A stretch of DNA of 64,000 nucleotides, from IMG/VR virus record IMGVR_UViG_3300031857_000005, positions 186,001 through 250,000 of that record. One strand, given 5' to 3'. Below are positions 1 to 64,000 of the stretch, piece by piece. Each line of letters begins with the position of its first letter. Positions within the stretch are counted from its first letter, which is position 1. The notes under the pieces are model-generated. The model made no database searches, was not told the origin of the DNA, and saw only the letters and a list, made by a program, of their open reading frames with translations. The translations under genes were made by a program, and so were the position numbers.

Positions 1-1
1 T

Positions 2-2095
2 GAATTAAAAATCGCATTAAACGTTGGTGATATATTATATTCGGCAGGAACTGGAACCGACTCAACTGTAAGAGTAGACAATGGAAATTTTGCAAATGGT
101 AACTGCTCAATTGTTGCTGGAGGAAGTGGAAATATTAGTGATAGTCAATATTCAACAATCGGTGGTGGATGTAATAACACAATAAATAATTTTACAACAA
201 ATTCTAACTATTATTCGGTAGTTGGGAATTTAATTGGTGGGGGTAATCGTAATACAATTGATTCTAATACGTTAAATGATGCCGATGTTGGTGGATCAGT
301 AATTGGTGGTGGTTATGTAAATCAATTGATTTCACCTTTTTATGGTTTCAACACGGTTAATGGTGGGGTTTTAAATAGAACATTTTTTGATTATAGTACA
401 ATTGGTGGTGGAGCAATCAATGTTAACTTAGATTCGTTTACAACAATCGGTGGTGGAGCATTTAATACAAACTCAAGTTATACATCAACAATCGGTGGTG
501 GTAATAATAATACAATTGGAACTTTATCTTCTTATTATAATGATCCTATTATTGGTCAAACTATAGGTGGTGGATCTTGTAATACAATGTCATCTTATAG
601 TGCTCAGTATTATAATGGTGGTAGTACAATTAGTGGTGGATATTGTAACACAACAGTTTCTTCATATTATGGAGGGCAAACTATATCAGGAGGGTTTAAT
701 AATATAACATCAAGTGATTATGCAACAGTTGGTGGAGGGGTTAGAAACACATCAAGTGGTTATTATTCAACTGTAAGTGGTGGGATTAACAATACATCAA
801 GTTGTGGTGGTTCATTTATTGGTGGTGGTTGTAACAACACATCAAGTTGTAATTATTCTACCGTAAGTGGAGGTTATAGAAATACATCAAGTTGTTGTAA
901 TTCAACAATAGGTGGTGGTAGAAGTAACACAGTAAGTTCTTGTTATTCAACTGTTAGTGGGGGTCGTAACAACGTATCCGGAATTAGCGGAACTATATCA
1001 GGAATTTATGATCAAACATATAATGGAGGAACATTTAGTGGTTATTATGGGTCATATTCACCAACCTCAACATCTTCAGGGTTTGGTAATGGAGGAACAT
1101 TCTCATTTAATTTTAATACGGGAACATTGTCTAACGTTTATGTTAACACAATTGGTCAAAGTTATGTTCAAGGAGATACGTTATTATTTGACGGTACTTT
1201 ATTTGGTGGATCAAGTGGTACTGATGATGTGACAATTAAAATTAATGTGACATCAAGTGGTAATAATTCTACCGTAAGTGGAGGTTATTGTAATACATCA
1301 ATTGGTAGTAGTTCAACAGTAAGTGGTGGTAAAAGAAACACATCAAGTGGTAGTTATTCAACAATTGGAGGTGGTAATGTTAACACATCAAGTTGTTATT
1401 ACTCAACCGTTGGTGGTGGTAGAAATAACACGTCAAGCGATTATTGTTCAACCATTGGTGGTGGTTTTAATAATAAAATTAATCCAGCATCATCCGATAG
1501 TGGTACTATATACGCATCAACAATAGGAGGAGGATCTTGTAATACAATCGGAACATTATCGGCATATTATGATGTATATGGTGCAACAATAGGTGGGGGA
1601 ACTTGTAATACAGTTGGGACATTATCCTCTTATTGTGGTGTGTATAGCTCAACAATTGGTGGAGGTTCCTTTAATATAATATCATCCTACAGTGGATACT
1701 ATGAAATGTATGGTAATACAATAGCTGGTGGTACTTTTAATACAACGGTATCTTCAGAATACAACGGACAAACAATTGGTGGAGGTCGTGGTAATGTAAC
1801 AAGGTATAATTATTCAACTGTAAGTGGGGGTAGAACTAACACATCAAGTGGTTATTATTCAACAATTGGTGGTGGTATAAATAACACATTAATAAATGGT
1901 TGTTCGGCAATACTTGGAGGAATATGTAATACGTCACAACACGATTGTTCATTTATTGTTGGTAGTGGTATATGTAGTACTGCCGCAAACACAACACACG
2001 TAAATTGTCTACATTTCAGTAACATACCTACATCGTCAGCAGGACTTGCACCAGGTACTGTATATAGTGATTCGTGTGTATTAAAAATAGTATAA
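2..2095 (+). CDS. Gly/Ser/Thr-rich beta-repeat fibre/adhesin-like virion protein (5' end lies outside the window)
   Basis: Frame is open from base 2 (ELKIALNVGDILYSAGTG...), so the TTG at 326 is not the true start. About 15-aa repeats S-T-[IV]-[GS]-G-G-x-x-N-T (YadA/AIDA-like beta-roll). C-terminal IPTSSAGLAPGTVYSDSCVLKIV resembles common phage fibre termini. Confidence 0.7.
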   Translation, partial: ELKIALNVGDILYSAGTGTDSTVRVDNGNFANGNCSIVAGGSGNISDSQYSTIGGGCNNTINNFTTNSNYYSVVGNLIGGGNRNTIDSNTLNDADVGGSVIGGGYVNQLISPFYGFNTVNGGVLNRTFFDYSTIGGGAINVNLDSFTTIGGGAFNTNSSYTSTIGGGNNNTIGTLSSYYNDPIIGQTIGGGSCNTMSSYSAQYYNGGSTISGGYCNTTVSSYYGGQTISGGFNNITSSDYATVGGGVRNTSSGYYSTVSGGINNTSSCGGSFIGGGCNNTSSCNYSTVSGGYRNTSSCCNSTIGGGRSNTVSSCYSTVSGGRNNVSGISGTISGIYDQTYNGGTFSGYYGSYSPTSTSSGFGNGGTFSFNFNTGTLSNVYVNTIGQSYVQGDTLLFDGTLFGGSSGTDDVTIKINVTSSGNNSTVSGGYCNTSIGSSSTVSGGKRNTSSGSYSTIGGGNVNTSSCYYSTVGGGRNNTSSDYCSTIGGGFNNKINPASSDSGTIYASTIGGGSCNTIGTLSAYYDVYGATIGGGTCNTVGTLSSYCGVYSSTIGGGSFNIISSYSGYYEMYGNTIAGGTFNTTVSSEYNGQTIGGGRGNVTRYNYSTVSGGRTNTSSGYYSTIGGGINNTLINGCSAILGGICNTSQHDCSFIVGSGICSTAANTTHVNCLHFSNIPTSSAGLAPGTVYSDSCVLKIV

Positions 2096-2152
2096 AAAAT
2101 AATATCAAAAAACATTTCTTAAGAGGAATAAATAAATAAAAAACAAATAAAA

Positions 2153-2344
2153 ATGGAAAACAGAGAAATTAAATTATTGTTTAAATATGAGACACCAGTT
2201 ACTATTGGTGAACATAAAGTAATTGCAATTAGACAAACACCAAAAGGTATTAGATTTAGAACTGAAAATGGTCCTATTTTAAAGGAGGTTGAACGTAAAG
2301 AAACATGGACTGAACAAGAATTGCATGATTTATTGTTGAGTTAA
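2153..2344 (+). CDS. hypothetical protein (63 aa)
   Basis: ATG with A-rich leader; fills the intergenic gap. Confidence 0.6.
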   Translation: MENREIKLLFKYETPVTIGEHKVIAIRQTPKGIRFRTENGPILKEVERKETWTEQELHDLLLS

Positions 2345-2396
2345 TATTTTAAAAAAAATACATATACTTTTACAAACATATTATTAAAATTGTAAT

Positions 2397-3140
2397 ATGT
2401 TTGTAACTGTATGTAATAAAGAATATCTTATTGGTTTTGAGGTAATGTTAAAATCTCTTGTGGAGAATAACCCAAGAGTTATTGAGGAAGATATCCCATT
2501 CACAATTATTAGTAATGATTTAACATCAGATGATTTAATAGTTGCGAGAAAAATTCATAATAATATTTCATTAAAAACCTATGATTCATCAAAATATTAT
2601 GAAATTGATGAGTTAAAAAAACAACAGATGTCGTTTGGTGATTACGCCAAATATGAAATATTTTCTATTGAGGATGTTGATAAAATCATATTTCTTGATT
2701 CCGATACTTTAATATTAGGGAACATTGATAGATTAATTGACTCTGATTATAATTTTGGTGCTGTTAGAGAATTGTATATTGACCAATACAATACCGGAGT
2801 AATAGTCATTTCAAAGAAATATTTAAACCCTAAAATCACAAATGATTTAATCAATTTAACAAAAGTTTATGGAATAACTGAACATTCCGATCAGGATATT
2901 ATAAATCATTACTTTGAAGACGTTATTAAAGATTTCCCAATTGAATATAATTTTTTAAAAACATACAATAAAAAAGTATTCCAAAACACAGGGTTACCTA
3001 AGTACATCAAAATATTACACTACATAGTTAAAAAACCTTGGCAACAAAAAGAATTAGTGTCTTTAGAAGAAGGGACTTTATGGACTGAAAGATATTGGTT
3101 TGATTATTATTCAAAAATACTTAAACTAAAAAATGATTAA
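2397..3140 (+). CDS. glycosyltransferase family 8
   Basis: IIFLDSDTLI (DxD), YNTGVIVI, SDQDIIN, YNF, ILHYIVKKPW motifs. Confidence 0.85.
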   Translation: MFVTVCNKEYLIGFEVMLKSLVENNPRVIEEDIPFTIISNDLTSDDLIVARKIHNNISLKTYDSSKYYEIDELKKQQMSFGDYAKYEIFSIEDVDKIIFLDSDTLILGNIDRLIDSDYNFGAVRELYIDQYNTGVIVISKKYLNPKITNDLINLTKVYGITEHSDQDIINHYFEDVIKDFPIEYNFLKTYNKKVFQNTGLPKYIKILHYIVKKPWQQKELVSLEEGTLWTERYWFDYYSKILKLKND

Positions 3141-4041
3141 AAGACATTACGATAAAAGTGAGTTATTAAACTACGTTGAGTTAGATAAGGATACAACAAC
3201 ATTAGAGAATAAAGTAATATTATTACATTTAGATTCTTTTTGTTTGGGGGATACTATTTGTTTTGCGTCATTTATTGATTCATTTATAGATTACCACAAC
3301 CCAAAAAAAGTTATTGTATCCACATTTTTTCCTCATTTATTAATATCAAATAATGAAAAATGTGAAATTATTAACGCCAATCAACAAAAAAAATTAACAA
3401 TAGATAAATTAATTGATGTTGGTTATGATAAAAATAATATGTCACATACTTTGGGTGGTATGTTGTATGCAACCAAAGATACAATGATGATACCACAATC
3501 AACCGAACCAAAAAAACCAACATTAATACCAAAATTTAAAAACGTTAAATCAAATAAAATAACTATTGCTCCCGAATCATTAAAATCAATTGCTCAATGG
3601 GATAGAGATGGTTGGCAGTTAGTTGTTGATTCTTTGGTTAATTCTGGTTTTGAGGTTTTTAATGTCTCTTACGAAGATACATTAAAATTAAATAATGTTA
3701 AAGGATATCACGGATTTGATGATATCAACGTCTCGTTAAATCACATATTAGAATCAAGATTGTTTATTGGGCTATCTTCGGGATTATCTTGGTTGGCATG
3801 GGCGTATGATGTTCCAGTTGTTATGATTTCAGGTTTTACAAAAGAACACAATGAATTTGATTGTTTTAGAGTTATTAATAAAAACGTTTGTAATGGGTGT
3901 TTTAATTTATTTCCAAATATTAGCACTAAATGTCCGATATTTTTAAATACAGAAAGAGAAAACGAATGTCATAAAAAAATAACACCAAAAATGGTTATAG
4001 AACAAATAAACAAGGCAATTATGTTTACAAACAATAAATAA
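3133..4041 (+). CDS. autotransporter O-heptosyltransferase-like (TibC/Aah, GT-B) glycosyltransferase
   Basis: LGDTICF; FIGLSSGLSWLAWAYDVPVVMISGFT; four-Cys cluster CNGC-x10-C-x11-C resembling the TibC iron finger. Confidence 0.75.
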   Translation: MIKRHYDKSELLNYVELDKDTTTLENKVILLHLDSFCLGDTICFASFIDSFIDYHNPKKVIVSTFFPHLLISNNEKCEIINANQQKKLTIDKLIDVGYDKNNMSHTLGGMLYATKDTMMIPQSTEPKKPTLIPKFKNVKSNKITIAPESLKSIAQWDRDGWQLVVDSLVNSGFEVFNVSYEDTLKLNNVKGYHGFDDINVSLNHILESRLFIGLSSGLSWLAWAYDVPVVMISGFTKEHNEFDCFRVINKNVCNGCFNLFPNISTKCPIFLNTERENECHKKITPKMVIEQINKAIMFTNNK

Positions 4042-4058
4042 AATATTATTATAAATTT

Positions 4059-4946
4059 ATGGAAAAAAAATATTCAATATTTCATATAGAAGGTGGGTTA
4101 GGAAAACATATATGTGCAACTGCGGTTGCAAAATGTATTAAGAATAATTTCCCTGAAAGAGAGTTGATTGTGGTATGTGCTTACCCTGAAATATTTTTAA
4201 ATTTAGAATTTATTGATAGAGTGTATAGAATTGGTAACACACCATATTTCTACGATGACTTCATTAATGATAAAGATTCAAAAATATTTAAACATGAACC
4301 TTATTTCACTGATGAACACATACATAAAAAATTACCTCTAATTGAGAATTGGTGCAAACTGTTTAATTTGAATTATTTAGGAGAGAAACCTGAATTAGTA
4401 TTTAATCTTAGGCAAAAACAAACAGGTATTAACAAATGGAAAAGAGATAAACCTGTGATGGTAATCCAAACAAACGGAGGACCCTTAAATGATCAACCTT
4501 ATCCATATTCTTGGACTAGAGATATTCCGTATGATGTTGCTCAACATTTAGTTAATTATTTTTCACCACAATATCACATAATTCAAATATGTAGAAATGA
4601 AAAAAATGCAATTGCAGGATGTGAAGTTATTACAGAACAAATGTCTAACATGGAATTGTTTTCACTATTGTTTATGTCTGAAAAAAGAATTTTAATTGAT
4701 TCTTGTTTGCAACACGCATCTGCGGCAATGGGAATACCATCAACTGTTTTATGGATAGGTACATCGCCAGTTATGTTTGGTTATAACACACACAAAAATA
4801 TTATTGCAAAATTACCTAACACGGTGAAATTACCTGATAGTTATTTGTTTGATTATAATTTTAATGGGTTAACACATGAATGTCCTTTAATAGATACCGA
4901 TATTTTTGATATCGACGAAATAATATATAATATAAATAATTTTTAA
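4059..4946 (+). CDS. GT9-like (GT-B fold) glycosyltransferase
   Basis: N-terminal IEGGLGKHICAT; C-terminal LIDSCLQHASAAMGIPSTVLW matches the GT9 DSG..H.A.A.G.P motif. Confidence 0.7.
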   Translation: MEKKYSIFHIEGGLGKHICATAVAKCIKNNFPERELIVVCAYPEIFLNLEFIDRVYRIGNTPYFYDDFINDKDSKIFKHEPYFTDEHIHKKLPLIENWCKLFNLNYLGEKPELVFNLRQKQTGINKWKRDKPVMVIQTNGGPLNDQPYPYSWTRDIPYDVAQHLVNYFSPQYHIIQICRNEKNAIAGCEVITEQMSNMELFSLLFMSEKRILIDSCLQHASAAMGIPSTVLWIGTSPVMFGYNTHKNIIAKLPNTVKLPDSYLFDYNFNGLTHECPLIDTDIFDIDEIIYNINNF

Positions 4947-4947
4947 T

Positions 4948-5769
4948 ATGGTAGAAAAGATATTTTTTCAAAGCTCATTACCAAGAGCTGGTTCAACATT
5001 ATTACAAAACATAATGGGGCAAAATCCTGATTTTTATGTTACACCAACTTCAGGTGTTTTAGAACTTGTATATGCCGCAAGAAACAATTACACTAACTCG
5101 CCTGAATTTAAGGCTCAAGATTCTAAATTAATGAAAGATGGGTTCATATCATTTTGTAAAAATGGTATGGAGGGATTTTTTAATGGTGTAACAGATAAAC
5201 CTTATGTTTTAGATAAAAGTAGAGGGTGGGGAGTTCACTATGGTTTTTTAAATTCTTTTTATCCTGAACCTAAAATAATTTGTATGGTTAGAGATCCAAG
5301 ATCAATTTTTGCGTCAATGGAGAAAAATTTTAGGAAAAGTCAACATTTAGATTCAGGATTGGTTAATCATGCTCAAATGGCAGGAACAACGACTGAAAAG
5401 AGAATTGATATATGGGCTCAATCACAACCTGTTGGTTTGGCTTTAGAAAGATTACAACAAATTTTTAGAGAAGGGGTAAACGACAAAATATTGTTTGTTA
5501 GATTTGAGGATTTAACCTCAAGTCCTAAAACAGAAATAGAAAGAATTTATACCTATTTAGGATTACCGTATTATGAAGGTCATGACTTTAATAACGTAAC
5601 TCAAATTACAAAAGAAGATGATTCAATTTATGGTATTTACGGTGATCATGTCATTAAACAACGAATAGAACCTACCAAAAAAGATTATCGGGATATCTTA
5701 GGTGATGATGCTTCTAATTGGATAAAAAACAGATACAAATGGGTATTTAATCAATTTGGTTATTTTTAA
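4948..5769 (+). CDS. PAPS-dependent sulfotransferase
   Basis: 5'-PSB motif SSLPRAGSTLL; 3'-PB motif MVRDPRSIFAS; VRFEDL. Confidence 0.85.
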   Translation: MVEKIFFQSSLPRAGSTLLQNIMGQNPDFYVTPTSGVLELVYAARNNYTNSPEFKAQDSKLMKDGFISFCKNGMEGFFNGVTDKPYVLDKSRGWGVHYGFLNSFYPEPKIICMVRDPRSIFASMEKNFRKSQHLDSGLVNHAQMAGTTTEKRIDIWAQSQPVGLALERLQQIFREGVNDKILFVRFEDLTSSPKTEIERIYTYLGLPYYEGHDFNNVTQITKEDDSIYGIYGDHVIKQRIEPTKKDYRDILGDDASNWIKNRYKWVFNQFGYF

Positions 5770-5774
5770 TTATT

Positions 5775-6233
5775 ATGGAGAATAAAATTTATTGGTTTAC
5801 CGGTCAGCCAGGTGCGGGAAAGACAGTTTTGTCTTTAATGTTAAAAACGGTTTTAGAACTTGACAATAGTAATAAAGTATTTCATATTGATGGAGATGAA
5901 TTAAGAAGTCTTTTTAATAATCAAAAATACGGTAGAGAAGGTCGTGAAGAGAATATAAAACGAGCACAAGATATTGCTAAATTTATATTAGCTCAAGGAC
6001 ATAGTGTTGTTGTTAGTTTGGTTGCACCATACAAAGAACTTAGAGAAAGTCTTAAACAAGAGTTGGGTAATTTGCTTGTTGAGTTTTATGTTCACACTAC
6101 AGATATTAGAGGTAGAGAACATTTTCACACCGACGAATATGAAAAACCAACAGAAAATTATTTAGATATTAATACAACTAATGTTGACCCACAAATATCA
6201 CTAAACCAAATAATAGAACACATTTCAAAATGA
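5775..6233 (+). CDS. cysC: adenylyl-sulfate (APS) kinase
   Basis: WFTGQPGAGKT P-loop, IDGDELR, R.ENI.R, VSLVAPY, YEKP. Confidence 0.9.
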   Translation: MENKIYWFTGQPGAGKTVLSLMLKTVLELDNSNKVFHIDGDELRSLFNNQKYGREGREENIKRAQDIAKFILAQGHSVVVSLVAPYKELRESLKQELGNLLVEFYVHTTDIRGREHFHTDEYEKPTENYLDINTTNVDPQISLNQIIEHISK

Positions 6234-6694
6234 ATTGGGAAGTAAAAAATCACGGAGGAGAACCTACAACAAACGAAAGTAAAAAATATGCAATATTTGT
6301 TGGTAGATACCAACCATACCATTATGGACATATTGAGTTAATACAACAAAAATTAAATCAAGGAATTCCTGCTCTTATTATGGTTAGGGATATTGAACCT
6401 GACGAAAAAAATCCATTTACCACTGAACAAACGGTAAAGATGATTGAGGAATATCATAACTCAAAAGGTGATGATGTTAAAGTTGTTATTATTCCTGATA
6501 TTGAATCTGTTAATTACGGTAGAGGTGTTGGGTATGAAATAAATGAATTCACACCACCAGATAATATTGGATTCATATCTGCAACAGGAATAAGAAACTC
6601 AATTGCTAAAGGTGACGACAAATGGAAAGATATGGTGGACGAATCAATACAAGATTATATAATTAATTTTTTAACATATGCAAATACAAAGTAA
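6230..6694 (+). CDS. small HIGH-superfamily nucleotidyltransferase (NadM/Sat-like; candidate minimal ATP sulfurylase)
   Basis: GRYQPYHYGH (HxGH) and ISATGIR motifs; ATGA overlap with cysC. Confidence 0.7.
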   Translation: MNWEVKNHGGEPTTNESKKYAIFVGRYQPYHYGHIELIQQKLNQGIPALIMVRDIEPDEKNPFTTEQTVKMIEEYHNSKGDDVKVVIIPDIESVNYGRGVGYEINEFTPPDNIGFISATGIRNSIAKGDDKWKDMVDESIQDYIINFLTYANTK

Positions 6695-7118
6695 AACTTA
6701 TCAAATCAGATTTAACACAGATTCAAAAACTGATGATGAAAGATGGAGATTAATTGAAAACGGTAACGAGACATTAGTTTCAGACATCATTATTGATGGA
6801 CACACTCAAACAACTAAAGATTGGTTACCGGAAATTAATGATTATAAATGGCATGTTAGTTGTGTTGGTTATTGTAGTATTGAGAATAATGTTGCATATA
6901 TAAAAACCATAAAAGAAGAATCTGTATTAATTAGACATATTTTAAAAACAGTTAGTTATAGATTTTTAGGAACCTTAACTACAGTTGTTGTTGCATATTC
7001 GTTAGGGGCAACAATTGAGGTTTCGGCATTGCTTGGTGTTGGTGAACTTATTATGAAACCATTTATATATTTTGGTCACGAAAGATTGTGGTATAAATAT
7101 ATAAGAATTAAAAAATAA
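6678..7118 (+). CDS. N-terminal small beta domain fused to a DUF2061-like membrane domain
   Basis: C-terminus RHILKTVSYRFLGTLTTVVVAY...ELIMKPFIYFGHERLW matches DUF2061 as I recall it; two hydrophobic helices. Confidence 0.7.
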   Translation: MQIQSKTYQIRFNTDSKTDDERWRLIENGNETLVSDIIIDGHTQTTKDWLPEINDYKWHVSCVGYCSIENNVAYIKTIKEESVLIRHILKTVSYRFLGTLTTVVVAYSLGATIEVSALLGVGELIMKPFIYFGHERLWYKYIRIKK

Positions 7119-7146
7119 CTTTCTTTCATTGTATTTATAAGATACA

Positions 7147-7641
7147 ATGGAGCAATCAATTACTATACAAAGTATTAATTATGACGGTGAACTTGCTAAT
7201 ATCTTATTTAAACCAGATATTAGCGAAACCGTATATAATTTAGGTGATCAGTTTTTACCTTTTGTGTTTAATTCAAACACAATTAACCCTAATTTAGAAG
7301 TATTTGGGACATATACTATATTAATTTTATTTAATAAATGCCCATATTTTTTAAATGTCCCAAGACTTACTCCTACACCGACACCTACAAATACGCCAAC
7401 TAGAACACCAACACCTACACCAACACCTACGATTACACCTACACCTACGTTCGATCCTTGTAAGGTACCAACACCAACACCAACGGTTACTACAACGCCT
7501 ACGATTACACCTACAAATACACCAACTCCAAGTGTGACTTGTACAAATCCTTGTGGTTGTCCTGAACCAAGTAAAACACCAAAACCAAGTAAAACACCAA
7601 AACCGACACCTACTTGTACAAGTCCTTGTGGTTGCCCATAA
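7147..7641 (+). CDS. Pro-Thr repeat (mucin-like) virion-associated protein with Cys-rich C-terminus
   Basis: Long (PT)n tract; CTNPCGCP and CTSPCGCP motifs; TATTTATA motif upstream. Confidence 0.7.
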
Positions 7642-7694
7642 ACAATTTAATTTTTGATTAAATGTTTTATTGTATTTATATAATGTAATTTAAA

Positions 7695-9632
7695 ATGATA
7701 CATCAAATTTCAATAACAGGAGTAACAGGAACTCCACCATATTCAATATCGGTATGTGATTCAACATACACATATTGTTATTTGGTTACAGGTTCAACAA
7801 CAATACCACCAACATTTACTTTTGATGTTCCATCACCTTTAGATGGAGTTAATAATTTAATTGTAAAAATAACTGATTCTACAGGATGCGAATACTTTGA
7901 ACCTTATAGTTGTCCTCCTACACCGACACCAACACCTACTCTAACACCGACACCAACACCTACCCCAACCGATTTGTGTTATTGTTTAATGGCAGTTAAT
8001 TCATCCATGATGGATGGTTCGTTTGATTATATAGATTGTGATGGATTATCACAATTAAATATTCATGTCCCAAGTGGAATAACATATTATACTTGTGGAT
8101 CTAACCCGACAAACATAATTAATTTATCAATCGGAATAGGTGATTTATGTTCTTTATCCAGTTGTAATCCACCTTTACCTTCATTATCGGCAACACCAAC
8201 TCCTACTCCCACACCTTCGTCATTACCTTTTGCGTTTATTTCAGTTTGGTCGGCATCAACTACAATTGAACTTCCGTATTCACCAACTGGAACTTATTCA
8301 GGAATAATAGATTGGGGTGATGGTAATACATCTGTTAACTCATATGCAAATAGAACTCATACATATTCGATAACAGGTGATTATACTGTAACAATTACAG
8401 GTACAATTGAGGGTTGGGATTTTAATAATTATGCGACATCTTATAAAAACAATATAAAAGAAATATTAAGGTGGGGTCCACTAAAAGGAGAATCAGGTTC
8501 AAACAATGGCATGTTCTATGGTTGTCAAAATTTAATTATAACAGGTGTAACAGATACTATTAATTTAATTGGAATAACAAATTTGAGTAGTATGTTTTTT
8601 GGTTGTACTAGTTTAACTACCGTAAATAATATGGATAGTTGGGATGTATCATCTGTTAATAATATGTCGGGTATGTTTACATTGACATCTAATTTCAATC
8701 AACCAATAGGAAGTTGGGATGTTTCAAATGTTACAAATATGGCATCTATGTTCTCGTTATCCACAAACTTTAACCAAAACATCGGAAGTTGGGATGTTTC
8801 AAACGTTACCAATATGTTGGCTATGTTTTTAGCCGCGGCAAATTTCAATCAACCAATAGGAGGATGGGATGTTTCAAATGTTATCAATATGTCAGCTATG
8901 TTCGCAGGTTCTCAAAATTTCAATCAACCAGTAGGAAGTTGGGATGTTTCAAATGTTACCAATATGTCGTCTATGTTTGGTAATGCAACAAACTTCAATC
9001 AGACAATTGGGGGTTGGGATGTGTCAAATGTTACCAATATGGGTAATATGTTTGGTAATGCAACAAACTTTAACCAAAACATCGGAAGTTGGGATGTTTC
9101 AAATGTTACCGATATGAATGGTATGTTTTTATCGGCAATAAACTTTAACCAAAACATCGGAAGTTGGGATGTTTCAAATGTTACCGTTATGAATGGTATG
9201 TTTAATAATGCTACAAGTTTTAACAATGGAGGTTCTCCAAGTATAAATTTATGGAATGTTTCAGGTGTGACAAATATGTCATTTACTTTTTATACCGCAA
9301 CAAATTTCAATCAACCAATAGGAGGATGGGACGTATCTAATGTAACAAATATGGAAAATATGTTATCATTGGCAACAGTTTTTGATCAACCAATCGGAGG
9401 ATGGGATGTTTCATCAGTAACTAATATGAGTTTTATGTTAAATGGTACGTCATTATCAACACCTAATTATGATTTACTACTCAATGGATGGGCATCATTA
9501 GGAGGTTCATTACAACCCTCAGTTAATTTTAATGCCGGTACTTCTGTATATACGATTGCAACGGCTGGTGTGAGTAGAAATTATTTGACAGGAACCAAGT
9601 TATGGAATATAACTGACGGGGGAGGAATTTAA
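7695..9632 (+). CDS. virion decoration/adhesin: PT linkers, PKD-like domain and BspA/DUF285 26-aa surface repeats
   Basis: (PT)n tracts; IDWGDG..HTYS..G.YTVTITG PKD-like motif; repeats FNQ[PN]IGxWDVSNVTNMxxMF. Confidence 0.85.
   Translation: MIHQISITGVTGTPPYSISVCDSTYTYCYLVTGSTTIPPTFTFDVPSPLDGVNNLIVKITDSTGCEYFEPYSCPPTPTPTPTLTPTPTPTPTDLCYCLMAVNSSMMDGSFDYIDCDGLSQLNIHVPSGITYYTCGSNPTNIINLSIGIGDLCSLSSCNPPLPSLSATPTPTPTPSSLPFAFISVWSASTTIELPYSPTGTYSGIIDWGDGNTSVNSYANRTHTYSITGDYTVTITGTIEGWDFNNYATSYKNNIKEILRWGPLKGESGSNNGMFYGCQNLIITGVTDTINLIGITNLSSMFFGCTSLTTVNNMDSWDVSSVNNMSGMFTLTSNFNQPIGSWDVSNVTNMASMFSLSTNFNQNIGSWDVSNVTNMLAMFLAAANFNQPIGGWDVSNVINMSAMFAGSQNFNQPVGSWDVSNVTNMSSMFGNATNFNQTIGGWDVSNVTNMGNMFGNATNFNQNIGSWDVSNVTDMNGMFLSAINFNQNIGSWDVSNVTVMNGMFNNATSFNNGGSPSINLWNVSGVTNMSFTFYTATNFNQPIGGWDVSNVTNMENMLSLATVFDQPIGGWDVSSVTNMSFMLNGTSLSTPNYDLLLNGWASLGGSLQPSVNFNAGTSVYTIATAGVSRNYLTGTKLWNITDGGGI
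8590..9440 (+). repeat. tandem 78-bp (26-aa) DUF285 repeats, about 11 units
   Basis: Near-identical units, e.g. aaactttaaccaaaacatcggaagttgggatgtttcaaa near 8765, 9065 and 9141. Confidence 0.85.
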
Positions 9633-9679
9633 AAACATTTATTGAGTTTTATTTTTATTTTTTTATTATTAAAATAAAA

Positions 9680-10927
9680 ATGAAAATTTTCATCCAAATC
9701 GCTTCTTATAGAGATCCCCAACTTATACCAACAATTAAAGATTGTATTGATAAATCAAAAAAACCTGAAAATTTAAGATTTGGTATTTGTAGACAATTTC
9801 ATCCTGAAGATGGTTTTGATAATTTAACAGAATATGAGAATGATGATAGATTCAGAATTTTAAATATTCCATATCAAGAATCAACAGGCGTGTGTTGGGC
9901 AAGAAACCAAGTACAACAATTATATAAAGGAGAAAAATACACTCTACAGTTAGATTCTCATATGAGATTTGAACAAGATTGGGATGATACTTTAATTAAA
10001 ATGATTAAAGGATTACAAAAGAATGGCTATAAAAAACCATTATTAACTGGTTATGTCTCATCATTTGATCCTGAAAATGATCCTCAAGGTAGGGTTACCG
10101 ATCCGTGGAGAATGACATTTGATAGATTTACACCTGAAGGTGTTGTATTCTTTTTACCTGAAGTAATTCCTAATTGGAGGGAATTTAGTGAACCAATACC
10201 TTCAAGATTTTACTCCGCACATTTTGCATTTACATTAGGGGAGTTTTCTAAAGAAGTTCAACATGATCCTGAATACTATTTTCACGGTGAAGAAATTTCA
10301 ATTGCAGTAAGAGCATACACTCATGGATATGATTTATTTCATCCACATAGAGTTGTTATTTGGCACGAATACACAAGGAAGGGTAGAACTAAACAATGGG
10401 ACGATGATAAAGAGTGGTATAAAAAAAACGAATCTTGTCATAAAAAGAATAGACAAATACTTGGTATTGATGGAGAATCTTATGAAGGGGATTTAGGTAA
10501 ATATGGTTTTGGTACCGAAAGGACAATTAGAGATTATGAAAAATATTCAGGTATCCTATTTTCTAAAAGAGCAATACAACAATATACAATAGATAAAAAT
10601 TATCCTCCTAATTCATACGATTATGAAACTGAAGAACAATGGTTAGATAGTTTTACAACAATATTCAAACATTGTATTGATATATCATTTGATGGAGTTC
10701 CTGAAAATGATTACGATTTTTGGGTTGTTGCATTTCATAATGAAAAAGATGAAACTTTATTTAGACAAGATGCCGACTCAAACGAAATAAATAGAATGAT
10801 GCAAGATCCTGACAGATACTGTAAAATATGGAGAGAATTCCACACAAAAGAAAAACCTAAGTATTGGGTTGTGTGGCCGTATAGTAAATCAAAAGGATGG
10901 TGTCCAAGATTAACAGGTAATTTATAA
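9680..10927 (+). CDS. GT60 / GlcNAc-transferase family protein (Skp1-hydroxyproline/polypeptide alpha-GlcNAc transferase-like)
   Basis: IFIQIASYRDP, G.CWAR, LQLDSHMRF (DSH), FHGEE, AYTHGYD, WHEY motifs. Confidence 0.8.
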   Translation: MKIFIQIASYRDPQLIPTIKDCIDKSKKPENLRFGICRQFHPEDGFDNLTEYENDDRFRILNIPYQESTGVCWARNQVQQLYKGEKYTLQLDSHMRFEQDWDDTLIKMIKGLQKNGYKKPLLTGYVSSFDPENDPQGRVTDPWRMTFDRFTPEGVVFFLPEVIPNWREFSEPIPSRFYSAHFAFTLGEFSKEVQHDPEYYFHGEEISIAVRAYTHGYDLFHPHRVVIWHEYTRKGRTKQWDDDKEWYKKNESCHKKNRQILGIDGESYEGDLGKYGFGTERTIRDYEKYSGILFSKRAIQQYTIDKNYPPNSYDYETEEQWLDSFTTIFKHCIDISFDGVPENDYDFWVVAFHNEKDETLFRQDADSNEINRMMQDPDRYCKIWREFHTKEKPKYWVVWPYSKSKGWCPRLTGNL

Positions 10928-10932
10928 TTTAT

Positions 10933-11643
10933 ATGGTAACATTTAATGATGTAAAAATAGCTGATGTTGGGTATTATATAAATTTGGATAGTAGGGTTGA
11001 CAGAAAAGATAACCTTGAGTCACAGTTTAATAAATTTAACATAAAGGGGGTTAATAGATTTTCGGCATTTTCAAGTTACCCAAGTAATCCCTCAAATTGT
11101 AAAAAAAGTCATTATCAATTATTTGAATTGTTTTTACAATCAAATTACAATACTATGTTAGTATTAGAAGATGATTGTAAGTTTTTAGATTTTTTAAAGG
11201 ATGAGTCAACCGAAATTTTTGATAAAATTTTAAATACTGATTGGGATTTATTTTGGTTAGGATGTAGAAATAGAAAACCACCAAAAAATTATATTAATAA
11301 TTGTTATTTTACCTCATCAACTTCCGGAGCTCAATCTTACATTATAACAAAAAGATTTGTTGAGTATCTATTATCTACTTTCCCTATTGAACCTAACGAT
11401 AATTTAAGGAACACATCAATTGATGAACTACTGTGTTTATCAATATATGATATTGATGTGGTTAATAACCCAAATAAATATAATTTTTATAATTTAGATC
11501 AACCTTTAGATAATCTACAAACTAAATTTAAATCATTGTGTTATGAAAAGGCACTTACAACACAATATCTTTCATATAGTGATTTATGGGGTACTACTAC
11601 CGATTTAGAATATTATATGATATCATCACACCCAAAACAATAA
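10933..11643 (+). CDS. glycosyltransferase family 25
   Basis: YYINLDSRVDRK, CKKSH, LVLEDD, AQSYII motifs. Confidence 0.8.
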   Translation: MVTFNDVKIADVGYYINLDSRVDRKDNLESQFNKFNIKGVNRFSAFSSYPSNPSNCKKSHYQLFELFLQSNYNTMLVLEDDCKFLDFLKDESTEIFDKILNTDWDLFWLGCRNRKPPKNYINNCYFTSSTSGAQSYIITKRFVEYLLSTFPIEPNDNLRNTSIDELLCLSIYDIDVVNNPNKYNFYNLDQPLDNLQTKFKSLCYEKALTTQYLSYSDLWGTTTDLEYYMISSHPKQ

Positions 11644-11647
11644 TAAT

Positions 11648-12241
11648 ATGAACGGACACTTTATTTACAAAAATTTAATTATTAGTCAACATCCAAATGT
11701 TGGGGAAAAGTTTAAAACACTTATTGACGAATACAAACCATCAAGAGTTTTAGAAATAGGAACTGCGGATGGCGGATTAACATTATTAATAAGAGATTTA
11801 TTAGATAGTGTGGGATTAACTAATACAATAGTACGAACTTATGATGTTAATGAACAAAAAAATTTAAAGTTAAAAGAAAGAAATATTGAGATAATCACAA
11901 AAGATGTTTTTAATTATCCATATTCAGATTTAGAATATCCTGATGAAATCAGAGACTTTATACAAAGTAATGGTAAAACTTTAGTTCTTTGCGATGGAGG
12001 GAGTAAAAAAAATGAATTTAGATTATTATCTCAATTTTTAAAATATGGTGATATTATTATGGCTCACGATTATGCACCAAATGAAAATTATTTTAATGAA
12101 AATATAAAAGATAAAATATGGAATTGGTTAGAAATACAAGATTTTGATATTAATGAAAGTTGTTTAACTTATAATCTTAAACCATATATGGAAGATGAAT
12201 TTCGTTCTGTTGTATGGGTATGTAAAATAAAAGAACAATGA
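11648..12241 (+). CDS. class I SAM-dependent methyltransferase (CmcI/sugar O-methyltransferase-like)
   Basis: VLEIGTADGG motif I; LVLCDGG; IIMAHD. Confidence 0.75.
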   Translation: MNGHFIYKNLIISQHPNVGEKFKTLIDEYKPSRVLEIGTADGGLTLLIRDLLDSVGLTNTIVRTYDVNEQKNLKLKERNIEIITKDVFNYPYSDLEYPDEIRDFIQSNGKTLVLCDGGSKKNEFRLLSQFLKYGDIIMAHDYAPNENYFNENIKDKIWNWLEIQDFDINESCLTYNLKPYMEDEFRSVVWVCKIKEQ

Positions 12242-13920
12242 TTACATTAGTAACTGGTTTATGGGATATTGGTAGAGGTGATTTACAGGAAGGTTGGTCA
12301 CGATCATATCAACACTATTTAGGTAAGTTTGAAGAACTACTAAAAGTAGATAGTAACCTTATTATTTTTGGTGATAAAGAGTTACAAGATTTTGTATCTC
12401 AAAGAAGACAGGTTGAAAACACTCAATTTATTTTGAGGGATTTGAATTGGTTTAAAAATAACGAATATTTCCAATTAATACAAACTATACGAACAAATCC
12501 TGATTGGTTTAACCAAGTTGGGTGGTTAAAGGACTCAACTCAATCTAAATTAGAAATGTATAACCCTTTGGTTATGTCTAAAATGTTTTTACTTAATGAT
12601 GCAAAAATTTTAGATAAATTTAATTCAGATAAACTATTTTGGGTTGATGCCGGTTTAAGTAATACCGTACATATGGGTTATTTTACGCATGATAAAGTTA
12701 TGGATAAAATAGATAAATTATCTGACAAATTTTTATTTATTTGTTTTCCATATAACGCAGAAACTGAAGTTCATGGATTCAAGTATGAAGAAATGAAACG
12801 ATTAACAAACTCAACACCTGATATTGTTGCTCGCGGAGGATTCTTTGGTGGGGATAAGGATTTAATATCACAAATGAATAGTTTGTATTATGGGATATTA
12901 ATTGACACCCTTAAACGAGGTTTTATGGGTACTGAAGAAAGTTTATTTACAATATTAACATACCAATACCCTAACATAATTGATTACTGTGAAATAGAAT
13001 CTAATGGATTAGTTTATAAATTTTTTGAGGATGTTAAAAACAATTTAGTTGTAATAAAAAACTTTGACTCAAAACCAACAATCGTTAAAACTAATTTAGA
13101 AATTAACTCAAATGGGATTGGTTTATATATTATAACATTTAATTCACCAAATCAATTTGAGACATTAATCCAATCAATGTTGAACTATGATACTGATTTT
13201 ATCACAAGAACCAAAAAGTTTTTACTTGATAATTCAACAGATACATCAACAACCCCAAGGTATTTGGAACTTTGTGAACAATATGGTTTTACTCACATAA
13301 AAAAAGATAATATTGGTATAACTGGTGGAAGACAATTTATTGCGGAACATTTTAATGAACAAGAAGATTTAGGTTATTATTTCTTCTTTGAGGACGATAT
13401 GTTATTTCACTCAGGTAAAACCGATGTGTGTAAAAATGGTTTTGGTAGGTATGTTAAAAAACTATTTACCAAATCTTTAAACATACTAAAAAGAGAATCT
13501 TTTGATTTCTTAAAATTAAATTTTACAGAATTTTATGGTTCTAATGATAAACAATGGTCTTGGTATAATGTTCCCCAAGATTTTAGACAATCCCATTGGC
13601 AGAACAATCCAAGGTTACCACAACAAGGGTTGGATCCAAATTCACCAAACACAGAATTCAAATATATTAAATCATTACAGGGGTTACCATATGCGAGTGG
13701 AGAAATCTATTTGTGTAACTGGCCGATTCTAATGTCAAAAGAAGGTAATTATAAGTGTTATTTAAAAACAAAATTTGATCATCCATTTGAACAAACTTTA
13801 ATGTCCCAATGTTTCCAAGAAACCATTAAGGGTAATATCAATCCGGGTTTATTATTAATAACCCCAACTGAACACAATCGTTTCGATCATTATGAATCCT
13901 CATTAAGAAAAGAATGTTAA
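12238..13920 (+). CDS. HtrL/YibB-like domain fused to a GT-A (GT2-like) domain
   Basis: N-terminal TLVTGLWDIGR, FWVDAG, GGFFGG, TEESL; C-terminal domain with GITGGR and YFFFEDD. Confidence 0.7.
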   Translation: MITLVTGLWDIGRGDLQEGWSRSYQHYLGKFEELLKVDSNLIIFGDKELQDFVSQRRQVENTQFILRDLNWFKNNEYFQLIQTIRTNPDWFNQVGWLKDSTQSKLEMYNPLVMSKMFLLNDAKILDKFNSDKLFWVDAGLSNTVHMGYFTHDKVMDKIDKLSDKFLFICFPYNAETEVHGFKYEEMKRLTNSTPDIVARGGFFGGDKDLISQMNSLYYGILIDTLKRGFMGTEESLFTILTYQYPNIIDYCEIESNGLVYKFFEDVKNNLVVIKNFDSKPTIVKTNLEINSNGIGLYIITFNSPNQFETLIQSMLNYDTDFITRTKKFLLDNSTDTSTTPRYLELCEQYGFTHIKKDNIGITGGRQFIAEHFNEQEDLGYYFFFEDDMLFHSGKTDVCKNGFGRYVKKLFTKSLNILKRESFDFLKLNFTEFYGSNDKQWSWYNVPQDFRQSHWQNNPRLPQQGLDPNSPNTEFKYIKSLQGLPYASGEIYLCNWPILMSKEGNYKCYLKTKFDHPFEQTLMSQCFQETIKGNINPGLLLITPTEHNRFDHYESSLRKEC

Positions 13921-13956
13921 AATAGATTATTGATATATTTATAGTAAAAACTATAG

Positions 13957-14373
13957 ATGGAATTCTACATTAAAAAAAATGCAACTCTTCCTGTTTTAAA
14001 GATACAAGTTGTAAAAGACGGAAGAAGTGATTATAATAATTTTATGGAGATGATTGAGGAATCTGCCATATTTTTTTCTATGGTAAATGTAGAAACTGGT
14101 ATCCCTAAAATAACAACAAGACCCGCAGGATTTGTGGAAAAAATTCAAATAGAACCAAACGCAACTCCCGAATATTATATCTACTATAGATTTACCTCAA
14201 AAGACACAAGTAAAGTTGGTAGATATGAAGCACAATTCTTATTGAGAAATAATGACGGAACTTTAATTTTACCAATAAGAGAAAGATTATTTATAAATGT
14301 CCAAGAGAGTTATATTGCGGATGATTTATTATATCAAAATCCTTATATAGTAGATTTCCCTTGTTGTGGGTAA
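13957..14373 (+). CDS. small Ig-like virion protein (BppU N-terminal-like)
   Basis: beta-rich; YYRFTSKDTSKVGRYEAQF pattern; late motif upstream. Confidence 0.5.
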   Translation: MEFYIKKNATLPVLKIQVVKDGRSDYNNFMEMIEESAIFFSMVNVETGIPKITTRPAGFVEKIQIEPNATPEYYIYYRFTSKDTSKVGRYEAQFLLRNNDGTLILPIRERLFINVQESYIADDLLYQNPYIVDFPCCG

Positions 14374-14402
14374 TTGACATTAATGTAATAATAAGATATA
14401 TT
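14374..14402 (+). promoter_or_regulatory. sigma70-like promoter for DNA polymerase (TTGACA-17-TATATT)
   Basis: Near-consensus -35/-10 with exact 17-nt spacer. Confidence 0.6.
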
Positions 14403-14465
14403 TAAGAGTGTAAGGTAAATGTCGTTACATACGGCAGTTAATAAACCAAACTTAAATATATACAA

Positions 14466-17399
14466 ATGATATCAGAAGAAGAAATTAAATCCTTCTTAGA
14501 AGGTGCCGACCCAGAACAATTCATAGTGTCGGTAGAGTATGATTACGCTGCTAATTGCGTTTATAAAATCAAAGAAACACCAGGAAAAGGAAAATCAATA
14601 CATAAAGAATCTTTTAGTTCTTTTGGTTGGGTAGGTGACTTGCGTGGTATGAATTTTTACCAAGGTTCTAAAGAATTACAAAAAGAGGCAATGACTAAAT
14701 ACGGTATTATCATTGAGAAACTAAGGACTGATGGTAATGAAAGATTAGAAAATGGACTAACATTCTTAGTTAAATCAATCAAAGGATATAGAGAACTAAT
14801 TCAATTTTTTAGAGACGGTGGTATAGATCCTTGGGGTGAAAAAACCAAAGATAAAATAATGATTCTACCTCCTGTAGAACAATACCTCATCTCAAAAGAA
14901 AAACGACTATTTAAAGGATTTGAAGAATACAATGATATTACAAGACTTGTATTTGACTTGGAGACGACTGCTTTAGAACCTAAAGACGGTCGTATTTTTA
15001 TGATTGGAATTAAGACAAATAAGGGACACTTAAAAGTAATTGAGTGTAAAGATGCTGACGAAGAAAGACGAGGTATCGTTGAATTTTTCAGAATCATAGA
15101 TGAGATAAAACCTTCAATCATTGGGGGTTACAACTCAGCAAACTTTGACTGGCATTGGATTTTTGAGAGATGTAAAGCTCTTAACATTGACTTAAAGAAA
15201 ATCCCAACCTCATTAAACCACTCAAAACCTATTGCACAAAAAGAGTCAATGTTAAAATTGGCAAATGAAGTTGAGCGATATAACCAAGTACAAATGTGGG
15301 GATACAATGTTATTGATATCATCCATTCAGTTCGTAGAGCTCAAGCAATCAACTCAAGTATTAAAGAGGCGGGACTTAAATATATTACCAAATATATTGA
15401 TGCCGAAGCGAAAGATCGTATTTACATCGATCACACAAAAATTGGTCCGATGTATGCAAACAAGGACGAATATTGGTTAAATACCGAAAACGGTAAATAC
15501 AAGAAGGTTGGTGTTGATCAAAAAATTGATGAGGTATGTTTTAGACGAGGTGACATTTATCTTAAAACCACAGGTGATAACATTGTTGAGAGATATCTTG
15601 ACGATGACTTGGAGGAAACCTTAATTGTTGACGATGAATTCAATCAAGGATCATTCCTACTTGCATCACTACTCCCAACAACATATGAACGAGTATCAAC
15701 AATGGGTACCGCAACATTATGGAAAATGTTAATGTTAGCTTGGTCATATAAACATAAATTGGCGATACCTCAAAAACAAGAAAAAGGAAACTTTGTTGGT
15801 GGTTTATCAAGACTATTAAAAGTTGGGTATTCAAAAGATGTACTGAAACTTGACTACTCATCACTATACCCATCAATTCAGTTGGTTCACGATGTGTTTC
15901 CTGAATGTGATATAACAGGAGCAATGAAAGGATTATTAACTTACTTTAGAAATACTCGTATCAAGTATAAAAATTTGGCATCAGAATTTAAAAGTAAGGA
16001 TAAAAAACTTTCCTTATCTTACGATAGAAAACAATTACCAATTAAAATCTTTATCAACTCATTGTTTGGTGGTTTAAGTGCCCCACAAGTATTCCATTGG
16101 GGTGATATGAACAAGGGGGAACAGATTACCTGTACGGGTAGACAATATCTTAGACAGATGTTAAAATTCTTTAGTAAAAGAGGATATAGTCCTTTGGTGT
16201 GTGATACTGATGGTATGAACTTCTCATTGCCTGAAGGTGGTGTAGAAGATAGAGTATACATTGGTAAAGGATTAAATTGGTTGGTTAAGGAAGGTAAAGA
16301 ATATCGTGGTTATGATGCGGATGTTGCCGAGTTTAATGATTTATTTATGAGAGGTGCGATGGGTCTTGATTGTGACGGTACTTGGGATTCTTGTATTAAC
16401 TTAGCTCGTAAAAATTACGCAACTATGGAACAAAACGGTAAGATTAAACTTACAGGTAATAGTATCAAGTCCAAAAAGATGCCAAAGTATATTGAGAAGT
16501 TCTTGGATAAAGGGATTAAACAATTACTTAAAGGTGAGGGTAAAGAATTTATTGAGTGGTATTACGAATACATTCAAAAGATATTTGATCAAAAGATTCC
16601 TTTGGCGGAAATTGCGTCTAAAGCAAAAGTTAAATTGAGTGTTGATGATTACATTAAACGCAGTAAACAAACTACCAAGGCAGGTTCGTTGATGTCAAGA
16701 CAGGCACATATGGAACTTATTATAAGAGATGGGATTCAGTCAAATCTTGGTGATATGATTTTCTATGTGAATAACGGAACAAAGGCTTCACACGGAGATG
16801 TTCAGAAAGTTAATAAACCAAAGAAAGGGTGGACAGAAGAACAAATAAGTTTGTTCTTTTCGGATAGTTCAAAAAATAATTTAGATTATAAACAGAAAGA
16901 AAAATTTTTAATTAACAACGGTTGGGAAACTTCTTGGTCTGATGATAATTGGGTAAGAAGTGATTCACCGTACAAAGAAGCAAATACTGGTATACCGACA
17001 GATGTTGCATATAAAGTCGCTAGTTCAGATTCTGTTATACAACTTAATTGTTATCGTATTGAACCTTCGGATTTGGAAAACAATCCTGAGATGTTAGGTG
17101 AGTACAATATCCAAAGAGCGATTGCAACATTCAATAAACGAGTGGAACCTTTATTAATTGTTTTTGACGATGAGGTAAGAGATTCACTATTGGTTAAAAA
17201 TCCTGAAGATAGAAATTTCTATACAACAGAACAATGTAAATTGATTAATGGAAAACCATTCAGTCCTGAAGATCAAGATGATGTATATGAAAATCTATTA
17301 AAGATGGAACAAGGTGAGGTTGAATTTTGGAACCGTGTTGGTATCAACCCTGATTATATTTATGAGTTAGCAGATGAGGGATGGGAGGAGTTAATTTAA
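14466..17399 (+). CDS. family B DNA polymerase
   Basis: ExoI FDLETT, ExoII GYNSANFD, ExoIII YLDDD; motif A LDYSSLYPSI, motif B KIFINSLFG, motif C CDTDG. Confidence 0.95.
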   Translation: MISEEEIKSFLEGADPEQFIVSVEYDYAANCVYKIKETPGKGKSIHKESFSSFGWVGDLRGMNFYQGSKELQKEAMTKYGIIIEKLRTDGNERLENGLTFLVKSIKGYRELIQFFRDGGIDPWGEKTKDKIMILPPVEQYLISKEKRLFKGFEEYNDITRLVFDLETTALEPKDGRIFMIGIKTNKGHLKVIECKDADEERRGIVEFFRIIDEIKPSIIGGYNSANFDWHWIFERCKALNIDLKKIPTSLNHSKPIAQKESMLKLANEVERYNQVQMWGYNVIDIIHSVRRAQAINSSIKEAGLKYITKYIDAEAKDRIYIDHTKIGPMYANKDEYWLNTENGKYKKVGVDQKIDEVCFRRGDIYLKTTGDNIVERYLDDDLEETLIVDDEFNQGSFLLASLLPTTYERVSTMGTATLWKMLMLAWSYKHKLAIPQKQEKGNFVGGLSRLLKVGYSKDVLKLDYSSLYPSIQLVHDVFPECDITGAMKGLLTYFRNTRIKYKNLASEFKSKDKKLSLSYDRKQLPIKIFINSLFGGLSAPQVFHWGDMNKGEQITCTGRQYLRQMLKFFSKRGYSPLVCDTDGMNFSLPEGGVEDRVYIGKGLNWLVKEGKEYRGYDADVAEFNDLFMRGAMGLDCDGTWDSCINLARKNYATMEQNGKIKLTGNSIKSKKMPKYIEKFLDKGIKQLLKGEGKEFIEWYYEYIQKIFDQKIPLAEIASKAKVKLSVDDYIKRSKQTTKAGSLMSRQAHMELIIRDGIQSNLGDMIFYVNNGTKASHGDVQKVNKPKKGWTEEQISLFFSDSSKNNLDYKQKEKFLINNGWETSWSDDNWVRSDSPYKEANTGIPTDVAYKVASSDSVIQLNCYRIEPSDLENNPEMLGEYNIQRAIATFNKRVEPLLIVFDDEVRDSLLVKNPEDRNFYTTEQCKLINGKPFSPEDQDDVYENLLKMEQGEVEFWNRVGINPDYIYELADEGWEELI

Positions 17400-17750
17400 C
17401 TTCAACCCATCACTGCTGATAATGTACCAATTTCCCTCAACAAAACTTAAATGAACACAAGCACCTTTTTCAAGTAAAAGTTCATCCCATTCTTCATCAA
17501 TTAAACCAATATCAGGTTTAATTAAAACGGTAGTCAAAGATTTTATGGTTACCGTTTTATTTTTTTCTGAACTTAAAGTAACTTCTGAACTTTCAATATC
17601 TTTAACAATAACTAAAATTTCTTCATCAACTTGATGTGTCTCTGTTGTTACAATTTTGTCCTCAACAATTTTAGCTGGTGTAGGCGGAATGTGTGTTCTG
17701 TATCTAACCACATTTTTTCTCGGTGAAATATTTTCAATTTTAAAACTCAT
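17391..17750 (-). CDS. hypothetical protein (119 aa), probably structural
   Basis: ATGA overlap with the upstream neck gene; beta-rich C-terminus. Confidence 0.6.
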   Translation of the reverse strand: MSFKIENISPRKNVVRYRTHIPPTPAKIVEDKIVTTETHQVDEEILVIVKDIESSEVTLSSEKNKTVTIKSLTTVLIKPDIGLIDEEWDELLLEKGACVHLSFVEGNWYIISSDGLKLN

Positions 17751-18877
17751 ATAACATAAATTTGTCTAGGCATTGCCCTGAACTTTAAAGATTTGTTAAG
17801 ATTCTCCGCAAGTAAAGCCTCTCGTTCTAAAACTTTATCAGGTCTTAATCTTGTTAACTTACCTTCAGCCCCTGTTAATTCTTCTATTAGTTTAGTTTTT
17901 TCGTCTTTACCTTCAGTTGCTAATGACTGATAATCCATTGTAAGTTCTGAATCCGGTGTTTTGATATTACCACTAAATTTACCTCTAACTTTTGATAGAG
18001 TTTCTTTACAACTTGCGATAAACCAATTTCTAACCCAAACTTGTGCGGGATGATTTAAATCAACCCAAGAAAGTTTATCAATCGGAACATCAGATGGTAA
18101 TTTAATAATATCAGGATTATCTTTTAAACATTTGTCTCTACCTCCTTCAGTAGTATCATAGTACCAATACCATACTTTTCCTTTAGTCATTGTTCCATTA
18201 CCAAAATCAAACTTACCACCAGGAGTGTTCATTAAATGTATAGCTTTTTTACCACCTGGTAATGCGGTAATTCTATATGTTAAATCACCAGCAATAATTC
18301 TTCTTTGAATGTTTATTTCTTGCATTCTCAATAACATATCAAAAGCCGGCATCATAAAATATGAACCTGCCATATTACCACCCATTTGTGCGAGACCTCC
18401 ACCTCCACCAAGACCTCCACCATATCCTAATGAACCAAATGACCATGGATCAAACATTGTGTTGTTTAGTGTTGCAGGAGTAAACCATAGTAGTTCATTA
18501 ATTTCTCTTCCTTCAGGTATTTCGTATATTTGTTGGTTTTTGACTAATTGGATGTAATCCTTTTTAAGTTCCCACTCTCCACCCGCTTGTAACCCAACGA
18601 TTTTAGAATATGCGTATGTGTATCTTGTTTCGTAATCTAAACTTTTTGTTACAAAGGCTCTTGATAACGATTGAGTTTCAAGATTCAAATTCCATAAACT
18701 TGTCCATTGAGATTCAATCAACCAATCATTAACTTTTTGAGAATACTCATCTATTGAGAATTCAAGAAGGGTATCCATTTGTTCGTCCTCTAATTCAACA
18801 CTCCTTAACGGTGCTCCGAGTATGTGTCTAATTTTAGTGTATAATTCACTTCTTTGTGGTTCTGGTATAATTCCCAT
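17747..18877 (-). CDS. neck/head-tail adaptor protein (T4 gp13-like)
   Basis: N-terminal LGAPLRSVELEDEQM resembles gp13 LGAP..VE; C-terminal helical G..L motif; late motif upstream. Confidence 0.7.
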   Translation of the reverse strand: MGIIPEPQRSELYTKIRHILGAPLRSVELEDEQMDTLLEFSIDEYSQKVNDWLIESQWTSLWNLNLETQSLSRAFVTKSLDYETRYTYAYSKIVGLQAGGEWELKKDYIQLVKNQQIYEIPEGREINELLWFTPATLNNTMFDPWSFGSLGYGGGLGGGGGLAQMGGNMAGSYFMMPAFDMLLRMQEINIQRRIIAGDLTYRITALPGGKKAIHLMNTPGGKFDFGNGTMTKGKVWYWYYDTTEGGRDKCLKDNPDIIKLPSDVPIDKLSWVDLNHPAQVWVRNWFIASCKETLSKVRGKFSGNIKTPDSELTMDYQSLATEGKDEKTKLIEELTGAEGKLTRLRPDKVLEREALLAENLNKSLKFRAMPRQIYVI

Positions 18878-18900
18878 AGTAATAGTTTTATTATAAATAT

Positions 18901-19992
18901 TTATTTCTTCATTCTTAATTCGTATAACTCATTGACGAATTCCCAATTAACACAATTCCAAAAGTTTTTAATGTACTGATCCCTCTTGTTTCTGTATCTC
19001 AAATAATAAGCATGTTCCCAAACATCAAGTCCAAGAAGTGGATAACCACCACCCTCAACAACATTCATTAATGGATTGTCTTGATTTGGGGTTGACATAA
19101 TTTTTAATCTACCTGTTTTAGTTAATACTAACCAAGCCCACCCTGAACCAAATCTATCTAATGCGGTTTTATTAAATTCTTCTTTAAATTTGTTAAATGA
19201 ACCGTATTGTTTTTTTATTTTCTCAAAAACAATACCTTTAGGTGTTTGTTTTGTTGGGGATAACATTTTCCAAAATAATGCATGGTTGAAAGCTCCTCCA
19301 GCATTGTTTCTAACTTTAGTATCAAATTTACTAATGGATTTAACAATGTCCTCAAGTTCCATATCACCTTTTCTACTTGATAAAGCGTCGTTTAATTTTT
19401 TTACATATCCTTTGTAGTGTTTGTTATAATGAATATCCATTGTCTCAGGATCTACAAATTTTTTAATTGCTGAATATGAATAAGGTAATTTCTCAATACC
19501 TATTTTTTTCATTTCAGTTAAAAACTGTTTTTGGATGTTTTCTTTTTCTTTAAGGACTATCTGTTCTGATATGATATCTAATTTATTGGATATTGATTTA
19601 AACCCCTCAAATATTGTTTTTTCATAATTTGGATAGTCTTTCTCAAACATTTTAACAATTTGACCCGCAAACGCATTTGCTTCATCTTCATTTTTCCCAC
19701 CAATGTCCGGACCTTTATCTCTATCTAAAACTCCGTGTTGATATTCGTGAACCCATTCGTGAGCAAGAGTTCTCATAATATCTCTATTTAATCTATTTTT
19801 TGCGAGTATCTTTAATATATGTTTGTTAGTCCTACTACCAGTACTCATTTTACCATATCTTTCACCCGTAAAAACTATTTCTATATCATCAACCAACGGC
19901 AATTTTTTACTTAAGAATTTTATAAAATCCTCAAATAATTTGTAATCTTTTTTTGGGATATCCGATTTAAGATATTTTATTGAAACTTTCAT
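18901..19992 (-). CDS. sodA: zincin-like (HExxH) domain fused to Mn/Fe superoxide dismutase
   Basis: SOD: HYNKHYKGY, NNAGGAFNHALFW, FGSGWAWL, TPNQDNP, DVWEHAYY. N-terminal RTLAHEWVH...EDEANA. Likely start ATG at 19992. Confidence 0.9.
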   Translation of the reverse strand: MKVSIKYLKSDIPKKDYKLFEDFIKFLSKKLPLVDDIEIVFTGERYGKMSTGSRTNKHILKILAKNRLNRDIMRTLAHEWVHEYQHGVLDRDKGPDIGGKNEDEANAFAGQIVKMFEKDYPNYEKTIFEGFKSISNKLDIISEQIVLKEKENIQKQFLTEMKKIGIEKLPYSYSAIKKFVDPETMDIHYNKHYKGYVKKLNDALSSRKGDMELEDIVKSISKFDTKVRNNAGGAFNHALFWKMLSPTKQTPKGIVFEKIKKQYGSFNKFKEEFNKTALDRFGSGWAWLVLTKTGRLKIMSTPNQDNPLMNVVEGGGYPLLGLDVWEHAYYLRYRNKRDQYIKNFWNCVNWEFVNELYELRMKK

Positions 19993-20020
19993 TAACAATA
20001 AATATCTTCAAATGAAAGTT

Positions 20021-21784
20021 TTATCTTCTCTTGTTAATTGAATTGAGTATTTCCTCTACAACATCTCCACCATTTTCAAGTAAGTCATCACCCATCACGG
20101 TATTTATGATTTGTTTTTTTCTAGTAAGAATATCATATATTGCGCCCTCAATTGAGTTATCAAATAATGGGTAATAAACAAGAACATTATTTTTTTGTCC
20201 GTAACGATACGCTCTATCCTCAGCCTGTGCGTGTTCCGCAGGGACAAATGATAAGTCATTCATTATTACCACTTCTGCCGATGTTAATGTTAAACCAACA
20301 CCTGCCGCTTTAAGGTTACCTACAAATACTTTAATTTTTTCATTATCTTGAAACTGATCTACGGCATATTGTCTTTGAGGTTTAGTACAACTACCATCCA
20401 AGTAAACAGACTGTTTCCCAAAATGATTATGTATCATTTGTAATGTATCCGTAAAATTTGTGAATATGATAACCTTTTTACCTTGTTCAATTATGTTCTC
20501 AACAAATTCAATTGTGTGTTTGATTTTTTCGTTTGCAATAATTTTTCTAACTTTCATCAATTTACTAAACTGAATAGTCAAAGATGATGATTCGTCAGAT
20601 TTGTTTTCATACCAATCATAATATTCTCCCATCATTTCTTCGTAGTCTTTAGAAACTAATCTTAGATATATTGGTGAAATAATTTTATCTGGTAAATCAA
20701 GGACATCTTCTTTCAATCGTCTTAACATCTGTTTTGAAGTCCTGTCTCTTAATTCCTCAAGATTTGATGCTCCTTGTACATTCCATACTTTTCTTTTCCC
20801 TGCCATGAATTGATATCCCTGACAGTATCGGATAGCATAAGCCATCCAATTCTGTGCTACGGGACTTTCGATGATACTCAAAAGATTATAGTAATTCATG
20901 GGACGAGATGTCATTGGTGTTCCTGTCAACAACCACACTCGTTTAATATCTTTAACGAATGAATTAATAATTTTAGTTCGTTGAGCTTGTGGATTTGATA
21001 TCATATGTGCCTCATCCAAAATAACCAAGTCAAAATTTGAATTATGTATGATTGAATTGTCTTTATTTTTTGTATCGTAGAAATTTTTAAGAATGTCGTA
21101 ATTAACAATCGTAAAGTCTTCTTCTGTAGAGAATTTTTTACCTTCACTAATATAAACACTACGATCAGTATAATTTTCAATCTCTCGTTGCCAATTTATT
21201 TTTAATGATGCGGGACATACAATTAAAATTCTTTTTGCACCTGTTTCTAAAGCGGCAATTATTGTGGAAGTTGTTTTACCAAGTCCCATATCATCCGCAA
21301 GAATAAATCTTTTAGAACCAACTAATTTCTCAATCGCTTCTTTTTGGTGGGTAAGTGGTGGTCTATGTTCGTATTTAGAATAATCAATATCAACTTTCTC
21401 TATTGTGTGGGTTTTAATTAATGCGGATTTAGGAACCCAAAATTCAGTTAAATCATCCTTCTCAAAAAATTTACCCCAAATATGATATGACTTTTCTTTT
21501 TCCACTAAAAGTTTCTCAACATAAACAGTTTCAGGAACTTCTAATAGATATTTTTCTTCAGCAAATTTCTTTGCGAAGTATGAATCCAAGTCAACCCATT
21601 TACGAGCAACTTTTGGTTTTACATCATGATAAGTATTTATATAATCTGATTGTGATCTAGTAGGAAAGAATTTTTTACTCTTTTCTTTTTTAGTTTTTAA
21701 AGATAAAATATAGTTATTCGCACCTGAATATACCTCAAGTACTTCTAATGCTTTTTGCTCTATCGTTTTCGTTAGAATATCCAA
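20021..21784 (-). CDS. SNF2/SMARCAL1(HARP)-like helicase/annealing ATPase
   Basis: LADDMGLGKT, DEAH, LLTGTP, AAGVGLTL, QAEDRAYRYGQ. Confidence 0.9.
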   Translation of the reverse strand: MDILTKTIEQKALEVLEVYSGANNYILSLKTKKEKSKKFFPTRSQSDYINTYHDVKPKVARKWVDLDSYFAKKFAEEKYLLEVPETVYVEKLLVEKEKSYHIWGKFFEKDDLTEFWVPKSALIKTHTIEKVDIDYSKYEHRPPLTHQKEAIEKLVGSKRFILADDMGLGKTTSTIIAALETGAKRILIVCPASLKINWQREIENYTDRSVYISEGKKFSTEEDFTIVNYDILKNFYDTKNKDNSIIHNSNFDLVILDEAHMISNPQAQRTKIINSFVKDIKRVWLLTGTPMTSRPMNYYNLLSIIESPVAQNWMAYAIRYCQGYQFMAGKRKVWNVQGASNLEELRDRTSKQMLRRLKEDVLDLPDKIISPIYLRLVSKDYEEMMGEYYDWYENKSDESSSLTIQFSKLMKVRKIIANEKIKHTIEFVENIIEQGKKVIIFTNFTDTLQMIHNHFGKQSVYLDGSCTKPQRQYAVDQFQDNEKIKVFVGNLKAAGVGLTLTSAEVVIMNDLSFVPAEHAQAEDRAYRYGQKNNVLVYYPLFDNSIEGAIYDILTRKKQIINTVMGDDLLENGGDVVEEILNSINKRR

Positions 21785-21802
21785 ACTAATTAGTTTTTTA
21801 TA

Positions 21803-21831
21803 ATAATAATCAATATTTAGATATTTATCAA
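21803..21831 (-). promoter_or_regulatory. sigma70-like promoter for the SNF2 helicase (TTGATA-17-TATTAT)
   Basis: Reverse-strand match with 17-nt spacer; its -35 overlaps the divergent TATTTAT motif at 21822-21828. Confidence 0.45.
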
Positions 21832-21844
21832 TAAAACTGTTTTT

Positions 21845-22357
21845 ATGTCAAATAAAGTACCTATTACAAGACTGGGTAAGTTTTTCGGAGAAAATGATTT
21901 TAACCTTGATATCTCAATGGGAGAAGAATGGTTAGTCGGGGATATGAACTTTACTTGTGTTCTTTATCGTATTGATAGATATAAAACAAAAACTGATGAT
22001 GTTTATGGTGAGACTGTTGAGGACGGAATTAAATTCTTACCTCCTGTTGAGTTCAATGCGTTTGTACAAGTATCGGCACCTGAAAATAAAATGATGGGAA
22101 CTACAAGAATTGATCAGATGGAACCTGGTAATATTAGAGTGTCTGTTTATCAAAAAACATTAGATGATTTGGAAATTGATATAAATTTTGGTGATTATAT
22201 AGGTTACTATGAAAGTGAAACTTTGGTTAGATATTATACGGTTAATAACGATGGTCGTGTAGTTTCTGATAATAAACATACATACGGTGGGTATAAACCT
22301 TTTTATCGTACAATATCGGCATCTCCTGTTGGACCTAATGAATTTAGAGGATTATGA
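21845..22357 (+). CDS. neck/head-closure protein (T4 gp14-like)
   Basis: D.YGE....KF..PVE motif; position among head-tail joining genes. Confidence 0.6.
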   Translation: MSNKVPITRLGKFFGENDFNLDISMGEEWLVGDMNFTCVLYRIDRYKTKTDDVYGETVEDGIKFLPPVEFNAFVQVSAPENKMMGTTRIDQMEPGNIRVSVYQKTLDDLEIDINFGDYIGYYESETLVRYYTVNNDGRVVSDNKHTYGGYKPFYRTISASPVGPNEFRGL

Positions 22358-23358
22358 GAAAAATGAAAATAATGTTGTCTGAGTCACAATATTTTAAAGT
22401 GATGAGGTTAGTGAATGAAGAAGAAGAAATTGATATCATTGATGAACCAACAAAATATACTTATTTGAGTGTGAATCCTTGGCAGAAAGGAACTACCAAA
22501 AAATATTTTTTTAATAAGGTAAGATCAGTACCTGATAAATCACCAATACCAGGAAAAATTAAATTGGTTGGTAACCGTGGGGAGTTTATTTTCAATAAAA
22601 GTGATTTAAGATTTAATGTTGAAAAAGAAACCATAAGTGTTGATCAATGGTTATTAGATAAAGATTTTAATTTGGGGGAAGGCGCTAATGAACCTCAAAA
22701 TATGGGAATTACTCCGAATAATATTAGAAAGGCATTGAGTTTGGCGTTTCCTAATAATTGGATGTCTGAGGATGATATATATAGTGCGGGTTTAAGAGGT
22801 GTTTACACTATTGGTGATAAAATTAATGATCAAACAGAAGATTGGTCTATTATGAATTATTTTGATACCAAGCCCGAAATTCATGATTTGATATTTTTAA
22901 GATATAAAGAACAAGACAGTAATGAAGATATTATTGATTGGATGATAAATTTATTTAAAAATGATGATGCATTCACACAACTTTTAGTTGATAGACAATG
23001 GCAGTCAATTGAAAATGGGTTAAAATTAGAGAGGGATTCCGTTAAATACCTTTTAACCAAACTTAAAAGTGCTTCTATTACTTTTTATCCTCACGGTTCT
23101 AAAATGGATAGATGGTACGGTATTGATGTAACAATTAACGGGATTAATTGTCAAGTTAAACCATTAACATCATATTTTGAAAAAGATGGAGTTTATACCG
23201 TTTATACTTACGGTATGAGAGATTATTCATCTAAAAAAATGGTAAATAAAATAATTTTTGCAAATAATAAAGAAATACTAATATTTGATAATAAAAATTA
23301 TTCTGTTAACTCAAGATCAAAAGCAACTTTTAATGAACAACCAAAAATAGTAAAATAA
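22354..23358 (+). CDS. hypothetical protein with possible PD-(D/E)xK-like nuclease domain
   Basis: MDRWYGIDV...CQVKP; N-terminal MLSESQY...LVNEEE. Confidence 0.45.
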   Translation: MRKMKIMLSESQYFKVMRLVNEEEEIDIIDEPTKYTYLSVNPWQKGTTKKYFFNKVRSVPDKSPIPGKIKLVGNRGEFIFNKSDLRFNVEKETISVDQWLLDKDFNLGEGANEPQNMGITPNNIRKALSLAFPNNWMSEDDIYSAGLRGVYTIGDKINDQTEDWSIMNYFDTKPEIHDLIFLRYKEQDSNEDIIDWMINLFKNDDAFTQLLVDRQWQSIENGLKLERDSVKYLLTKLKSASITFYPHGSKMDRWYGIDVTINGINCQVKPLTSYFEKDGVYTVYTYGMRDYSSKKMVNKIIFANNKEILIFDNKNYSVNSRSKATFNEQPKIVK

Positions 23359-23359
23359 A

Positions 23360-24397
23360 ATGCCGATACCTAAAAAAATAAAAAAAACATTACCACTTAC
23401 TCAATCTAAAACTTTATATCCAAGAAGAGAGGAACTTAAAGAAATGATTGAAAGGGATGGTACTTACCTACCAAAGTCGTTACTCCATGCGGATTTGGAT
23501 AGAGGTTTTTTAGATTTTGTACGAGATGAATTAAAATGTGTCGTTGAGGGTAAAACGGTACCAATGGTTGATATACTAATCTCAACTCAAAATTGGAGTC
23601 AGTTTGTTGAAACATGGGATTTCCAAAACATTGATAAAAATGCGGAACCCCCATTTATTACAGTAATTAGAACACCTGAAGTTAAATACGGATCAAATCC
23701 TGCATTAAGATGGAACATTCCAAATAGAAGACAATATTATTATGCTCAAGTACCAACATGGGATGGACAACGACACGGAATGGACATTTATAAAATTCCA
23801 CAACCAGTACCTGTTGATATAAAATATACGGTTGCGATCATTTGTAACAGAATGAGAGAACTAAATAAGTTTAATCAGATTATACTTGAGAAGTTTTCAT
23901 CAAGACAAGCGTATCAAAATATTAAAGGACATTATATTCCAATTGTTAATGATGATATTACTGATGAATCAGTTTTAGATCTTGAGAAAAGAAAAGTTTA
24001 TATTCAGAAGTATTCATTCACTATGTTAGGATTTCTTATTGATGAAGAGGAATTTGAAGTACAACCTGCGGTTACAAGGATATTCCAAATGTTTGAAGTG
24101 GACACTCAAACAAGAAAACGAAAACCAAGAAGAGAAGAACCGGCACCACCTTCATTATATACAACAACATATCCTGACGGAGTCACTGAAACGATACAAA
24201 CTTTTGAGTACACTGCAAACCTATATTTAACCGATACTTATAATGTTGATAATTTTAGTGTGTATATAAATGGTGATTATTATGGTGATACTTTGGAGGA
24301 ATTTCAAATAAATACTAATGACATTTTAACCTTATTAGTGAATAAAATTAATCCATTGGAAGAGAGTAGAATATCATATACTCAAACATTATTATAA
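23360..24397 (+). CDS. tail terminator/sheath stabiliser (T4 gp15-like)
   Basis: PVPVDIKYTV..C..M.E.N.I.E.I motif; lies just before the sheath gene. Confidence 0.6.
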   Translation: MPIPKKIKKTLPLTQSKTLYPRREELKEMIERDGTYLPKSLLHADLDRGFLDFVRDELKCVVEGKTVPMVDILISTQNWSQFVETWDFQNIDKNAEPPFITVIRTPEVKYGSNPALRWNIPNRRQYYYAQVPTWDGQRHGMDIYKIPQPVPVDIKYTVAIICNRMRELNKFNQIILEKFSSRQAYQNIKGHYIPIVNDDITDESVLDLEKRKVYIQKYSFTMLGFLIDEEEFEVQPAVTRIFQMFEVDTQTRKRKPRREEPAPPSLYTTTYPDGVTETIQTFEYTANLYLTDTYNVDNFSVYINGDYYGDTLEEFQINTNDILTLLVNKINPLEESRISYTQTLL

Positions 24398-24559
24398 CTA
24401 CTCCCCGTATATATCCTTTTTTTCTTTACACTTTTCTGTAATTAGATTTTCTAAAAATCTATACATTTTAATTCCGCGCTTATCACAATACTTTTTTAGT
24501 ATATCGTGAACCTCAACAGAAATCTTAAGATTCTTTATTTTTTTAGGTGTTTCTTTCAT
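24398..24559 (-). CDS. ribbon-helix-helix (CopG/Arc-like) DNA-binding protein
   Basis: KNLKISVEVHDILKKYCDKRGIKMYRFLENLI shows strand-helix-G-helix pattern; likely start ATG at 24559. Confidence 0.7.
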   Translation of the reverse strand: MKETPKKIKNLKISVEVHDILKKYCDKRGIKMYRFLENLITEKCKEKKDIYGE

Positions 24560-24594
24560 AGGTAGAATAAAGGCAGAATAAAATCTCACCAAAG

Positions 24595-24646
24595 TATAAA
24601 TACTTTATCAGAAGTAAAGTTTTTGCCTAATTCACCAATATTTATA
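24595..24646. promoter_or_regulatory. divergent pair of TATTTATA late-type promoter motifs with an overlapping inverted repeat
   Basis: Minus-strand motif 24595-24602 toward RHH; plus-strand motif 24639-24646 toward sheath; AAAGTA-TAAA-TACTTT at 24591-24606. Confidence 0.55.
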
Positions 24647-24681
24647 TATAAAAAATAAATCTATAAACAAAAAAAAACAAA

Positions 24682-27600
24682 ATGGCAACTAACAGTAAAG
24701 TATTTGTATCACCAGGTGTCTATACTTCAGAAGTTGATTTGAGTTTCGTTGCTCAAAGTGTGGGTGTTACCACATTGGGTATTGCGGGAGAGACTTTAAA
24801 AGGACCTGCATTCGAACCGATATTCATTAGAAACTTCGATGAATTCACGACATACTTCGGTGGTACTTCTCCTGAAAAATTTGTAAATACTCAAATTCCT
24901 AAATATGAAGCAGCATACATCGCAAAGGCGTATTTACAACAATCAAATCAATTATTTGTAACAAGAATCCTTGGATTATCGGGTTATGATGCGGGACCAT
25001 CTTGGTCAGTAGTTACAGTTGCAAATGTTGATCCAACGACTGTTGGGTTTGATTGTGCAAGTGGTGTAACCGTTGATTGTGTTTTTGAATGTACTTCAGC
25101 TAATACTATTGATTTTACGGTACCTTTTAGTGGATGTAACAGTACTGACGGGACAGTTAACTTTTTAAGTGATTTTCCTACAGTAATACAAAGTATGTTA
25201 ACAGAATCATACCAACAATTTGACGGAGGAACCTCATCAATAGATGCTGATATTACAAGTACAATTTTTAGTATTATCTCTTTAGATGATCCAACTACAG
25301 GACAGACAGTAATTGATTATTTTGGTTCTATTGATCCTGATGATTATTCAGGATTTACTAATCCTACTTTTTCTGCGGGAACTCAAAACAATAGATTTGA
25401 TGTACCTTCAGTTGATTTAGCTCAAACTGATTTAACATCACCATTAAATGATTCTTGGTATTACGCTTTATTTGATAATACAGGTAATGGTAATTACACA
25501 GGATTCTCATTTTACTCATATGTAACAGGAGTTACTGCAACTACAACAACAAGTAATTGTGCATCATTCTACGACTATTCAATTAGTGGAACATCCGCAA
25601 GTATAAACTATAATACTAATGTTATTAGTGTTTGTTTACCATCAGGGTTTACAGGTAATTTATCGGCATTAACTCCGACATTCAGTGCGTGTACAACAGG
25701 GGTTAGTGTTAATAGTGTTACACAGGTAAGTAATTCCACAGTGGTAAACTTCTCAGCAGGTACTGTGGAATATGTGTTAACATCGGGAGATGGATCAGTT
25801 ACAACAACTTGGACTGTAAATGTTTATGAATACGATCCTTGTTTAACTTGTCCTGGTTCTAACGGTGGATCACAAAATGTTGGTGAATTTACAACTTGTT
25901 ATTCAGGTAATGTCGTTGGTAAAATTTATCTTTACACAGGTAATTCATTCACTGATTACGATGATTTAGTCGTAACAACATTAAGATCAAGAGGTGTATC
26001 TAATTATACTGATGGAAATAACCCAACTTGGGAAGTGACAGGAATTACTGACGTAACTCTTGATATGACAGGACCTTATTCAGGGGTTTCTAAAAATCCT
26101 TATTTACCATTTGTGGTTAATGTTACCAACTACCAAGGAGATTCATTCTCGTTTGAAACATCAATGAGTATATCAGACGCTAAATATGTAACTAAAGTAT
26201 TTGGTACTAGTAATTTTGGTAAACCTAGAACAACAGTTCCATTAATGGTTGAGGAAAGATTCCAATCATTATTAAATTACGCATATAGAAAAGGTTATAT
26301 TAGAGGATTAAATTCTGAGTTAATTTCACTTGATTCCGCTCAAAGTCAAAGTTCTACATCTATTGGGTGGTACTTAGATAGATATCAATCACCAAGTTCC
26401 CCTTGGGTTGTATCCGAAGTAAGAGGTAGTAAAGTTTATAACTTATTCAAATTCTATACAATTGCTGACGGTAATGATGCAAACACAAGTGTAAAACTTT
26501 CAATTACAGATATTTCATTCGCTAATCAAACATTTACAGTGTTAGTTAGAGATTATTTTGATACAGATTCTGCACCTACAGTTCTTGAGAAATTCACTAA
26601 CTGTTCAATGGATCCAAGTCAAAATAGTTTTATTGCTAAAAAAATTGGTACATTAGATGGTGAATACGAATTGAACTCTAAATATGTTATGGTTGAAATG
26701 AATGAGGATGCTCCTATTGATTCACTACCTTGTGGATTTGAAGGGTTTAACTTCAGAGAGTACTCAGGTGCTAGATCTCCATTCCCAATCTTTAAAACAA
26801 AATACGATTTCCCTGGTGAAGTAATTTATAACCCACCATTTGGTTTACCAACAGGAGGAGATAACGCAACTACAACAGGTGGTGATAATGTTAGAAGAAC
26901 ATATTTGGGTATGTCTAATTTCTGGGGTTACGATCCTGACTTCTTTGAGTATGTTGGTAAAAGAAATCCAATTTCTACTTGCGACATTGAGGGAGGACAG
27001 TGGTCTTACAGAACAAGAGGATTCCACATGGATAAAAACGCAAGTGGTATTACTATCGGAAGTGCGTTCTCAACAAGTGGAACACCAAGATTCTATGTAG
27101 GTGATGCACCGTTTGCTTCAGAACCTATAAATGAAACAAGTCCTTACTACAGATTGTTCTCAAGAAAATTCACTTTGTTTGTACAAGGAGGGTTTGATGG
27201 ATGGGACATATATAGAGAAAGAAGAACAAATAGTGATAGATATGTTTTAGGTAGAATCGGATTCTTAAATGGTTCTTGTCCTACAGATAGATATCCTGAT
27301 GCTAAAGGATGGGGAGCGTTTAAACAAATTTCTATCGGTGACGGTACAAGAACTTGGGCAAATACTGACTACTACGCATATTTGTTGGGTATTAGAACAT
27401 TCTCTAACCCTGAAGCGGTAAACATTAATGTATTCGTAACTCCTGGTATTGATTATGTAAATAATTCAGACTTGGTTGGTGATGCGGTTGAGATGATTGA
27501 GTTTGAGAGAGCTGATTCATTGTATATTACAACAACACCTGACTACGATTTATTATTACCGACAACGACAGGAACTGATGGTTTAATCTATCCTACTGAA

Positions 27601-28254
27601 GCGGTTGATAATTTGGAGACTGCGGGAATTGACTCTAACTATACTTGTACTTACTATCCTTGGGTATTAACTCGTGATACTGTTAATAACACACAAATCT
27701 ATATCCCAGCAACAGCTGAGGTAACTAGAAACTTGGCGTTGACAGATAATATCGCATTCCCTTGGTTCGCCGCGGCGGGTTACACTCGTGGTATTGTTAA
27801 CTCAATCAAAGCTCGTAAGAAGTTGACTCAAGAAGATAGAGACACATTATATGTAGGTAGAATCAACCCAATCGCAACCTTCTCTGATGTTGGTACAGTA
27901 ATTTGGGGTAACAAAACTCTACAAGTTAGAGAGTCAGCACTTGACAGAATCAATGTTAGACGATTGTTACTACAAGCTCGTAAATTGATTTCAGCGGTTT
28001 CTGTGAGATTGTTGTTCGATCAAAACGATGAACAAGTTAGACAAGACTTCTTAAATGCGGTTAACCCTATCTTGGATTCAATCAGAAGAGACAGAGGTTT
28101 ATATGATTTCCGTGTGACAGTTTCAAGTGATACTGCAGACTTAGATAGAAATCAGTTAACAGGTAAGATTTATGTGAAACCTACTCGTTCACTTGAATTT
28201 ATTGATATCACATTCTACATTACCCCAACAGGAGCGTCGTTTGAGAATATCTAA
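24682..28254 (+). CDS. tail sheath protein (T4 gp18-like) with a large insertion
   Basis: FVSPGVYTSEVD; PWFAAAGYTRG; RINPIATF; WGNKTL; RINVRRLL; PTRSLEFIDITF. Confidence 0.95.
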   Translation: MATNSKVFVSPGVYTSEVDLSFVAQSVGVTTLGIAGETLKGPAFEPIFIRNFDEFTTYFGGTSPEKFVNTQIPKYEAAYIAKAYLQQSNQLFVTRILGLSGYDAGPSWSVVTVANVDPTTVGFDCASGVTVDCVFECTSANTIDFTVPFSGCNSTDGTVNFLSDFPTVIQSMLTESYQQFDGGTSSIDADITSTIFSIISLDDPTTGQTVIDYFGSIDPDDYSGFTNPTFSAGTQNNRFDVPSVDLAQTDLTSPLNDSWYYALFDNTGNGNYTGFSFYSYVTGVTATTTTSNCASFYDYSISGTSASINYNTNVISVCLPSGFTGNLSALTPTFSACTTGVSVNSVTQVSNSTVVNFSAGTVEYVLTSGDGSVTTTWTVNVYEYDPCLTCPGSNGGSQNVGEFTTCYSGNVVGKIYLYTGNSFTDYDDLVVTTLRSRGVSNYTDGNNPTWEVTGITDVTLDMTGPYSGVSKNPYLPFVVNVTNYQGDSFSFETSMSISDAKYVTKVFGTSNFGKPRTTVPLMVEERFQSLLNYAYRKGYIRGLNSELISLDSAQSQSSTSIGWYLDRYQSPSSPWVVSEVRGSKVYNLFKFYTIADGNDANTSVKLSITDISFANQTFTVLVRDYFDTDSAPTVLEKFTNCSMDPSQNSFIAKKIGTLDGEYELNSKYVMVEMNEDAPIDSLPCGFEGFNFREYSGARSPFPIFKTKYDFPGEVIYNPPFGLPTGGDNATTTGGDNVRRTYLGMSNFWGYDPDFFEYVGKRNPISTCDIEGGQWSYRTRGFHMDKNASGITIGSAFSTSGTPRFYVGDAPFASEPINETSPYYRLFSRKFTLFVQGGFDGWDIYRERRTNSDRYVLGRIGFLNGSCPTDRYPDAKGWGAFKQISIGDGTRTWANTDYYAYLLGIRTFSNPEAVNINVFVTPGIDYVNNSDLVGDAVEMIEFERADSLYITTTPDYDLLLPTTTGTDGLIYPTEAVDNLETAGIDSNYTCTYYPWVLTRDTVNNTQIYIPATAEVTRNLALTDNIAFPWFAAAGYTRGIVNSIKARKKLTQEDRDTLYVGRINPIATFSDVGTVIWGNKTLQVRESALDRINVRRLLLQARKLISAVSVRLLFDQNDEQVRQDFLNAVNPILDSIRRDRGLYDFRVTVSSDTADLDRNQLTGKIYVKPTRSLEFIDITFYITPTGASFENI

Positions 28255-28271
28255 TAAAAGAATAATAAAAG

Positions 28272-28299
28272 AAAAGGGAGATAAATTCTCCCTTTTTTT
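28272..28299 (+). terminator. intrinsic terminator after the sheath gene
   Basis: AAAAGGGAGA-TAAAT-TCTCCCTTTT followed by T tract. Confidence 0.85.
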
Positions 28300-28320
28300 A
28301 TTTATTGAATATTTATTAAT

Positions 28321-29220
28321 ATGAATTATAGTGTTTTAACAAGACAAATCATCAAAGAGATGGTTAACGAAGTTGAGGAAAAAAAATACGGTGTGAAATA
28401 TTATGCATTTGACTGGGATGATAATCTTATGAAAATGCCAACTCAAATTATTTTAATGAGTGAAGGTGGTGATGAGGTTGGTATGTCAACTGAAGATTTT
28501 GCGGAATATAGAACTGACATTGGAAAAACTCCTTTTGAATATGACGGGGAGACTATTGTTGGTTTTGCTGAAAACCCGTTCAGATTTTTTGGAACTCAAG
28601 GGGATTCAAAGTTTATGAGGGATATTGAAAACGCCCCGTTAGTTAGAGGACCTTGGTCGGATTTTATTGAGGCAATTAATAACGGTTCAGTATTTTCAAT
28701 CATTACCGCAAGAGGACATCACCCAAATACACTTAAAAAAGGTGTGTTAAAATTAATTTTGATGGGTAGAGGTGGACTTGATAAAGAAAAACTTGTGGAG
28801 AGTCTTATTAGATACAGGGAGATTATGGGATTAAAACCAATTAAAGATGAAAATTGGTTAATCAGAGATTATCTTGATAGATGTAAATTTTACCCTGTGA
28901 GTTATGGTGCGGGTTCCGCGACTAATCCTGAAGAAGGTAAAGTTAAAGCAATGGAGGAATTTATTAATTATGTTAAAAGAATGTCAATTAGATTACAGAA
29001 AAAAGAATATCAATTCATAAATGATGTAAGTAATAACTTTGTTCCTAAAATGCCTATGGTAGGTTTTTCAGATGATGATATAAGAAATGTAGAAGTAATG
29101 AAAAAACATTTTGAAAAGAAACCAGATAATATATTAAGAACTTATCATACAAAAGATGATGAAAAAACTATGATGGAGCAACTAGTTAAAAGAACAATAT
29201 TGAAAATTAAATCAAAGTAA
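28321..29220 (+). CDS. HAD-superfamily phosphatase-like protein
   Basis: Motif I FDWDDN, motif II IITARG, Lys (EGKVK), motif IV FSDDD. Confidence 0.7.
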   Translation: MNYSVLTRQIIKEMVNEVEEKKYGVKYYAFDWDDNLMKMPTQIILMSEGGDEVGMSTEDFAEYRTDIGKTPFEYDGETIVGFAENPFRFFGTQGDSKFMRDIENAPLVRGPWSDFIEAINNGSVFSIITARGHHPNTLKKGVLKLILMGRGGLDKEKLVESLIRYREIMGLKPIKDENWLIRDYLDRCKFYPVSYGAGSATNPEEGKVKAMEEFINYVKRMSIRLQKKEYQFINDVSNNFVPKMPMVGFSDDDIRNVEVMKKHFEKKPDNILRTYHTKDDEKTMMEQLVKRTILKIKSK

Positions 29221-29285
29221 ATAGAAAAAATTTTACAACGATATATTTATAAATAAAAATAAACAAAAATTTAAAAGAAAAAATT

Positions 29286-29774
29286 ATGGCTGATTTGTTA
29301 ATGAAAATGCCAGTTCCTTACGAACCGAAAAGACAGAACCGATTTATATTAAGATTCCCATCTTCATTGGGTATAAATGAGTGGTTTGTAGAGAGTGCGT
29401 CTAGACCATCTATCAAAATCGGTTCAACTGAGATACAGTTCTTAAATACTTCAACATTCGTTGCAGGTAGATTCAACTGGGATCCAATTACAGTTAAATT
29501 CCGTGACCCTATCGGACCATCTGCATCACAAGCATTAATGGAGTGGGTTCGTTTATGTGCGGAGTCTGTAACAGGTCGTATGGGTTATGCTGCTGGTTAC
29601 AAAAAGAATGTTGACATTGAGATGTTAGATCCAACAGGTGTTGTTGTTGAGAAGTGGATTTTGGAAGGTACATTTATGACTGATGTAAACTTTGGTTCAT
29701 TGTCTTATTCACAAGATGCGTTGGCAGATATTTCGGCAACACTTCGTATGGATCGTTGTATCCTTGTGTACTAA
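29286..29774 (+). CDS. tail tube protein (T4 gp19-like)
   Basis: EPKRQNRF, AGRFNWDPITV.FRD, GYAAGYKK, L.MD motifs; follows sheath. Confidence 0.9.
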   Translation: MADLLMKMPVPYEPKRQNRFILRFPSSLGINEWFVESASRPSIKIGSTEIQFLNTSTFVAGRFNWDPITVKFRDPIGPSASQALMEWVRLCAESVTGRMGYAAGYKKNVDIEMLDPTGVVVEKWILEGTFMTDVNFGSLSYSQDALADISATLRMDRCILVY

Positions 29775-29796
29775 AAATATATTTTATATGAAATAC

Positions 29797-29830
29797 ATCC
29801 CATATGGTTTATTCCGTATGGGATTTTTAT
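29797..29830 (+). terminator. intrinsic terminator after the tube gene
   Basis: ATCCCATATGG-loop-CCGTATGGGAT followed by T tract. Confidence 0.8.
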
Positions 29831-29873
29831 TTACAAAAAATATAAGTAAAGTATCTTTATAATAAAAAAGATT

Positions 29874-30638
29874 ATGGAAAACAATGTTGCACAATATGGA
29901 CAAATGGATTTTAACTTACCACACGATGTGGTTAAATTACCATCAGGAGGAATTTTTTATAAATCTAAAAAGAAGAGTGTTAAAGTTGGTTATTTAACTG
30001 CGTCTGACGAAAACATTTTGTCAAATATTAATCCTAATAAATCAATTAGGGAAAGTATTATTCTACCTTTATTAAGAAATAAAATTTACGAACCTGATTT
30101 AAGACCTGATGAATTATTAGATGGTGATATTGAAGCGTTAATGATATTTTTAAGGAACACTTCATTTGGACCTGAATATAACATATCAATAAAGGATCCT
30201 GCAACAAACAAAGGATTTGAAACAACTATTTTATTAGATGAATTAAACATTAAAAAAACAGATGTTGATCCTGATGAAAATGGGTATGTTACAACAACAT
30301 TACCAAGAAGCGGTAATTCCGTTAAACTTAAATTTTTAAATGTTAGAGATTTAATTGAAATTGAAGAAATTATTGATCAATACCCTGCAGGTAGAATACC
30401 ACCGTCACAAACAATTAGATTGAATAAAATGATTGTTTCCATTGACGGAAATGAAGATAGAAGTCACATTTCTAAGTTTATTGAGTCAATGCCAATTATG
30501 GATTCAAAACATATTAAAAAGTTTGTTTTAGATAATGAACCAAGATTAGACTTAACAAAACAAGTAATAGCCCCGTCAGGAGAAAAGGTAATGGTTAACA
30601 TTGCGTTTGGGGTTGAATTTTTTCGGCCTTTTTTCTGA
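29874..30638 (+). CDS. baseplate hub / tail assembly chaperone (T4 gp26-like)
   Basis: V.LPS.G.FY, TASDE.IL, L..GD..A.M..LR..SFG.EY, IPFG/IAFGVEFF-type C-terminus; lies between tube and tape measure. Confidence 0.75.
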   Translation: MENNVAQYGQMDFNLPHDVVKLPSGGIFYKSKKKSVKVGYLTASDENILSNINPNKSIRESIILPLLRNKIYEPDLRPDELLDGDIEALMIFLRNTSFGPEYNISIKDPATNKGFETTILLDELNIKKTDVDPDENGYVTTTLPRSGNSVKLKFLNVRDLIEIEEIIDQYPAGRIPPSQTIRLNKMIVSIDGNEDRSHISKFIESMPIMDSKHIKKFVLDNEPRLDLTKQVIAPSGEKVMVNIAFGVEFFRPFF

Positions 30639-30777
30639 TTACACAAAAATTTTACTTGACGAATATTATATCCTTGCAAAAATTCTGAGAACATCATATT
30701 CAGACTTTCTATCTATGCCAACATATATCCGAAGATATTTAATTAATAAAATTATTGAGGAACATAAAAGTGAATAA
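30619..30777 (+). CDS. start-less +1-frame extension of the chaperone (T4 gp51-like / GT-type tail chaperone domain)
   Basis: Frame open 30592-30774: FFGLFSDYTKILLDEYYILAKILRTSYSDFLSMPTYIRRYLINKIIEEHKSE; not in the ORF track; fills the gap exactly up to the next late motif. Confidence 0.7.
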   Translation, partial: FFGLFSDYTKILLDEYYILAKILRTSYSDFLSMPTYIRRYLINKIIEEHKSE

Positions 30778-30805
30778 TTAATATTTATATAGAAATACAA
30801 TTTAA

Positions 30806-32638
30806 ATGTTAGCAACAAACGATTCTGGTGATGTAGATAAAGAAGAAACAGGTGCGGGTAGTTACGGGTTTACAGGTATTGATGTTGCCACACAATTATC
30901 TACTGCCGCCAAAGATTTATCAGGAATACCTGCTCAAATAGGTTCGTTAATTAGTACTAATTTAGGTTTAACTGCAATGTTTAGAGCAGCAACTGACTTA
31001 GATAAAAAGAGTGCGGATATCGTAAAAACATTAGGGACTGGATTCGAAAGAAGTATAGAACTTCAAAGAACTCTCACACTTGCAATCCCACAATTTGTTG
31101 GGATGGGTTTGAAGGCGGATGATGCATCTGCTCTTTATGAAAACCTAATTAAAAAATTCAATATTAATTTAAAACTAAGTGACAAACAATTAGTTGAGTT
31201 GGCGGCGACAAGTAAAGTTACTGGTGTTGCGGCTGATGAATTAGCACTTAATTTTAAAGATGTTGGTTTTAGTATTGAATCTGTTGGTGACAATATGTTG
31301 GAGGTTGCAAAAATTGCTAATCAAGCGGGGGTTACCGTCGCTAGTGTTGCGGGTGCGGTAAGTAAAAACCTTGAAAAACTTAATTTGTTTAATTTTGATA
31401 ATGGTGTTAAAGGACTTGCTAAAATGGCGGCGCAAGCATCAAGATTAGGTGTTGATATGGAAAAAATATTTGCCAAATCTGAAGACCTATTAAGTCCCGA
31501 AAAAGCAATTGATTTCGCAGCATCATTACAAAGATTAGGAGTCACCTCAAGTGAGTTATTAGATCCGTTAAGAGCAATGGATTTGGCTCAAAATGATCCT
31601 GTTGAGTTACAAAATCAAATTGTTAATTTAAGTAAAGATTTTGTTAGATTTAATGAACAAAATAATCAATTTGAAATTTTACCTGGTGCAAAAAGGAGAA
31701 TGAGGGAAGTTGCGACTGAATTAGGTATGTCTGCGGCTGAATTCTCAAAAATGGCAATCAACGCCGCATCATTTGATGAAAAATTAAAAAAGATTAAATT
31801 TAGTCCTGAAGTAAATGAAGACGATAGAGAATTGGTGGCGACAATGGCTCAGTTTAGTAAAAGTGGCGTTGCTCAGGTTAAAGTTAAAACATTTGATGAA
31901 ACAACAGGTAAATTAACAGGTGACGAAGAATTAGTTGATGTTAGTAAATTAACTGCGGAACAAATAGAATCACTTAAGGCGGAACAAGCATTACAAGGTA
32001 AAACCATGGAAGAAATTGCGGTTGATCAATTAAGTGAAATGTCAAAAACAAATGCAATACTTAATGAGAGATTGGCAGCGTATCAATATGGTATGGCACA
32101 AGGAGCTGCTCAACCTATTTATAGCGGTGCATTATCTAAAACAAGAGATCTTGTAAAAGAACTCCCAACCGACCCTATGGTTTATATTAAAACCATAGAA
32201 GATGTTGAAAAAAAAGTGGGAGAAATATTAAAAGATTTAGGTGTTGATTTTGGAGTTGTAATTGAAGAATTTGGGAAGGCTAAAGATGTTGTATATAATT
32301 GGTTTAGTGATGCTGCAACAACTATTAAAGATATTTATAATTCTGTTATTGGTACAACAACTTCCTCCGCAACATCAACTGCAACACCATCGGCATCAAA
32401 TGTGGTATCATCAACTGCAACAACAACAGTAGGTGGAGGAGGTACTGAAACCGCCTCAACCAATACACAACCAACAAATATGAACATAACCCACACATTT
32501 AATTTTTCAAATATGCCAAGTTATGTAACATCAACTGAGGTTGAACGAATATTAAAAGAATATACTCAAAATTCTCAAAATGCTCTTGCAATGGTAATGG
32601 CGGCAGGAAAAATAAATGCCGGATTAACAACAACATAA
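30806..32638 (+). CDS. tape measure protein (T4 gp29-like size)
   Basis: Ala/Leu-rich helical 610-aa protein directly after the chaperone pair. Confidence 0.75.
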   Translation: MLATNDSGDVDKEETGAGSYGFTGIDVATQLSTAAKDLSGIPAQIGSLISTNLGLTAMFRAATDLDKKSADIVKTLGTGFERSIELQRTLTLAIPQFVGMGLKADDASALYENLIKKFNINLKLSDKQLVELAATSKVTGVAADELALNFKDVGFSIESVGDNMLEVAKIANQAGVTVASVAGAVSKNLEKLNLFNFDNGVKGLAKMAAQASRLGVDMEKIFAKSEDLLSPEKAIDFAASLQRLGVTSSELLDPLRAMDLAQNDPVELQNQIVNLSKDFVRFNEQNNQFEILPGAKRRMREVATELGMSAAEFSKMAINAASFDEKLKKIKFSPEVNEDDRELVATMAQFSKSGVAQVKVKTFDETTGKLTGDEELVDVSKLTAEQIESLKAEQALQGKTMEEIAVDQLSEMSKTNAILNERLAAYQYGMAQGAAQPIYSGALSKTRDLVKELPTDPMVYIKTIEDVEKKVGEILKDLGVDFGVVIEEFGKAKDVVYNWFSDAATTIKDIYNSVIGTTTSSATSTATPSASNVVSSTATTTVGGGGTETASTNTQPTNMNITHTFNFSNMPSYVTSTEVERILKEYTQNSQNALAMVMAAGKINAGLTTT

Positions 32639-32674
32639 AAACATATTTTATGTATTTATAGGAAAAGATAAAAT

Positions 32675-35600
32675 ATGTCAGAGAGTGTATTATCATTTGC
32701 ATCGTCATCTACATTTAGAAATACTTTAATTGCTAGAAATTTAGCACCTTATCAAGTACAAGGTGTGTACACACCTCCTGCAGGTAATGTAACATATGAA
32801 GTATCACCACTTAGTAACAGTAATGTAATTGATTCACCTGATACATTAATATCTACAAATCAAGGTGCTAATCAACTTTATTCATTAAATGAATACGGAC
32901 CTGAAGGTGGTTTCATTGGTAAATATACTATACCTGGAGCTCCATATCCCGTTGAATCAAATAAAGGACCTTATGACCCAGGAGACACAATTTTAGATTT
33001 GGTTAATGAATTCTATATTGATGCGGCATATATACAAAATAAATACGGACCTGAGAGTGGGTTTAAAGATTTATATGTTATTACAGATGTAATCACATCA
33101 AATAAGATGTACCAACCTTATTGGGATCCATCAATATTTGTACCATCATTTTATAGTCCGTATGAGATATTAACAAGTACCAACCCAACAGGATCTGATG
33201 GTTCTTTATCACAAGATTCGTATTTAGCTAAGATTGGTGCGGCACAACTTAAAGGATATTTTGAAGATAGAATTGCATCAGAGTTAGAACAGTTAACAAT
33301 AGGTTCTATTAACCTTGATACATTATCTGATCCATTTAGTGCGAGTTTATTAGCATCAGGACAACAACCATTCTTTATTAAGAATTGGAAAATTACTGTA
33401 CCTGAAAATCCTTTATTAGCTGCGGTATCGTTTGCAAATAGATTATCAGGAACTTATTTTCCTGTATCATTTATTCCTGGTGATTATTTTGATGAAAACA
33501 ATCCTGAAGGTAATGTATCGGGAGCATTAAATACCGCAAACAATTTAACGGCAGGTGCATTAGGTGGAATTTTAAATAAATTTAGAAATCCTTCTGAATT
33601 ATTTTTGGCAAATACAGGTAATGGACAACAATCAGTTTTATTTGGTAACTTAAATTATAACTTATATAGACCTGTATATCAAAAAAATCTAATACAAGGA
33701 GCGTCACAAGCAATTAATAACCTATTCAACGGGGATAACGGTGGAGGAGGTTATTATATCGGTAGTGAAAATGCGGAACCTGGATTAATAACAAACCCAT
33801 CTAATGAGGTTGCAACCGATAGATTTGGTAAACAACAAGGAACACTTGTTTATGGACCTGACGAGTTAGGTAAATTGTATGAAGGTAATGATGGTAAACT
33901 TAATTTTGGATTAGGTGGTAAATCACATCACGATGGTGATGGTATAGATGGTAGATTCGTTTGGACATCACCAAAGTATAGACCAAATGCGGGATTCAAA
34001 GTAGGTAGAGGTGGAGAAACCTTCCAACAGGACGCTGAATTTAATATTGTTGAGGCTCAATACAGTCAAGATCAATCAATTGATGTTGAATTTAAGGGGG
34101 GTTCTATATTAGATAATACGCAAAGAATTATTAATGCTGCCGATAATGTTCAAGGGGCAAAACGACTTAAACACGTCGGTAACGCAATAAATCAAGTGTC
34201 AAAAGTTTTTAATGATGGTTATAAAGAATTAACAAAAGGTTCTCAAGTAATTGCATATTACGACTCAAGTACAGGTAGTAATGTAATTGGTGAAAGTGGA
34301 TTTGAAGTTGGTAGAGAATATTGTAGAATCTTCCAAAAAGATACTCCATATTACACTTACGCTGATTTACAAAAAACTGATGGTATAACTACTTCAGGTA
34401 GAAGATTTAATAATTCAGTATTTGATAATACTTACAATTTAAATATTGCACCTTTAAGAAACCCTGGATCAACTAACATTGTTGATAATAAAGTGAAAAA
34501 ATATATGTTCTCACTTGAAAATTTAGCTTGGAGAACATCAAGTGAACCTGGGTTTAGATATGATGATTTACCTGTTTGTGAGAAAGGACCGAATGGTGGT
34601 AGAATTATGTGGTTTCCACCATATAATATAACATTCAGTGAAGACAGTAAGGCAGGTTGGAACCCTACATCATTTTTAGGTAGACCTGAACCAATATATA
34701 CATATAAAGATAGTACAAGAACGGGTTCATTAAGTTGGACAATAATTGTGGATCATCCATCAGTTATGAATACAATTATTAGAGAACAACTTAAAACTAG
34801 AACACCACAAGAAATTAATTCAATAATGGATTCATTTTTTGCGGGTTGTGTTAAATATGACATATATGATTTGGCAATAAAGTTTAATAACATACCAACA
34901 TCTGATTTATATACATACCAACAACTTTTAAATGAACCAAGAAAAACTCAAGAAGAACTTCAAAATATATTAACAAAAATCCCAGTCGACAATTCAATAC
35001 CTGGGGGTAATAGTACAGGTACTCAAGGAGATGCTGAGGTTAGTCAAACAACTAACACCACAAATGATGTTAAACCCGGACCTACAGTTGAAGAGGTTGT
35101 TACTTCTTCAGAACTTAATGATAATTTTTCAGAATATGCGTTTTATTTTGAAAACGATTCACCATATTTTAATAATCCAATAAAAAATCCTTCAGATCCT
35201 GCGGAATGGAAAGTTGCGGGTGCGGCATCAAGAGATTTCCCTAATTTAGGTAATAATGCAAATTGGGATTATGATAATTATTACGATTTTTATATAGGTT
35301 TAAGAAATCAAAAATATGTAACTAATGCACCTGCAAAATGTTTTGCTCAAGGACAAACTGATCCTTTCTTAAAGGAAGGAGTACAAAACTTTTTTGATAA
35401 TGTTGTTGTGGACAATTTTAGTGTAATTAAAAATGAGTTATTACCAAAAATTAAAGAATTTATTGTTGACAAAAAAGGACAAATAACAATTGAATTAGTT
35501 GGTTCAGCATCACCAATACAAGCTAGTTTACAATATAATGAATATCTTTCTGATAGAAGAATTGATTCTGTTGTAAAATGGTTTAAAAAACAAAATGTTG

Positions 35601-37813
35601 CTGGAGAAAATTTCCAAAAGTTTTTTGATGAAGGAAAATTAATTGTTAAATCAGCATCTTTAGGTGAAGTTGCTCAAGTTTCACCAAAAAGTAAAGATGG
35701 TACAAATTTCTCAATAAACTGTAATGTAAACATACTTGATGGAGCTACTTTAGCAACTGCTAAGACTAATGATTATGGTGGTGAATGGTATTCAGTACCC
35801 GCAATGGCTTGTAGAAAAGTTAGAATTGCGTCAATAATTGCAACATATGTACAAGAAGTTAAACCTGAAGATCCAATTCAAGAACCAATAATAGATGTTG
35901 TTGTGATACCTAATCAGTCAGGAACAACAGGAACAACAACTATTGAAATACCTCCACTTAAAATTATAGAACAACCAGATCCGATTCAAAAGGTTAAAGA
36001 CGGTATTTCCAAAAAAATATTAAGACATCTATTTTCTGAATGTGATTATTTTGATGTGTTAAAAGAAAGTGATCCTATGGTATTTGAAAGTATTAAAGAT
36101 AGGATAAAATACTTTACACCGGCATTTCACTCAATAACACCTGAAGGATTAAATGCAAGACTTACATTCTTACAACAATGTATGAGACCGGGACAAACAA
36201 TTCCTGTTATTGGACCTGATGGTAAACCAAAATATAATGATGCTCAAAATACTGCGTTTGGAGCACCACCTGTATTGGTATTAAGAATTGGTGATTTTTA
36301 TCACACAAAAATAATTCCTAATACATTAGGTATACAATATGATCCTTTGGTTTTTGATATAAATCCTGAAGGAATTGGGGTACAACCAATGTTAGCCAAA
36401 ATTTCATTAGGATTTGACTTTATTGGTGGACATGGATTAGCTGGACCAGTTAAACAATTACAGAACGCATTATCATTCAATTACTATGCGAATACTGAAA
36501 TATATGATGAAAGATCAGTTGCAACAGAAAGTACAGAAGAAAGAGATAAACAAATGGTTGCTAAAATAGTTAAAGGTGCGGGAACATCAACACCTACGGT
36601 TGGATCTAATACGGTTGCTAACCAACAATCACAAAAAGGTGGAGGAACTATTGGAACTATATTGTCAACAAACTACGAAAATAATAATGAAGTTGAAGTT
36701 GGTGACATGGACTATTCAGGATTAATTAAAGAATTATCTGAAGGGACTAAAAATTATTTTACAACAATAACAAATCAACTTAAAACAATGACAAGTACAA
36801 CTAATATGGGTATTGTCGGATTAGCAAGTAGTGAAAGAAAATTTAATAATGGTGAGTTAAATGAATATGATGTACCATTACCTGATGTTCCATTGTATGG
36901 TAGATCATTAGAAATTGAAAAAAATGTAAGTAAATTAATTAAAGAAACATTATCAGATGTTAAAAATGATAAGGATCCAATTTCATATTATGTTAATAAG
37001 GATTCTAACCAATATAGTGCGGTAAATTCTGAGTTAAGAGAATTAAGAGCAAAATTAGAAGAAGAGGTAACCAAAATGGAAACTGAAATAAATAATATTG
37101 TTATTGAACCTGCTAACACAATGACTTCATATCAAGAAAACTATAATTATACTTTAAGAAAAATGGATATGATTTGTGGTAAAATTGATGGTATCAAATT
37201 AGGTACCGGAGATTACAAAGTTTACACATTAAGTGGTGACAACATTGATAATATTATTAAAGTATATACCACTAATACAAATCCTGTTTCCGTAGGATTT
37301 AAATTAACGGATTATAATAATAAAATATTAGATGTTGATTCTAATAGTATCTTAAAAAAGATTAACTATCAGGATAATAATTTTGATCCAATAACTAAAG
37401 TTTTCTCTGGTTTTGGTGATGATACGGCAACTAGAAGGTTCTATATGACTATGTCCCCAATATTTTTGGATGATAATAAATTTAACGCTTTTGTCACTAA
37501 TTTAACTTCTGGGCCTAAAATATCTAAAAATCAAAAATTAATTGATGGTATTAAAAAAATATCAAATGAATTTAAAGGGAAATGTAAAGAAGAATATGAT
37601 GCCGAATTAAAATTCTTTGATACTTTAATGAATGGTAGTGATTATCAAACATATGAAAAATATGAGATAACTGAATTTGATTCCAAAGTACAATACACAA
37701 CGGATAATGTTGGTAACAACCTACAAAAGAAGAATAGATTAAAAGATTTGTATTTAGATGTAAATGTAAAAACAAGTAATAAAACTTATAATGGAAAAGT
37801 AACTTTCACTTAA
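32675..37813 (+). CDS. large baseplate/tail-tube-initiator-like virion protein with an OmpA-like domain
   Basis: gp48/gp54-like segment WFPPYNITFSE...W.P...LGRPEPIYTY...RTGSLSW; OmpA-like IELVGSAS...YNEYLSDRRIDSV. Confidence 0.6.
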   Translation: MSESVLSFASSSTFRNTLIARNLAPYQVQGVYTPPAGNVTYEVSPLSNSNVIDSPDTLISTNQGANQLYSLNEYGPEGGFIGKYTIPGAPYPVESNKGPYDPGDTILDLVNEFYIDAAYIQNKYGPESGFKDLYVITDVITSNKMYQPYWDPSIFVPSFYSPYEILTSTNPTGSDGSLSQDSYLAKIGAAQLKGYFEDRIASELEQLTIGSINLDTLSDPFSASLLASGQQPFFIKNWKITVPENPLLAAVSFANRLSGTYFPVSFIPGDYFDENNPEGNVSGALNTANNLTAGALGGILNKFRNPSELFLANTGNGQQSVLFGNLNYNLYRPVYQKNLIQGASQAINNLFNGDNGGGGYYIGSENAEPGLITNPSNEVATDRFGKQQGTLVYGPDELGKLYEGNDGKLNFGLGGKSHHDGDGIDGRFVWTSPKYRPNAGFKVGRGGETFQQDAEFNIVEAQYSQDQSIDVEFKGGSILDNTQRIINAADNVQGAKRLKHVGNAINQVSKVFNDGYKELTKGSQVIAYYDSSTGSNVIGESGFEVGREYCRIFQKDTPYYTYADLQKTDGITTSGRRFNNSVFDNTYNLNIAPLRNPGSTNIVDNKVKKYMFSLENLAWRTSSEPGFRYDDLPVCEKGPNGGRIMWFPPYNITFSEDSKAGWNPTSFLGRPEPIYTYKDSTRTGSLSWTIIVDHPSVMNTIIREQLKTRTPQEINSIMDSFFAGCVKYDIYDLAIKFNNIPTSDLYTYQQLLNEPRKTQEELQNILTKIPVDNSIPGGNSTGTQGDAEVSQTTNTTNDVKPGPTVEEVVTSSELNDNFSEYAFYFENDSPYFNNPIKNPSDPAEWKVAGAASRDFPNLGNNANWDYDNYYDFYIGLRNQKYVTNAPAKCFAQGQTDPFLKEGVQNFFDNVVVDNFSVIKNELLPKIKEFIVDKKGQITIELVGSASPIQASLQYNEYLSDRRIDSVVKWFKKQNVAGENFQKFFDEGKLIVKSASLGEVAQVSPKSKDGTNFSINCNVNILDGATLATAKTNDYGGEWYSVPAMACRKVRIASIIATYVQEVKPEDPIQEPIIDVVVIPNQSGTTGTTTIEIPPLKIIEQPDPIQKVKDGISKKILRHLFSECDYFDVLKESDPMVFESIKDRIKYFTPAFHSITPEGLNARLTFLQQCMRPGQTIPVIGPDGKPKYNDAQNTAFGAPPVLVLRIGDFYHTKIIPNTLGIQYDPLVFDINPEGIGVQPMLAKISLGFDFIGGHGLAGPVKQLQNALSFNYYANTEIYDERSVATESTEERDKQMVAKIVKGAGTSTPTVGSNTVANQQSQKGGGTIGTILSTNYENNNEVEVGDMDYSGLIKELSEGTKNYFTTITNQLKTMTSTTNMGIVGLASSERKFNNGELNEYDVPLPDVPLYGRSLEIEKNVSKLIKETLSDVKNDKDPISYYVNKDSNQYSAVNSELRELRAKLEEEVTKMETEINNIVIEPANTMTSYQENYNYTLRKMDMICGKIDGIKLGTGDYKVYTLSGDNIDNIIKVYTTNTNPVSVGFKLTDYNNKILDVDSNSILKKINYQDNNFDPITKVFSGFGDDTATRRFYMTMSPIFLDDNKFNAFVTNLTSGPKISKNQKLIDGIKKISNEFKGKCKEEYDAELKFFDTLMNGSDYQTYEKYEITEFDSKVQYTTDNVGNNLQKKNRLKDLYLDVNVKTSNKTYNGKVTFT

Positions 37814-37815
37814 TT

Positions 37816-38139
37816 ATGGCATTACAATACTATAACAGATATAATCAGTTTTTACAAAATGGACAACAAACAGTTGTTCCTTATGTAGAATTACCCGTAA
37901 AAACTTCTGATAAAACATATATCTATAAAGTTGGTACATCAAGATTGGATAAAGTATCACAACAATTTTATGGTTCACCACTGTTTGGGTGGTTAATAAT
38001 GTTGGCGAATCCACAGTTTACTGGGTTTGAATTCAACATACCTGATGCTGCTATATTGACTATACCGTATCCTTTACTAACTTCATTACAAGACTATAAA
38101 TCAACATTAGAAACACATTTCTTCTACTATGGTAGATAA
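37816..38139 (+). CDS. LysM-like baseplate wedge protein (gp53/gpX-like)
   Basis: RLDKVSQQFYGSPLFGWLIMLANP ... LTIP pattern. Confidence 0.75.
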   Translation: MALQYYNRYNQFLQNGQQTVVPYVELPVKTSDKTYIYKVGTSRLDKVSQQFYGSPLFGWLIMLANPQFTGFEFNIPDAAILTIPYPLLTSLQDYKSTLETHFFYYGR

Positions 38140-41100
38140 CGGAGAAAACATATTGGTAGAATTTGACTACCAAAACATATCGGTAATTGATCCAAACAAA
38201 GTGATTGATGAAAATGGTATGGCTAGAGAACGACTTGTCAATCAAGAAGACTTGGTGTTCTATGCAAATTTAGAATGTTCGGTTTTACCGAGAACAAAAT
38301 TGGCGATAGGTGTTCCATTGGAAGATTCTGTTAGAACAATATCTGTGGGTAAAATTAATTTTTTGAATCCTGGAGATAGTAAATTTTTAGAAGAAATTTA
38401 TGTTGATGAAATAACAGGTAAAGATTCATTACAGGGTAAAGGTATTAATCAACAAAAAATAGATAAAATTACTAATCCTAATCAGAGTGATGACTATTTT
38501 TATAGACAAACAACATTAACTAATGGTAATCCTGGTTCAACAGATACAGGAATGTTAGGTATAACTCAAATTAATATCTCTTATGGTACGGACTTCTTAC
38601 CTGTTATTGATATTACAATGGAAGATGTTAAGGGTAGAGCATTATTTGAAGCAGGTAGTAATTCACCATATGCCGCATTCTTCCAATTACCGTATCCATT
38701 ATTTTATCTAACAATAAAAGGATACTTAGGTAAAGCGGTTAGATTACCATTGATGTTAAGAACCTTTAATGCAAGTTTTGATCCTAGCAGTGGGAATTTT
38801 AGGGTTCAACTACAAATGTACACATATAAGTACACGATATTATCTTCAGTGAATTGGCAGGCGATGATGTCAACTCCATTGATGTTCCAGTCAGCAATAG
38901 AGACAGTACCACAAACAACAACAGGAAACGGAAACAAAAATGACAAAGTTGAAAGTGGTTGGTCAAGTAAAGGATATTCTAAAATAAAAGAATTGTATGC
39001 TGAGTATAAATCAAAAGGGTTGATATCAGATAATTTTCCTGAAATAACCATTCAGGAACTACAGATAAATTTAAATACTTTTTTAAAAAATATCATTGAT
39101 AATTACCCTAAAACTAATTTAGACACTCTTAATAGTTTATCTGACTACTCAAAAGTATTAGATAGATATGAACAAGAAGTTTATTTGTATTCGGGTGTGG
39201 ATTCTTGGTATGGAAAATATTTGGACACCAAAAACCCATTTGTTACATTCCCACCTACGGGACAAAAAGACGGGTATGTGTTATACCAATTTAAAGAAGA
39301 ATATAAATCATCTCAAAAACAACAAGAAGCATTAACCGAATTATCGGGTATTGTTAAAAGAAATAACGAATCATTGAGAGGTAATACTGTTTTAGGTGAT
39401 GGTAAACCAAACAGTATACCTGTAGATATTTTTGTAGATTTACAAAAAAATACTAGTACATTTTTTTATAATACTGATGTAAATAATATTGATATAAATA
39501 AAACTTATGCTCAGAGAAACGGTAAAGAAATATCATTTACCGCAACCACTTCAGTTCAGAACCAAATAAGAACACAGTTTGATTCCTCACCAAAATTCTT
39601 TTTTAAGGGTACGGCATCTTTTATTGATAAAACAACTACAATAAGAGAAAATTATCAAACAAAAAAACAGGCAATAGAAGAACAATTATCTAAAGATTTA
39701 ATCTTAAATATAAGTAAAAGTGCTAGTGAAGGTGGAATTGGATTTTCACCAACAATAAGAAATGTATTAGCGGTATTTTTTGCTCAAGGAGAGGCGTTTT
39801 TAAGATTACTTGATGAGGTTCATGCAAAAGCTTGGGACTTAAGAGATGATACAATTAGAAAGGCTGCGGTTTTATCAACCTCATCAGGTGCGAATAGTGT
39901 TGATTTAAAAGATTTAACAGTTTTAGAAACACCAATATATCCTTGGCCTCAAGTTATTGTTGAGAACAATCTAAAAGAAGGTGAACGATATGAATTGAAA
40001 TACCCTGGAGATACGAGTATTGCAACTAAAATTAGGGCTTATCAACCTGAAATATGGCCGGAAGTAGAATTTGTTGAAGATTTTATAAAGGCGACATACG
40101 AAAGAAAAGTTCCTGAAAAATTCCCAACCGACACTAACAATCAACAACTTAAACCAAATAGATTAAGTTTTAATGCAATTGAATTTCCAATTAATAATCA
40201 AGTATATCAAAATGTTGAAGAAGTTAAATTTTTCTATGAAATATATGAAAGATTATTAATTAATGCTTTCTATAGTAAATTAAGTAGGGATTCTAATAAA
40301 ACATTTAATATGACTGAATATTATTCTGAGTCAGAAGTGTTAAATATGTTAGAATCATTAGGTGATGATAATCCATTCCTAACTAAGAAGTTAAAAGAAT
40401 ATAATTTAAACTCAGGAATTTACTTATCATTTTTAAGACACATTTCAAATGGGGGAACTGGAGAATCTTGGCAAAATTATATCAGAGGAGAATTTAACAC
40501 ATCATATATTAAAAATGATGTTAGTACATCATTCAAGTTGTACAATCAAGATATTCTAACTAATGAAAAATCACAACCATTATTATCCATTAAAGATAAT
40601 TCATATGCTAAAGAATATTTTGGTAATGCAAACATTGTAGAGAATTTTGATTTTACTGACACATATCCAATAACTAATTTGAGTTGGATAAAAAATTATT
40701 TAGCGGACGGAAAGGACATTCAAAAGAAAGAAGATGTTTTTAAAACTAATCAAGTTTTAGAATATAATACAATTATAAAAAGTATAACAAATTATGATGA
40801 TACTGTAGATGCTAAAGACAAACAACCTGTAACAAGTTTTAATTATAAATCAAACAATAGTGGGACATTTAATCAACCAATTATTTTGGCGGATTTAAAA
40901 ACTTTTTATAATACGAGAACAATAAAAAATCAATACACTACTGAAGGTAACATTTCATATTTTGATTATGACAATAAATTGGTGTCAGAACAAACGACAT
41001 CAATTCTAAATACACCTTATTTTATTAATGCAATTCAAAAAGGGGTGTATGATTTTAGATATACAGATAACCTATATCCGTTTAAATCCGCATCATATCT

Positions 41101-44100
41101 ATTCTTGAATAGTTTACCATTGGCAACTTTAAGAGAAAAATATAAAGAAGATAATGATGGTAGTTTTTCAGATTTAAATTACATTATATCCACATTTAAA
41201 AAATATGGTGGAATCCATAAAATACCATATGCGTGGGTACTTAAATATGGATCTATCTGGCATAGATATAAAACTTGGACAGAAGATGGGGTTGATATTC
41301 TTGATGATGCGTGGACTAATTTTAATTATTCAGATAATTATGATCCCCAAAATAGTGCGGTTACTAAAACATATTCATTAGTTATTGATGGAATACCACA
41401 AGACATCGTTTTACAAGACACTATTATTAATGGGTTAAGTGAACAAACAAGAATTAATACAGGATTTTATCCTAAGTTAATTGATGACTTTAATGTATTT
41501 TACCAAGGTAAAAGAGTATTTGAAACTCAAGTACAAATTTCAGGTACTGCAACAATATTGGGTAATGTATTAACTGTTAGTACGGTTAGTGGTAATGATT
41601 TATTTGATGGTGCTATTCTATCAGGTAATGGTATTACTTTAGGCACCACAATTACGGGACAAACTAGCGGTACTTTGGGTGGTGTTGGTGTTTACGGTAT
41701 TAATATACCACAAACCGCAACAACGGCAATTAGTTTTTATGTCACTAACCCACCGGCACAGTCATATTCAAATAGTGAGATACAAAGTGTTTTAGATGAT
41801 AATATTTTATATTTAAAATCCGCAGCAGGATCAACAATAAATAAATTACCAGGATTTGATTTAAGTAATTTAAATCGTTCTTTAAGTTTGAAATCTTGGA
41901 GTTGTTTTGTTACAACATCAGATGGTAACAATATATTCCCAATACCATCATTTGGATCTTCAGTGAATCAAACTAAAGATGAATGTTTTAAAATTAATGG
42001 TGATTTAGCAACAGAAGTTGTTGATAACCCCGCAGTTTATAATGGTTCAGTTAGATTATTTTGGAAAGCACCAAATTATGGATATTTTGATAATGATAGA
42101 TTAATTAAACCATCACCAAACAGTTATTTAAAACATATTAAAAATGACGAATCAATACAACAGGCATTCTCAATTAATGGGGTATCGTCTGAATATACAA
42201 AAATAAGTGAGTTATTTACAACATTTGAAAAAGATATTTTAGACATAATGGAGAACGAGTTTTTAAATTTTAGCCGTTCTGTATATGATTATAACTCAAA
42301 TATAAAATCAACTCTTGGGGTTGATACTGACACTGAAATTACAAACAATAATTTCCAATCTCTAATGAGATCGTTAATGAAAGTTCCAAAACCAAAAGAT
42401 AACATAAATGGATCGGTTGTTATTAATGAAATACAAGAATCACAAATTAGTAACTTCAAACAAGTGTTAGGAACATTTATGGATTATAAAGTTACCATGA
42501 AATACGGTAACCCATCAAATTTTGATAAGAAATTGTTTTACACATATTCAAATCAAATCTTAATTGATACATATAGTTTCCAAGGGTATAATGTCGGTTC
42601 ACCAAATAGTTTACCAAGTGCTGGCGGGTCAATAACTTTATCACAGTCTAAAGCACAAAATCCTGAAACTTGGAAAACTTTAGAAACTTATGTAGGATTT
42701 TCTGAGATACCGGAATTAGTTTATAGTGATAACGGTTCATACATTACCGATTTCTTTTTAGATATGAATATTGAATTTACTGAAAATTCAATTAAGACAT
42801 TATCACCGTTAATTAAAATATATGCCACTCAAAAATTAGAAGACAACAATTTTAATTCCACAAAGTTTAGGACTTTAATGGATGGTTATATTAATAAAAG
42901 TAATACATATATTAATACTTTATTAGATTTAGAAATGACTAGATTGAGGAAAGAACTTCCTGATGTTAATATTAGTCAAACAAACACTAAAGTTAGGGCG
43001 GATTATGAAGGTGATCAAACTAGATATGAATTATGGGAATTATTTAAAACCATTAACGACACATGGATTTCAGGTACCGACTTTAAAAGTAAGACTTTAT
43101 TTGAAGATGTACTTTTAATGGACAGAGCCAGTAGAGATGTAGGACAACAAATATATGTGGACATCTTCAAATTAAAAACATTAATTGATAGTTCTCTTGT
43201 TAAAAATAATATGTTGGATATTGTACAAACAATATTGACTGAAAATAATTTTGTTAACTTTGTTATTCCCGCATTTGCGAATTTTTATAATGTTAGAGAT
43301 GTTAGTAAAAATGCGGTACCAAGACCTGAAGGCACTTTAGAATTTGCCAATACTTTATTTGGTACTTATTTAAATGTTGATTATAGAGAAACAGGTTCAA
43401 AGTTTGTTTGTTTATATGCTAATAAACCAAGTGAACATTTAGCACTTAACGATAATGTTGATTACAGATATAGAGATGATGCGTTTGATTTGAGAAGAGC
43501 AACTGACAATCCGTTATTAGAAAATCAAGAAAACAAAACAAATTGGGCAACATCAAATAAAGTTGTTGGATTCAATGTTGATATTGGACCACAAAATCAA
43601 CAAATTTTTAAACAAATTGATGTATCTCAAGATCCTGGATTACCAACTACCGAATCATTGGAAGTTCTAAACCAAATGGCTAATCAGGATAGAAACAGAG
43701 GTAGTTATACTCAAAGTGTTTCATTATATAATCTATATAAAAATAGAAGTTATAAATGTTCTATTGATATGATGGGTAATGCGTTGATACAACCTATGAT
43801 GTACTTTAATTTAAGAAATGTTCCTTTATTTAGTGGACCTTATATGATATTAAAAGTAAGTCATAGAATTTCTCAAAATGGGTTTGACACGACATTTGAA
43901 GGGCAAAGACAACCTTTTTATAGTATACCTAAAATAGAAAGTTTCATACAATCAATCAGTACTAAAATACTAAAAGATATTCAAGAAAGGATTAAACAGA
44001 ATGAAGAAACAAAGACACAACAATCTGTGAATACATTATCTCAAACGGCAACTAAATTGGATAATGTTAGTGAAACTAATACCACTCTTAATGTTAATCA

Positions 44101-45088
44101 AGCTTGTTCTTCGGCACTTAATGAGTCATATAAAAACTTTACAAATGCTACTGGTGATCCATTAATGATAATGAGTTCTAGTGAAATAAATAAAAAAGAT
44201 GCGGCAAATAAAATAAACGAATTAATTATTGCGAACGGTTCTTATAATAGTAATGACTCAAAAACTTTGGCATCATTTATATATAGTATTATGACGGTTG
44301 CCACAAAACCATCTGAGATTTTTAAGACTTATGGTAATAATTATGGGTTAATACCTTTGAATACTAATTATGGTGGTTCTTTTGTTTTATTTGAAAACAA
44401 ATACTATTGTAATAGTAAGAACATACCTATGGCGGTATTTTCATCATTTGATCAATTTGTGAATTTTATGATTGCCAAGTATGGACCTCAATTAGGTACC
44501 ATAAAAAATTATGTATCAACAAATAATAATATTTCCGATCAAATCAAATATGGTAAGGCATTTGCAACATTCTATATGGACAATTACCCAACCAATGAGG
44601 GACAATCATTATTTGATACTTTAATTGAAGAAAATAAAAATAAATTAGAAAAACTTTTTGGTAATGCTTATACTGATTATGTTAGTTCACAAAGACAATT
44701 TACATCACAATCAAGTACTACCACACCAAAACCTGCTAAACAAGTTGTCCAAGCCAATGGTGATCAGTTAATTCAAATGCAAATAGTAATATCACCTAAT
44801 TCAGGAAAATGGAATATTGATTCGGCTGAAATTATATTTAATAAAAAACCTGAAGAATGTACTGCAACAATAGGTGTAAAAATTAATGTACCAACATTCA
44901 TTGCGACGAATAAACAGTCGTTTACAATGACAGCACAAGATTTACTTACTACGATAGGATGTACCCAAAATGGATCATACAACATTCAATTCAATGTTAA
45001 CTCTATTCCAGTATTAGAAGATGGAATTACTACGGATACGACAAGAGCAATAGTTCCACAATCGTTTTTAATTAAATGTCTTCTTTAA
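38129..45088 (+). CDS. very large baseplate hub protein (gp27/gpD-like segments)
   Basis: MMGNALIQPMMYFNLRNVPLFSGPYMILKVSHRISQNGFDTTF resembles hub/late-control D C-terminal barrel; sits in the baseplate operon. Confidence 0.55.
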   Translation: MVDNGENILVEFDYQNISVIDPNKVIDENGMARERLVNQEDLVFYANLECSVLPRTKLAIGVPLEDSVRTISVGKINFLNPGDSKFLEEIYVDEITGKDSLQGKGINQQKIDKITNPNQSDDYFYRQTTLTNGNPGSTDTGMLGITQINISYGTDFLPVIDITMEDVKGRALFEAGSNSPYAAFFQLPYPLFYLTIKGYLGKAVRLPLMLRTFNASFDPSSGNFRVQLQMYTYKYTILSSVNWQAMMSTPLMFQSAIETVPQTTTGNGNKNDKVESGWSSKGYSKIKELYAEYKSKGLISDNFPEITIQELQINLNTFLKNIIDNYPKTNLDTLNSLSDYSKVLDRYEQEVYLYSGVDSWYGKYLDTKNPFVTFPPTGQKDGYVLYQFKEEYKSSQKQQEALTELSGIVKRNNESLRGNTVLGDGKPNSIPVDIFVDLQKNTSTFFYNTDVNNIDINKTYAQRNGKEISFTATTSVQNQIRTQFDSSPKFFFKGTASFIDKTTTIRENYQTKKQAIEEQLSKDLILNISKSASEGGIGFSPTIRNVLAVFFAQGEAFLRLLDEVHAKAWDLRDDTIRKAAVLSTSSGANSVDLKDLTVLETPIYPWPQVIVENNLKEGERYELKYPGDTSIATKIRAYQPEIWPEVEFVEDFIKATYERKVPEKFPTDTNNQQLKPNRLSFNAIEFPINNQVYQNVEEVKFFYEIYERLLINAFYSKLSRDSNKTFNMTEYYSESEVLNMLESLGDDNPFLTKKLKEYNLNSGIYLSFLRHISNGGTGESWQNYIRGEFNTSYIKNDVSTSFKLYNQDILTNEKSQPLLSIKDNSYAKEYFGNANIVENFDFTDTYPITNLSWIKNYLADGKDIQKKEDVFKTNQVLEYNTIIKSITNYDDTVDAKDKQPVTSFNYKSNNSGTFNQPIILADLKTFYNTRTIKNQYTTEGNISYFDYDNKLVSEQTTSILNTPYFINAIQKGVYDFRYTDNLYPFKSASYLFLNSLPLATLREKYKEDNDGSFSDLNYIISTFKKYGGIHKIPYAWVLKYGSIWHRYKTWTEDGVDILDDAWTNFNYSDNYDPQNSAVTKTYSLVIDGIPQDIVLQDTIINGLSEQTRINTGFYPKLIDDFNVFYQGKRVFETQVQISGTATILGNVLTVSTVSGNDLFDGAILSGNGITLGTTITGQTSGTLGGVGVYGINIPQTATTAISFYVTNPPAQSYSNSEIQSVLDDNILYLKSAAGSTINKLPGFDLSNLNRSLSLKSWSCFVTTSDGNNIFPIPSFGSSVNQTKDECFKINGDLATEVVDNPAVYNGSVRLFWKAPNYGYFDNDRLIKPSPNSYLKHIKNDESIQQAFSINGVSSEYTKISELFTTFEKDILDIMENEFLNFSRSVYDYNSNIKSTLGVDTDTEITNNNFQSLMRSLMKVPKPKDNINGSVVINEIQESQISNFKQVLGTFMDYKVTMKYGNPSNFDKKLFYTYSNQILIDTYSFQGYNVGSPNSLPSAGGSITLSQSKAQNPETWKTLETYVGFSEIPELVYSDNGSYITDFFLDMNIEFTENSIKTLSPLIKIYATQKLEDNNFNSTKFRTLMDGYINKSNTYINTLLDLEMTRLRKELPDVNISQTNTKVRADYEGDQTRYELWELFKTINDTWISGTDFKSKTLFEDVLLMDRASRDVGQQIYVDIFKLKTLIDSSLVKNNMLDIVQTILTENNFVNFVIPAFANFYNVRDVSKNAVPRPEGTLEFANTLFGTYLNVDYRETGSKFVCLYANKPSEHLALNDNVDYRYRDDAFDLRRATDNPLLENQENKTNWATSNKVVGFNVDIGPQNQQIFKQIDVSQDPGLPTTESLEVLNQMANQDRNRGSYTQSVSLYNLYKNRSYKCSIDMMGNALIQPMMYFNLRNVPLFSGPYMILKVSHRISQNGFDTTFEGQRQPFYSIPKIESFIQSISTKILKDIQERIKQNEETKTQQSVNTLSQTATKLDNVSETNTTLNVNQACSSALNESYKNFTNATGDPLMIMSSSEINKKDAANKINELIIANGSYNSNDSKTLASFIYSIMTVATKPSEIFKTYGNNYGLIPLNTNYGGSFVLFENKYYCNSKNIPMAVFSSFDQFVNFMIAKYGPQLGTIKNYVSTNNNISDQIKYGKAFATFYMDNYPTNEGQSLFDTLIEENKNKLEKLFGNAYTDYVSSQRQFTSQSSTTTPKPAKQVVQANGDQLIQMQIVISPNSGKWNIDSAEIIFNKKPEECTATIGVKINVPTFIATNKQSFTMTAQDLLTTIGCTQNGSYNIQFNVNSIPVLEDGITTDTTRAIVPQSFLIKCLL

Positions 45089-45127
45089 TTTTTCATAATG
45101 TTATGATATTTATAAATAAAAATAGAT

Positions 45128-45355
45128 ATGAGTAATACTAAATTAATTTTGGATAACTACTTGGGTAAAAACACAAGAGTTACGGAGAAAGATAAAGGAA
45201 ATGGGTATAAAGAAGTTTGTGATTTGGATACTGGAGACTGTTATACTATCAGAATGAAAGACGGACTAATAGAAAGAGTTGATAATACAATGAACACTAA
45301 TAAAAAAATCCAAGTGGAAACCAAAACAGGTATAAAACAATTATTAAATGGTTAA
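45128..45355 (+). CDS. hypothetical protein (75 aa)
   Basis: ATG after a TATTTATA motif. Confidence 0.65.
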   Translation: MSNTKLILDNYLGKNTRVTEKDKGNGYKEVCDLDTGDCYTIRMKDGLIERVDNTMNTNKKIQVETKTGIKQLLNG

Positions 45356-45356
45356 T

Positions 45357-46013
45357 ATGAAAATAGATAAAAAAATATTAGAAGAAATTAACAGATATAA
45401 GTCAATTAATAATTATATAATGGAACAAGACGCTCCTGTTGAACCAGACCCTGCGGCGGCTCCACTACCGGCACCTGATGCTGGATTACCACCTGCACCT
45501 GGAGCTGAGACACCTGCTCCCGGAGCTTTACCTCCACCACCCGCACCTGAAGCTGAGACACCACAACCAATTGATGTGGCGCAAGACCCTGATGTTGAAG
45601 AAGTTGGTAAAGATGAAGAGGATAAAGAAGAACTTGAAATCACTGACTTAGTAAATAGTCAAAAAAATATTGAAACAAAACAAGATGAATATTTTGACAA
45701 TCTATTTAAACAACTTGAAAATTTAGAAAGTAAATTGGGTGAAATGGATAATTTAATGTCTGCGGTTAATTCATTAGAACAAAAAATTGAAAAATATCGA
45801 CCTAAAACACCTGAAGAAAAACTTGAATTAAGAAGTTTAGATTCTGGTCCTTTTAATCAAAAACTATCTGATTATTTTGAAGATAAAGAAGATCAGTTTG
45901 AAAAACAAGGTAGAGAAGAATATATTCTAACAACTGATGAGGCTGAAGATTTTTCACCAAAACAAATTAAAGATACTTTTGATACATACGATGACGATGA
46001 TATGATGCCTTAA
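45357..46013 (+). CDS. acidic Pro/Ala-rich coiled-coil protein (possible head-internal/scaffold protein)
   Basis: MKIDKKILEEINR..IMEQ start, PAP-rich linker, coiled coil; likely start ATG at 45357. Confidence 0.55.
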   Translation: MKIDKKILEEINRYKSINNYIMEQDAPVEPDPAAAPLPAPDAGLPPAPGAETPAPGALPPPPAPEAETPQPIDVAQDPDVEEVGKDEEDKEELEITDLVNSQKNIETKQDEYFDNLFKQLENLESKLGEMDNLMSAVNSLEQKIEKYRPKTPEEKLELRSLDSGPFNQKLSDYFEDKEDQFEKQGREEYILTTDEAEDFSPKQIKDTFDTYDDDDMMP

Positions 46014-46019
46014 TTAAGG

Positions 46020-46039
46020 GAGGGACATCCGTGTCCCTC
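46020..46039 (+). terminator. GC-rich hairpin (probable terminator) ahead of the SSB promoter
   Basis: GAGGGACA-TCCG-TGTCCCTC; T tract is offset (TCAAAATTTTT). Confidence 0.5.
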
Positions 46040-46059
46040 TCAAAATTTTTGAATACATA

Positions 46060-46088
46060 TTGACTGCGACACTTTTTTAATTTATACT
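46060..46088 (+). promoter_or_regulatory. sigma70-like promoter for SSB (TTGACT-17-TATACT)
   Basis: Near-consensus -35/-10 with 17-nt spacer. Confidence 0.65.
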
Positions 46089-46119
46089 TCCTATTGTAAA
46101 CTTTTAATAACACAAATAT

Positions 46120-46983
46120 ATGGCGACAAACAATGTTTTAGATGCAGTTTTGGCTCAGTACGAGAACTCAAAACAAGGTAGTTCATCTTCTACCTCAAAA
46201 ATGACACAAGATGAGAGAATGAAAAAATATTTTGCTGCAATTCTTAAAGACAGTGAAAAACAAGGTCAGAAACGACTACGAATTCTACCAACAACCGATG
46301 GATCATCTCCTTTTAAAGAGGTTTGGTTTCATGAAGTTAAAGTAGATGGAAAATGGGTTAAACTTTACGATCCAGGTAAAAACGACAATGAGCGTTCACC
46401 ATTAAATGAAGTTCACGATGATTTAATGTCAACAGGTAAAGATTCCGATAAGGAAATTGCCAAACAATATAAAGCTCGTAAATTTTATATCGTTAAAGTT
46501 ATTGATCGTGACAACGAACAAGACGGTGTTAAATTTTGGAGATTTAAACACAATTACAAACAAGAAGGTATTCTTGACAAAATCATTCCTATTTGGAAAG
46601 CAAAAGGTGATGTTACCGATGCTGATAAAGGTAGAGATTTGATTTTGGAGTTGACAAAGGCAAAAACAAATGCGGGAATTAACTATACTGTAATTCAAAC
46701 TGTTATGTATGATGATCCAGCACCACTTCACGAAGACACGGACACTATGAAAGAATGGGTTAGTGATGAATTGACTTGGGAGGATGTCTACTCTAAAAAA
46801 CCTGTAGAATATCTTGAAGCAATTTCTCGTGGAGAAACACCAAGATGGGATTCTGATAAAGGTGGGTATGTTTATGCTAATGATGAGGTTGCTGAAACTT
46901 CTATCGGAGGTACTAAATCAAAACCAACACCTGTTGTTGATCCTCAACAAAATGAGGAAATTGACGAAGAGTTACCATTCTAA
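46120..46983 (+). CDS. single-stranded DNA-binding protein (T4 gp32-like)
   Basis: RILP, E..FH, ARKFYIVKVIDR, G.DLILEL, acidic tail ending DEELPF. Confidence 0.85.
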   Translation: MATNNVLDAVLAQYENSKQGSSSSTSKMTQDERMKKYFAAILKDSEKQGQKRLRILPTTDGSSPFKEVWFHEVKVDGKWVKLYDPGKNDNERSPLNEVHDDLMSTGKDSDKEIAKQYKARKFYIVKVIDRDNEQDGVKFWRFKHNYKQEGILDKIIPIWKAKGDVTDADKGRDLILELTKAKTNAGINYTVIQTVMYDDPAPLHEDTDTMKEWVSDELTWEDVYSKKPVEYLEAISRGETPRWDSDKGGYVYANDEVAETSIGGTKSKPTPVVDPQQNEEIDEELPF

Positions 46984-47002
46984 AAAAAAGAACCTATAGT
47001 GT

Positions 47003-47037
47003 AGGTAGTGATTTACAAAGTCACTACCTTTTTTTAT
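47003..47037 (+). terminator. intrinsic terminator after SSB
   Basis: AGGTAGTGA-loop-TCACTACCT followed by T tract. Confidence 0.8.
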
Positions 47038-47058
47038 CTTTTAACAAAACAAACTATT

Positions 47059-48048
47059 ATGGCAATTAAAAAGAAAGAAGTATCATTTGATAGTATCAAA
47101 AGTAAATTTTCTACAAAGACAAAATACAAACCTGAAAGTTTTTATAACTGTGGTGAGGCGTTTATGGAGGCTTGTGGATTACCAGGTCCTGTAATGGGAG
47201 GTATTAATATGTTCTTGGGACACTCAAACACATCAAAAACAACGGCAATGATTCTTGCTGCTGCTGATGCTCAAAGAAAAGGACATTTACCTGTTCTTAT
47301 TATTACTGAAAAGAAATGGTCATGGGAACACGCAATTGAACTTGGATTACAAGTTGAAAAAACTGAAGATGGTGAATATGATGGTATGTTCATTTTTAAC
47401 GATTCTTTTGATGTGATTGAACAAGCAACTGAGTTCATTAATGATATCCTTGACGCACAAGAAAAAGGTGACATCCCTTATAGTTTATTATTCCTTTGGG
47501 ATAGTATCGGATCAATCCCTTGTCAAATGACATTTGATGGTAAAGGTGGTGGAATGCACAATGCGAAAGTATTAGCGGACAAAATTGGTATGGGAATCCA
47601 TTCTCGTATCTCTAAATCAAAAAAAGAAGATTACCCATATTACAACACTTTAGTGGTGTTAAATCAACCTTGGGTACTACTTCCCGATAATCCATTCGGA
47701 CAACCTGAGATTCAAGCAAAAGGAGGAACTGCAGTATGGTTAGCAAGTAGTTTAGTATTCTTATTTGGTAATCAAAAGAAAGCGGGTATCAGTCATATTG
47801 ATGCAACTAAAAATGGTAGAAAAGTATCATTTGCAATTAGAACAAAAATCTCTATTTTGAAAAACCATGTTAATGGTATTGGATATAAAGATGGTAAAAT
47901 AATTGCAGTACCTCATGGATATATAACCGATACAAAAGATTCTTTGGATAAATATAAAAAAGAATATTCGGATTATTGGGTACAAAAAATGGGGGATTCA
48001 AACTATACATTAGATGAGTCTGTTGCATATGATGAAGAAGTAGAGTAA
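47059..48048 (+). CDS. RecA/UvsX-like recombinase
   Basis: P-loop-like GHSNTSKTT, FLWDSIG, VVLNQ, KGG; likely start ATG at 47059. Confidence 0.8.
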   Translation: MAIKKKEVSFDSIKSKFSTKTKYKPESFYNCGEAFMEACGLPGPVMGGINMFLGHSNTSKTTAMILAAADAQRKGHLPVLIITEKKWSWEHAIELGLQVEKTEDGEYDGMFIFNDSFDVIEQATEFINDILDAQEKGDIPYSLLFLWDSIGSIPCQMTFDGKGGGMHNAKVLADKIGMGIHSRISKSKKEDYPYYNTLVVLNQPWVLLPDNPFGQPEIQAKGGTAVWLASSLVFLFGNQKKAGISHIDATKNGRKVSFAIRTKISILKNHVNGIGYKDGKIIAVPHGYITDTKDSLDKYKKEYSDYWVQKMGDSNYTLDESVAYDEEVE

Positions 48049-48076
48049 TATTGTAGAACGAATTAATCGTATTAAA

Positions 48077-49093
48077 ATGACCAAGACACTTATTGTTGAT
48101 GGTAACAATTTATTAAAAATAGGTTTTCACGGAGTTAAAGATTTCTTTAATGAAGGAGAACACATTGGAGGAACTTGGCATTTTCTTAATACTTTGCGCA
48201 AATTCTTAGAAGAATCCAATTTTAACAAAGTAGTTGTTTTTTGGGACGGTGATGAAAATTCGTCCCAAAGAAAATTACTTTATCCGAAATATAAGGGTAA
48301 TAGAAAATCATCTTATACTGAAGAAAAAACATATTCATTTAATACCCAAAAACAGAGAGTAAAACAATATCTTGAAGAGATGTTTGTTAGACAATTAGAA
48401 GTTGATAATTCTGAAGCGGATGATTTAATTGCTTATTATTGTCAAATATCTGAAGATGAGGATAAAACAATATTTTCATCAGATAAGGATCTTACACAAC
48501 TTATTTCCGAAAAGGTGACAATATATTCACCACAACAAAAAAAATACTATAAAAATGGGGATAAAATAAAAATCAAAGATTATAGTATTCCACATTATAA
48601 CATAATGACATTTAAGATAGTTGCTGGTGACACCTCAGATAATATTGATGGTATCAGTTTACTTGGTGAGAAAACTTTAGTCAAATTATTTCCTGAGATA
48701 CTTGATTCGCAAGTATCATTTACCGATATTTTAAACAAAGGTAGGAAGTTGTTAGAGAATCAAAATAAAAGTGTAGTTTTGAATAATCTATCAAGTGGAA
48801 AAACCAAAGAAGGGGTACTTGGGGAAAAGTTCTTCAGCGTGAATCAAATATTAGTTGATTTATCCAACCCGTTAATAAATGAAGAAGGGAAAAAGTTAGT
48901 TGAATTATATTATTCAGAAACTTTGGATCCTGATGGGAGAGGATACAGAAACTTAATAAAGATGATGATGGAAGATGGATTCTTTAGGTATCTACCAAAG
49001 GGTGATGATGCTTGGGTAAATTTCTTAAAACCATTTTTAAAATTAACAAGAAAAGAAAAAACAAATTACAGAAACAAAAAAACAAATTTATGA
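48077..49093 (+). CDS. 5'-3' exonuclease / RNase H (FEN-like)
   Basis: IVDGNN, FWDG, YKGNR, EADDLIAY, SSDKDLTQL, GDTSDNIDG. Confidence 0.9.
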   Translation: MTKTLIVDGNNLLKIGFHGVKDFFNEGEHIGGTWHFLNTLRKFLEESNFNKVVVFWDGDENSSQRKLLYPKYKGNRKSSYTEEKTYSFNTQKQRVKQYLEEMFVRQLEVDNSEADDLIAYYCQISEDEDKTIFSSDKDLTQLISEKVTIYSPQQKKYYKNGDKIKIKDYSIPHYNIMTFKIVAGDTSDNIDGISLLGEKTLVKLFPEILDSQVSFTDILNKGRKLLENQNKSVVLNNLSSGKTKEGVLGEKFFSVNQILVDLSNPLINEEGKKLVELYYSETLDPDGRGYRNLIKMMMEDGFFRYLPKGDDAWVNFLKPFLKLTRKEKTNYRNKKTNL

Positions 49094-49539
49094 AAGATTT
49101 AGATTTTACAAAAGTGGAATTCCTATTGAAATGTAACGAAAACATTATCGTTCAGAGATTCTTTAATGTTAGGGGATTTAATCCTAAGTCAAGAAATTCG
49201 TTTAATGTATATGAATACATTGGAGATTTGTGTGACAAATTGAAAAGCGATTTAAAGATGAGAACGATTGTTTATATGTTAGACAATCAGTATGAAATTC
49301 AGGAGAATCCTGATGTTCTTAACACATCAAATACTGATGGTGATGAGAACTTTCACATGATAATTAGAGTTGGAGATATGACAATTTGTCATAGAGTGTT
49401 TGAGGCTAAAGTATACCCTCCGAAGGTAAGATATACCGTGGACCTACGCCCACAACTAAAAGGGATATTATCCGACCTAACTGACATTTTTTCAGGTAAA
49501 AAATTTAATATTGAGTATGCTGGATTTAGTTTAGTTTGA
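49090..49539 (+). CDS. hypothetical protein in the replication module
   Basis: Likely start ATG at 49090, overlapping the exonuclease stop (ATGA). Confidence 0.65.
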   Translation: MKDLDFTKVEFLLKCNENIIVQRFFNVRGFNPKSRNSFNVYEYIGDLCDKLKSDLKMRTIVYMLDNQYEIQENPDVLNTSNTDGDENFHMIIRVGDMTICHRVFEAKVYPPKVRYTVDLRPQLKGILSDLTDIFSGKKFNIEYAGFSLV

Positions 49540-49572
49540 TACTATTTATCTTAACAAACAAATTAAAAAACT

Positions 49573-50952
49573 ATGGCGACACACAAAAACTTTGATTATT
49601 TAGGTAACAATTTTCAGATTCAATTGCTGAATCAAATTATTTTAGACAAGGATTTTTCACACTCAATTATTGATGTGATTGAACCAAGTTATTTTGAAAA
49701 CAAGTATTTCAAAATCATCATTCAAATGGTGAAAGAGTATTATAAAAAATACAATCATACACCATCATTTGATACATTAGAACAAGTTACAAAATCAGAA
49801 CTACAACAAGAAATGGCATCTAAAGTTGTTTTGGATATGATTACCAAAATTAAGGATGCACCTATCGAGGGAGGGGATTTTGTACAAGAGAAGGCTCTTA
49901 AGTTTTGTAAACAACAAGAGGTAGTAAAAGTAATGAGTAAGGCTCAAAAAATCATTGACGGTGGTGAATTTGAAAACTATGACACCATTGAAGAAATGTT
50001 TAGAGGAGCGATTCAAGTAGGAGAGAAAGACACAAGTACTTCAAGTGTTTTTAGTAACTTGGATCAAGTCTTGGATGACGACTATAGACATCCAATCCCA
50101 ATGGGAATTCCTGGTATTGACAGACTGTTAAAAGGAGGTTTAGCAAAAGGCGAAATCGGTGTTGTTTTGGCACCAACTGGTGTTGGTAAATCAACCCTTT
50201 TAACTAAGATTGCGAACCATGCATTTAACATGGGAAACAGTGTACTTCAAATATTTTTTGAAGACAACCCAAAGATAATTCAAAGAAAACATTTTACTCT
50301 TTGGACTAAAATACATCCTGACGATTTGTCAGAAAAAAGAGATGAGGTAACATCTAGGGTTAGGGAAATTGAAGAGACTATGCCTAACAAACTAATTATG
50401 AAAAAATTGCCATCAGATACTGTGACGATGTTGCAAATTAAAAATCAAGTTAGGAAAATGATTGCTGATGGGACAAAAATTGATATGATTTTATTAGATT
50501 ATATTGATTGTGTTGTACCTGACAAAAATTTAGGTGATGAGTGGAAAAGTGAGGGTTCTGTAATGAGAGGTTTTGAGGCGATGTGTCACGAACTTAACAT
50601 TGTAGGATGGACTGCTACTCAAGGTAATAGAAATTCCATTTCTTCTGAAGTTGTAACAACTGATCAAATGGGTGGTTCTATTAAAAAGGCACAAGTAGGT
50701 CATGTTATTATTTCTGTGGCTAAGACATTACAACAAAAAGAAATGAAATTAGCAACAATCGCCATAACTAAATCAAGAATTGGTGATGACGGTATCGTAT
50801 TTGAAAACTGTAAATTTGATAACGGTATGTTAGAAATTGATACCGAAAGTTCAATGACTTTCTTAGGAGTTGAGGAACAAAAAGAAGAAAGACAGCGTCA
50901 GCGTGTTAAAGAGTTGATGGAGAAAAGAAAACAAAAAGAACAAAATAATTGA
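49573..50952 (+). CDS. replicative DnaB-like helicase (T4 gp41-like)
   Basis: LAPTGVGKS Walker A, LLDYID, TATQGNR, SRIG. Confidence 0.9.
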   Translation: MATHKNFDYLGNNFQIQLLNQIILDKDFSHSIIDVIEPSYFENKYFKIIIQMVKEYYKKYNHTPSFDTLEQVTKSELQQEMASKVVLDMITKIKDAPIEGGDFVQEKALKFCKQQEVVKVMSKAQKIIDGGEFENYDTIEEMFRGAIQVGEKDTSTSSVFSNLDQVLDDDYRHPIPMGIPGIDRLLKGGLAKGEIGVVLAPTGVGKSTLLTKIANHAFNMGNSVLQIFFEDNPKIIQRKHFTLWTKIHPDDLSEKRDEVTSRVREIEETMPNKLIMKKLPSDTVTMLQIKNQVRKMIADGTKIDMILLDYIDCVVPDKNLGDEWKSEGSVMRGFEAMCHELNIVGWTATQGNRNSISSEVVTTDQMGGSIKKAQVGHVIISVAKTLQQKEMKLATIAITKSRIGDDGIVFENCKFDNGMLEIDTESSMTFLGVEEQKEERQRQRVKELMEKRKQKEQNN

Positions 50953-51012
50953 AAATTTAAGTAAGTTAGTGATATTAAAAATATATTTACCTGTATTTAT
51001 ATTATAAAATCT

Positions 51013-51744
51013 ATGGATATGGAAAAAATATTTATATATGGGATATATAACCCTGATGAACCTGAAATAATAAGATATGTCGGTAAAACTAAAAAAAATG
51101 TTAATAAAAGATTAAAAGAACACATTTATTTAGGTGAAAAAAAAGTTAAAAGACCGTTATATTTGTGGATAAATAAATTATTGAAAAAGAATAAAAAACC
51201 TGAAATAATAATAATTGAGGAAACAAATAATAAAGAATGGGCCAATAAAGAGATTTTTTGGATAAAAAAATATAAAAAAACTAATAATTTATTAAATTTA
51301 ACCGATGGTGGGGAATCAAATCTTAATTACATACCTAATGAAGAGACAAGAAAAAAAATTTCATTAAATAATATTGGCAAACATAGTTATTGGAAAAATA
51401 AAAAATTAAGTAAAGAACATAAAGATAATATCGGCAAATCTTTAGTTGGGAAAAAAAGAAGTGATAAAACTAAAAAAAATATAAGTGAGTCGTTAAAAGG
51501 AAGAAAACTTTCTGAAGAACATAAATTAAAATTAAGCGTTTTAAGTCCTAATAAGGGTAAACCGGCTAAAAATATTAAATCGGTTAATAAAATATGTTTA
51601 GAAACTGGTAATATTATTGAAACATATATGTCTTTAGAAATAGCAGCAAAAGAAAATAATATAAAAAATAAAGGTAACATTGTTATGGTCTGCCAAGGTA
51701 AAAGAAATAAATGTGGTGGATTTTTATGGAAATATGTAAATTAA
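51013..51744 (+). mobile_element. free-standing GIY-YIG homing endonuclease with NUMOD3 and NUMOD1/HTH DNA-binding modules
   Basis: IYGIY...RYVGKT, E..WI, NLTDGGE, two LS.EHK..[IL]S repeats, C-terminal I..VC.GKR..CGGF.WKY; very A/Lys-rich. Confidence 0.9.
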
Positions 51745-51750
51745 AAAAAA

Positions 51751-52701
51751 ATGGAAGAGAAAATTTTAAAAACTAACCCCTCAAGATTTGTTATATTCCC
51801 TATTGAGCACAACGATATTTGGGAATATTACAAACAACATCAAGCGGCATTTTGGACTGCTGAAGAAGTTGATTTAACCAATGATATTCGTGATTGGGAA
51901 AAATTAACTGATAATGAAAAATATTTTGTTAAAAATGTATTATCATTCTTTGCAGCATCTGATGGTATTGTTAACGAAAACTTGGCGGAAAATTTCTACC
52001 GAGAAGTACAATATCCTGAAGCAAAATTCTTCTACGGATTCCAGTTGGCAATGGAAAATATTCACTCACTAATGTACTCATTGTTGATTGATACCTATAT
52101 CAGTAACGCTAAAGAAAAAGACGAATGTTTCAATGCAATTGACAGATTACCTGCAGTTCAGAAGAAAGCAAAATGGGCGTTGGATTGGATTGAAAATGCG
52201 TCATTCCAAGAACGATTGGTAGCATTCGCAGCGGTTGAAGGAATTTTCTTCTCAGGTTCATTCTGCTCAATCTTTTGGTTGAAATCAAGAGGTATCATGC
52301 AAGGATTATGTAATGCGAATTCATTAATCTTTAAAGATGAAAACTTACATTGTGATTTTGCAATTCACTTGTTGAATAACCATTGCGAAAACAAACCGTC
52401 TGAAAAACGAATTAAAGAGATTTTATTATCGGCACTTGAAATTGAAAAAGAATTCATCACAGAATCACTACCAGTATCACTTATCGGTATGAACTCTAAC
52501 TTGATGAAACAATACCTTGAGTTTGTTGTTGATGGATTATTGGTTAAGTTTGGATGTAAGAAACAATTTAATGTTGAACAACCATTCAAGTTTATGGAAC
52601 AAATTGCGGTTGAAACAAAAGGTAACTTCTTTGAATCAAGAACAATGGAATACCAAAAAGCAAAATTGAACGAAACAATTTCATTTACAGACGATTTCTA
52701 A
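51751..52701 (+). CDS. nrdB: class Ia ribonucleotide reductase beta subunit
   Basis: [23 protein letters not shown] (radical Tyr), [15 protein letters not shown]. Confidence 0.97.
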
Positions 52702-52715
52702 AAAAATAAAAAATT

Positions 52716-55145
52716 ATGTCATTAAAAATTATTAAAAGAGGTGGGGATTCGGTTGCATTTAACCCACAAAAAATTTACAATCGTGTAAAACGAGCATCAA
52801 AAGGTTTGAATGTTAATTCGGACGAAATATTCATTAAGGTTATTACCTCGGTACCAACTGAAGGAGAAATAACAACAAAAGAATTAGATAAACTTGTATA
52901 TGAGATTGCTGCGGCTTATACTGGTAGTCACCACGACTATTCAAGGTTAGCATCTTCAGTTGCAATATCTTCATATCATAAAGAAACTAATGATAGTTTT
53001 TCACAAACTATGGAATTGTTGTATGATGATGGAGTGGTTAATGAAAAATTAATTAACACAATTAATGAATATGGTGCTGAGATTATTGATGCGGTAATCA
53101 ATCACGATAACGACTATAACTTTGATTATTTTGCTTGGAGATCATTACAAGAAATGTATTTGTTGAAACGACCAACAGGTAAGGTAATTGAACGACCACA
53201 ACATATGTATATGAGAGTTGCGTTGTGGGTAACCAATACAATGGAAGAGGCTTTTGATTATTATAAGTCGTTGTCTGAACAACGTATATCACCCGCAACA
53301 CCAATTATGATTAATTCAGGAACAAAAATTCCTCAATTGGCGTCTTGTGTGTTACATTACAACAACTCTGACTCAAGAATGGGATTGTTGGAAACATTGA
53401 ATGATATCTCAACTTATTCTGCGGATGCTGCGGGTATTGGATTGTGTATGTCAAATCAAAGAAGTAAAGAAAGTCGTATTAATAGTTCAGGTGGTTATGC
53501 TGGTGGTTTATTGAAATACCTTAAAATTGTTAACGAATCTTTACGATTCTTTAATCAACAAGGTAGAAGACCTGGGTCGGCAGCAATTTATTTAGAACCT
53601 TGGCATAAAGATATTATGGATCTTCTTGACATCAAAAAGAATACAGGTGCTGAAGAATTAAGAGCGAGAGATTTGTTTACCGCACTTTGGATTCCTGATA
53701 ACTTTATGAGAGCCGTTAAAAATAATGGTGATTGGTATTTGTTCTGTCCTAACGACATTAATAAATCTGGACTTAAACCATTACAAGAATGTTATGGTGA
53801 TGAATATGAAAGTGTTTATCGTGAAGCGGTGGCACTTGGTTTAGGTAAAAAAGTTAAAGCTCAAGATGTTTGGACTAAAATTATTGAATCACAAGTTGAG
53901 ACTGGTGTTCCTTATTTATGTTCTAAAGATAGTGCTAATAGAAAGACTAACCACCAAAATATCGGTGTGATTAAACAGTCAAACTTGTGTAATGAAATAT
54001 ACCAATATACTGACGAAGAGACTACTGCAATTTGTACATTGTCCTCAATGGTATTGAAGAACTTCATTCAAGGTAATAAGTTTGATTTCCAATTACTTTT
54101 TACTGAAGTTAGAAAAGTGGTTAGAGCGTTAAATAAAGTCGTTAACATTAATAGTTACTCAACAGACAAAGGGTTAAAAGGTGGGTTAGAACAACGAGCA
54201 ATTGCAATTGGAACTCAAGGATTGGCAGATGTATTTTATCTACTTGATTTAATATTCACCGAAGAAGAAGCAAGAATCTTAAATAAACAAATTTTTGAAA
54301 CCATTTATTACGGTGCTATCTATGAAAGTAATAAACTTTGTAAAAATGGGGAGTATCTACCATATAAATTCTTTGAAGGATCGCCAATGTCACAAGGTAT
54401 ATTCCAATTTGATATGTGGGGATTGAATGAAAGTGATTTATCAGGATACTGGGATTGGAACCAACTTAAAGAAGATGTAAAAGAATTTGGGGTATGTAAT
54501 TCATTATTCACGGCACAAATGCCTGTAGCATCTTCAGCGAAAATTACAGGTTCATTTGAAATGACAGAACCCGCACATTCAGCATTGTTTAACAGAAGAG
54601 TGGTAGGTGGTGAAATTATGATTGTGAATAAATACCTCATTAATGACTTTGAAAAAATGGGTATTTGGTCTGAGGATTTGAAGAATGAAATTATTATCAA
54701 TGAGGGATCGATTCAAAACATTAACTTTAACAATTATTTAGATACTGAAGATAAACACTACAATAAGAAAGTTAAACGAATTGAGCATTTGATTCCAAAG
54801 TATAAAACAATTTGGGAGATTTCACAAAGAGAATTGATTGATATGGCGGCAGACAGAGCACCATTTATTGATCAATCACAATCAATGAATATCTATATGG
54901 CGAACCCAACATTGTCAAAGATTACATCATCACATTTCCACTCGTGGGAAAAAGGTTTGAAAACTCTTTGTTATTATGTTAGAACCAAGGCAATTTCCAC
55001 AGGGGCAAAACACTTGGCGGTTGATATGTCAAAAGTAGAAAAACCAAAAGCAACACCATTTGTTCCCAAAGTGGACTATTCAAACATGAATCTACCACCA
55101 AAACCTGAAAATAGTGAATTTGATTGTTTTGGATGTTCATCCTAA
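52716..55145 (+). CDS. nrdA: class Ia ribonucleotide reductase alpha subunit with ATP cone
   Basis: ATP cone; SPATP, QLASC, SNLCNEI, PVASS, KTLCYY, C-terminal CFGC. Confidence 0.97.
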   Translation: MSLKIIKRGGDSVAFNPQKIYNRVKRASKGLNVNSDEIFIKVITSVPTEGEITTKELDKLVYEIAAAYTGSHHDYSRLASSVAISSYHKETNDSFSQTMELLYDDGVVNEKLINTINEYGAEIIDAVINHDNDYNFDYFAWRSLQEMYLLKRPTGKVIERPQHMYMRVALWVTNTMEEAFDYYKSLSEQRISPATPIMINSGTKIPQLASCVLHYNNSDSRMGLLETLNDISTYSADAAGIGLCMSNQRSKESRINSSGGYAGGLLKYLKIVNESLRFFNQQGRRPGSAAIYLEPWHKDIMDLLDIKKNTGAEELRARDLFTALWIPDNFMRAVKNNGDWYLFCPNDINKSGLKPLQECYGDEYESVYREAVALGLGKKVKAQDVWTKIIESQVETGVPYLCSKDSANRKTNHQNIGVIKQSNLCNEIYQYTDEETTAICTLSSMVLKNFIQGNKFDFQLLFTEVRKVVRALNKVVNINSYSTDKGLKGGLEQRAIAIGTQGLADVFYLLDLIFTEEEARILNKQIFETIYYGAIYESNKLCKNGEYLPYKFFEGSPMSQGIFQFDMWGLNESDLSGYWDWNQLKEDVKEFGVCNSLFTAQMPVASSAKITGSFEMTEPAHSALFNRRVVGGEIMIVNKYLINDFEKMGIWSEDLKNEIIINEGSIQNINFNNYLDTEDKHYNKKVKRIEHLIPKYKTIWEISQRELIDMAADRAPFIDQSQSMNIYMANPTLSKITSSHFHSWEKGLKTLCYYVRTKAISTGAKHLAVDMSKVEKPKATPFVPKVDYSNMNLPPKPENSEFDCFGCSS

Positions 55146-55150
55146 AATAT

Positions 55151-55177
55151 AATCCCGACTTATGTTGGGATTTTTTA
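55151..55177 (+). terminator. intrinsic terminator after nrdA
   Basis: AATCCCGAC-TTAT-GTTGGGATT followed by T tract. Confidence 0.8.
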
Positions 55178-55213
55178 TTTATATAAAACTTCCCAACATT
55201 ATATTTATTAGAT

Positions 55214-55672
55214 ATGGCAAATGGAGTAACATATGGAATAAATTTCCCCTTTCAAAATTCGTATGTGGGAAAGTATTTAGATTGTTCTGATACAACAGAT
55301 GAAGAAGTGAGGAGTAATCTTATTCATTTACTTTTAACAAGAAAAGGTACTAGGTATTTTTTACCTGATTTTGGTACTAGACTATATGAATATATTTTTG
55401 AACCATTGGATGGACCTACATTTTCGGAAATAGAATCAGAGATTAGAGATTCGGTATCAACTTATATGCCAGGTTTAACTGTTACTAATGTTAAAATAAC
55501 AGATGCCTCAATGGAAGAAGAAAATAAAGGAACATACATAAATGGTGAGGATAAAAGAGAATATACTGTCTCAAATATATCACAATTAGAACACACGGCA
55601 AAAATTAGAATTGATTATAAAACGACTAATACCGCTTTTGAATCAAGTGATTTTGTTATTATTAATATTTAA
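55214..55672 (+). CDS. baseplate wedge protein (T4 gp25-like)
   Basis: NL.HLLLTRKG.R...PDFGT.L....FEP motif. Confidence 0.9.
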   Translation: MANGVTYGINFPFQNSYVGKYLDCSDTTDEEVRSNLIHLLLTRKGTRYFLPDFGTRLYEYIFEPLDGPTFSEIESEIRDSVSTYMPGLTVTNVKITDASMEEENKGTYINGEDKREYTVSNISQLEHTAKIRIDYKTTNTAFESSDFVIINI

Positions 55673-55678
55673 TAGTAT

Positions 55679-57517
55679 ATGGCAAATAAAAAAATATCGT
55701 ACACAACGAGAGATTTTCAGGGGATAAGAACTGAGTTAATAAATTTTACAAGAACTTATTATCCTGATTTAGTTCAGAATTTTAATGATGCTGGAATATT
55801 TTCGGTAATGTTAGACTTAAATGCCGCAGTAACCGACAACCTACATTTTAATATTGATAGAAGTATCCAAGAAACCGTATTACAATACGCACAACAAAAA
55901 TCATCAATCTATAATATTGCAAGAACTTATGGTTTAAAAATACCTGGGTTGAGACCTTCAGTTGCATTGGTTGACTTCTCAATTACAGTTCCTGCGTTTG
56001 GGGATAGAGAAGATTTAAGATATTGTGGTATTTTGAGAAGAGGTTCACAAGTTAATGGTGCTGGACAACCTTTTGAAACTGTATATGATATTGATTTTGC
56101 ATCGGCAATTAATGCTGAAGGATCACCAAATAGATTAAAAATACCTAATTTTGATGGTAGTGGTAAATTAGTTAACTATACAATTGTAAAAAGAGAAGTG
56201 GTAGTTAATGGAGTAACAAAAGTATTTAGAAGAGTTGTAACTCCAAATGATGTTAAACCATTCTTTGAACTTTTCTTACCTGAAAAAAATGTATTGGGAA
56301 TCACAAGTGTATTATTAAAAGATGGTACACAATATTCTACGGTACCAAGTCCACAGGAGTTTTTAGGTTTAGAAAATAGATGGTATGAAGTACCTGCTTT
56401 AGTTGAGAATAGAGTGTTTATTGAAGACCCTACAAAGGTATCTGATCAACCAGGAGTTAAAGTCGGTAAATACATAACCACAGATAATAAATTAATTACT
56501 GAATATACACCTGAAGGGTTTATGAAATTAACTTTTGGTGGTGGTAATGTTTCTGCAGACGAACAATTAAGAGATTTTGCAAGAAATGGATATCAATTAG
56601 ATTTAAGTAAATATATTAATAATTTAGCTTTGGGTGCGGCTTTAAAATCTAACTCAACACTATTCATACAATATAGAGTCGGTGGTGGACAAGGAACGAA
56701 TTTAGGTGTTAATATTATAAATCAAATAGGTACCGTTTCATTTTATGTGAATGGACCGTCACAATCCGTAAATACTACTGTTATTAATTCATTATCATGT
56801 AATAATGTTACTGCGGCAATTGGAGGGGCAAATGCTCCATCAACAGAAGAAGTTAGACAATATGTGACATATAATTTTGCCGCACAAAATAGAGCGGTAA
56901 CTATAAATGATTATGAATCCATTTTAAGAAATATGCCGTCACAATTTGGGGCACCTGGTAAAGTTGCAATTACGGAAGAAAACAACAAAATTAAAATTAA
57001 AATGTTATCTTACGACGCTGAAGGTAAATTAACTGAAGTAATATCAAATACATTAAAAAATAATGTCGCCAATTACCTTTCTAATTATAGAATGATAAAT
57101 GACTATATCTCAATTGAAACTGCAAATGTTATTGACTTAAGTGTTAATGTTGATGTAGTATTAGATGCGAGTCAAAATCAAGGTGCGGTAGTTACTAAAA
57201 TAATTGATATTATATCAAACTATTTTAGTCCATTACAAAGACAGATGGGTGAGAATGTTTATGTATCCGAAATAAGACGATTAATTCAAAATGAAAATGG
57301 GGTTATTAGTATTTCCGATATAAGTTTTATTAATAATGTTGGAGGACAATATTCATCATCACAAACATCACAACCTTACTCTGATTCGGCAACTAAAGAG
57401 ATTGGATTAATTACTGACACTATATTTGCAGAACCAACTCAAATTTACCAAATTAGATATCCAAATAAAGATATTAATGTTAGAGTTCTTAATTTAAAAA
57501 CGGTGAATTTCTCTTGA
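55679..57517 (+). CDS. baseplate wedge protein (T4 gp6 / baseplate-J-like)
   Basis: YTTRDF...R..L, YRVGGG, AAIGG, AQNRAVT..DY motifs. Confidence 0.9.
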   Translation: MANKKISYTTRDFQGIRTELINFTRTYYPDLVQNFNDAGIFSVMLDLNAAVTDNLHFNIDRSIQETVLQYAQQKSSIYNIARTYGLKIPGLRPSVALVDFSITVPAFGDREDLRYCGILRRGSQVNGAGQPFETVYDIDFASAINAEGSPNRLKIPNFDGSGKLVNYTIVKREVVVNGVTKVFRRVVTPNDVKPFFELFLPEKNVLGITSVLLKDGTQYSTVPSPQEFLGLENRWYEVPALVENRVFIEDPTKVSDQPGVKVGKYITTDNKLITEYTPEGFMKLTFGGGNVSADEQLRDFARNGYQLDLSKYINNLALGAALKSNSTLFIQYRVGGGQGTNLGVNIINQIGTVSFYVNGPSQSVNTTVINSLSCNNVTAAIGGANAPSTEEVRQYVTYNFAAQNRAVTINDYESILRNMPSQFGAPGKVAITEENNKIKIKMLSYDAEGKLTEVISNTLKNNVANYLSNYRMINDYISIETANVIDLSVNVDVVLDASQNQGAVVTKIIDIISNYFSPLQRQMGENVYVSEIRRLIQNENGVISISDISFINNVGGQYSSSQTSQPYSDSATKEIGLITDTIFAEPTQIYQIRYPNKDINVRVLNLKTVNFS

Positions 57518-57589
57518 TGATTTATTTTTAGAATAAAAGAATTATTTTTTGAAAATAGGAAATAAACTATTTATCAAAAAAAGAATTTA

Positions 57590-60500
57590 ATGCCAAAATC
57601 ATATAGAATTAGAACCGAGCCAGGTGTAGATAAATCCATAAAAATACAATTAGATCAGGATTTTGAATACTTGGAGATTTTATCTTTGAAGATATTTCAA
57701 AATGATATATACACTCGTATGTGTTCTGATTACGGTGTTGTTGTAGGTAGAGTATTAGTTAACGGAGGTTTTGGGGTACCAAACGCTAAAGTATCGGTGT
57801 TCATCCCAATAACTGACGAAGATGAACAAAACCCAATTATTTCTCAATTATATCCATATAAAAACATTGATGATTTAAATGACGATGGTTATAGATATAA
57901 TTTATTACCTTATGAACCTTCATATCAAGGACATTCAGCAACAGGTACATTTCCAAGTAGAGAGGATGTTTTAACCGATGCAGCATTAGTTGAGGTATAC
58001 GACAAATATTATAAGTTTACTGTAAAAACAAATGAAAGTGGTGACTATATGATATTTGGGGTACCAACTGGAGAACAAACAATATTTATGGATGTTGATT
58101 TATCCGATATTGGGTGTTTCTCATTATCACCACAAGATTTAATTAACTCAGGATTAGCAACAGAAACTCAAGTTGATGGGAACAAGTTCAAAACTTCAAC
58201 CAACTTACGAGAATTACCACAAGTTAAAACATTAAATAAAATAGTTCAAGTACAACCATTATGGGGTGAACCTGAAATTTGTTTATTGGGTATCACAAGA
58301 GTTGATTTTGATTTAACGGCATCTGCTAATGTAAACATACAACCGACTTCTGTGTTTATGGGTTCAATGTTCTCAACAACAAATGAGGATGCGGTTAAGA
58401 AAAGTTGTAAACCAAAGATTAACACAGGAAATATGTGTGAACTAATTGCGGGTCCTGGACAAATATTGGCAATTAGACAAACAATTAATACTGATGATAA
58501 TGGATATCCTGTTCTTGAACAATATAGATTAGAACAGGATGGTAAGATAATTGATGGTGAGGGTACTTGGTTGGTTAATTTACCAATGAATTTGGATTAT
58601 GTAACAACAAATGAATTTGGTGAACAGGTATTATCTAACGATCCAAAAGTGGGAATACCAACCACTTCAAAGTACAGATTTAAAATTAAGTGGCAAAACG
58701 AAGAGGGTTTGCAAAATAACTTTATGAGAGGTAACTATTTGGTACCTAATATTAAAGAACACGGATGGAATAGTACTGATGAGAATAATGATCCATTTAA
58801 AAATTCTGATACATATACAAGTGAATATCAAGCGTCAATACCTGTTGGATCAACATCATTGTCTGTTGGACCAATACCTAGAGGGGGGTTCTTTCTTAAT
58901 AGTGTGGTAAATACACAACAATTAACAATTGAAGTAAACGGAGTTCCATATTATGGTAGTTTGGATAGTGTACCATTACCCAATGTCAACAATATAATTA
59001 CATTTAATGCAATACCAATAGATAATACACAACCTATTGATATTGTGTTCACAATATATGACGAACCACTATTTAACCTATTAAGATCTTACGCATTCAG
59101 TTTAGATTGGGATGATTATTATGATACTCAAGCGGCAATTGATTGTGAGGATAGTTTTTATAAATTTCATTACAATAAAGTTTATACCGTAAGTTCATTT
59201 ATTGATAGGTATAAAAATGGTAGCAATAGAGCCAGACATCTTGGGATTAAAGAAATTACAAATAGAACTTGTCAGAGTGAAAATAACAAATTACCTGTTA
59301 ATGATTTAGTTAGGAATTTTGACTTCATATTCTTCTTATTCACTTTGTTACTTGCAATAGTATCACCAATGATTGTTATTATAATAGTTGTAAATCACGT
59401 ATTGGCATTAATATATCCAATAATAGTTGCAATAGCTAACTTTGTTATAAAATTAGTTAATGGTATTGTTTATAACATATGTAAAATTGTTAAAAATTTA
59501 GGAGGTAATGTTGAATGTAAAAAAGAAACATTAGAACCAATGAGTGAAGATAACCCATTCAAAAGGTTATCATTACCAATGATGACATATCCTGATTGTG
59601 AGGCTTGTTCTTGTCCTGATGAGAGTTTGGTAACATCAAGTTCTGTTGCGGGTTCTTGGAATGCCGCGGCGTTAGGTATTAATATATCAATATTAAGTGA
59701 TTTAGGTACTTTAGGTAGTTATAGTACTTGGACATTGAATCCCACAAACAATCCTTGCGGATTAACCTTTTCCTCAACTCCGGACCAAACGGCTTGGGAT
59801 CAAGGTTCTCAACAATTATTTGCTGGGGCAGTTAATCCCGCTAGAGTTTATTATAAAGTACCAATATGGGAGGAATTAGGTCCTGATGGTGCTAGTGCTA
59901 ATTCGGGACAATTGTTTAAAAGATTTGGTGATGGTATGACATTGGCTCAATCAATGAACATGGCTAATCTTAGATCGAGATACTTTGATATTACCGCTAG
60001 AAACAGAATCACAGTAACACCAAACCCAACATTGGTTGGTACAACAACTTTAGGTGTTGGTGGTAATTCATATCAAGATTTATCAATGATAATGTTAGCG
60101 GATCAGGGCACAATTAGTCAGTTAGTGGGTAAAGTAATTTCTTTTACTAATCCGGTGAATACTAATGACTTTAATGTTACAGGTGGTACCGAAAATCAAT
60201 TTGGGGGAAATGCAATAACAGGGACTACATTAGGGGTTGGCACATATACAGTACCTTTAACTTATATGAATGACTTAGGTGTTAATATAACATCAGATAT
60301 AACTGTTGTTGGTACTGAAAGTGAAAAGGAATATTTATATAAATCAGGTATAGAGTATTTCCAAGTAGTTGCCGGATATACATGGGATGAACTTGTATCC
60401 ACAGGTCCATTACAACCACAAGGTACCTATGTTGGATCAACAGTAACTAATTCAGGAGTGTTGTGGAAGTACTTCTTTCAAAATAAAATAAGCTATTTAA

Positions 60501-62854
60501 ATCCAACGGCAAGTTCTCACACACCACCTTGGTTTTGGTTTAATGATTATCAACAACAAGAAATTTTAATATTAGTTAGAGGTGTTGATCCATATACTGA
60601 AAAACAAGAAATAAAATACGATTTATCTGAATTATTTGGACAACCATTGGGTACCACAACAGTTACGGGAGAATATTTTTTAAATATTCCGATACAACAA
60701 AATTCTGGTAACCCGACATATTATTATGATCAACAAACACCTGAATCACATAGTTTAGCAACATCAAACTCAAATACATTTTTATTTCATCAACCAATAG
60801 GATTTACGGTAGATACCTCGGCGTTTACTGCATTCACAACCGATTCACCACGATATTACATATCAACAGATAAATCAACAATATCTTATATTCACGGTTC
60901 GTATGATGCGGGGTATCCTATGTCAAACTGGATAGAGGCAAATGGTAGAGTTGAGAATGGTAATGGACTACCTCAAATTTTTAGATGGAAAAGTACTATT
61001 GGTGCAACAACAATATTAAGTGATTTTATAGGTAGAGTTGATGGTGGCTCATTTACGGTTACAAATGCAATTAACTATATTTGTTATGATGGAGGACTTG
61101 GACTTATTGGTCCACCGGTATTCTCAACAACCAGCCCATTAGCAAGATGTTACGCACCTGCATATCATGTGAGTGCAAATGGTAATATACCATTAACAAC
61201 AAATATAACCCCAAGTCAAAATTTAATATTTAGATCAGATAGGTTACCTACATCTGACTCAACAGATACTGTTGGATATAACTCATTCCCATTACATCAA
61301 AATAATAACTTTACATTCTACGCAATTGATGAACAAGGACAGGTAACTAACTTTAACGCTTCAGGTGATGGAGTACAAGGATTAAATGATTTAGATGCGT
61401 TTAGTGAATTAGGAACAGGATCTACGTCAACAATTGTGGAAACATTTAGTTGTGAAGGAATGGTTCCATTAAAATGTTATTCAGGTGCGGGAATTAATTT
61501 TGGTGTTTCAGATCCTTGTACTTTTAATCAAACAGGAGAAAATGGTGTAAATAAAAGAGTTAATGGTGGATGTTATTATTTTGTTGATGACAAATTAGTG
61601 AAAACTATTAAAGATGACATTAAGTATTTAGCGGAATGGAGAACAAGATTTAGAATCATATTTGGAGCTTGTAGAGGAGTGTTTGGGCATATGTTCCAAA
61701 ACAATTGGATTAACGGTACATTATATATGCCAACATTCAATAAACAAACAACGTATAATATAATAGGACAACCTAATTATAATTTCTGTGAAGATATTGT
61801 AATGTTTAATGATATTAGTAATAACTTCTATTATAGAAGTACTCCATATGCGGATAATATAGGTGAATTTATTGGTGGACCTCAACCAACCATAAGTAAC
61901 TTCTTCACTAATTTGACAGGATATCAACCACAAGATGATTCACAAAATACAAGACAAATTCTATTCCCAACTACAATTATGGATTTAGGAAAAAGAGACG
62001 AATTTATATCAGAGATTTGTGGGGATCCGGACTTCAGTGGTAAATATTTAGCGAATACAATAAAAAGTACTTCATATCAAGATAGTTCAGATGTATTACA
62101 GTTAGCAATAATCTCAAGAATAGTAAACTCAACATTCTTAGAACAAGTACTATCTATCCAAAATGGTGGTATTGAACAATTCTTTAATCGACCTGGAGAT
62201 AGAATTGATGGAGATATTGCACAATCCTTCTCAATAAATTCGGAATATCAAGTCAATCCGTTTATCGGTGGTAACTATCCTGATGATTATATATGGGTTG
62301 CACAAAATACAAATGGGGAACCTGTTTTTGGGATATTCTATAATACAAGTGAAAACGAATATAGAAATAGGAGAGCATTGTCACCTGGGTATAATATTTA
62401 CAGTTTCCAAACCAATCCTCCATTACAAACATATATAGGATACCCTGATACACAAGAAGTTCCATTATATAAATGGAAAATTGACACAAGTAACGCCAAT
62501 AGTATTTTTGGAAATCAAGACAATACATGGTATACCGATAGTAGTGGTGGTGGTTTTTATAAAAGAGGATATCAAGATTTAGACGCAGTATCGGACGATT
62601 ATTTTAAGACTTCTGATATGTCTCAGACATTCCCTAACATTTATTATGGGTTTATTACAAATTTTGCGGTACCGCCAGCACCACCCGCAATACCACCCGC
62701 AGTACCACCCGCACAACCTAACCCATCTACCGTATTACCATCGGCTAATGGAGTTTTAGTTGGTTCACCAAACCATTTCTATTTTGGATTAAAAAACGGA
62801 AAAACCGCATTAAATAGATTTATAAAAATATATATAGATACAGAATTAGACTAA
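57590..62854 (+). CDS. large baseplate/fibre-associated virion protein (gp7-like position)
   Basis: N-terminal carboxypeptidase-regulatory-like beta domain (GVVVGRV...VPNAKVSVF); follows the gp6-like gene; internal hydrophobic segment. Confidence 0.6.
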   Translation: MPKSYRIRTEPGVDKSIKIQLDQDFEYLEILSLKIFQNDIYTRMCSDYGVVVGRVLVNGGFGVPNAKVSVFIPITDEDEQNPIISQLYPYKNIDDLNDDGYRYNLLPYEPSYQGHSATGTFPSREDVLTDAALVEVYDKYYKFTVKTNESGDYMIFGVPTGEQTIFMDVDLSDIGCFSLSPQDLINSGLATETQVDGNKFKTSTNLRELPQVKTLNKIVQVQPLWGEPEICLLGITRVDFDLTASANVNIQPTSVFMGSMFSTTNEDAVKKSCKPKINTGNMCELIAGPGQILAIRQTINTDDNGYPVLEQYRLEQDGKIIDGEGTWLVNLPMNLDYVTTNEFGEQVLSNDPKVGIPTTSKYRFKIKWQNEEGLQNNFMRGNYLVPNIKEHGWNSTDENNDPFKNSDTYTSEYQASIPVGSTSLSVGPIPRGGFFLNSVVNTQQLTIEVNGVPYYGSLDSVPLPNVNNIITFNAIPIDNTQPIDIVFTIYDEPLFNLLRSYAFSLDWDDYYDTQAAIDCEDSFYKFHYNKVYTVSSFIDRYKNGSNRARHLGIKEITNRTCQSENNKLPVNDLVRNFDFIFFLFTLLLAIVSPMIVIIIVVNHVLALIYPIIVAIANFVIKLVNGIVYNICKIVKNLGGNVECKKETLEPMSEDNPFKRLSLPMMTYPDCEACSCPDESLVTSSSVAGSWNAAALGINISILSDLGTLGSYSTWTLNPTNNPCGLTFSSTPDQTAWDQGSQQLFAGAVNPARVYYKVPIWEELGPDGASANSGQLFKRFGDGMTLAQSMNMANLRSRYFDITARNRITVTPNPTLVGTTTLGVGGNSYQDLSMIMLADQGTISQLVGKVISFTNPVNTNDFNVTGGTENQFGGNAITGTTLGVGTYTVPLTYMNDLGVNITSDITVVGTESEKEYLYKSGIEYFQVVAGYTWDELVSTGPLQPQGTYVGSTVTNSGVLWKYFFQNKISYLNPTASSHTPPWFWFNDYQQQEILILVRGVDPYTEKQEIKYDLSELFGQPLGTTTVTGEYFLNIPIQQNSGNPTYYYDQQTPESHSLATSNSNTFLFHQPIGFTVDTSAFTAFTTDSPRYYISTDKSTISYIHGSYDAGYPMSNWIEANGRVENGNGLPQIFRWKSTIGATTILSDFIGRVDGGSFTVTNAINYICYDGGLGLIGPPVFSTTSPLARCYAPAYHVSANGNIPLTTNITPSQNLIFRSDRLPTSDSTDTVGYNSFPLHQNNNFTFYAIDEQGQVTNFNASGDGVQGLNDLDAFSELGTGSTSTIVETFSCEGMVPLKCYSGAGINFGVSDPCTFNQTGENGVNKRVNGGCYYFVDDKLVKTIKDDIKYLAEWRTRFRIIFGACRGVFGHMFQNNWINGTLYMPTFNKQTTYNIIGQPNYNFCEDIVMFNDISNNFYYRSTPYADNIGEFIGGPQPTISNFFTNLTGYQPQDDSQNTRQILFPTTIMDLGKRDEFISEICGDPDFSGKYLANTIKSTSYQDSSDVLQLAIISRIVNSTFLEQVLSIQNGGIEQFFNRPGDRIDGDIAQSFSINSEYQVNPFIGGNYPDDYIWVAQNTNGEPVFGIFYNTSENEYRNRRALSPGYNIYSFQTNPPLQTYIGYPDTQEVPLYKWKIDTSNANSIFGNQDNTWYTDSSGGGFYKRGYQDLDAVSDDYFKTSDMSQTFPNIYYGFITNFAVPPAPPAIPPAVPPAQPNPSTVLPSANGVLVGSPNHFYFGLKNGKTALNRFIKIYIDTELD

Positions 62855-64000
62855 TGGGTATTGATAACGAAACAAGAATTATTTTAGGATCTCTGAGAAA
62901 TAAAGTTTCTCCTAATGTTGATATGCTATCTAATATAACATTAGAACAGACACAAAGAGAAAATATTGAATTTGATAGAACTGCGGATGTAAATTTACAA
63001 CAACTTTATATTAATGAAAGGGAAGCGTCTCAAATTTTTAGACCTACTTGTAAATTTTCATTCATATTTAAAAATAATTATGTTGGATCTACAAACTATA
63101 CTCCGTTTAAAAATAATATGTTTTATGCAAACGCAATACAAAATGCGGTTACCGCAACTGTAAACCCAAATTTACCTTGGGATGGTTATCCTCAGTATTT
63201 TGAATTTGATTTTATTAGAACGGATAATAATAATCCTGGATACACACAACCCCCAAATAATCATTTGACTTTTGTTAATAAAAGTGCGACTACATATAAT
63301 TGGACTCATTACATGAGTTATGCTTATGATAATAACCCAAACAAACAATTAGAAGCGGTTGATCAACAAACAACAACATCTTGGTCGTGGGTGGCATCTG
63401 ATGGTATCCCATTTATTATTGTTGTTGGAAGTAATGACAATACAAGAGTTATATCTTTTAGATGTGTTATGCCACATGGGTTAAATATAGGGGATTATGT
63501 TTATTTATCTTTTGATTATTTTGGAGATCAGTTGTTTTTAGTATCTAGTTTAGGTGATACGGGGTTTGGTAGTGAAGAGTACATTTTCAACATAGACAAC
63601 ATAGGTTATATCGGTACAACATTTAATCAGGGAGTTACTGGTACTTTTAAAAAAGTATTGGATGATGCGAATTCAGGGGAAACAATGTCAACTTATTATG
63701 TGAGAAGACATAAAATACTCACAAGTTCTGATAACGCAGTGTTGGTTAAAGCCGGATTTGAACAAAATATATTTACATCAAAAAGTAAGTTAGAACCTGC
63801 AGTTTTAACCCCAAATAATCTTGTAAGAACATCTGTTAAGGAAGGTAATCAATCTTACACATTAACATTTAATTCTGACATTGATATAACAGGATTAATT
63901 GATAATCAAAAACGACCTTTAAGTGAATTATACTTCACTACTATATGGAAAGGTTATTTTGGGTGGACAAACCCATTAAAGGAAGGATTTACATTCAACC
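62854..64000 (+). CDS. baseplate-region structural protein (3' end lies outside the window)
   Basis: ATG overlaps the upstream TAA; frame MGIDNETRIILGS... stays open to the window end; absent from the ORF track because it has no stop. Confidence 0.75.
   Translation, partial: MGIDNETRIILGSLRNKVSPNVDMLSNITLEQTQRENIEFDRTADVNLQQLYINEREASQIFRPTCKFSFIFKNNYVGSTNYTPFKNNMFYANAIQNAVTATVNPNLPWDGYPQYFEFDFIRTDNNNPGYTQPPNNHLTFVNKSATTYNWTHYMSYAYDNNPNKQLEAVDQQTTTSWSWVASDGIPFIIVVGSNDNTRVISFRCVMPHGLNIGDYVYLSFDYFGDQLFLVSSLGDTGFGSEEYIFNIDNIGYIGTTFNQGVTGTFKKVLDDANSGETMSTYYVRRHKILTSSDNAVLVKAGFEQNIFTSKSKLEPAVLTPNNLVRTSVKEGNQSYTLTFNSDIDITGLIDNQKRPLSELYFTTIWKGYFGWTNPLKEGFTFN

Follow-up and report, generated by a model that had tools for sequence, protein, structure and literature searches.

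The window analysed in the present study is a stretch of 64,000 nucleotides from a giant freshwater jumbo phage of ~304 kb, the host of which is probably a member of the Bacteroidota. A run of genes encoding glycosyltransferases (GT), a sulfation cassette and two proteins with Pro-Thr tracts, PT_A and PT_B, lies between a fibre-like repeat protein gene and a DNA polymerase gene (Table 1). The repeat protein at this upstream boundary, for which no Pfam or PHROG match of its own was found in profile searches, is paralogous to two large repeat proteins (G000 73406-76513, 77750-79201) flanking a phrog_1645 virion structural protein gene. The spacer between PT_A and PT_B is 53 nt and that between PT_B and the GT60 gene is 47 nt, in agreement with an earlier note on this DNA, which had placed (PT)n genes directly upstream of a GT60-like ORF.

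Table 1. Genes of the island and its flanks, with positions counted from the first letter of the window.
Feature	Position	Strand	Evidence or remark
Fibre-like repeat protein, 771 aa in full record	2..2095, cut at window start	+	Upstream island boundary
GT8, candidate glycan extender	2397..3140	+	PF01501 E 1.9e-21
TibC/Aah-like (GT9-fold) protein O-heptosyltransferase homologue	3133..4041	+	TIGR04414 and PDB TibC matches
295-aa protein, sulfation cassette gene 1	4059..4946	+	Without family match; co-travels with next four genes in relatives
Sulfotransferase	4948..5769	+	PF13469 E 3e-23; weak NoeE-like match
Adenylyl-sulfate (APS) kinase, PAPS-making	5775..6233	+	PF01583 E 5e-19
HIGH-motif nucleotidyltransferase, NMNAT-like, in sulfation cassette	6230..6694	+	PF01467 E 1e-7
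DUF2061 membrane protein, final gene of sulfation cassette	6678..7118	+	PF09834 E 1e-12
PT_A, 164 aa, candidate acceptor	7147..7641	+	73-aa N-terminal domain, then PT tract
PT_B, 645 aa, candidate acceptor and variable-cargo slot	7695..9632	+	N-domain, two PT linkers, DUF285
GT60, 415 aa, candidate initiating polypeptide O-HexNAc transferase	9680..10927	+	PF11397, DxH, AF2 fold
GT25, candidate extender	10933..11643	+	PF01755 E 2e-9, 37.9 bits vs cut-off 24
CmcI/rhamnosyl O-methyltransferase-like, weak	11648..12241	+	PF04989 E 1e-3, below cut-off
HtrL_YibB domain and GT2-like C-terminal half, 560 aa	12238..13920	+	PF09612 E 5e-18
138-aa protein (unk138)	13957..14373	+	Without family match; synteny table
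PolB (DNA polymerase)	14466-17399		Directly downstream of island

First, the ORF following PT_B is a member of the GT60 family, as the earlier note had stated. The ORF matched Pfam PF11397 ('GlcNAc') with E 1.9e-71 and 241.8 bits (cut-off 21), in an alignment covering profile positions 94-349 together with an N-terminal stretch, and phrog_24687 with E 3e-170. The DxH motif (D92-S-H94) is invariant across 47 homologues, as is H229, a candidate for the C-terminal His of the metal site. In both GT60 and GT27, DxH replaces the DxD metal motif, both families carry out polypeptide Ser/Thr O-glycosylation, and every characterised member works on polypeptides (PMC7185993). The AF2 model (pLDDT 95.8) showed a GT-A fold followed, at about residues 315-415, by a C-terminal beta domain also present in bacterial homologues. 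The best Swiss-Prot fold match was Dictyostelium Gnt1 (Q8T1C6; E 1.1e-25, TM 0.65/0.64), and the top 44 matches in the PDB fold search were all polypeptide GalNAc-transferases (E about 5e-10, TM about 0.5), consistent with the kinship to these enzymes that had been claimed. In other words, the closest characterised and structural relatives of the phage enzyme are all polypeptide-glycosylating; fold likeness does not fix the acceptor class, and we know of no prokaryotic or phage GT60 member with a known acceptor. By analogy with family GT60, in which UDP-GlcNAc donates GlcNAc with retention to a hydroxyl of a polypeptide, sugar transfer to a Pro-Thr polypeptide is a candidate activity of this enzyme. 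Prokaryotic GT60 enzymes are already known (PMC7185993), and the family has >4,700 representatives at 50% identity. The phage enzyme nests among Bacteroidota homologues with 66-69% identity, versus 25% to Gnt1 over residues 2-312, and the description of the locus as eukaryote-like was misleading because the nearest relatives are bacterial.

The protist members of the family share the DxH motif and include Gnt1, which acts on Skp1-Hyp143, and the mucin-type starters of Dictyostelium and Trypanosoma cruzi, which act on Thr/Ser. As in Gnt1, no membrane anchor is apparent in the phage GT60, and the PT-rich candidate acceptors of the phage are similar to the Thr/Pro-rich sequences on which protist mucin-type enzymes act (cf. 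PMC7185993). However, besides its low identity to Gnt1, the phage enzyme carries the extra C-terminal beta domain outside the Gnt1 match. A prolyl hydroxylase was not found in a genome search of a complete relative, so that a Skp1-type Hyp acceptor is unlikely. The animal GT27 enzymes, which start mucin-type O-glycans, likewise combine a DxH-bearing GT-A domain with a C-terminal accessory beta domain, but the identity is 11-17%. They reside in the Golgi as type-II membrane proteins and carry a lectin domain of the ricin type, whereas the phage enzyme is probably soluble and has a C-terminal domain without sequence relationship to theirs. No leader or membrane segment was seen by eye at the N-termini of GT60, PT_A and PT_B, and the enzyme and the two PT proteins would therefore share one compartment.

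Second, the Pro-Thr tracts are not a product of chance. Runs of at least 3 PT/TP units were observed in 5/102 ORFs of the 118.6-kb record, compared with 0.10 on average, and never more than 2, in 500 within-protein shuffles. The hexamer repeats match at only 68-72% at the DNA level, and this variation in codons points to a constraint on the protein rather than to slippage. The ORF map agrees with the tract positions noted earlier (about 7370-7620, 7915-7970 and 8190-8220). In PT_A, for which no Pfam match was found, the stretch from residue 74 to about 164 (nt about 7366-7641) is nearly all P/T-rich and forms a tract of ~90 aa composed of (PT)n / PSKTPK with CxC motifs. In PT_B, the tracts occupy residues 74-92 (nt 7914-7971) and 166-174 (nt 8190-8217), the C-terminal part consists of DUF285 (BspA-like) repeats (E 2e-106), and the conserved 72-aa N-domain is four-Cys and Ig/FN3-like, with 11 invariant alignment columns (the 4 Cys among them), a beta-sandwich AF2 model (pLDDT 84) and a family confined to viruses. 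The PT_A family reappears upstream of the island in relatives, mostly with PT tracts, and unk138 homologues are extended by PT linkers in many relatives. The earlier note had called the PT products virion proteins, which went beyond what can be seen in the sequence, and PT_A and PT_B matched no structural family in the family searches. Paralogues with PT tracts or N-domains are located in a region downstream of a baseplate wedge gene that contains the phrog_1645 gene, and we infer that the PT proteins are virion-associated. Three of the five PT proteins are ~70 kb from GT60, which counts against the reading proposed below.

Third, the enzyme and the PT genes are coupled at the level of gene linkage. 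Within the clade to which this phage belongs, a PT tract occurs in the -1 gene of GT60 in 30/49 dereplicated loci, compared with about 7% at other positions and 0/51 loci at +1, and a PT/mucin-like or N-domain gene is present at -1 or -2 in 39/45 dereplicated relatives. Three distinct flanking families (PT_A, PT_B and unk138) bear PT linkers in various relatives, and in some of these PT_B is directly between the TibC/Aah-like gene and GT60. The co-occurrence of GT60 and PT proteins across phages, which the earlier note had proposed as a check, is seen in this clade and recurs in a second one, clade 3, but within the phage's clade the linkage is mostly synteny passed down along with a single gene family that has a conserved N-domain, and the counts are therefore not independent. 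It is unlikely that fibre-like proteins are indeed glycosylated but that GT60 acts on Ser/Thr in collagen-like G-T-S repeats, the four-Cys N-domain, DUF285 or fibre repeats, the PT tracts being plain spacers common in this protein class; many unglycosylated proteins use PT linkers in this manner. Consistent with such an acceptor, the most constant neighbour of GT60 was counted as the N-domain and not the PT tract (32/45 each; 39/45 either), in five relatives GT60 is retained with the -1 position occupied solely by an N-domain gene of 72-101 aa that lacks a linker, some clade-1 relatives have at -1 a collagen-like or fibre-like gene in which there is no strict PT tract, and the gene directly upstream of GT60 in clade 3 often encodes a collagen-repeat protein (Pfam Collagen E 5e-9). 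However, characterised GT60 and GT27 enzymes favour Thr/Ser within unstructured stretches rich in Pro (cf. PMC7185993), and PT tracts are present in three unrelated flanking families and also adjoin bacterial GT60 homologues from four phyla.

The pairing is not confined to one phage lineage. In the clade 3 phages, GT60 is 40% identical, the gene order is different, and the enzyme gene is located inside a fibre-like module, among homologues of the distal PT and fibre-like genes of the present phage. This module encodes N-domain, collagen-like, SprB-repeat and Cys-rich PT proteins; in 13/62 loci a PT protein is encoded at +1, downstream of GT60, and in 17/60 loci at +2. The clade 3 loci examined contained no GT of any other recognised family. 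The two phage GT60 lineages are set apart by bacterial ones, and the AU test rejects their monophyly (p 3e-8). Such recurrence in other lineages of phages makes it probable that fibre-like proteins of the phage itself are coated with sugar. Among bacteria, mucin-like S/T/P ORFs were observed in 11/335 cases within 3 genes of GT60 homologues versus 1/367 further off (Fisher p 0.002), with only about 5-10% of the bacterial homologues having an S/T/P-rich neighbour. The closest bacterial homologue (68% identity) adjoins the gene for a T9SS protein in which an S/T/P-rich unit is repeated ten times in tandem.

The companion enzymes were then considered as possible extenders. The earlier note had named GT25, GT8 and GT2; the first two were confirmed by Pfam matches, but GT2 is represented only indirectly, through the HtrL_YibB ORF, which shows 56% full-length identity to a Saprospiraceae protein whose C-terminal half matches Pfam GT2. 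This HtrL/GT2-like gene is downstream of GT60 in nearly all relatives and is thus a constant partner. In the sulfation cassette, the APS kinase matched the NCBIfam apsK models (E 1e-18 to 2e-19) and the HIGH-motif protein matched NMN adenylyltransferase models (E 6e-14), both below the cut-offs. GT8, GT9-fold, GT25 and HtrL_YibB enzymes are typical of the loci for LPS-core synthesis. Moreover, one acidobacterial GT60 homologue (Tunturiibacter) is divergently adjacent to genes for a GT9 heptosyltransferase, HldE and an epimerase, i.e. ADP-heptose/LPS-core genes. The usual reading of jumbo-phage GT clusters is the remodelling of a host surface glycan (PMC7824862), and such remodelling of LPS/LOS core, capsule or another polysaccharide, e.g. 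to block superinfection or re-adsorption, with the PT genes as unrelated cargo of a variable region, appears rather unlikely here. Among the island genes, neither a flippase nor a polymerase nor a lipid-carrier enzyme was recognised, the clade 3 GT60 has its place in a fibre-like module without another recognised GT nearby, and the characterised GT60 and GT27 enzymes are all polypeptide-directed. In addition, the GT9-fold ORF is far nearer to TibC/Aah (NCBIfam TIGR04414 hepto_Aah_TibC, E 2.5e-35, 122 bits) than to LPS heptosyltransferase I (E 9e-4), and its sole PDB sequence matches are to TibC (4RAP/4RB4, E 1.8e-16). With a score below the equivalog cut-off of 200, the ORF is, as judged by sequence, a homologue and not an equivalog of TibC/Aah. 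Four Cys near its C-terminus align with those of TibC 4RAP in the HMMER alignment, which in TibC reportedly form an iron finger. A TibC/Aah-like enzyme, as a second GT of protein type in the island, strengthens the protein-glycosylation reading. This second enzyme was absent from the earlier note.

Two further explanations place the acceptor elsewhere. The modification of a host protein by GT60 as a take-over or anti-defence effector, with an incidental PT adjacency, is quite improbable. Some bacterial homologues are present in effector-type settings, in Ralstonia inside a T6SS cluster (TssF, VgrG) and in Sphingobacterium beside a C39-peptidase ABC exporter, and GT60 is highly conserved (72-100% identity) whereas the neighbouring genes vary; however, an effector leaves unexplained the repeated placement of GT60 beside PT/N-domain fibre-like genes in two lineages, as well as the extender GTs and the constant HtrL/GT2-like partner. 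The glycosylation of phage DNA (hypermodified bases) against restriction is highly improbable. Phage GTs are well known to glycosylate DNA (cited in PMC12619734), and PolB directly follows the island, with GT60 near PolB in XacN1-like phages too. Against this possibility, the sole thymidylate-synthase-family gene of the complete relative looks by inspection like a standard ThyA, with the uracil-specifying Asn retained and the usual C-terminus, so that no hydroxymethyl-pyrimidine pathway is evident in this relative. To our knowledge, no GT60 or GT27 member acts on DNA.

Herein, we propose that the window carries a phage protein-glycosylation island in which GT60 starts O-glycosylation on Pro-Thr linkers and the neighbouring GTs extend the glycan, a reading to which we give an even chance. 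We infer which residue is the acceptor, which sugar it receives, how the glycan is extended and what the biological benefit would be, as follows. The probably soluble GT60 (GT-A, DxH metal site) would work in the cytoplasm of the infected cell and most likely place the first sugar on Thr/Ser hydroxyls of the Pro-Thr linkers that join the small domains of modular, fibre-like phage proteins. All characterised GT60 members suggest, by analogy, that this sugar would be a HexNAc with a UDP-sugar as donor. The likely acceptors are the neighbours PT_A and PT_B and the three PT proteins 70 kb off. The glycan would then be lengthened by GT25, the HtrL/GT2-like protein and GT8, and perhaps decorated both by the sulfation cassette with its PAPS supply and by the methyltransferase-like protein, and the TibC/Aah-like enzyme may place heptose on Ser of repeat domains. 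The outcome would be extended, protease-shielded, mucin-like linkers on adhesin- or fibre-type proteins; the earlier note had put forward stiff, protease-resistant stalks as a possible role. If true, the island would represent a plausible variant of phage protein glycosylation that pairs GT60 with Pro-Thr linkers.

Several known systems resemble parts of this proposal. The GTs of mycobacteriophages reportedly O-glycosylate their own structural proteins in the host cytoplasm, as shown experimentally by Freeman et al. 2023 (cited in PMC12619734); the hosts are said to be Actinobacteria and the acceptors the C-termini of capsid and tail-tube subunits. Mycobacteriophage virion glycosylation is thus an established precedent, whereas the present system is read from its genes. 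The bacterial autotransporter heptosyltransferases TibC/Aah are cytoplasmic enzymes that glycosylate Ser residues of adhesin repeats, but the phage ORF has 302 aa versus 406 aa and is missing the N-terminal ~76 model positions. In serine-rich-repeat adhesin loci, GtfA/B (GT4) initiate and GT8/GT2 extend, and the collagen-like GPT repeats of Bacillus BclA carry HexNAc-linked oligosaccharides. In these Gram-positive adhesin and spore-fibre loci, as in the proposed phage system, the gene for a low-complexity Ser/Thr(-Pro) acceptor is clustered with extender GTs and with a HexNAc-transferase that starts the glycan in the cytoplasm, although the initiating family is another one (GT4 GtfA/B) and the setting is cellular, not viral. 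The closest GT60 homologue of a cultured phage is ORF334 of the Xanthomonas jumbo phage XacN1 (48% identity), whose GT60 lineage groups with Burkholderiaceae and Neisseriaceae homologues. No PT gene was found within two genes of GT60 in XacN1-like phages, which counts against the proposed reading. At least two glycoprotein bands of XacN1 virions, not assigned to proteins, stain Schiff-positive, and the authors ascribe them to ORF334 and to a GT9 enzyme encoded in the same genome, ORF328 (PMC5852040). XacN1 has PT-bearing giant ORFs, and one of these, ORF325, immediately follows the baseplate wedge genes, with the GT9 gene three genes further on.

At the level of gene linkage, computational analysis gives good support to a phage system in which a putative GT60 glycosyltransferase is paired with proteins carrying (Pro-Thr)n (PT) tracts. 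The window occupies bases 265-64264 of a 118,616-bp IMG/VR viral record estimated to be 40% complete, and the enzyme recurs at 100% identity, with matching surrounding gene order, in a 304,365-bp record rated complete (the complete relative). The source is a jumbo, myovirus-like phage with a GC content of about 31%, which also encodes an SNF2 helicase, DnaB, a UvsX-like recombinase, and RNR. We infer a Bacteroidota host, perhaps of the Saprospiraceae, from SprB-type repeats, small domains structurally like T9SS sorting domains, and the nearest non-viral GT60 homologues, which belong to Saprospiraceae and Lewinellaceae assemblies (59-69% identity). A paper on aquatic 'moraphages', which reports four core GT groups and hosts among the Bacteroidota, may describe a lineage related to this clade. 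Megablast of the island of glycosylation genes and tblastn of an 812-aa PT protein and the 138-aa protein before PolB (unk138) against 50,697 phage records each returned zero matches; thus, no closely related cultured phage offers a proteome. At 1,190 aa, the tail sheath ORF is exceptionally long, with the sheath-family match confined to the last ~230 residues, and three very large ORFs (1,712, 2,319, and 1,754 aa; 32675-45088 and 57590-62854) have zero PHROG matches. In a minus-strand ORF at 18901-19998, a 165-aa N-terminal extension precedes residues 169-357, which form an Fe/Mn superoxide dismutase domain.

The island, which runs from the window start as far as 14373, comprises fifteen genes on a single strand and forms one unit (see the table). 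The five genes of the sulfation cassette travel together among relatives in either orientation, and no recognisable ATP sulfurylase accompanies them. The GT9-fold enzyme, absent from the earlier note, matched the model of the protein O-heptosyltransferases Aah/TibC (E 2.5e-35) far better than LPS heptosyltransferase I (E 9e-4); its PDB sequence matches were to TibC only, with four C-terminal Cys aligned, and it is shortened, lacking ~76 N-terminal model positions. Together with the GT60 family evidence, this gives the island two enzymes for which the closest characterised relatives are cytoplasmic protein glycosyltransferases. Remodelling of host surface glycans, the usual reading of jumbo-phage glycosyltransferase clusters (PMC7824862), is quite unlikely here, and a role in DNA modification is extremely improbable, given that the ThyA-family gene appears canonical. 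We propose that the island probably glycosylates the phage's own fibre-like proteins. A promoter/terminator scan gave counts equal to those of shuffles, and the lack of a terminator-like site in the PT_A/PT_B/GT60 spacers is uninformative where the organism's promoter types differ.

Features of the island and related loci (window coordinates unless marked G000, the 118.6-kb record)
Feature	Position	Length
Island gene 1: fibre-like repeat protein, cut at window start		
Island gene 2: GT8		
Island gene 3: GT9-fold enzyme, TibC/Aah homologue	3133-4041	302 aa
Sulfation cassette	4059-7118	five genes
Island gene 4: no family assignment (first of sulfation cassette)		295 aa
Island gene 5: sulfotransferase		
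Island gene 6: APS kinase		
Island gene 7: NMNAT-like nucleotidyltransferase		
Island gene 8: DUF2061 membrane protein		
Island gene 9: PT_A	7147-7641	164 aa
Island gene 10: PT_B	7695-9632	645 aa
Island gene 11: GT60	9680-10927	415 aa
Island gene 12: GT25		
Island gene 13: CmcI-like methyltransferase (weak)		
Island gene 14: HtrL_YibB protein, C-terminal half GT2-like		
Island gene 15: unk138 family		138 aa
PolB	14466-17399	
Tail sheath	24682-28254	
Baseplate wedge	55679-57517	
N-domain of PT_B	7695-7919	
N-domain, further copies	G000 73069-73371; G000 85179-85400 (-)	
Paralogues of the fibre-like protein	G000 73406-76513; G000 77750-79201	

The GT60-like ORF of the earlier note was confirmed by PF11397 'GlcNAc' (E 1.9e-71) and phrog_24687 (E 3e-170). 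D92, H94, and H229 were invariant in an alignment of 47 homologues, and D92/H94 fit the DxH motif common to GT60 and GT27 (PMC7185993). The best Swiss-Prot fold match of the AF2 model (pLDDT 95.8) was the Dictyostelium Skp1-hydroxyproline GlcNAc-transferase Gnt1 (E 1e-25, TM 0.65, 25% identity, residues 2-312), followed by dozens of polypeptide GalNAc-transferases, and the first 44 matches of the PDB fold search were all polypeptide GalNAc-transferases. The sequence search against PDB found nothing (best E 0.8, T7 RNA polymerase), and the fold search alone was informative. A C-terminal beta domain (~residues 315-415) is common to the phage and bacterial homologues but lies outside the Gnt1 match. 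The lack of any 2OG-Fe(II) oxygenase match (PF13640, PF03171) in the complete relative makes a hydroxyproline acceptor unlikely. The description 'eukaryote-like' in the earlier note holds for the characterised members only, since the family is large (4,722 representatives at 50% identity) and widespread in the Bacteroidota, Acidobacteriota, Verrucomicrobiota, Gemmatimonadota, and Pseudomonadota. We know of no characterised bacterial member. A complex prediction for GT60 and PT_B residues 1-110 scored 0.00, with controls not run, and is neutral on binding. Giant family members (P0121-P0134 and P0142; up to 2,461 aa) contain 2-4 stretches matching the GT60 query, and in P0142 a PT tract lies within the N-terminal 110 residues, before the GT60 domain.

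The PT_A, PT_B, and GT60 ORFs are co-oriented with spacers of 53 and 47 nt, and the PT tracts stand where the first reading had placed them (PT_A residues 74-~164; PT_B residues 74-92 and 166-174). Tracts of (PT/TP)>=3 occurred in 5 of the 102 ORFs of the 118.6-kb record, compared with an average of 0.10 (maximum 2) over 500 within-protein shuffles. The encoding hexamer DNA repeats are only 68-72% matching, so it is the peptide that is under constraint. At 8624-9185, the DUF285 region of PT_B forms a tandem array with a unit of 75 nt (25 aa; ~7.5 copies, 76% identity). The N-terminus of PT_B belongs to a virus-only family, the N-domain (72 aa, Ig/FN3-like, four Cys), which occurs both as stand-alone genes of 72-100 aa and at the start of PT-linker proteins reaching 1,526 aa. 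The domain resembles a conserved module for anchoring or recognition that would serve variable cargo. Its minus-strand copy in the longer record matches the PT_B N-domain by BLAST; the N-domain fold search returned generic Ig/FN3 sandwiches only (best E 0.04), which has no bearing on a virion role. Pfam and PHROG gave no useful matches for PT_A, the PT_B N-domain, the three distal PT proteins (~70 kb from GT60), unk138, or most large ORFs nearby. PT_A and PT_B, taken as virion proteins in the earlier note, matched no structural family and are here candidate virion proteins. This role is indirectly supported by their adhesin-type modules (DUF285 repeats and the Ig-like N-domain) and by the N-domain copies and fibre-like paralogues surrounding the gene of a phrog_1645 virion structural protein, in a region that is downstream of the baseplate wedge gene and adjoins the three distal PT proteins. 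No secretion signal was seen in either protein by inspection.

A close GT60 homologue was present in 366 viral contigs, and the best 80 of these, after dereplication, were used for linkage analysis in the phage's own clade. A PT tract was observed in the gene at position -1 in 30/49 loci, at -2 in 10/43, at +1 in 0/51, and elsewhere in ~7%, and a PT/mucin-like or N-domain gene stood at -1 or -2 of GT60 in 39 of 45 loci. The -1 genes encode 72 to 1,526 aa and share the 72-aa N-domain with its four invariant Cys, followed by a PT linker and variable cargo. The pairing in this clade thus traces to a single gene family whose C-terminus is hypervariable rather than to many independent events; p-values of the position counts are not meaningful among such related loci, and it is the proportions, and the return of the pairing in a second lineage, that carry weight. 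The conserved order is PT_B family, GT60, 0-8 variable genes, HtrL, unk138 family, and PolB, and in many relatives the PT_A and unk138 families likewise contain PT linkers. In the reverse search from the N-domain, GT60 lay 0.2-4 kb downstream in ~60/80 loci; the rest were contigs ending soon past the match or extra domain copies.

The second viral clade (76 loci) has a GT60 40.6% identical to the window enzyme, in a different gene order and inside a fibre-like module. A typical locus encodes a SprB-repeat protein, a 95-aa N-domain protein, a collagen-repeat protein, GT60, a 265-aa protein, a Cys-rich PT protein, an N-domain protein, a fibre-like protein, and a SprB+PT protein, and the Cys-rich PT protein resembles a distal PT protein of the window phage (34% identity, E 5e-21). 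PT proteins were found at +1 in 13/62 loci, +2 in 17/60, -1 in 9/59, and +3 or +4 in 0/59; no other recognised GT families were present in the two loci scanned. In the maximum-likelihood tree, GT60 of the own clade grouped with Saprospiraceae and Lewinellaceae homologues, that of the second clade with Verrucomicrobiota, and XacN1-like GT60 with Burkholderiaceae and Neisseriaceae. The AU test, applied to a grouping chosen after the tree was seen, rejected the two clades as one group (lnL difference 296, p 3e-8). The strongest argument for a functional link is that similar phage genes stand beside GT60 enzymes of two lineages. The co-occurrence named as a check in the earlier note stands as gene linkage in two clades, with the reservation that within the own clade it is largely one inherited gene family.

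Among 65 bacterial loci, mucin-like S/T/P-rich ORFs accounted for 11/335 genes lying up to three positions from the homologue compared with 1/367 beyond (Fisher p 0.002), and strict PT tracts for 9/232 genes within two positions compared with 5/470 (p 0.019). In the closest locus, L087 of a Saprospiraceae assembly, GT60 (68% identity) and an HtrL/GT2 protein (56% identity to that of the phage) are next to a sulfotransferase gene, and divergently beside them, at 6504-7649 (-), lies a T9SS-sorted protein in which an S/T/P-rich unit of ~14 residues is tandemly repeated ten times; the phage genes may have their host-side counterpart, or their source, in this locus. Other homologues lie between T6SS TssF and VgrG genes (Ralstonia sp., L127), beside a C39-peptidase ABC exporter (Sphingobacterium zeae, L132), and beside GT9/HldE/epimerase genes for ADP-heptose (Tunturiibacter lichenicola, L154), and bacterial GT60 acceptors may be diverse. 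That the phage enzyme is an effector acting on a host protein is very unlikely. Near PolB, the cultured Xanthomonas jumbo phage XacN1 encodes an enzyme of 48% identity and a GT9 protein, and it also has PT-bearing giant ORFs, one of which directly follows the baseplate wedge genes. At least two bands from XacN1 virions were Schiff-positive, a result that the authors credit to these two glycosyltransferases (PMC5852040).

Within the proposed glycosylation of the phage's own proteins, the overall chances are about even that GT60 primes Thr/Ser of the PT linkers with HexNAc for extension by neighbouring enzymes, and an acceptor elsewhere in the same phage proteins is fairly unlikely. The complete pathway, by which a widespread clade of freshwater jumbo phages would make true mucin-like glycoprotein fibres, is improbable: PT linkers would be primed by GT60 and extended by the GT25, GT8, and GT2-like enzymes, the glycan would be O-methylated and sulfated using phage-made PAPS, and the repeat domains would be heptosylated by the TibC-like enzyme. 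If true, a bacteriophage would by itself encode an entire multi-enzyme pathway of protein glycosylation with sulfation, and different phage clades would have recruited different GT60 lineages to the same fibre module.

To our knowledge, phage enzymes that glycosylate phage particles have been shown in mycobacteriophages only, with XacN1 as a hint. Phage-encoded glycosylation of phage proteins in mycobacteriophages is among the work cited in PMC12619734, and the literature search found no paper connecting GT60 with phages. Five features, as read from sequence, appear to be new: the putative GT60-type initiator, the TibC-like second enzyme, candidate PT-linker acceptors that combine a conserved anchor with variable cargo, the linked sulfation cassette, and the recurrence in phage clades with different GT60 lineages. 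If borne out, particle glycosylation would extend to very abundant environmental jumbo phages (>360 IMG/VR contigs for the clade and >7,000 near homologues of the enzyme), and prokaryotic and viral GT60 enzymes would gain a first acceptor class. An enzyme with a short PT acceptor tag would also form a compact cytoplasmic toolkit for mucin-type O-glycosylation, with a bearing on the protease resistance of phage fibres and on glycan-coat effects on adsorption. The anchor-linker-cargo design marks a hypervariable host-interaction slot worth following in metagenomes. Eleven IMG/VR contigs (L232-L242) all stop 2.1-2.9 kb past the start of the N-domain gene, and assembly seems to fail within the variable PT gene, which is expected where a slot is hypervariable or rich in repeats.

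What the first reader, a model, noticed from the sequence alone, without database searches (positions are those of the whole stretch)
30592..30777. Probable programmed +1 (or -2) frameshift joining a gp26-like chaperone to a hidden gp51/GT-like domain
Seen: frame 0 ends GAA TTT TTT CGG CCT TTT TTC TGA (EFFRPFF*). The +1 frame reads TTT TTC GGC CTT TTT TCT GAT... for 52 codons with a chaperone-like motif (YSDFLSMPTYIRRYLI), has no suitable ATG, and ends just before the tape-measure promoter. Two six-U runs (30618-30623, 30629-30634) allow tRNA-Phe slippage; the second abuts a UGA pause. Established: tail chaperone frameshifts upstream of tape measure genes are -1 in lambda and -2 in Mu, while T4 gp26 and gp51 are separate genes. 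A non -1 recoding in a T4-like myovirus is notable. The -1 frame closes quickly. A TTG start at 30601-30613 is the alternative.
Basis: partly seen in the sequence, partly recalled or inferred. Interest (0 to 1): 0.7.

Follow-up and report, generated by a model that had tools for sequence, protein, structure and literature searches.

The report
Plus-one frameshift in tail chaperone gene
A giant lake phage very probably makes a short and a long version of its tail-assembly helper protein from one gene, by letting some ribosomes slip one base forward at a UUU-CGG site; phage T4 encodes the same two forms as separate genes, 26 and 51, whose roles are still unclear.

Summary
ORF 29874-30638 (254 aa, Pfam T4_baseplate, the gp26/gp51 family) ends EFFRPFF*. 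The +1 frame is open from 30592 to 30777.

All 80 related metagenomic loci (62-100% protein identity) keep GAR TTT TTT CG(G/C) CCT. In the 79 sequences whose tail is complete (78 loci plus the window) a 48-52 codon +1 tail follows. Its substitution pattern is protein-coding in the +1 frame.

CGG at 30624 is one of only two in-frame CGG codons among about 18,000 window codons. The site is therefore the classic +1 type: P-site UUU re-pairs on UUC while the A site waits for a rare codon. A conserved hairpin (30570-30613) lies just upstream. The second U-run is not conserved.

The tail looks like Pfam Gp51_C, the C-terminal domain of T4 gp51. T4 gp51 is T4_baseplate plus Gp51_C; T4 gp26 is T4_baseplate alone. 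One frameshifted gene here therefore yields a gp26-like and a gp51-like product.

The gene lies between the tail tube gene and the tape-measure position. Its model's best structural matches are tail assembly chaperones.

I read it as a +1 variant of the lambda G/GT system. No product has been observed. Independent TTG initiation is the main rival.

The parts
29286..29774 (+). Tail tube gene (gp19-like, 162 aa), directly upstream of the chaperone gene.
   Evidence: phrog_4542 tail tube protein, E 3e-27. PF06841 Phage_T4_gp19, E 3.2e-5, 24.2 bits, below the 28.2-bit cut-off.
29874..30638 (+). Zero-frame product: 254-aa gp26-like protein (Pfam T4_baseplate) ending EFFRPFF*.
   Evidence: PF12322, E 5e-10, 39.9 bits against a 24.5-bit cut-off; phrog_150 baseplate hub, E 8e-14. 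AF2 model with pLDDT 84.8. The best VIA-align matches to residues about 132-231 are tail assembly chaperones, Z 5.1-5.2.
30570..30613 (+). Conserved RNA hairpin just 5' of the shift site. The basal helix is GCCCCG/UGGGGU and there is an inner helix. It is a candidate stimulator of forward slippage.
   Evidence: 95.1% of cells are paired, against 39-58% when partners are slid. 24 cells carry compensatory changes, against 7 +/- 2 in shuffles (0 of 500 shuffles reach this). The C at the third position of GCC never varies.
30618..30626 (+). Shift site UUU UUU CGG. The P-site codon is UUU (30621-30623). The A-site codon is the rare CGG (30624-30626). After the slip, C30624 is the third base of the re-paired UUC (30622-30624) and GGC at 30625 is decoded next.
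   Evidence: TTTTTTCG(G/C) is invariant in 80 loci plus the window. CGG occurs twice in 18,044 codons of long ORFs, and one of the two is here. UUU_Ynn is a known +1-prone site (PMC5009743).
30625..30777 (+). +1-frame extension of 50 codons plus stop. It is Gp51_C-like: GLFSDY...MPTYIRRYLINKIIEEHKSE.
   Evidence: 40 distinct versions are conserved as protein (A3). Entropy by +1 codon position is 0.70/0.42/1.11. 59 of the 100 nearest Atlas clusters are in the PF28602 Gp51_C set. hhalign against the gp51 C-terminus gives P 2.7e-4.
29874..30777 (+). Predicted trans-frame product of 300 aa: 29874-30623 joined to 30625-30774. This is the gp51-like long form.
   Evidence: Virtual translation P0121. 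The junction ...GVEFF|GLF... falls at the same point as the VF|KLL continuation in T4 gp51.
30806..32638 (+). 610-aa ORF in the tape-measure position. It starts 28 nt after the +1 stop.
   Evidence: Position only. The downstream gene is annotated as tape measure in Listeria phage LIS04 and Bacillus phage HSE3. No family hit, and no similarity to T4 gp29.

Best explanation
The gene at 29874-30638 is the tail assembly chaperone of this roughly 300-kb myovirus, and it is decoded in two ways.

Most ribosomes read frame 0 to the UGA at 30636. They make a 254-aa gp26-like protein.

A fraction stall with tRNA-Phe on UUU (30621-30623) while the A site waits for the very rare CGG. [quoted passage not shown] This gives a 300-aa protein: the same T4_baseplate domain plus a 50-residue Gp51_C-like tail.

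A conserved hairpin that ends 4 nt before the U-run probably helps by re-folding behind the ribosome.

By analogy with lambda G/GT, both forms would coat the tape-measure protein made from the next gene. The rare long form would use its extra domain to recruit tube subunits or hub parts. Neither form should remain in the virion.

Shown here: the frames, the conservation, the coding signature, the codon rarity, the domain identities and the synteny. Inferred: the slippage itself, its efficiency, the role of the hairpin and the binding partners.
For: Shift site. It is invariant in 80 loci at 62-100% protein identity, including synonymous positions. Mean entropy is 0.10 bits over -9..+20, against 0.93 bits at upstream third positions. 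Six of 10 third positions are invariant there, against 4 of 47 upstream (Fisher P 9e-4). CGG is 2 of 585 Arg codons and 2 of 18,044 codons in the window; the variant codon CGC occurs 3 times. The review PMC5009743 states that UUU_Ynn is especially +1-prone in bacteria, and that influenza PA-X uses UCC_UUU_CGU.

Coding signature. Codon periodicity switches from frame 0 to frame +1 right after the stop. The tail peptide exists in 40 distinct conserved versions.

No start of its own. Of 81 database ORFs that match the tail profile, among 1.84 billion proteins, all but one spurious 985-aa hit are short (24-158 aa). Their starts are inconsistent, and many begin inside the domain. In the window, 36 of 38 genes start at ATG in A/T-rich, SD-free leaders, whereas the candidate TTGs sit in a G-rich conserved hairpin.

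Distant relatives. Mel-JY01, Streptococcus GXN1, Listeria LIS04, Bacillus SP-15 and HSE3, and L099 have the same layout (tube, T4_baseplate gene, +1 overlap after EFF or NFF, tape measure), always with TTT as the second Phe codon. Ralstonia RsoM2USA has a tail in the -1 frame, with a similar motif by eye, behind a canonical T_TTT_TTT slippery site.

Link to T4. T4 gp26 is PF12322 only. T4 gp51 is PF12322 plus PF28602. The tail's Atlas neighbours are Gp51_C clusters.

Gene count. The complete 304-kb relative that carries the identical gene has only one PF12322 gene.

Fold. The three best of 48,161 PDB chains are 3fgx, 3klu (YqbN) and 2ob9 (HK97 tail assembly chaperone).
Against: No protein, ribosome-profiling or RNA data exist. 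Only DNA contigs could be laid on the region.

Dual coding alone forces [CT]GG in frame 0 if the +1 frame needs F-G. The rare codon could therefore be a by-product.

A TTG lies 3-8 codons upstream of the U-run in nearly every locus, so initiation or re-initiation there is not excluded.

In one lineage (L100) the same tail domain is a free-standing 109-aa protein with its own ATG. Fusion is therefore not obligatory for function.

No robust natural in-frame fusion was found outside the T4 gp51 family.

Sequence support for tail = Gp51_C is mixed. hhalign gives P 2.7e-4 to 2.3e-3. hmmsearch of the tail profile against gp51 sequences gives no signal. The PF28602 model itself was not in the local Pfam copy.

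A fold Z of about 5 is modest.

The hairpin's basal helix would have to be melted while the ribosome sits on the site.
Confidence: 0.75

Rival explanations
1. The +1 ORF is a separate small gene of about 55-58 aa. It would be initiated at one of the TTG codons (30601, 30607 or 30613), perhaps by ribosomes that terminate at 30636 and re-initiate a short way back. This would give a free Gp51_C-like protein that works beside the gp26-like protein.
For: A TTG is available within the short +1 open stretch in almost all loci. GenBank annotates the Mel-JY01 ORF from such a TTG. Locus L100 encodes the domain as an independent 109-aa protein with its own ATG, 2 nt after the stop of the PF12322 gene. 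Dual coding would also explain the invariant synonymous sites from TTG onward.
Against: No TTG position is conserved across families. The conserved TTG (TTT GGG read in +1) is missing in L073 and L075. Database ORF calls start at many different places. In the window, 36 of 38 genes use ATG in A/T-rich leaders, while these TTGs lie inside a G-rich conserved stem. In the SD-dependent Firmicute phages no start with a properly spaced SD precedes the conserved part of the tail. T4 gp51 carries the domain fused to T4_baseplate, and the junction falls at the same FF point. The invariant C at the third position of GCC, at the 5' end of the CCCC arm of the hairpin, lies where the +1 frame is closed, so dual coding cannot explain it.
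Confidence: 0.13
2. RNA polymerase slippage on the T6 run (30618-30623) drops one U in a fraction of transcripts. Standard translation of those mRNAs then yields the same fusion.
For: A homopolymer is present: T6 here, and T7 in Mel-JY01 and L099. Transcriptional slippage is a known route to two products (PMC5009743).
Against: Six T is short for efficient slippage, by general knowledge. Relatives with the same architecture read TTC TTT CGT and have no homopolymer (GXN1 and HSE3). The rare A-site codon and the UUU-to-UUC re-pairing would then be unexplained coincidences. No indel at the run is seen in any contig, although contigs hide rare variants.
Confidence: 0.05
3. The shift is -2 rather than +1. 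tRNA-Phe slips back two bases on the U6 run, which gives EFFFGL... with one extra Phe.
For: U6 allows perfect re-pairing two bases back, and the target frame is the same.
Against: It is not possible in relatives with UUC UUU CGU, where the codon two bases back would be UCU. The +1 shift explains every +1-frame lineage except the wobble mismatch in LIS04, UUU_A. A rare A-site codon is the hallmark of +1 events (PMC10885494).
Confidence: 0.05

Closest known systems
Lambda gpG / gpGT tail assembly chaperone frameshift (Levin 1993; Xu, Hendrix and Duda 2004, 2013, 2014, as summarised in PMC5009743)
   Same: The gene lies between the tail tube gene and the tape-measure gene. There is a short product and a rarer C-terminally extended product with the same N-terminal part. 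The second frame has no start of its own. The slippery run is conserved. The model of the zero-frame protein matches the HK97 chaperone fold best.
   Different: The direction is +1, not -1. The site is UUU_CGG with a hungry codon, not G_GGA_AAG. The protein belongs to Pfam T4_baseplate and is about twice as long as gpG. No known chaperone Pfam family matches. The candidate stimulator is a 5' hairpin. The binding partners are untested.
[quoted passage not shown]
   Same: The T4_baseplate domain is the same in both. gp51 adds a Gp51_C domain right after the conserved F-F / V-F motif, which is where the +1 tail joins here. gp51 is absent from the finished particle.
   Different: T4 uses two separate, divergently transcribed paralogous genes and no recoding. 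Gene 26 ends EFFELL* at the start of gene 25. The T4 genes are not next to the tube gene. T4 gene 26 also has an internal start, 26'.
UUU_Ynn and UUU_CGN +1 frameshift sites (E. coli UUU-pyrimidine sites, Yersinia YopN-TyeA, influenza A PA-X UCC_UUU_CGU)
   Same: The P-site codon is UUU, which re-pairs one base forward. The A-site codon is slowly decoded, CGN or UGG. Relatives GXN1 and HSE3 even read UUC_UUU_CGU.
   Different: This is a different biological system. The efficiency and any need for the upstream hairpin are unknown here.
[quoted passage not shown]
   Same: These are also forward frameshifts that give C-terminally extended structural or assembly proteins. HSTV-2 is a myovirus chaperone case.
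   Different: PSA shifts on a proline codon next to a stop or a pseudoknot, and in genes for virion proteins. HSTV-2 belongs to an unrelated chaperone family and has an archaeal host.

Membership tests
Pfam PF12322 T4_baseplate (T4 gp26 / gp51 family) | The HMM score is above the curated gathering cut-off. | tested here: met
   39.9 bits against a 24.5-bit cut-off, E 5e-10, residues 30-241. BFVD fold hits are baseplate hub and hub assembly proteins, E down to 1e-31.
Pfam PF28602 Gp51_C (C-terminal domain of T4 gp51) | The +1 tail matches the family model. | tested here: inconclusive
   The model is absent from the local Pfam copy, so T4 gp51 itself shows no second hit. Indirect evidence is as follows. 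59 of the 100 nearest Atlas clusters are in the Gp51_C set, with scores of 0.93 and 0.92 and 199 and 193 shared features. hhalign gives P 2.7e-4 against the gp51 C-terminus. hmmsearch of the tail profile against 92 gp51 sequences does no better than controls.
G/GT-type frameshifted tail assembly chaperone | The gene lies between the major tail or tube gene and the tape-measure gene. | tested here: met
   The order is tube 29286-29774, chaperone 29874-30638, then the 610-aa ORF from 30806. The order is the same, with annotated tape-measure genes, in LIS04 and HSE3.
G/GT-type frameshifted tail assembly chaperone | There is an overlapping second frame without its own conserved start, reached at a conserved slippery site. 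| tested here: met
   A -1 version exists in RsoM2USA.
G/GT-type frameshifted tail assembly chaperone | The protein has the tail assembly chaperone fold. | tested here: inconclusive
   The top three of 48,161 chains are 3fgx, 3klu (YqbN) and 2ob9 (HK97 chaperone), Z 5.1-5.2, covering 84-90 residues. The next unrelated hit has Z 3.3. Foldseek gives 2ob9 a probability of 0.63 but E 0.74. Z below 8 is not proof.
G/GT-type frameshifted tail assembly chaperone | Both products are made at a fixed ratio, bind the tape measure, and are absent from virions. | not testable with these tools
   This needs expression, mass spectrometry and binding assays. Complex prediction of the tube protein with the tail gave no verdict.
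Hungry-codon +1 ribosomal frameshift site | The P-site tRNA can re-pair in the +1 frame, and the zero-frame A-site codon is rare. | tested here: met
   UUU goes to UUC. CGG occurs at 0.1 per 1000 codons and is the rarest Arg codon.

The most novel reading that the evidence does not exclude
The Pfam T4_baseplate family, annotated everywhere as 'baseplate hub', is really the tail assembly chaperone of T4-type contractile tails. T4 genes 26 and 51 would then be the duplicated, unfused descendants or equivalents of a single frameshifted G/GT-like gene. gp26 would be the abundant tape-measure coat. gp51, through Gp51_C, would be the rare adaptor that brings tube or hub subunits to gp29. Many large myoviruses, from hosts in Bacteroidota-like, cyanobacterial and Firmicute lineages, would still use the one-gene form, with a conserved UUU_N +1 shift.
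Probability: 0.45. Interest if true: 0.75.

Novelty: new variant of a known kind. Interest (0 to 1): 0.62.

Why it matters
Programmed frameshifting in tail chaperone genes is well known. It is described mainly as a -1 event in lambda-like chaperone families, and T4-type phages have been treated as lacking it.

Here the same two-product logic appears in the T4 gp26/gp51 family. It uses a textbook +1 site, and it is conserved over hundreds of environmental phage contigs and several cultured phages.

[quoted passage not shown] It also explains why T4 carries two paralogues.

It exposes a systematic annotation gap. Gene callers either miss the tail or call it as a small orphan ORF with arbitrary starts.

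My literature searches found no paper that links gp51 to frameshifting. The library is incomplete, so prior description elsewhere cannot be excluded.

Tried and rejected
- Complex prediction of the tube protein (29286-29771) with the 50-aa tail gave no answer (score 0.00). It counts neither for nor against binding.
- In-frame natural fusions. The search for homologous proteins on residues 240-300 of the virtual product found nothing. The profile search found one apparent read-through (P0277, on the 963-nt Tara scaffold L091). There the stretch just upstream is 1 nt shorter and the normal frame-0 ending FGVDFFRPFYGL* is still intact. It is probably an indel error, so I did not use it as evidence.
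- hhalign of the narrow tail alignment against gp51 was not significant. hhalign of the whole virtual products against gp51 was also uninformative. Only a broadened tail profile gave P of about 1e-3 to 3e-4. hmmsearch gave nothing.
- Pfam and PHROGs scans of the tails gave no hit.
- blastn against cultured phages gave no match.
- The 610-aa ORF showed no similarity to T4 gp29 or to NCBIfam.
- Sequencing runs: only DNA contigs were available and no usable RNA, so expression and slippage could not be seen.
- Tenacibaculum phages pT24 and PTm1 have fold-level relatives of 297-306 aa in BFVD. They gave no sequence match with PF12322, A5 or A3, so I could not check whether they are in-frame fusions.
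- An SD-like role for the invariant GGGG was considered. The spacing, 8 nt before the P-site codon, is unlike prfB, and the window's genes do not use SD. I prefer the hairpin reading.
- The second U-run next to UGA was rejected as a signal because it is not conserved.
Full report
THE OBSERVATION

ORF 29874-30638 (254 aa) ends GAA TTT TTT CGG CCT TTT TTC TGA. The +1 frame is open from 30592 to the TAA at 30775-30777. The only start codons before the U-run are TTG at 30601, 30607 and 30613. The -1 frame closes 50 nt after the stop.

The gene order is:
- a very large tail sheath gene (24682-28254);
- a 299-aa ORF;
- the tail tube gene (29286-29774; phrog_4542, E 3e-27);
- the 254-aa ORF;
- the +1 ORF;
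- a 610-aa ORF that starts 28 nt later (30806);
- a 1712-aa ORF.

The 254-aa protein is a member of Pfam PF12322 T4_baseplate (39.9 bits, cut-off 24.5) and of phrog_150 'baseplate hub'.

IS IT MORE THAN CHANCE?

A scan of IMG/VR gave 360 related stretches. I kept 80 loci with 62-100% protein identity. The large protein collection holds more than 5,000 relatives.

- Every one of the 80 loci contains GAR TTT TTT CG(G/C) CC exactly once.
- In every locus that reaches far enough, the +1 frame stays open for 127-145 nt beyond the zero-frame stop. The -1 frame closes after 5-56 nt.
- The +1 peptide exists in 40 distinct versions of 48-52 residues. L2, E13, Y25, P32, R36 and K42 are invariant, and the substitutions elsewhere are conservative.
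- Across 53 distinct sequences, mean entropy by codon position is 0.43/0.35/0.93 bits in frame 0 upstream of the site. Downstream it is 0.70/0.42/1.11 in the +1 frame. The coding register therefore switches at the junction.
- The 30 nt around the site (-9 to +20) have a mean entropy of 0.10 bits. Six of 10 synonymous third positions are invariant there, against 4 of 47 upstream (P 9e-4).
- When contigs of four lake metagenome runs are laid on the gene, the depth from diverged relatives peaks on 30594-30638. No contig shows an indel in the U-run.
- The window's second U-run (30629-30634) is TTTCTT in the relatives, so it is not part of the signal.

THE SHIFT SITE

The +1 geometry requires one base to be skipped. 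With UUU (30621-30623) in the P site, tRNA-Phe can re-pair on UUC (30622-24). The next codon is then GGC.

The zero-frame A-site codon CGG is the rarest Arg codon in the window. It occurs 2 times in 585 Arg codons and 18,044 codons overall, and one of the two is this one. The CGC seen in six relatives occurs 3 times.

This is the established +1 recipe. [quoted passage not shown] It is the likely YopN-TyeA site, and influenza PA-X uses UCC_UUU_CGU (PMC5009743).

There is a caveat. If the +1 frame must read F-G, frame 0 is forced to [CT]GG, so the rarity could be partly a by-product of dual coding.

AN UPSTREAM HAIRPIN

RNAalifold on 39 distinct sequences predicts a hairpin at 30570-30613. Its basal helix is GCCCCG/UGGGGU, and it has an inner helix.

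On the named structure, 95.1% of cells pair, against 39-58% when partners are slid. 24 cells carry double-sided changes, against 7 +/- 2 in shuffles (0 of 500 shuffles reach this). The CCCC arm begins with the invariant third-position C of the codon GCC, at a place where the +1 frame is closed. Dual coding therefore cannot explain that invariance.

The hairpin ends 4 nt before the U-run. I infer, without having shown it, that it re-folds behind the ribosome and favours forward movement. The PRFect paper describes upstream hairpins as nudging elements (PMC10885494).

A Shine-Dalgarno-like role for GGGG seems less likely. Only 2 of 38 window genes have any SD-like motif, and all 38 start at ATG in A/T-rich leaders.

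THE RIVAL: INDEPENDENT INITIATION

A TTG is present a few codons upstream in nearly all loci, so it cannot be excluded by sequence alone. Four observations argue against it:
- No TTG position is conserved. The TTT GGG-derived one is lost in L073 and L075.
- The TTGs lie in the G-rich stem, unlike every normal start in this phage.
- A profile of the tail was searched against 1.84 billion representative proteins. It found 81 hits, all short (24-158 aa) except one spurious 985-aa protein. Their starts are scattered from 26 residues upstream to 28 residues inside the domain. The gene was not called at all on the contig I inspected.
- In SD-dependent Firmicute phages there is no properly spaced SD plus start before the conserved part of the tail.

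On the other side, locus L100 encodes the domain as a free-standing 109-aa protein with its own ATG, right after a PF12322 gene that ends AEFFFPKG*. A free tail domain can therefore be functional.

DISTANT RELATIVES

tblastn found the family in cultured phages. Five of them show the order sheath, tube, T4_baseplate gene, a +1 overlapping ORF that begins after EFF or NFF, then the tape-measure gene. The second Phe codon is always TTT:

| Phage | Sequence at the site |
|---|---|
| Microcystis phage Mel-JY01 | AAC TTT TTT TGG CCT |
| Streptococcus phage GXN1 | GAA TTC TTT CGT |
| Listeria phage LIS04 | GAG TTT TTT AGT |
| Bacillus phage SP-15 | GAA TTT TTT CAC |
| Bacillus phage HSE3 | GAG TTC TTT CGT |

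The Mel-JY01 tail ends MPIMLRRYYIKKIIEYKK, against MPTYIRRYLINKIIEEHK in the window. A metagenomic relative (L099) reads NFFWPEI* with TTT TTT TGG.

Ralstonia phage RsoM2USA has a tail in the -1 frame, with a similar motif by eye, behind GTT TTT TTT TCC, a canonical U_UUU_UUU site.

Using either direction to reach the same kind of extension is typical of G/GT systems. The TTC TTT CGT variants argue against transcriptional slippage and against a -2 shift as the general mechanism.

WHAT THE TWO PRODUCTS ARE

T4 gp26 (208 aa) is PF12322 only. It ends EFFELL* at the start codon of gene 25, with no room for a tail.

T4 gp51 (249 aa) is PF12322 (E 3.9e-52) plus a C-terminal domain that the protein collection annotates as PF28602. 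The Atlas names this domain Gp51_C.

The evidence that links the window's 50-aa tail to Gp51_C is as follows:
- 59 of its 100 nearest Atlas clusters fall in the Gp51_C set. The top scores are 0.93 and 0.92, with 199 and 193 of 256 features shared.
- A broadened tail profile aligns with the gp51 C-terminus over 41 columns. P is 2.7e-4, or 2.3e-3 against full-length gp51.
- hmmsearch shows nothing, so the homology is likely but not proven.
- In gp51 the domain follows the V-F motif, which aligns with the F-F of gp26 and of the window protein. That is exactly where the frames join here.

The CheckV-complete 304-kb relative that carries the identical gene has a single PF12322 gene, while T4 has two. 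One frameshifted gene here therefore corresponds to T4's gp26 plus gp51.

IS IT A TAIL ASSEMBLY CHAPERONE?

The position, between the tube gene and the tape-measure slot, is the canonical one.

An AlphaFold2 model of the zero-frame protein (pLDDT 84.8) was compared with 48,161 PDB chains. The three best matches are 3fgx, 3klu (B. subtilis YqbN) and 2ob9 (HK97 tail assembly chaperone). They have Z 5.1-5.2 over model residues about 132-231 and cover most of each target. Next come 5ir0 and 3pes (a phage YuA protein) at 4.2 and 4.0, and unrelated folds begin at 3.3. From memory, YqbN belongs to the XkdN-like chaperone family.

Foldseek alone gave 2ob9 the only sizeable probability (0.63), but a non-significant E-value. 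This is suggestive rather than conclusive.

The T4 tail review lists gp26 and gp51 as hub assembly chaperones. It notes that gp51 is required but absent from the particle, and calls it of unknown function (PMC3004832).

The lambda model is that G and the G part of GT coat the tape measure, while the T part recruits the tube protein (PMC5009743). This is the mechanism I propose by analogy. The binding steps are inference. A complex prediction of the tail with the tube protein gave no verdict.

VERDICT

It is best described as a +1 variant of the G/GT tail chaperone frameshift, found in the T4 gp26/gp51 protein family.

It also suggests that T4's two enigmatic hub 'catalysts' are the unfused equivalents of such a pair. 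That idea is testable and, as far as my searches reach, undescribed.

My confidence is about 0.75 that a ribosomal +1 shift makes the long form. Separate initiation is the main alternative.

Noticed in passing
window 29797-29834: A terminator-like hairpin (11 pairs) followed by a T-run lies between the tube gene and the chaperone gene. Bacillus phage SP-15 has an annotated rho-independent terminator at the same place. This suggests attenuation, so that the tube protein is made in excess over the chaperone and the tape measure.
   Followed up: partly
window, 38 ORF starts: Genes start at ATG behind A/T-rich leaders. Only 2 of 38 have any Shine-Dalgarno-like motif, and GC content is 31%. This pattern is typical of phages of SD-independent hosts such as Bacteroidota. 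The host was not determined.
   Followed up: partly
window 29874-30638 (protein residues 22-46 and 143-160): The gp26-like protein carries two similar LP(S/R)(G/S)G...V(K)..(Y/F)L(T/N)..D motifs. hhalign aligned residues 140-160 with the N-terminus of gp51 (residues 6-24). Only the C-terminal half matched the chaperone fold. The T4_baseplate domain may be an internal duplication.
   Followed up: no
L100:512-1623: In one lineage the Gp51_C-like domain is a separate, non-overlapping 109-aa gene with its own ATG, 2 nt after the stop of the PF12322 gene. It carries an extra N-terminal part of about 45 aa that ends in GFF. This is a third architecture, besides the frameshift and the T4-type paralogue.
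   Followed up: partly
L085:3723-3998 (Ralstonia phage RsoM2USA): A tail with a similar motif (by eye) is reached in the -1 frame, behind GTT TTT TTT TCC. GenBank leaves a 1.4-kb stretch without annotation after the hypothetical protein, so the tail ORF and perhaps more are missing from the record.
   Followed up: partly
L091:356-832: A 963-nt Tara Oceans scaffold reads the chaperone domain and the tail in one frame, because a stretch 10-30 nt upstream of the U-run is 1 nt shorter. The normal zero-frame ending is still intact, so an assembly indel is likely. A genuine fused variant is possible.
   Followed up: partly
window 30609-30640: In the window only, GGGGTTGAA / TTCGGCCTT plus the second T-run scores as an intrinsic-terminator-like element with the slippery run in its loop. 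Relatives lack the T-tail, so it is probably incidental.
   Followed up: no
window 24682-28254 and 32675-37813: The tail sheath protein is unusually long (1190 aa), with a Thr/Ser/Cys-rich insertion. The gene after the tape-measure candidate encodes 1712 aa and has no family hit.
   Followed up: no
window 30625-30774 (Atlas rank 83): Among the tail's language-model neighbours is a cluster of phage P2 GpE proteins, the P2 frameshifted tail chaperone, with a score of 0.89. That is below the level to trust, but it is an interesting lead for a deep link between Gp51_C and classical chaperone parts.
   Followed up: no
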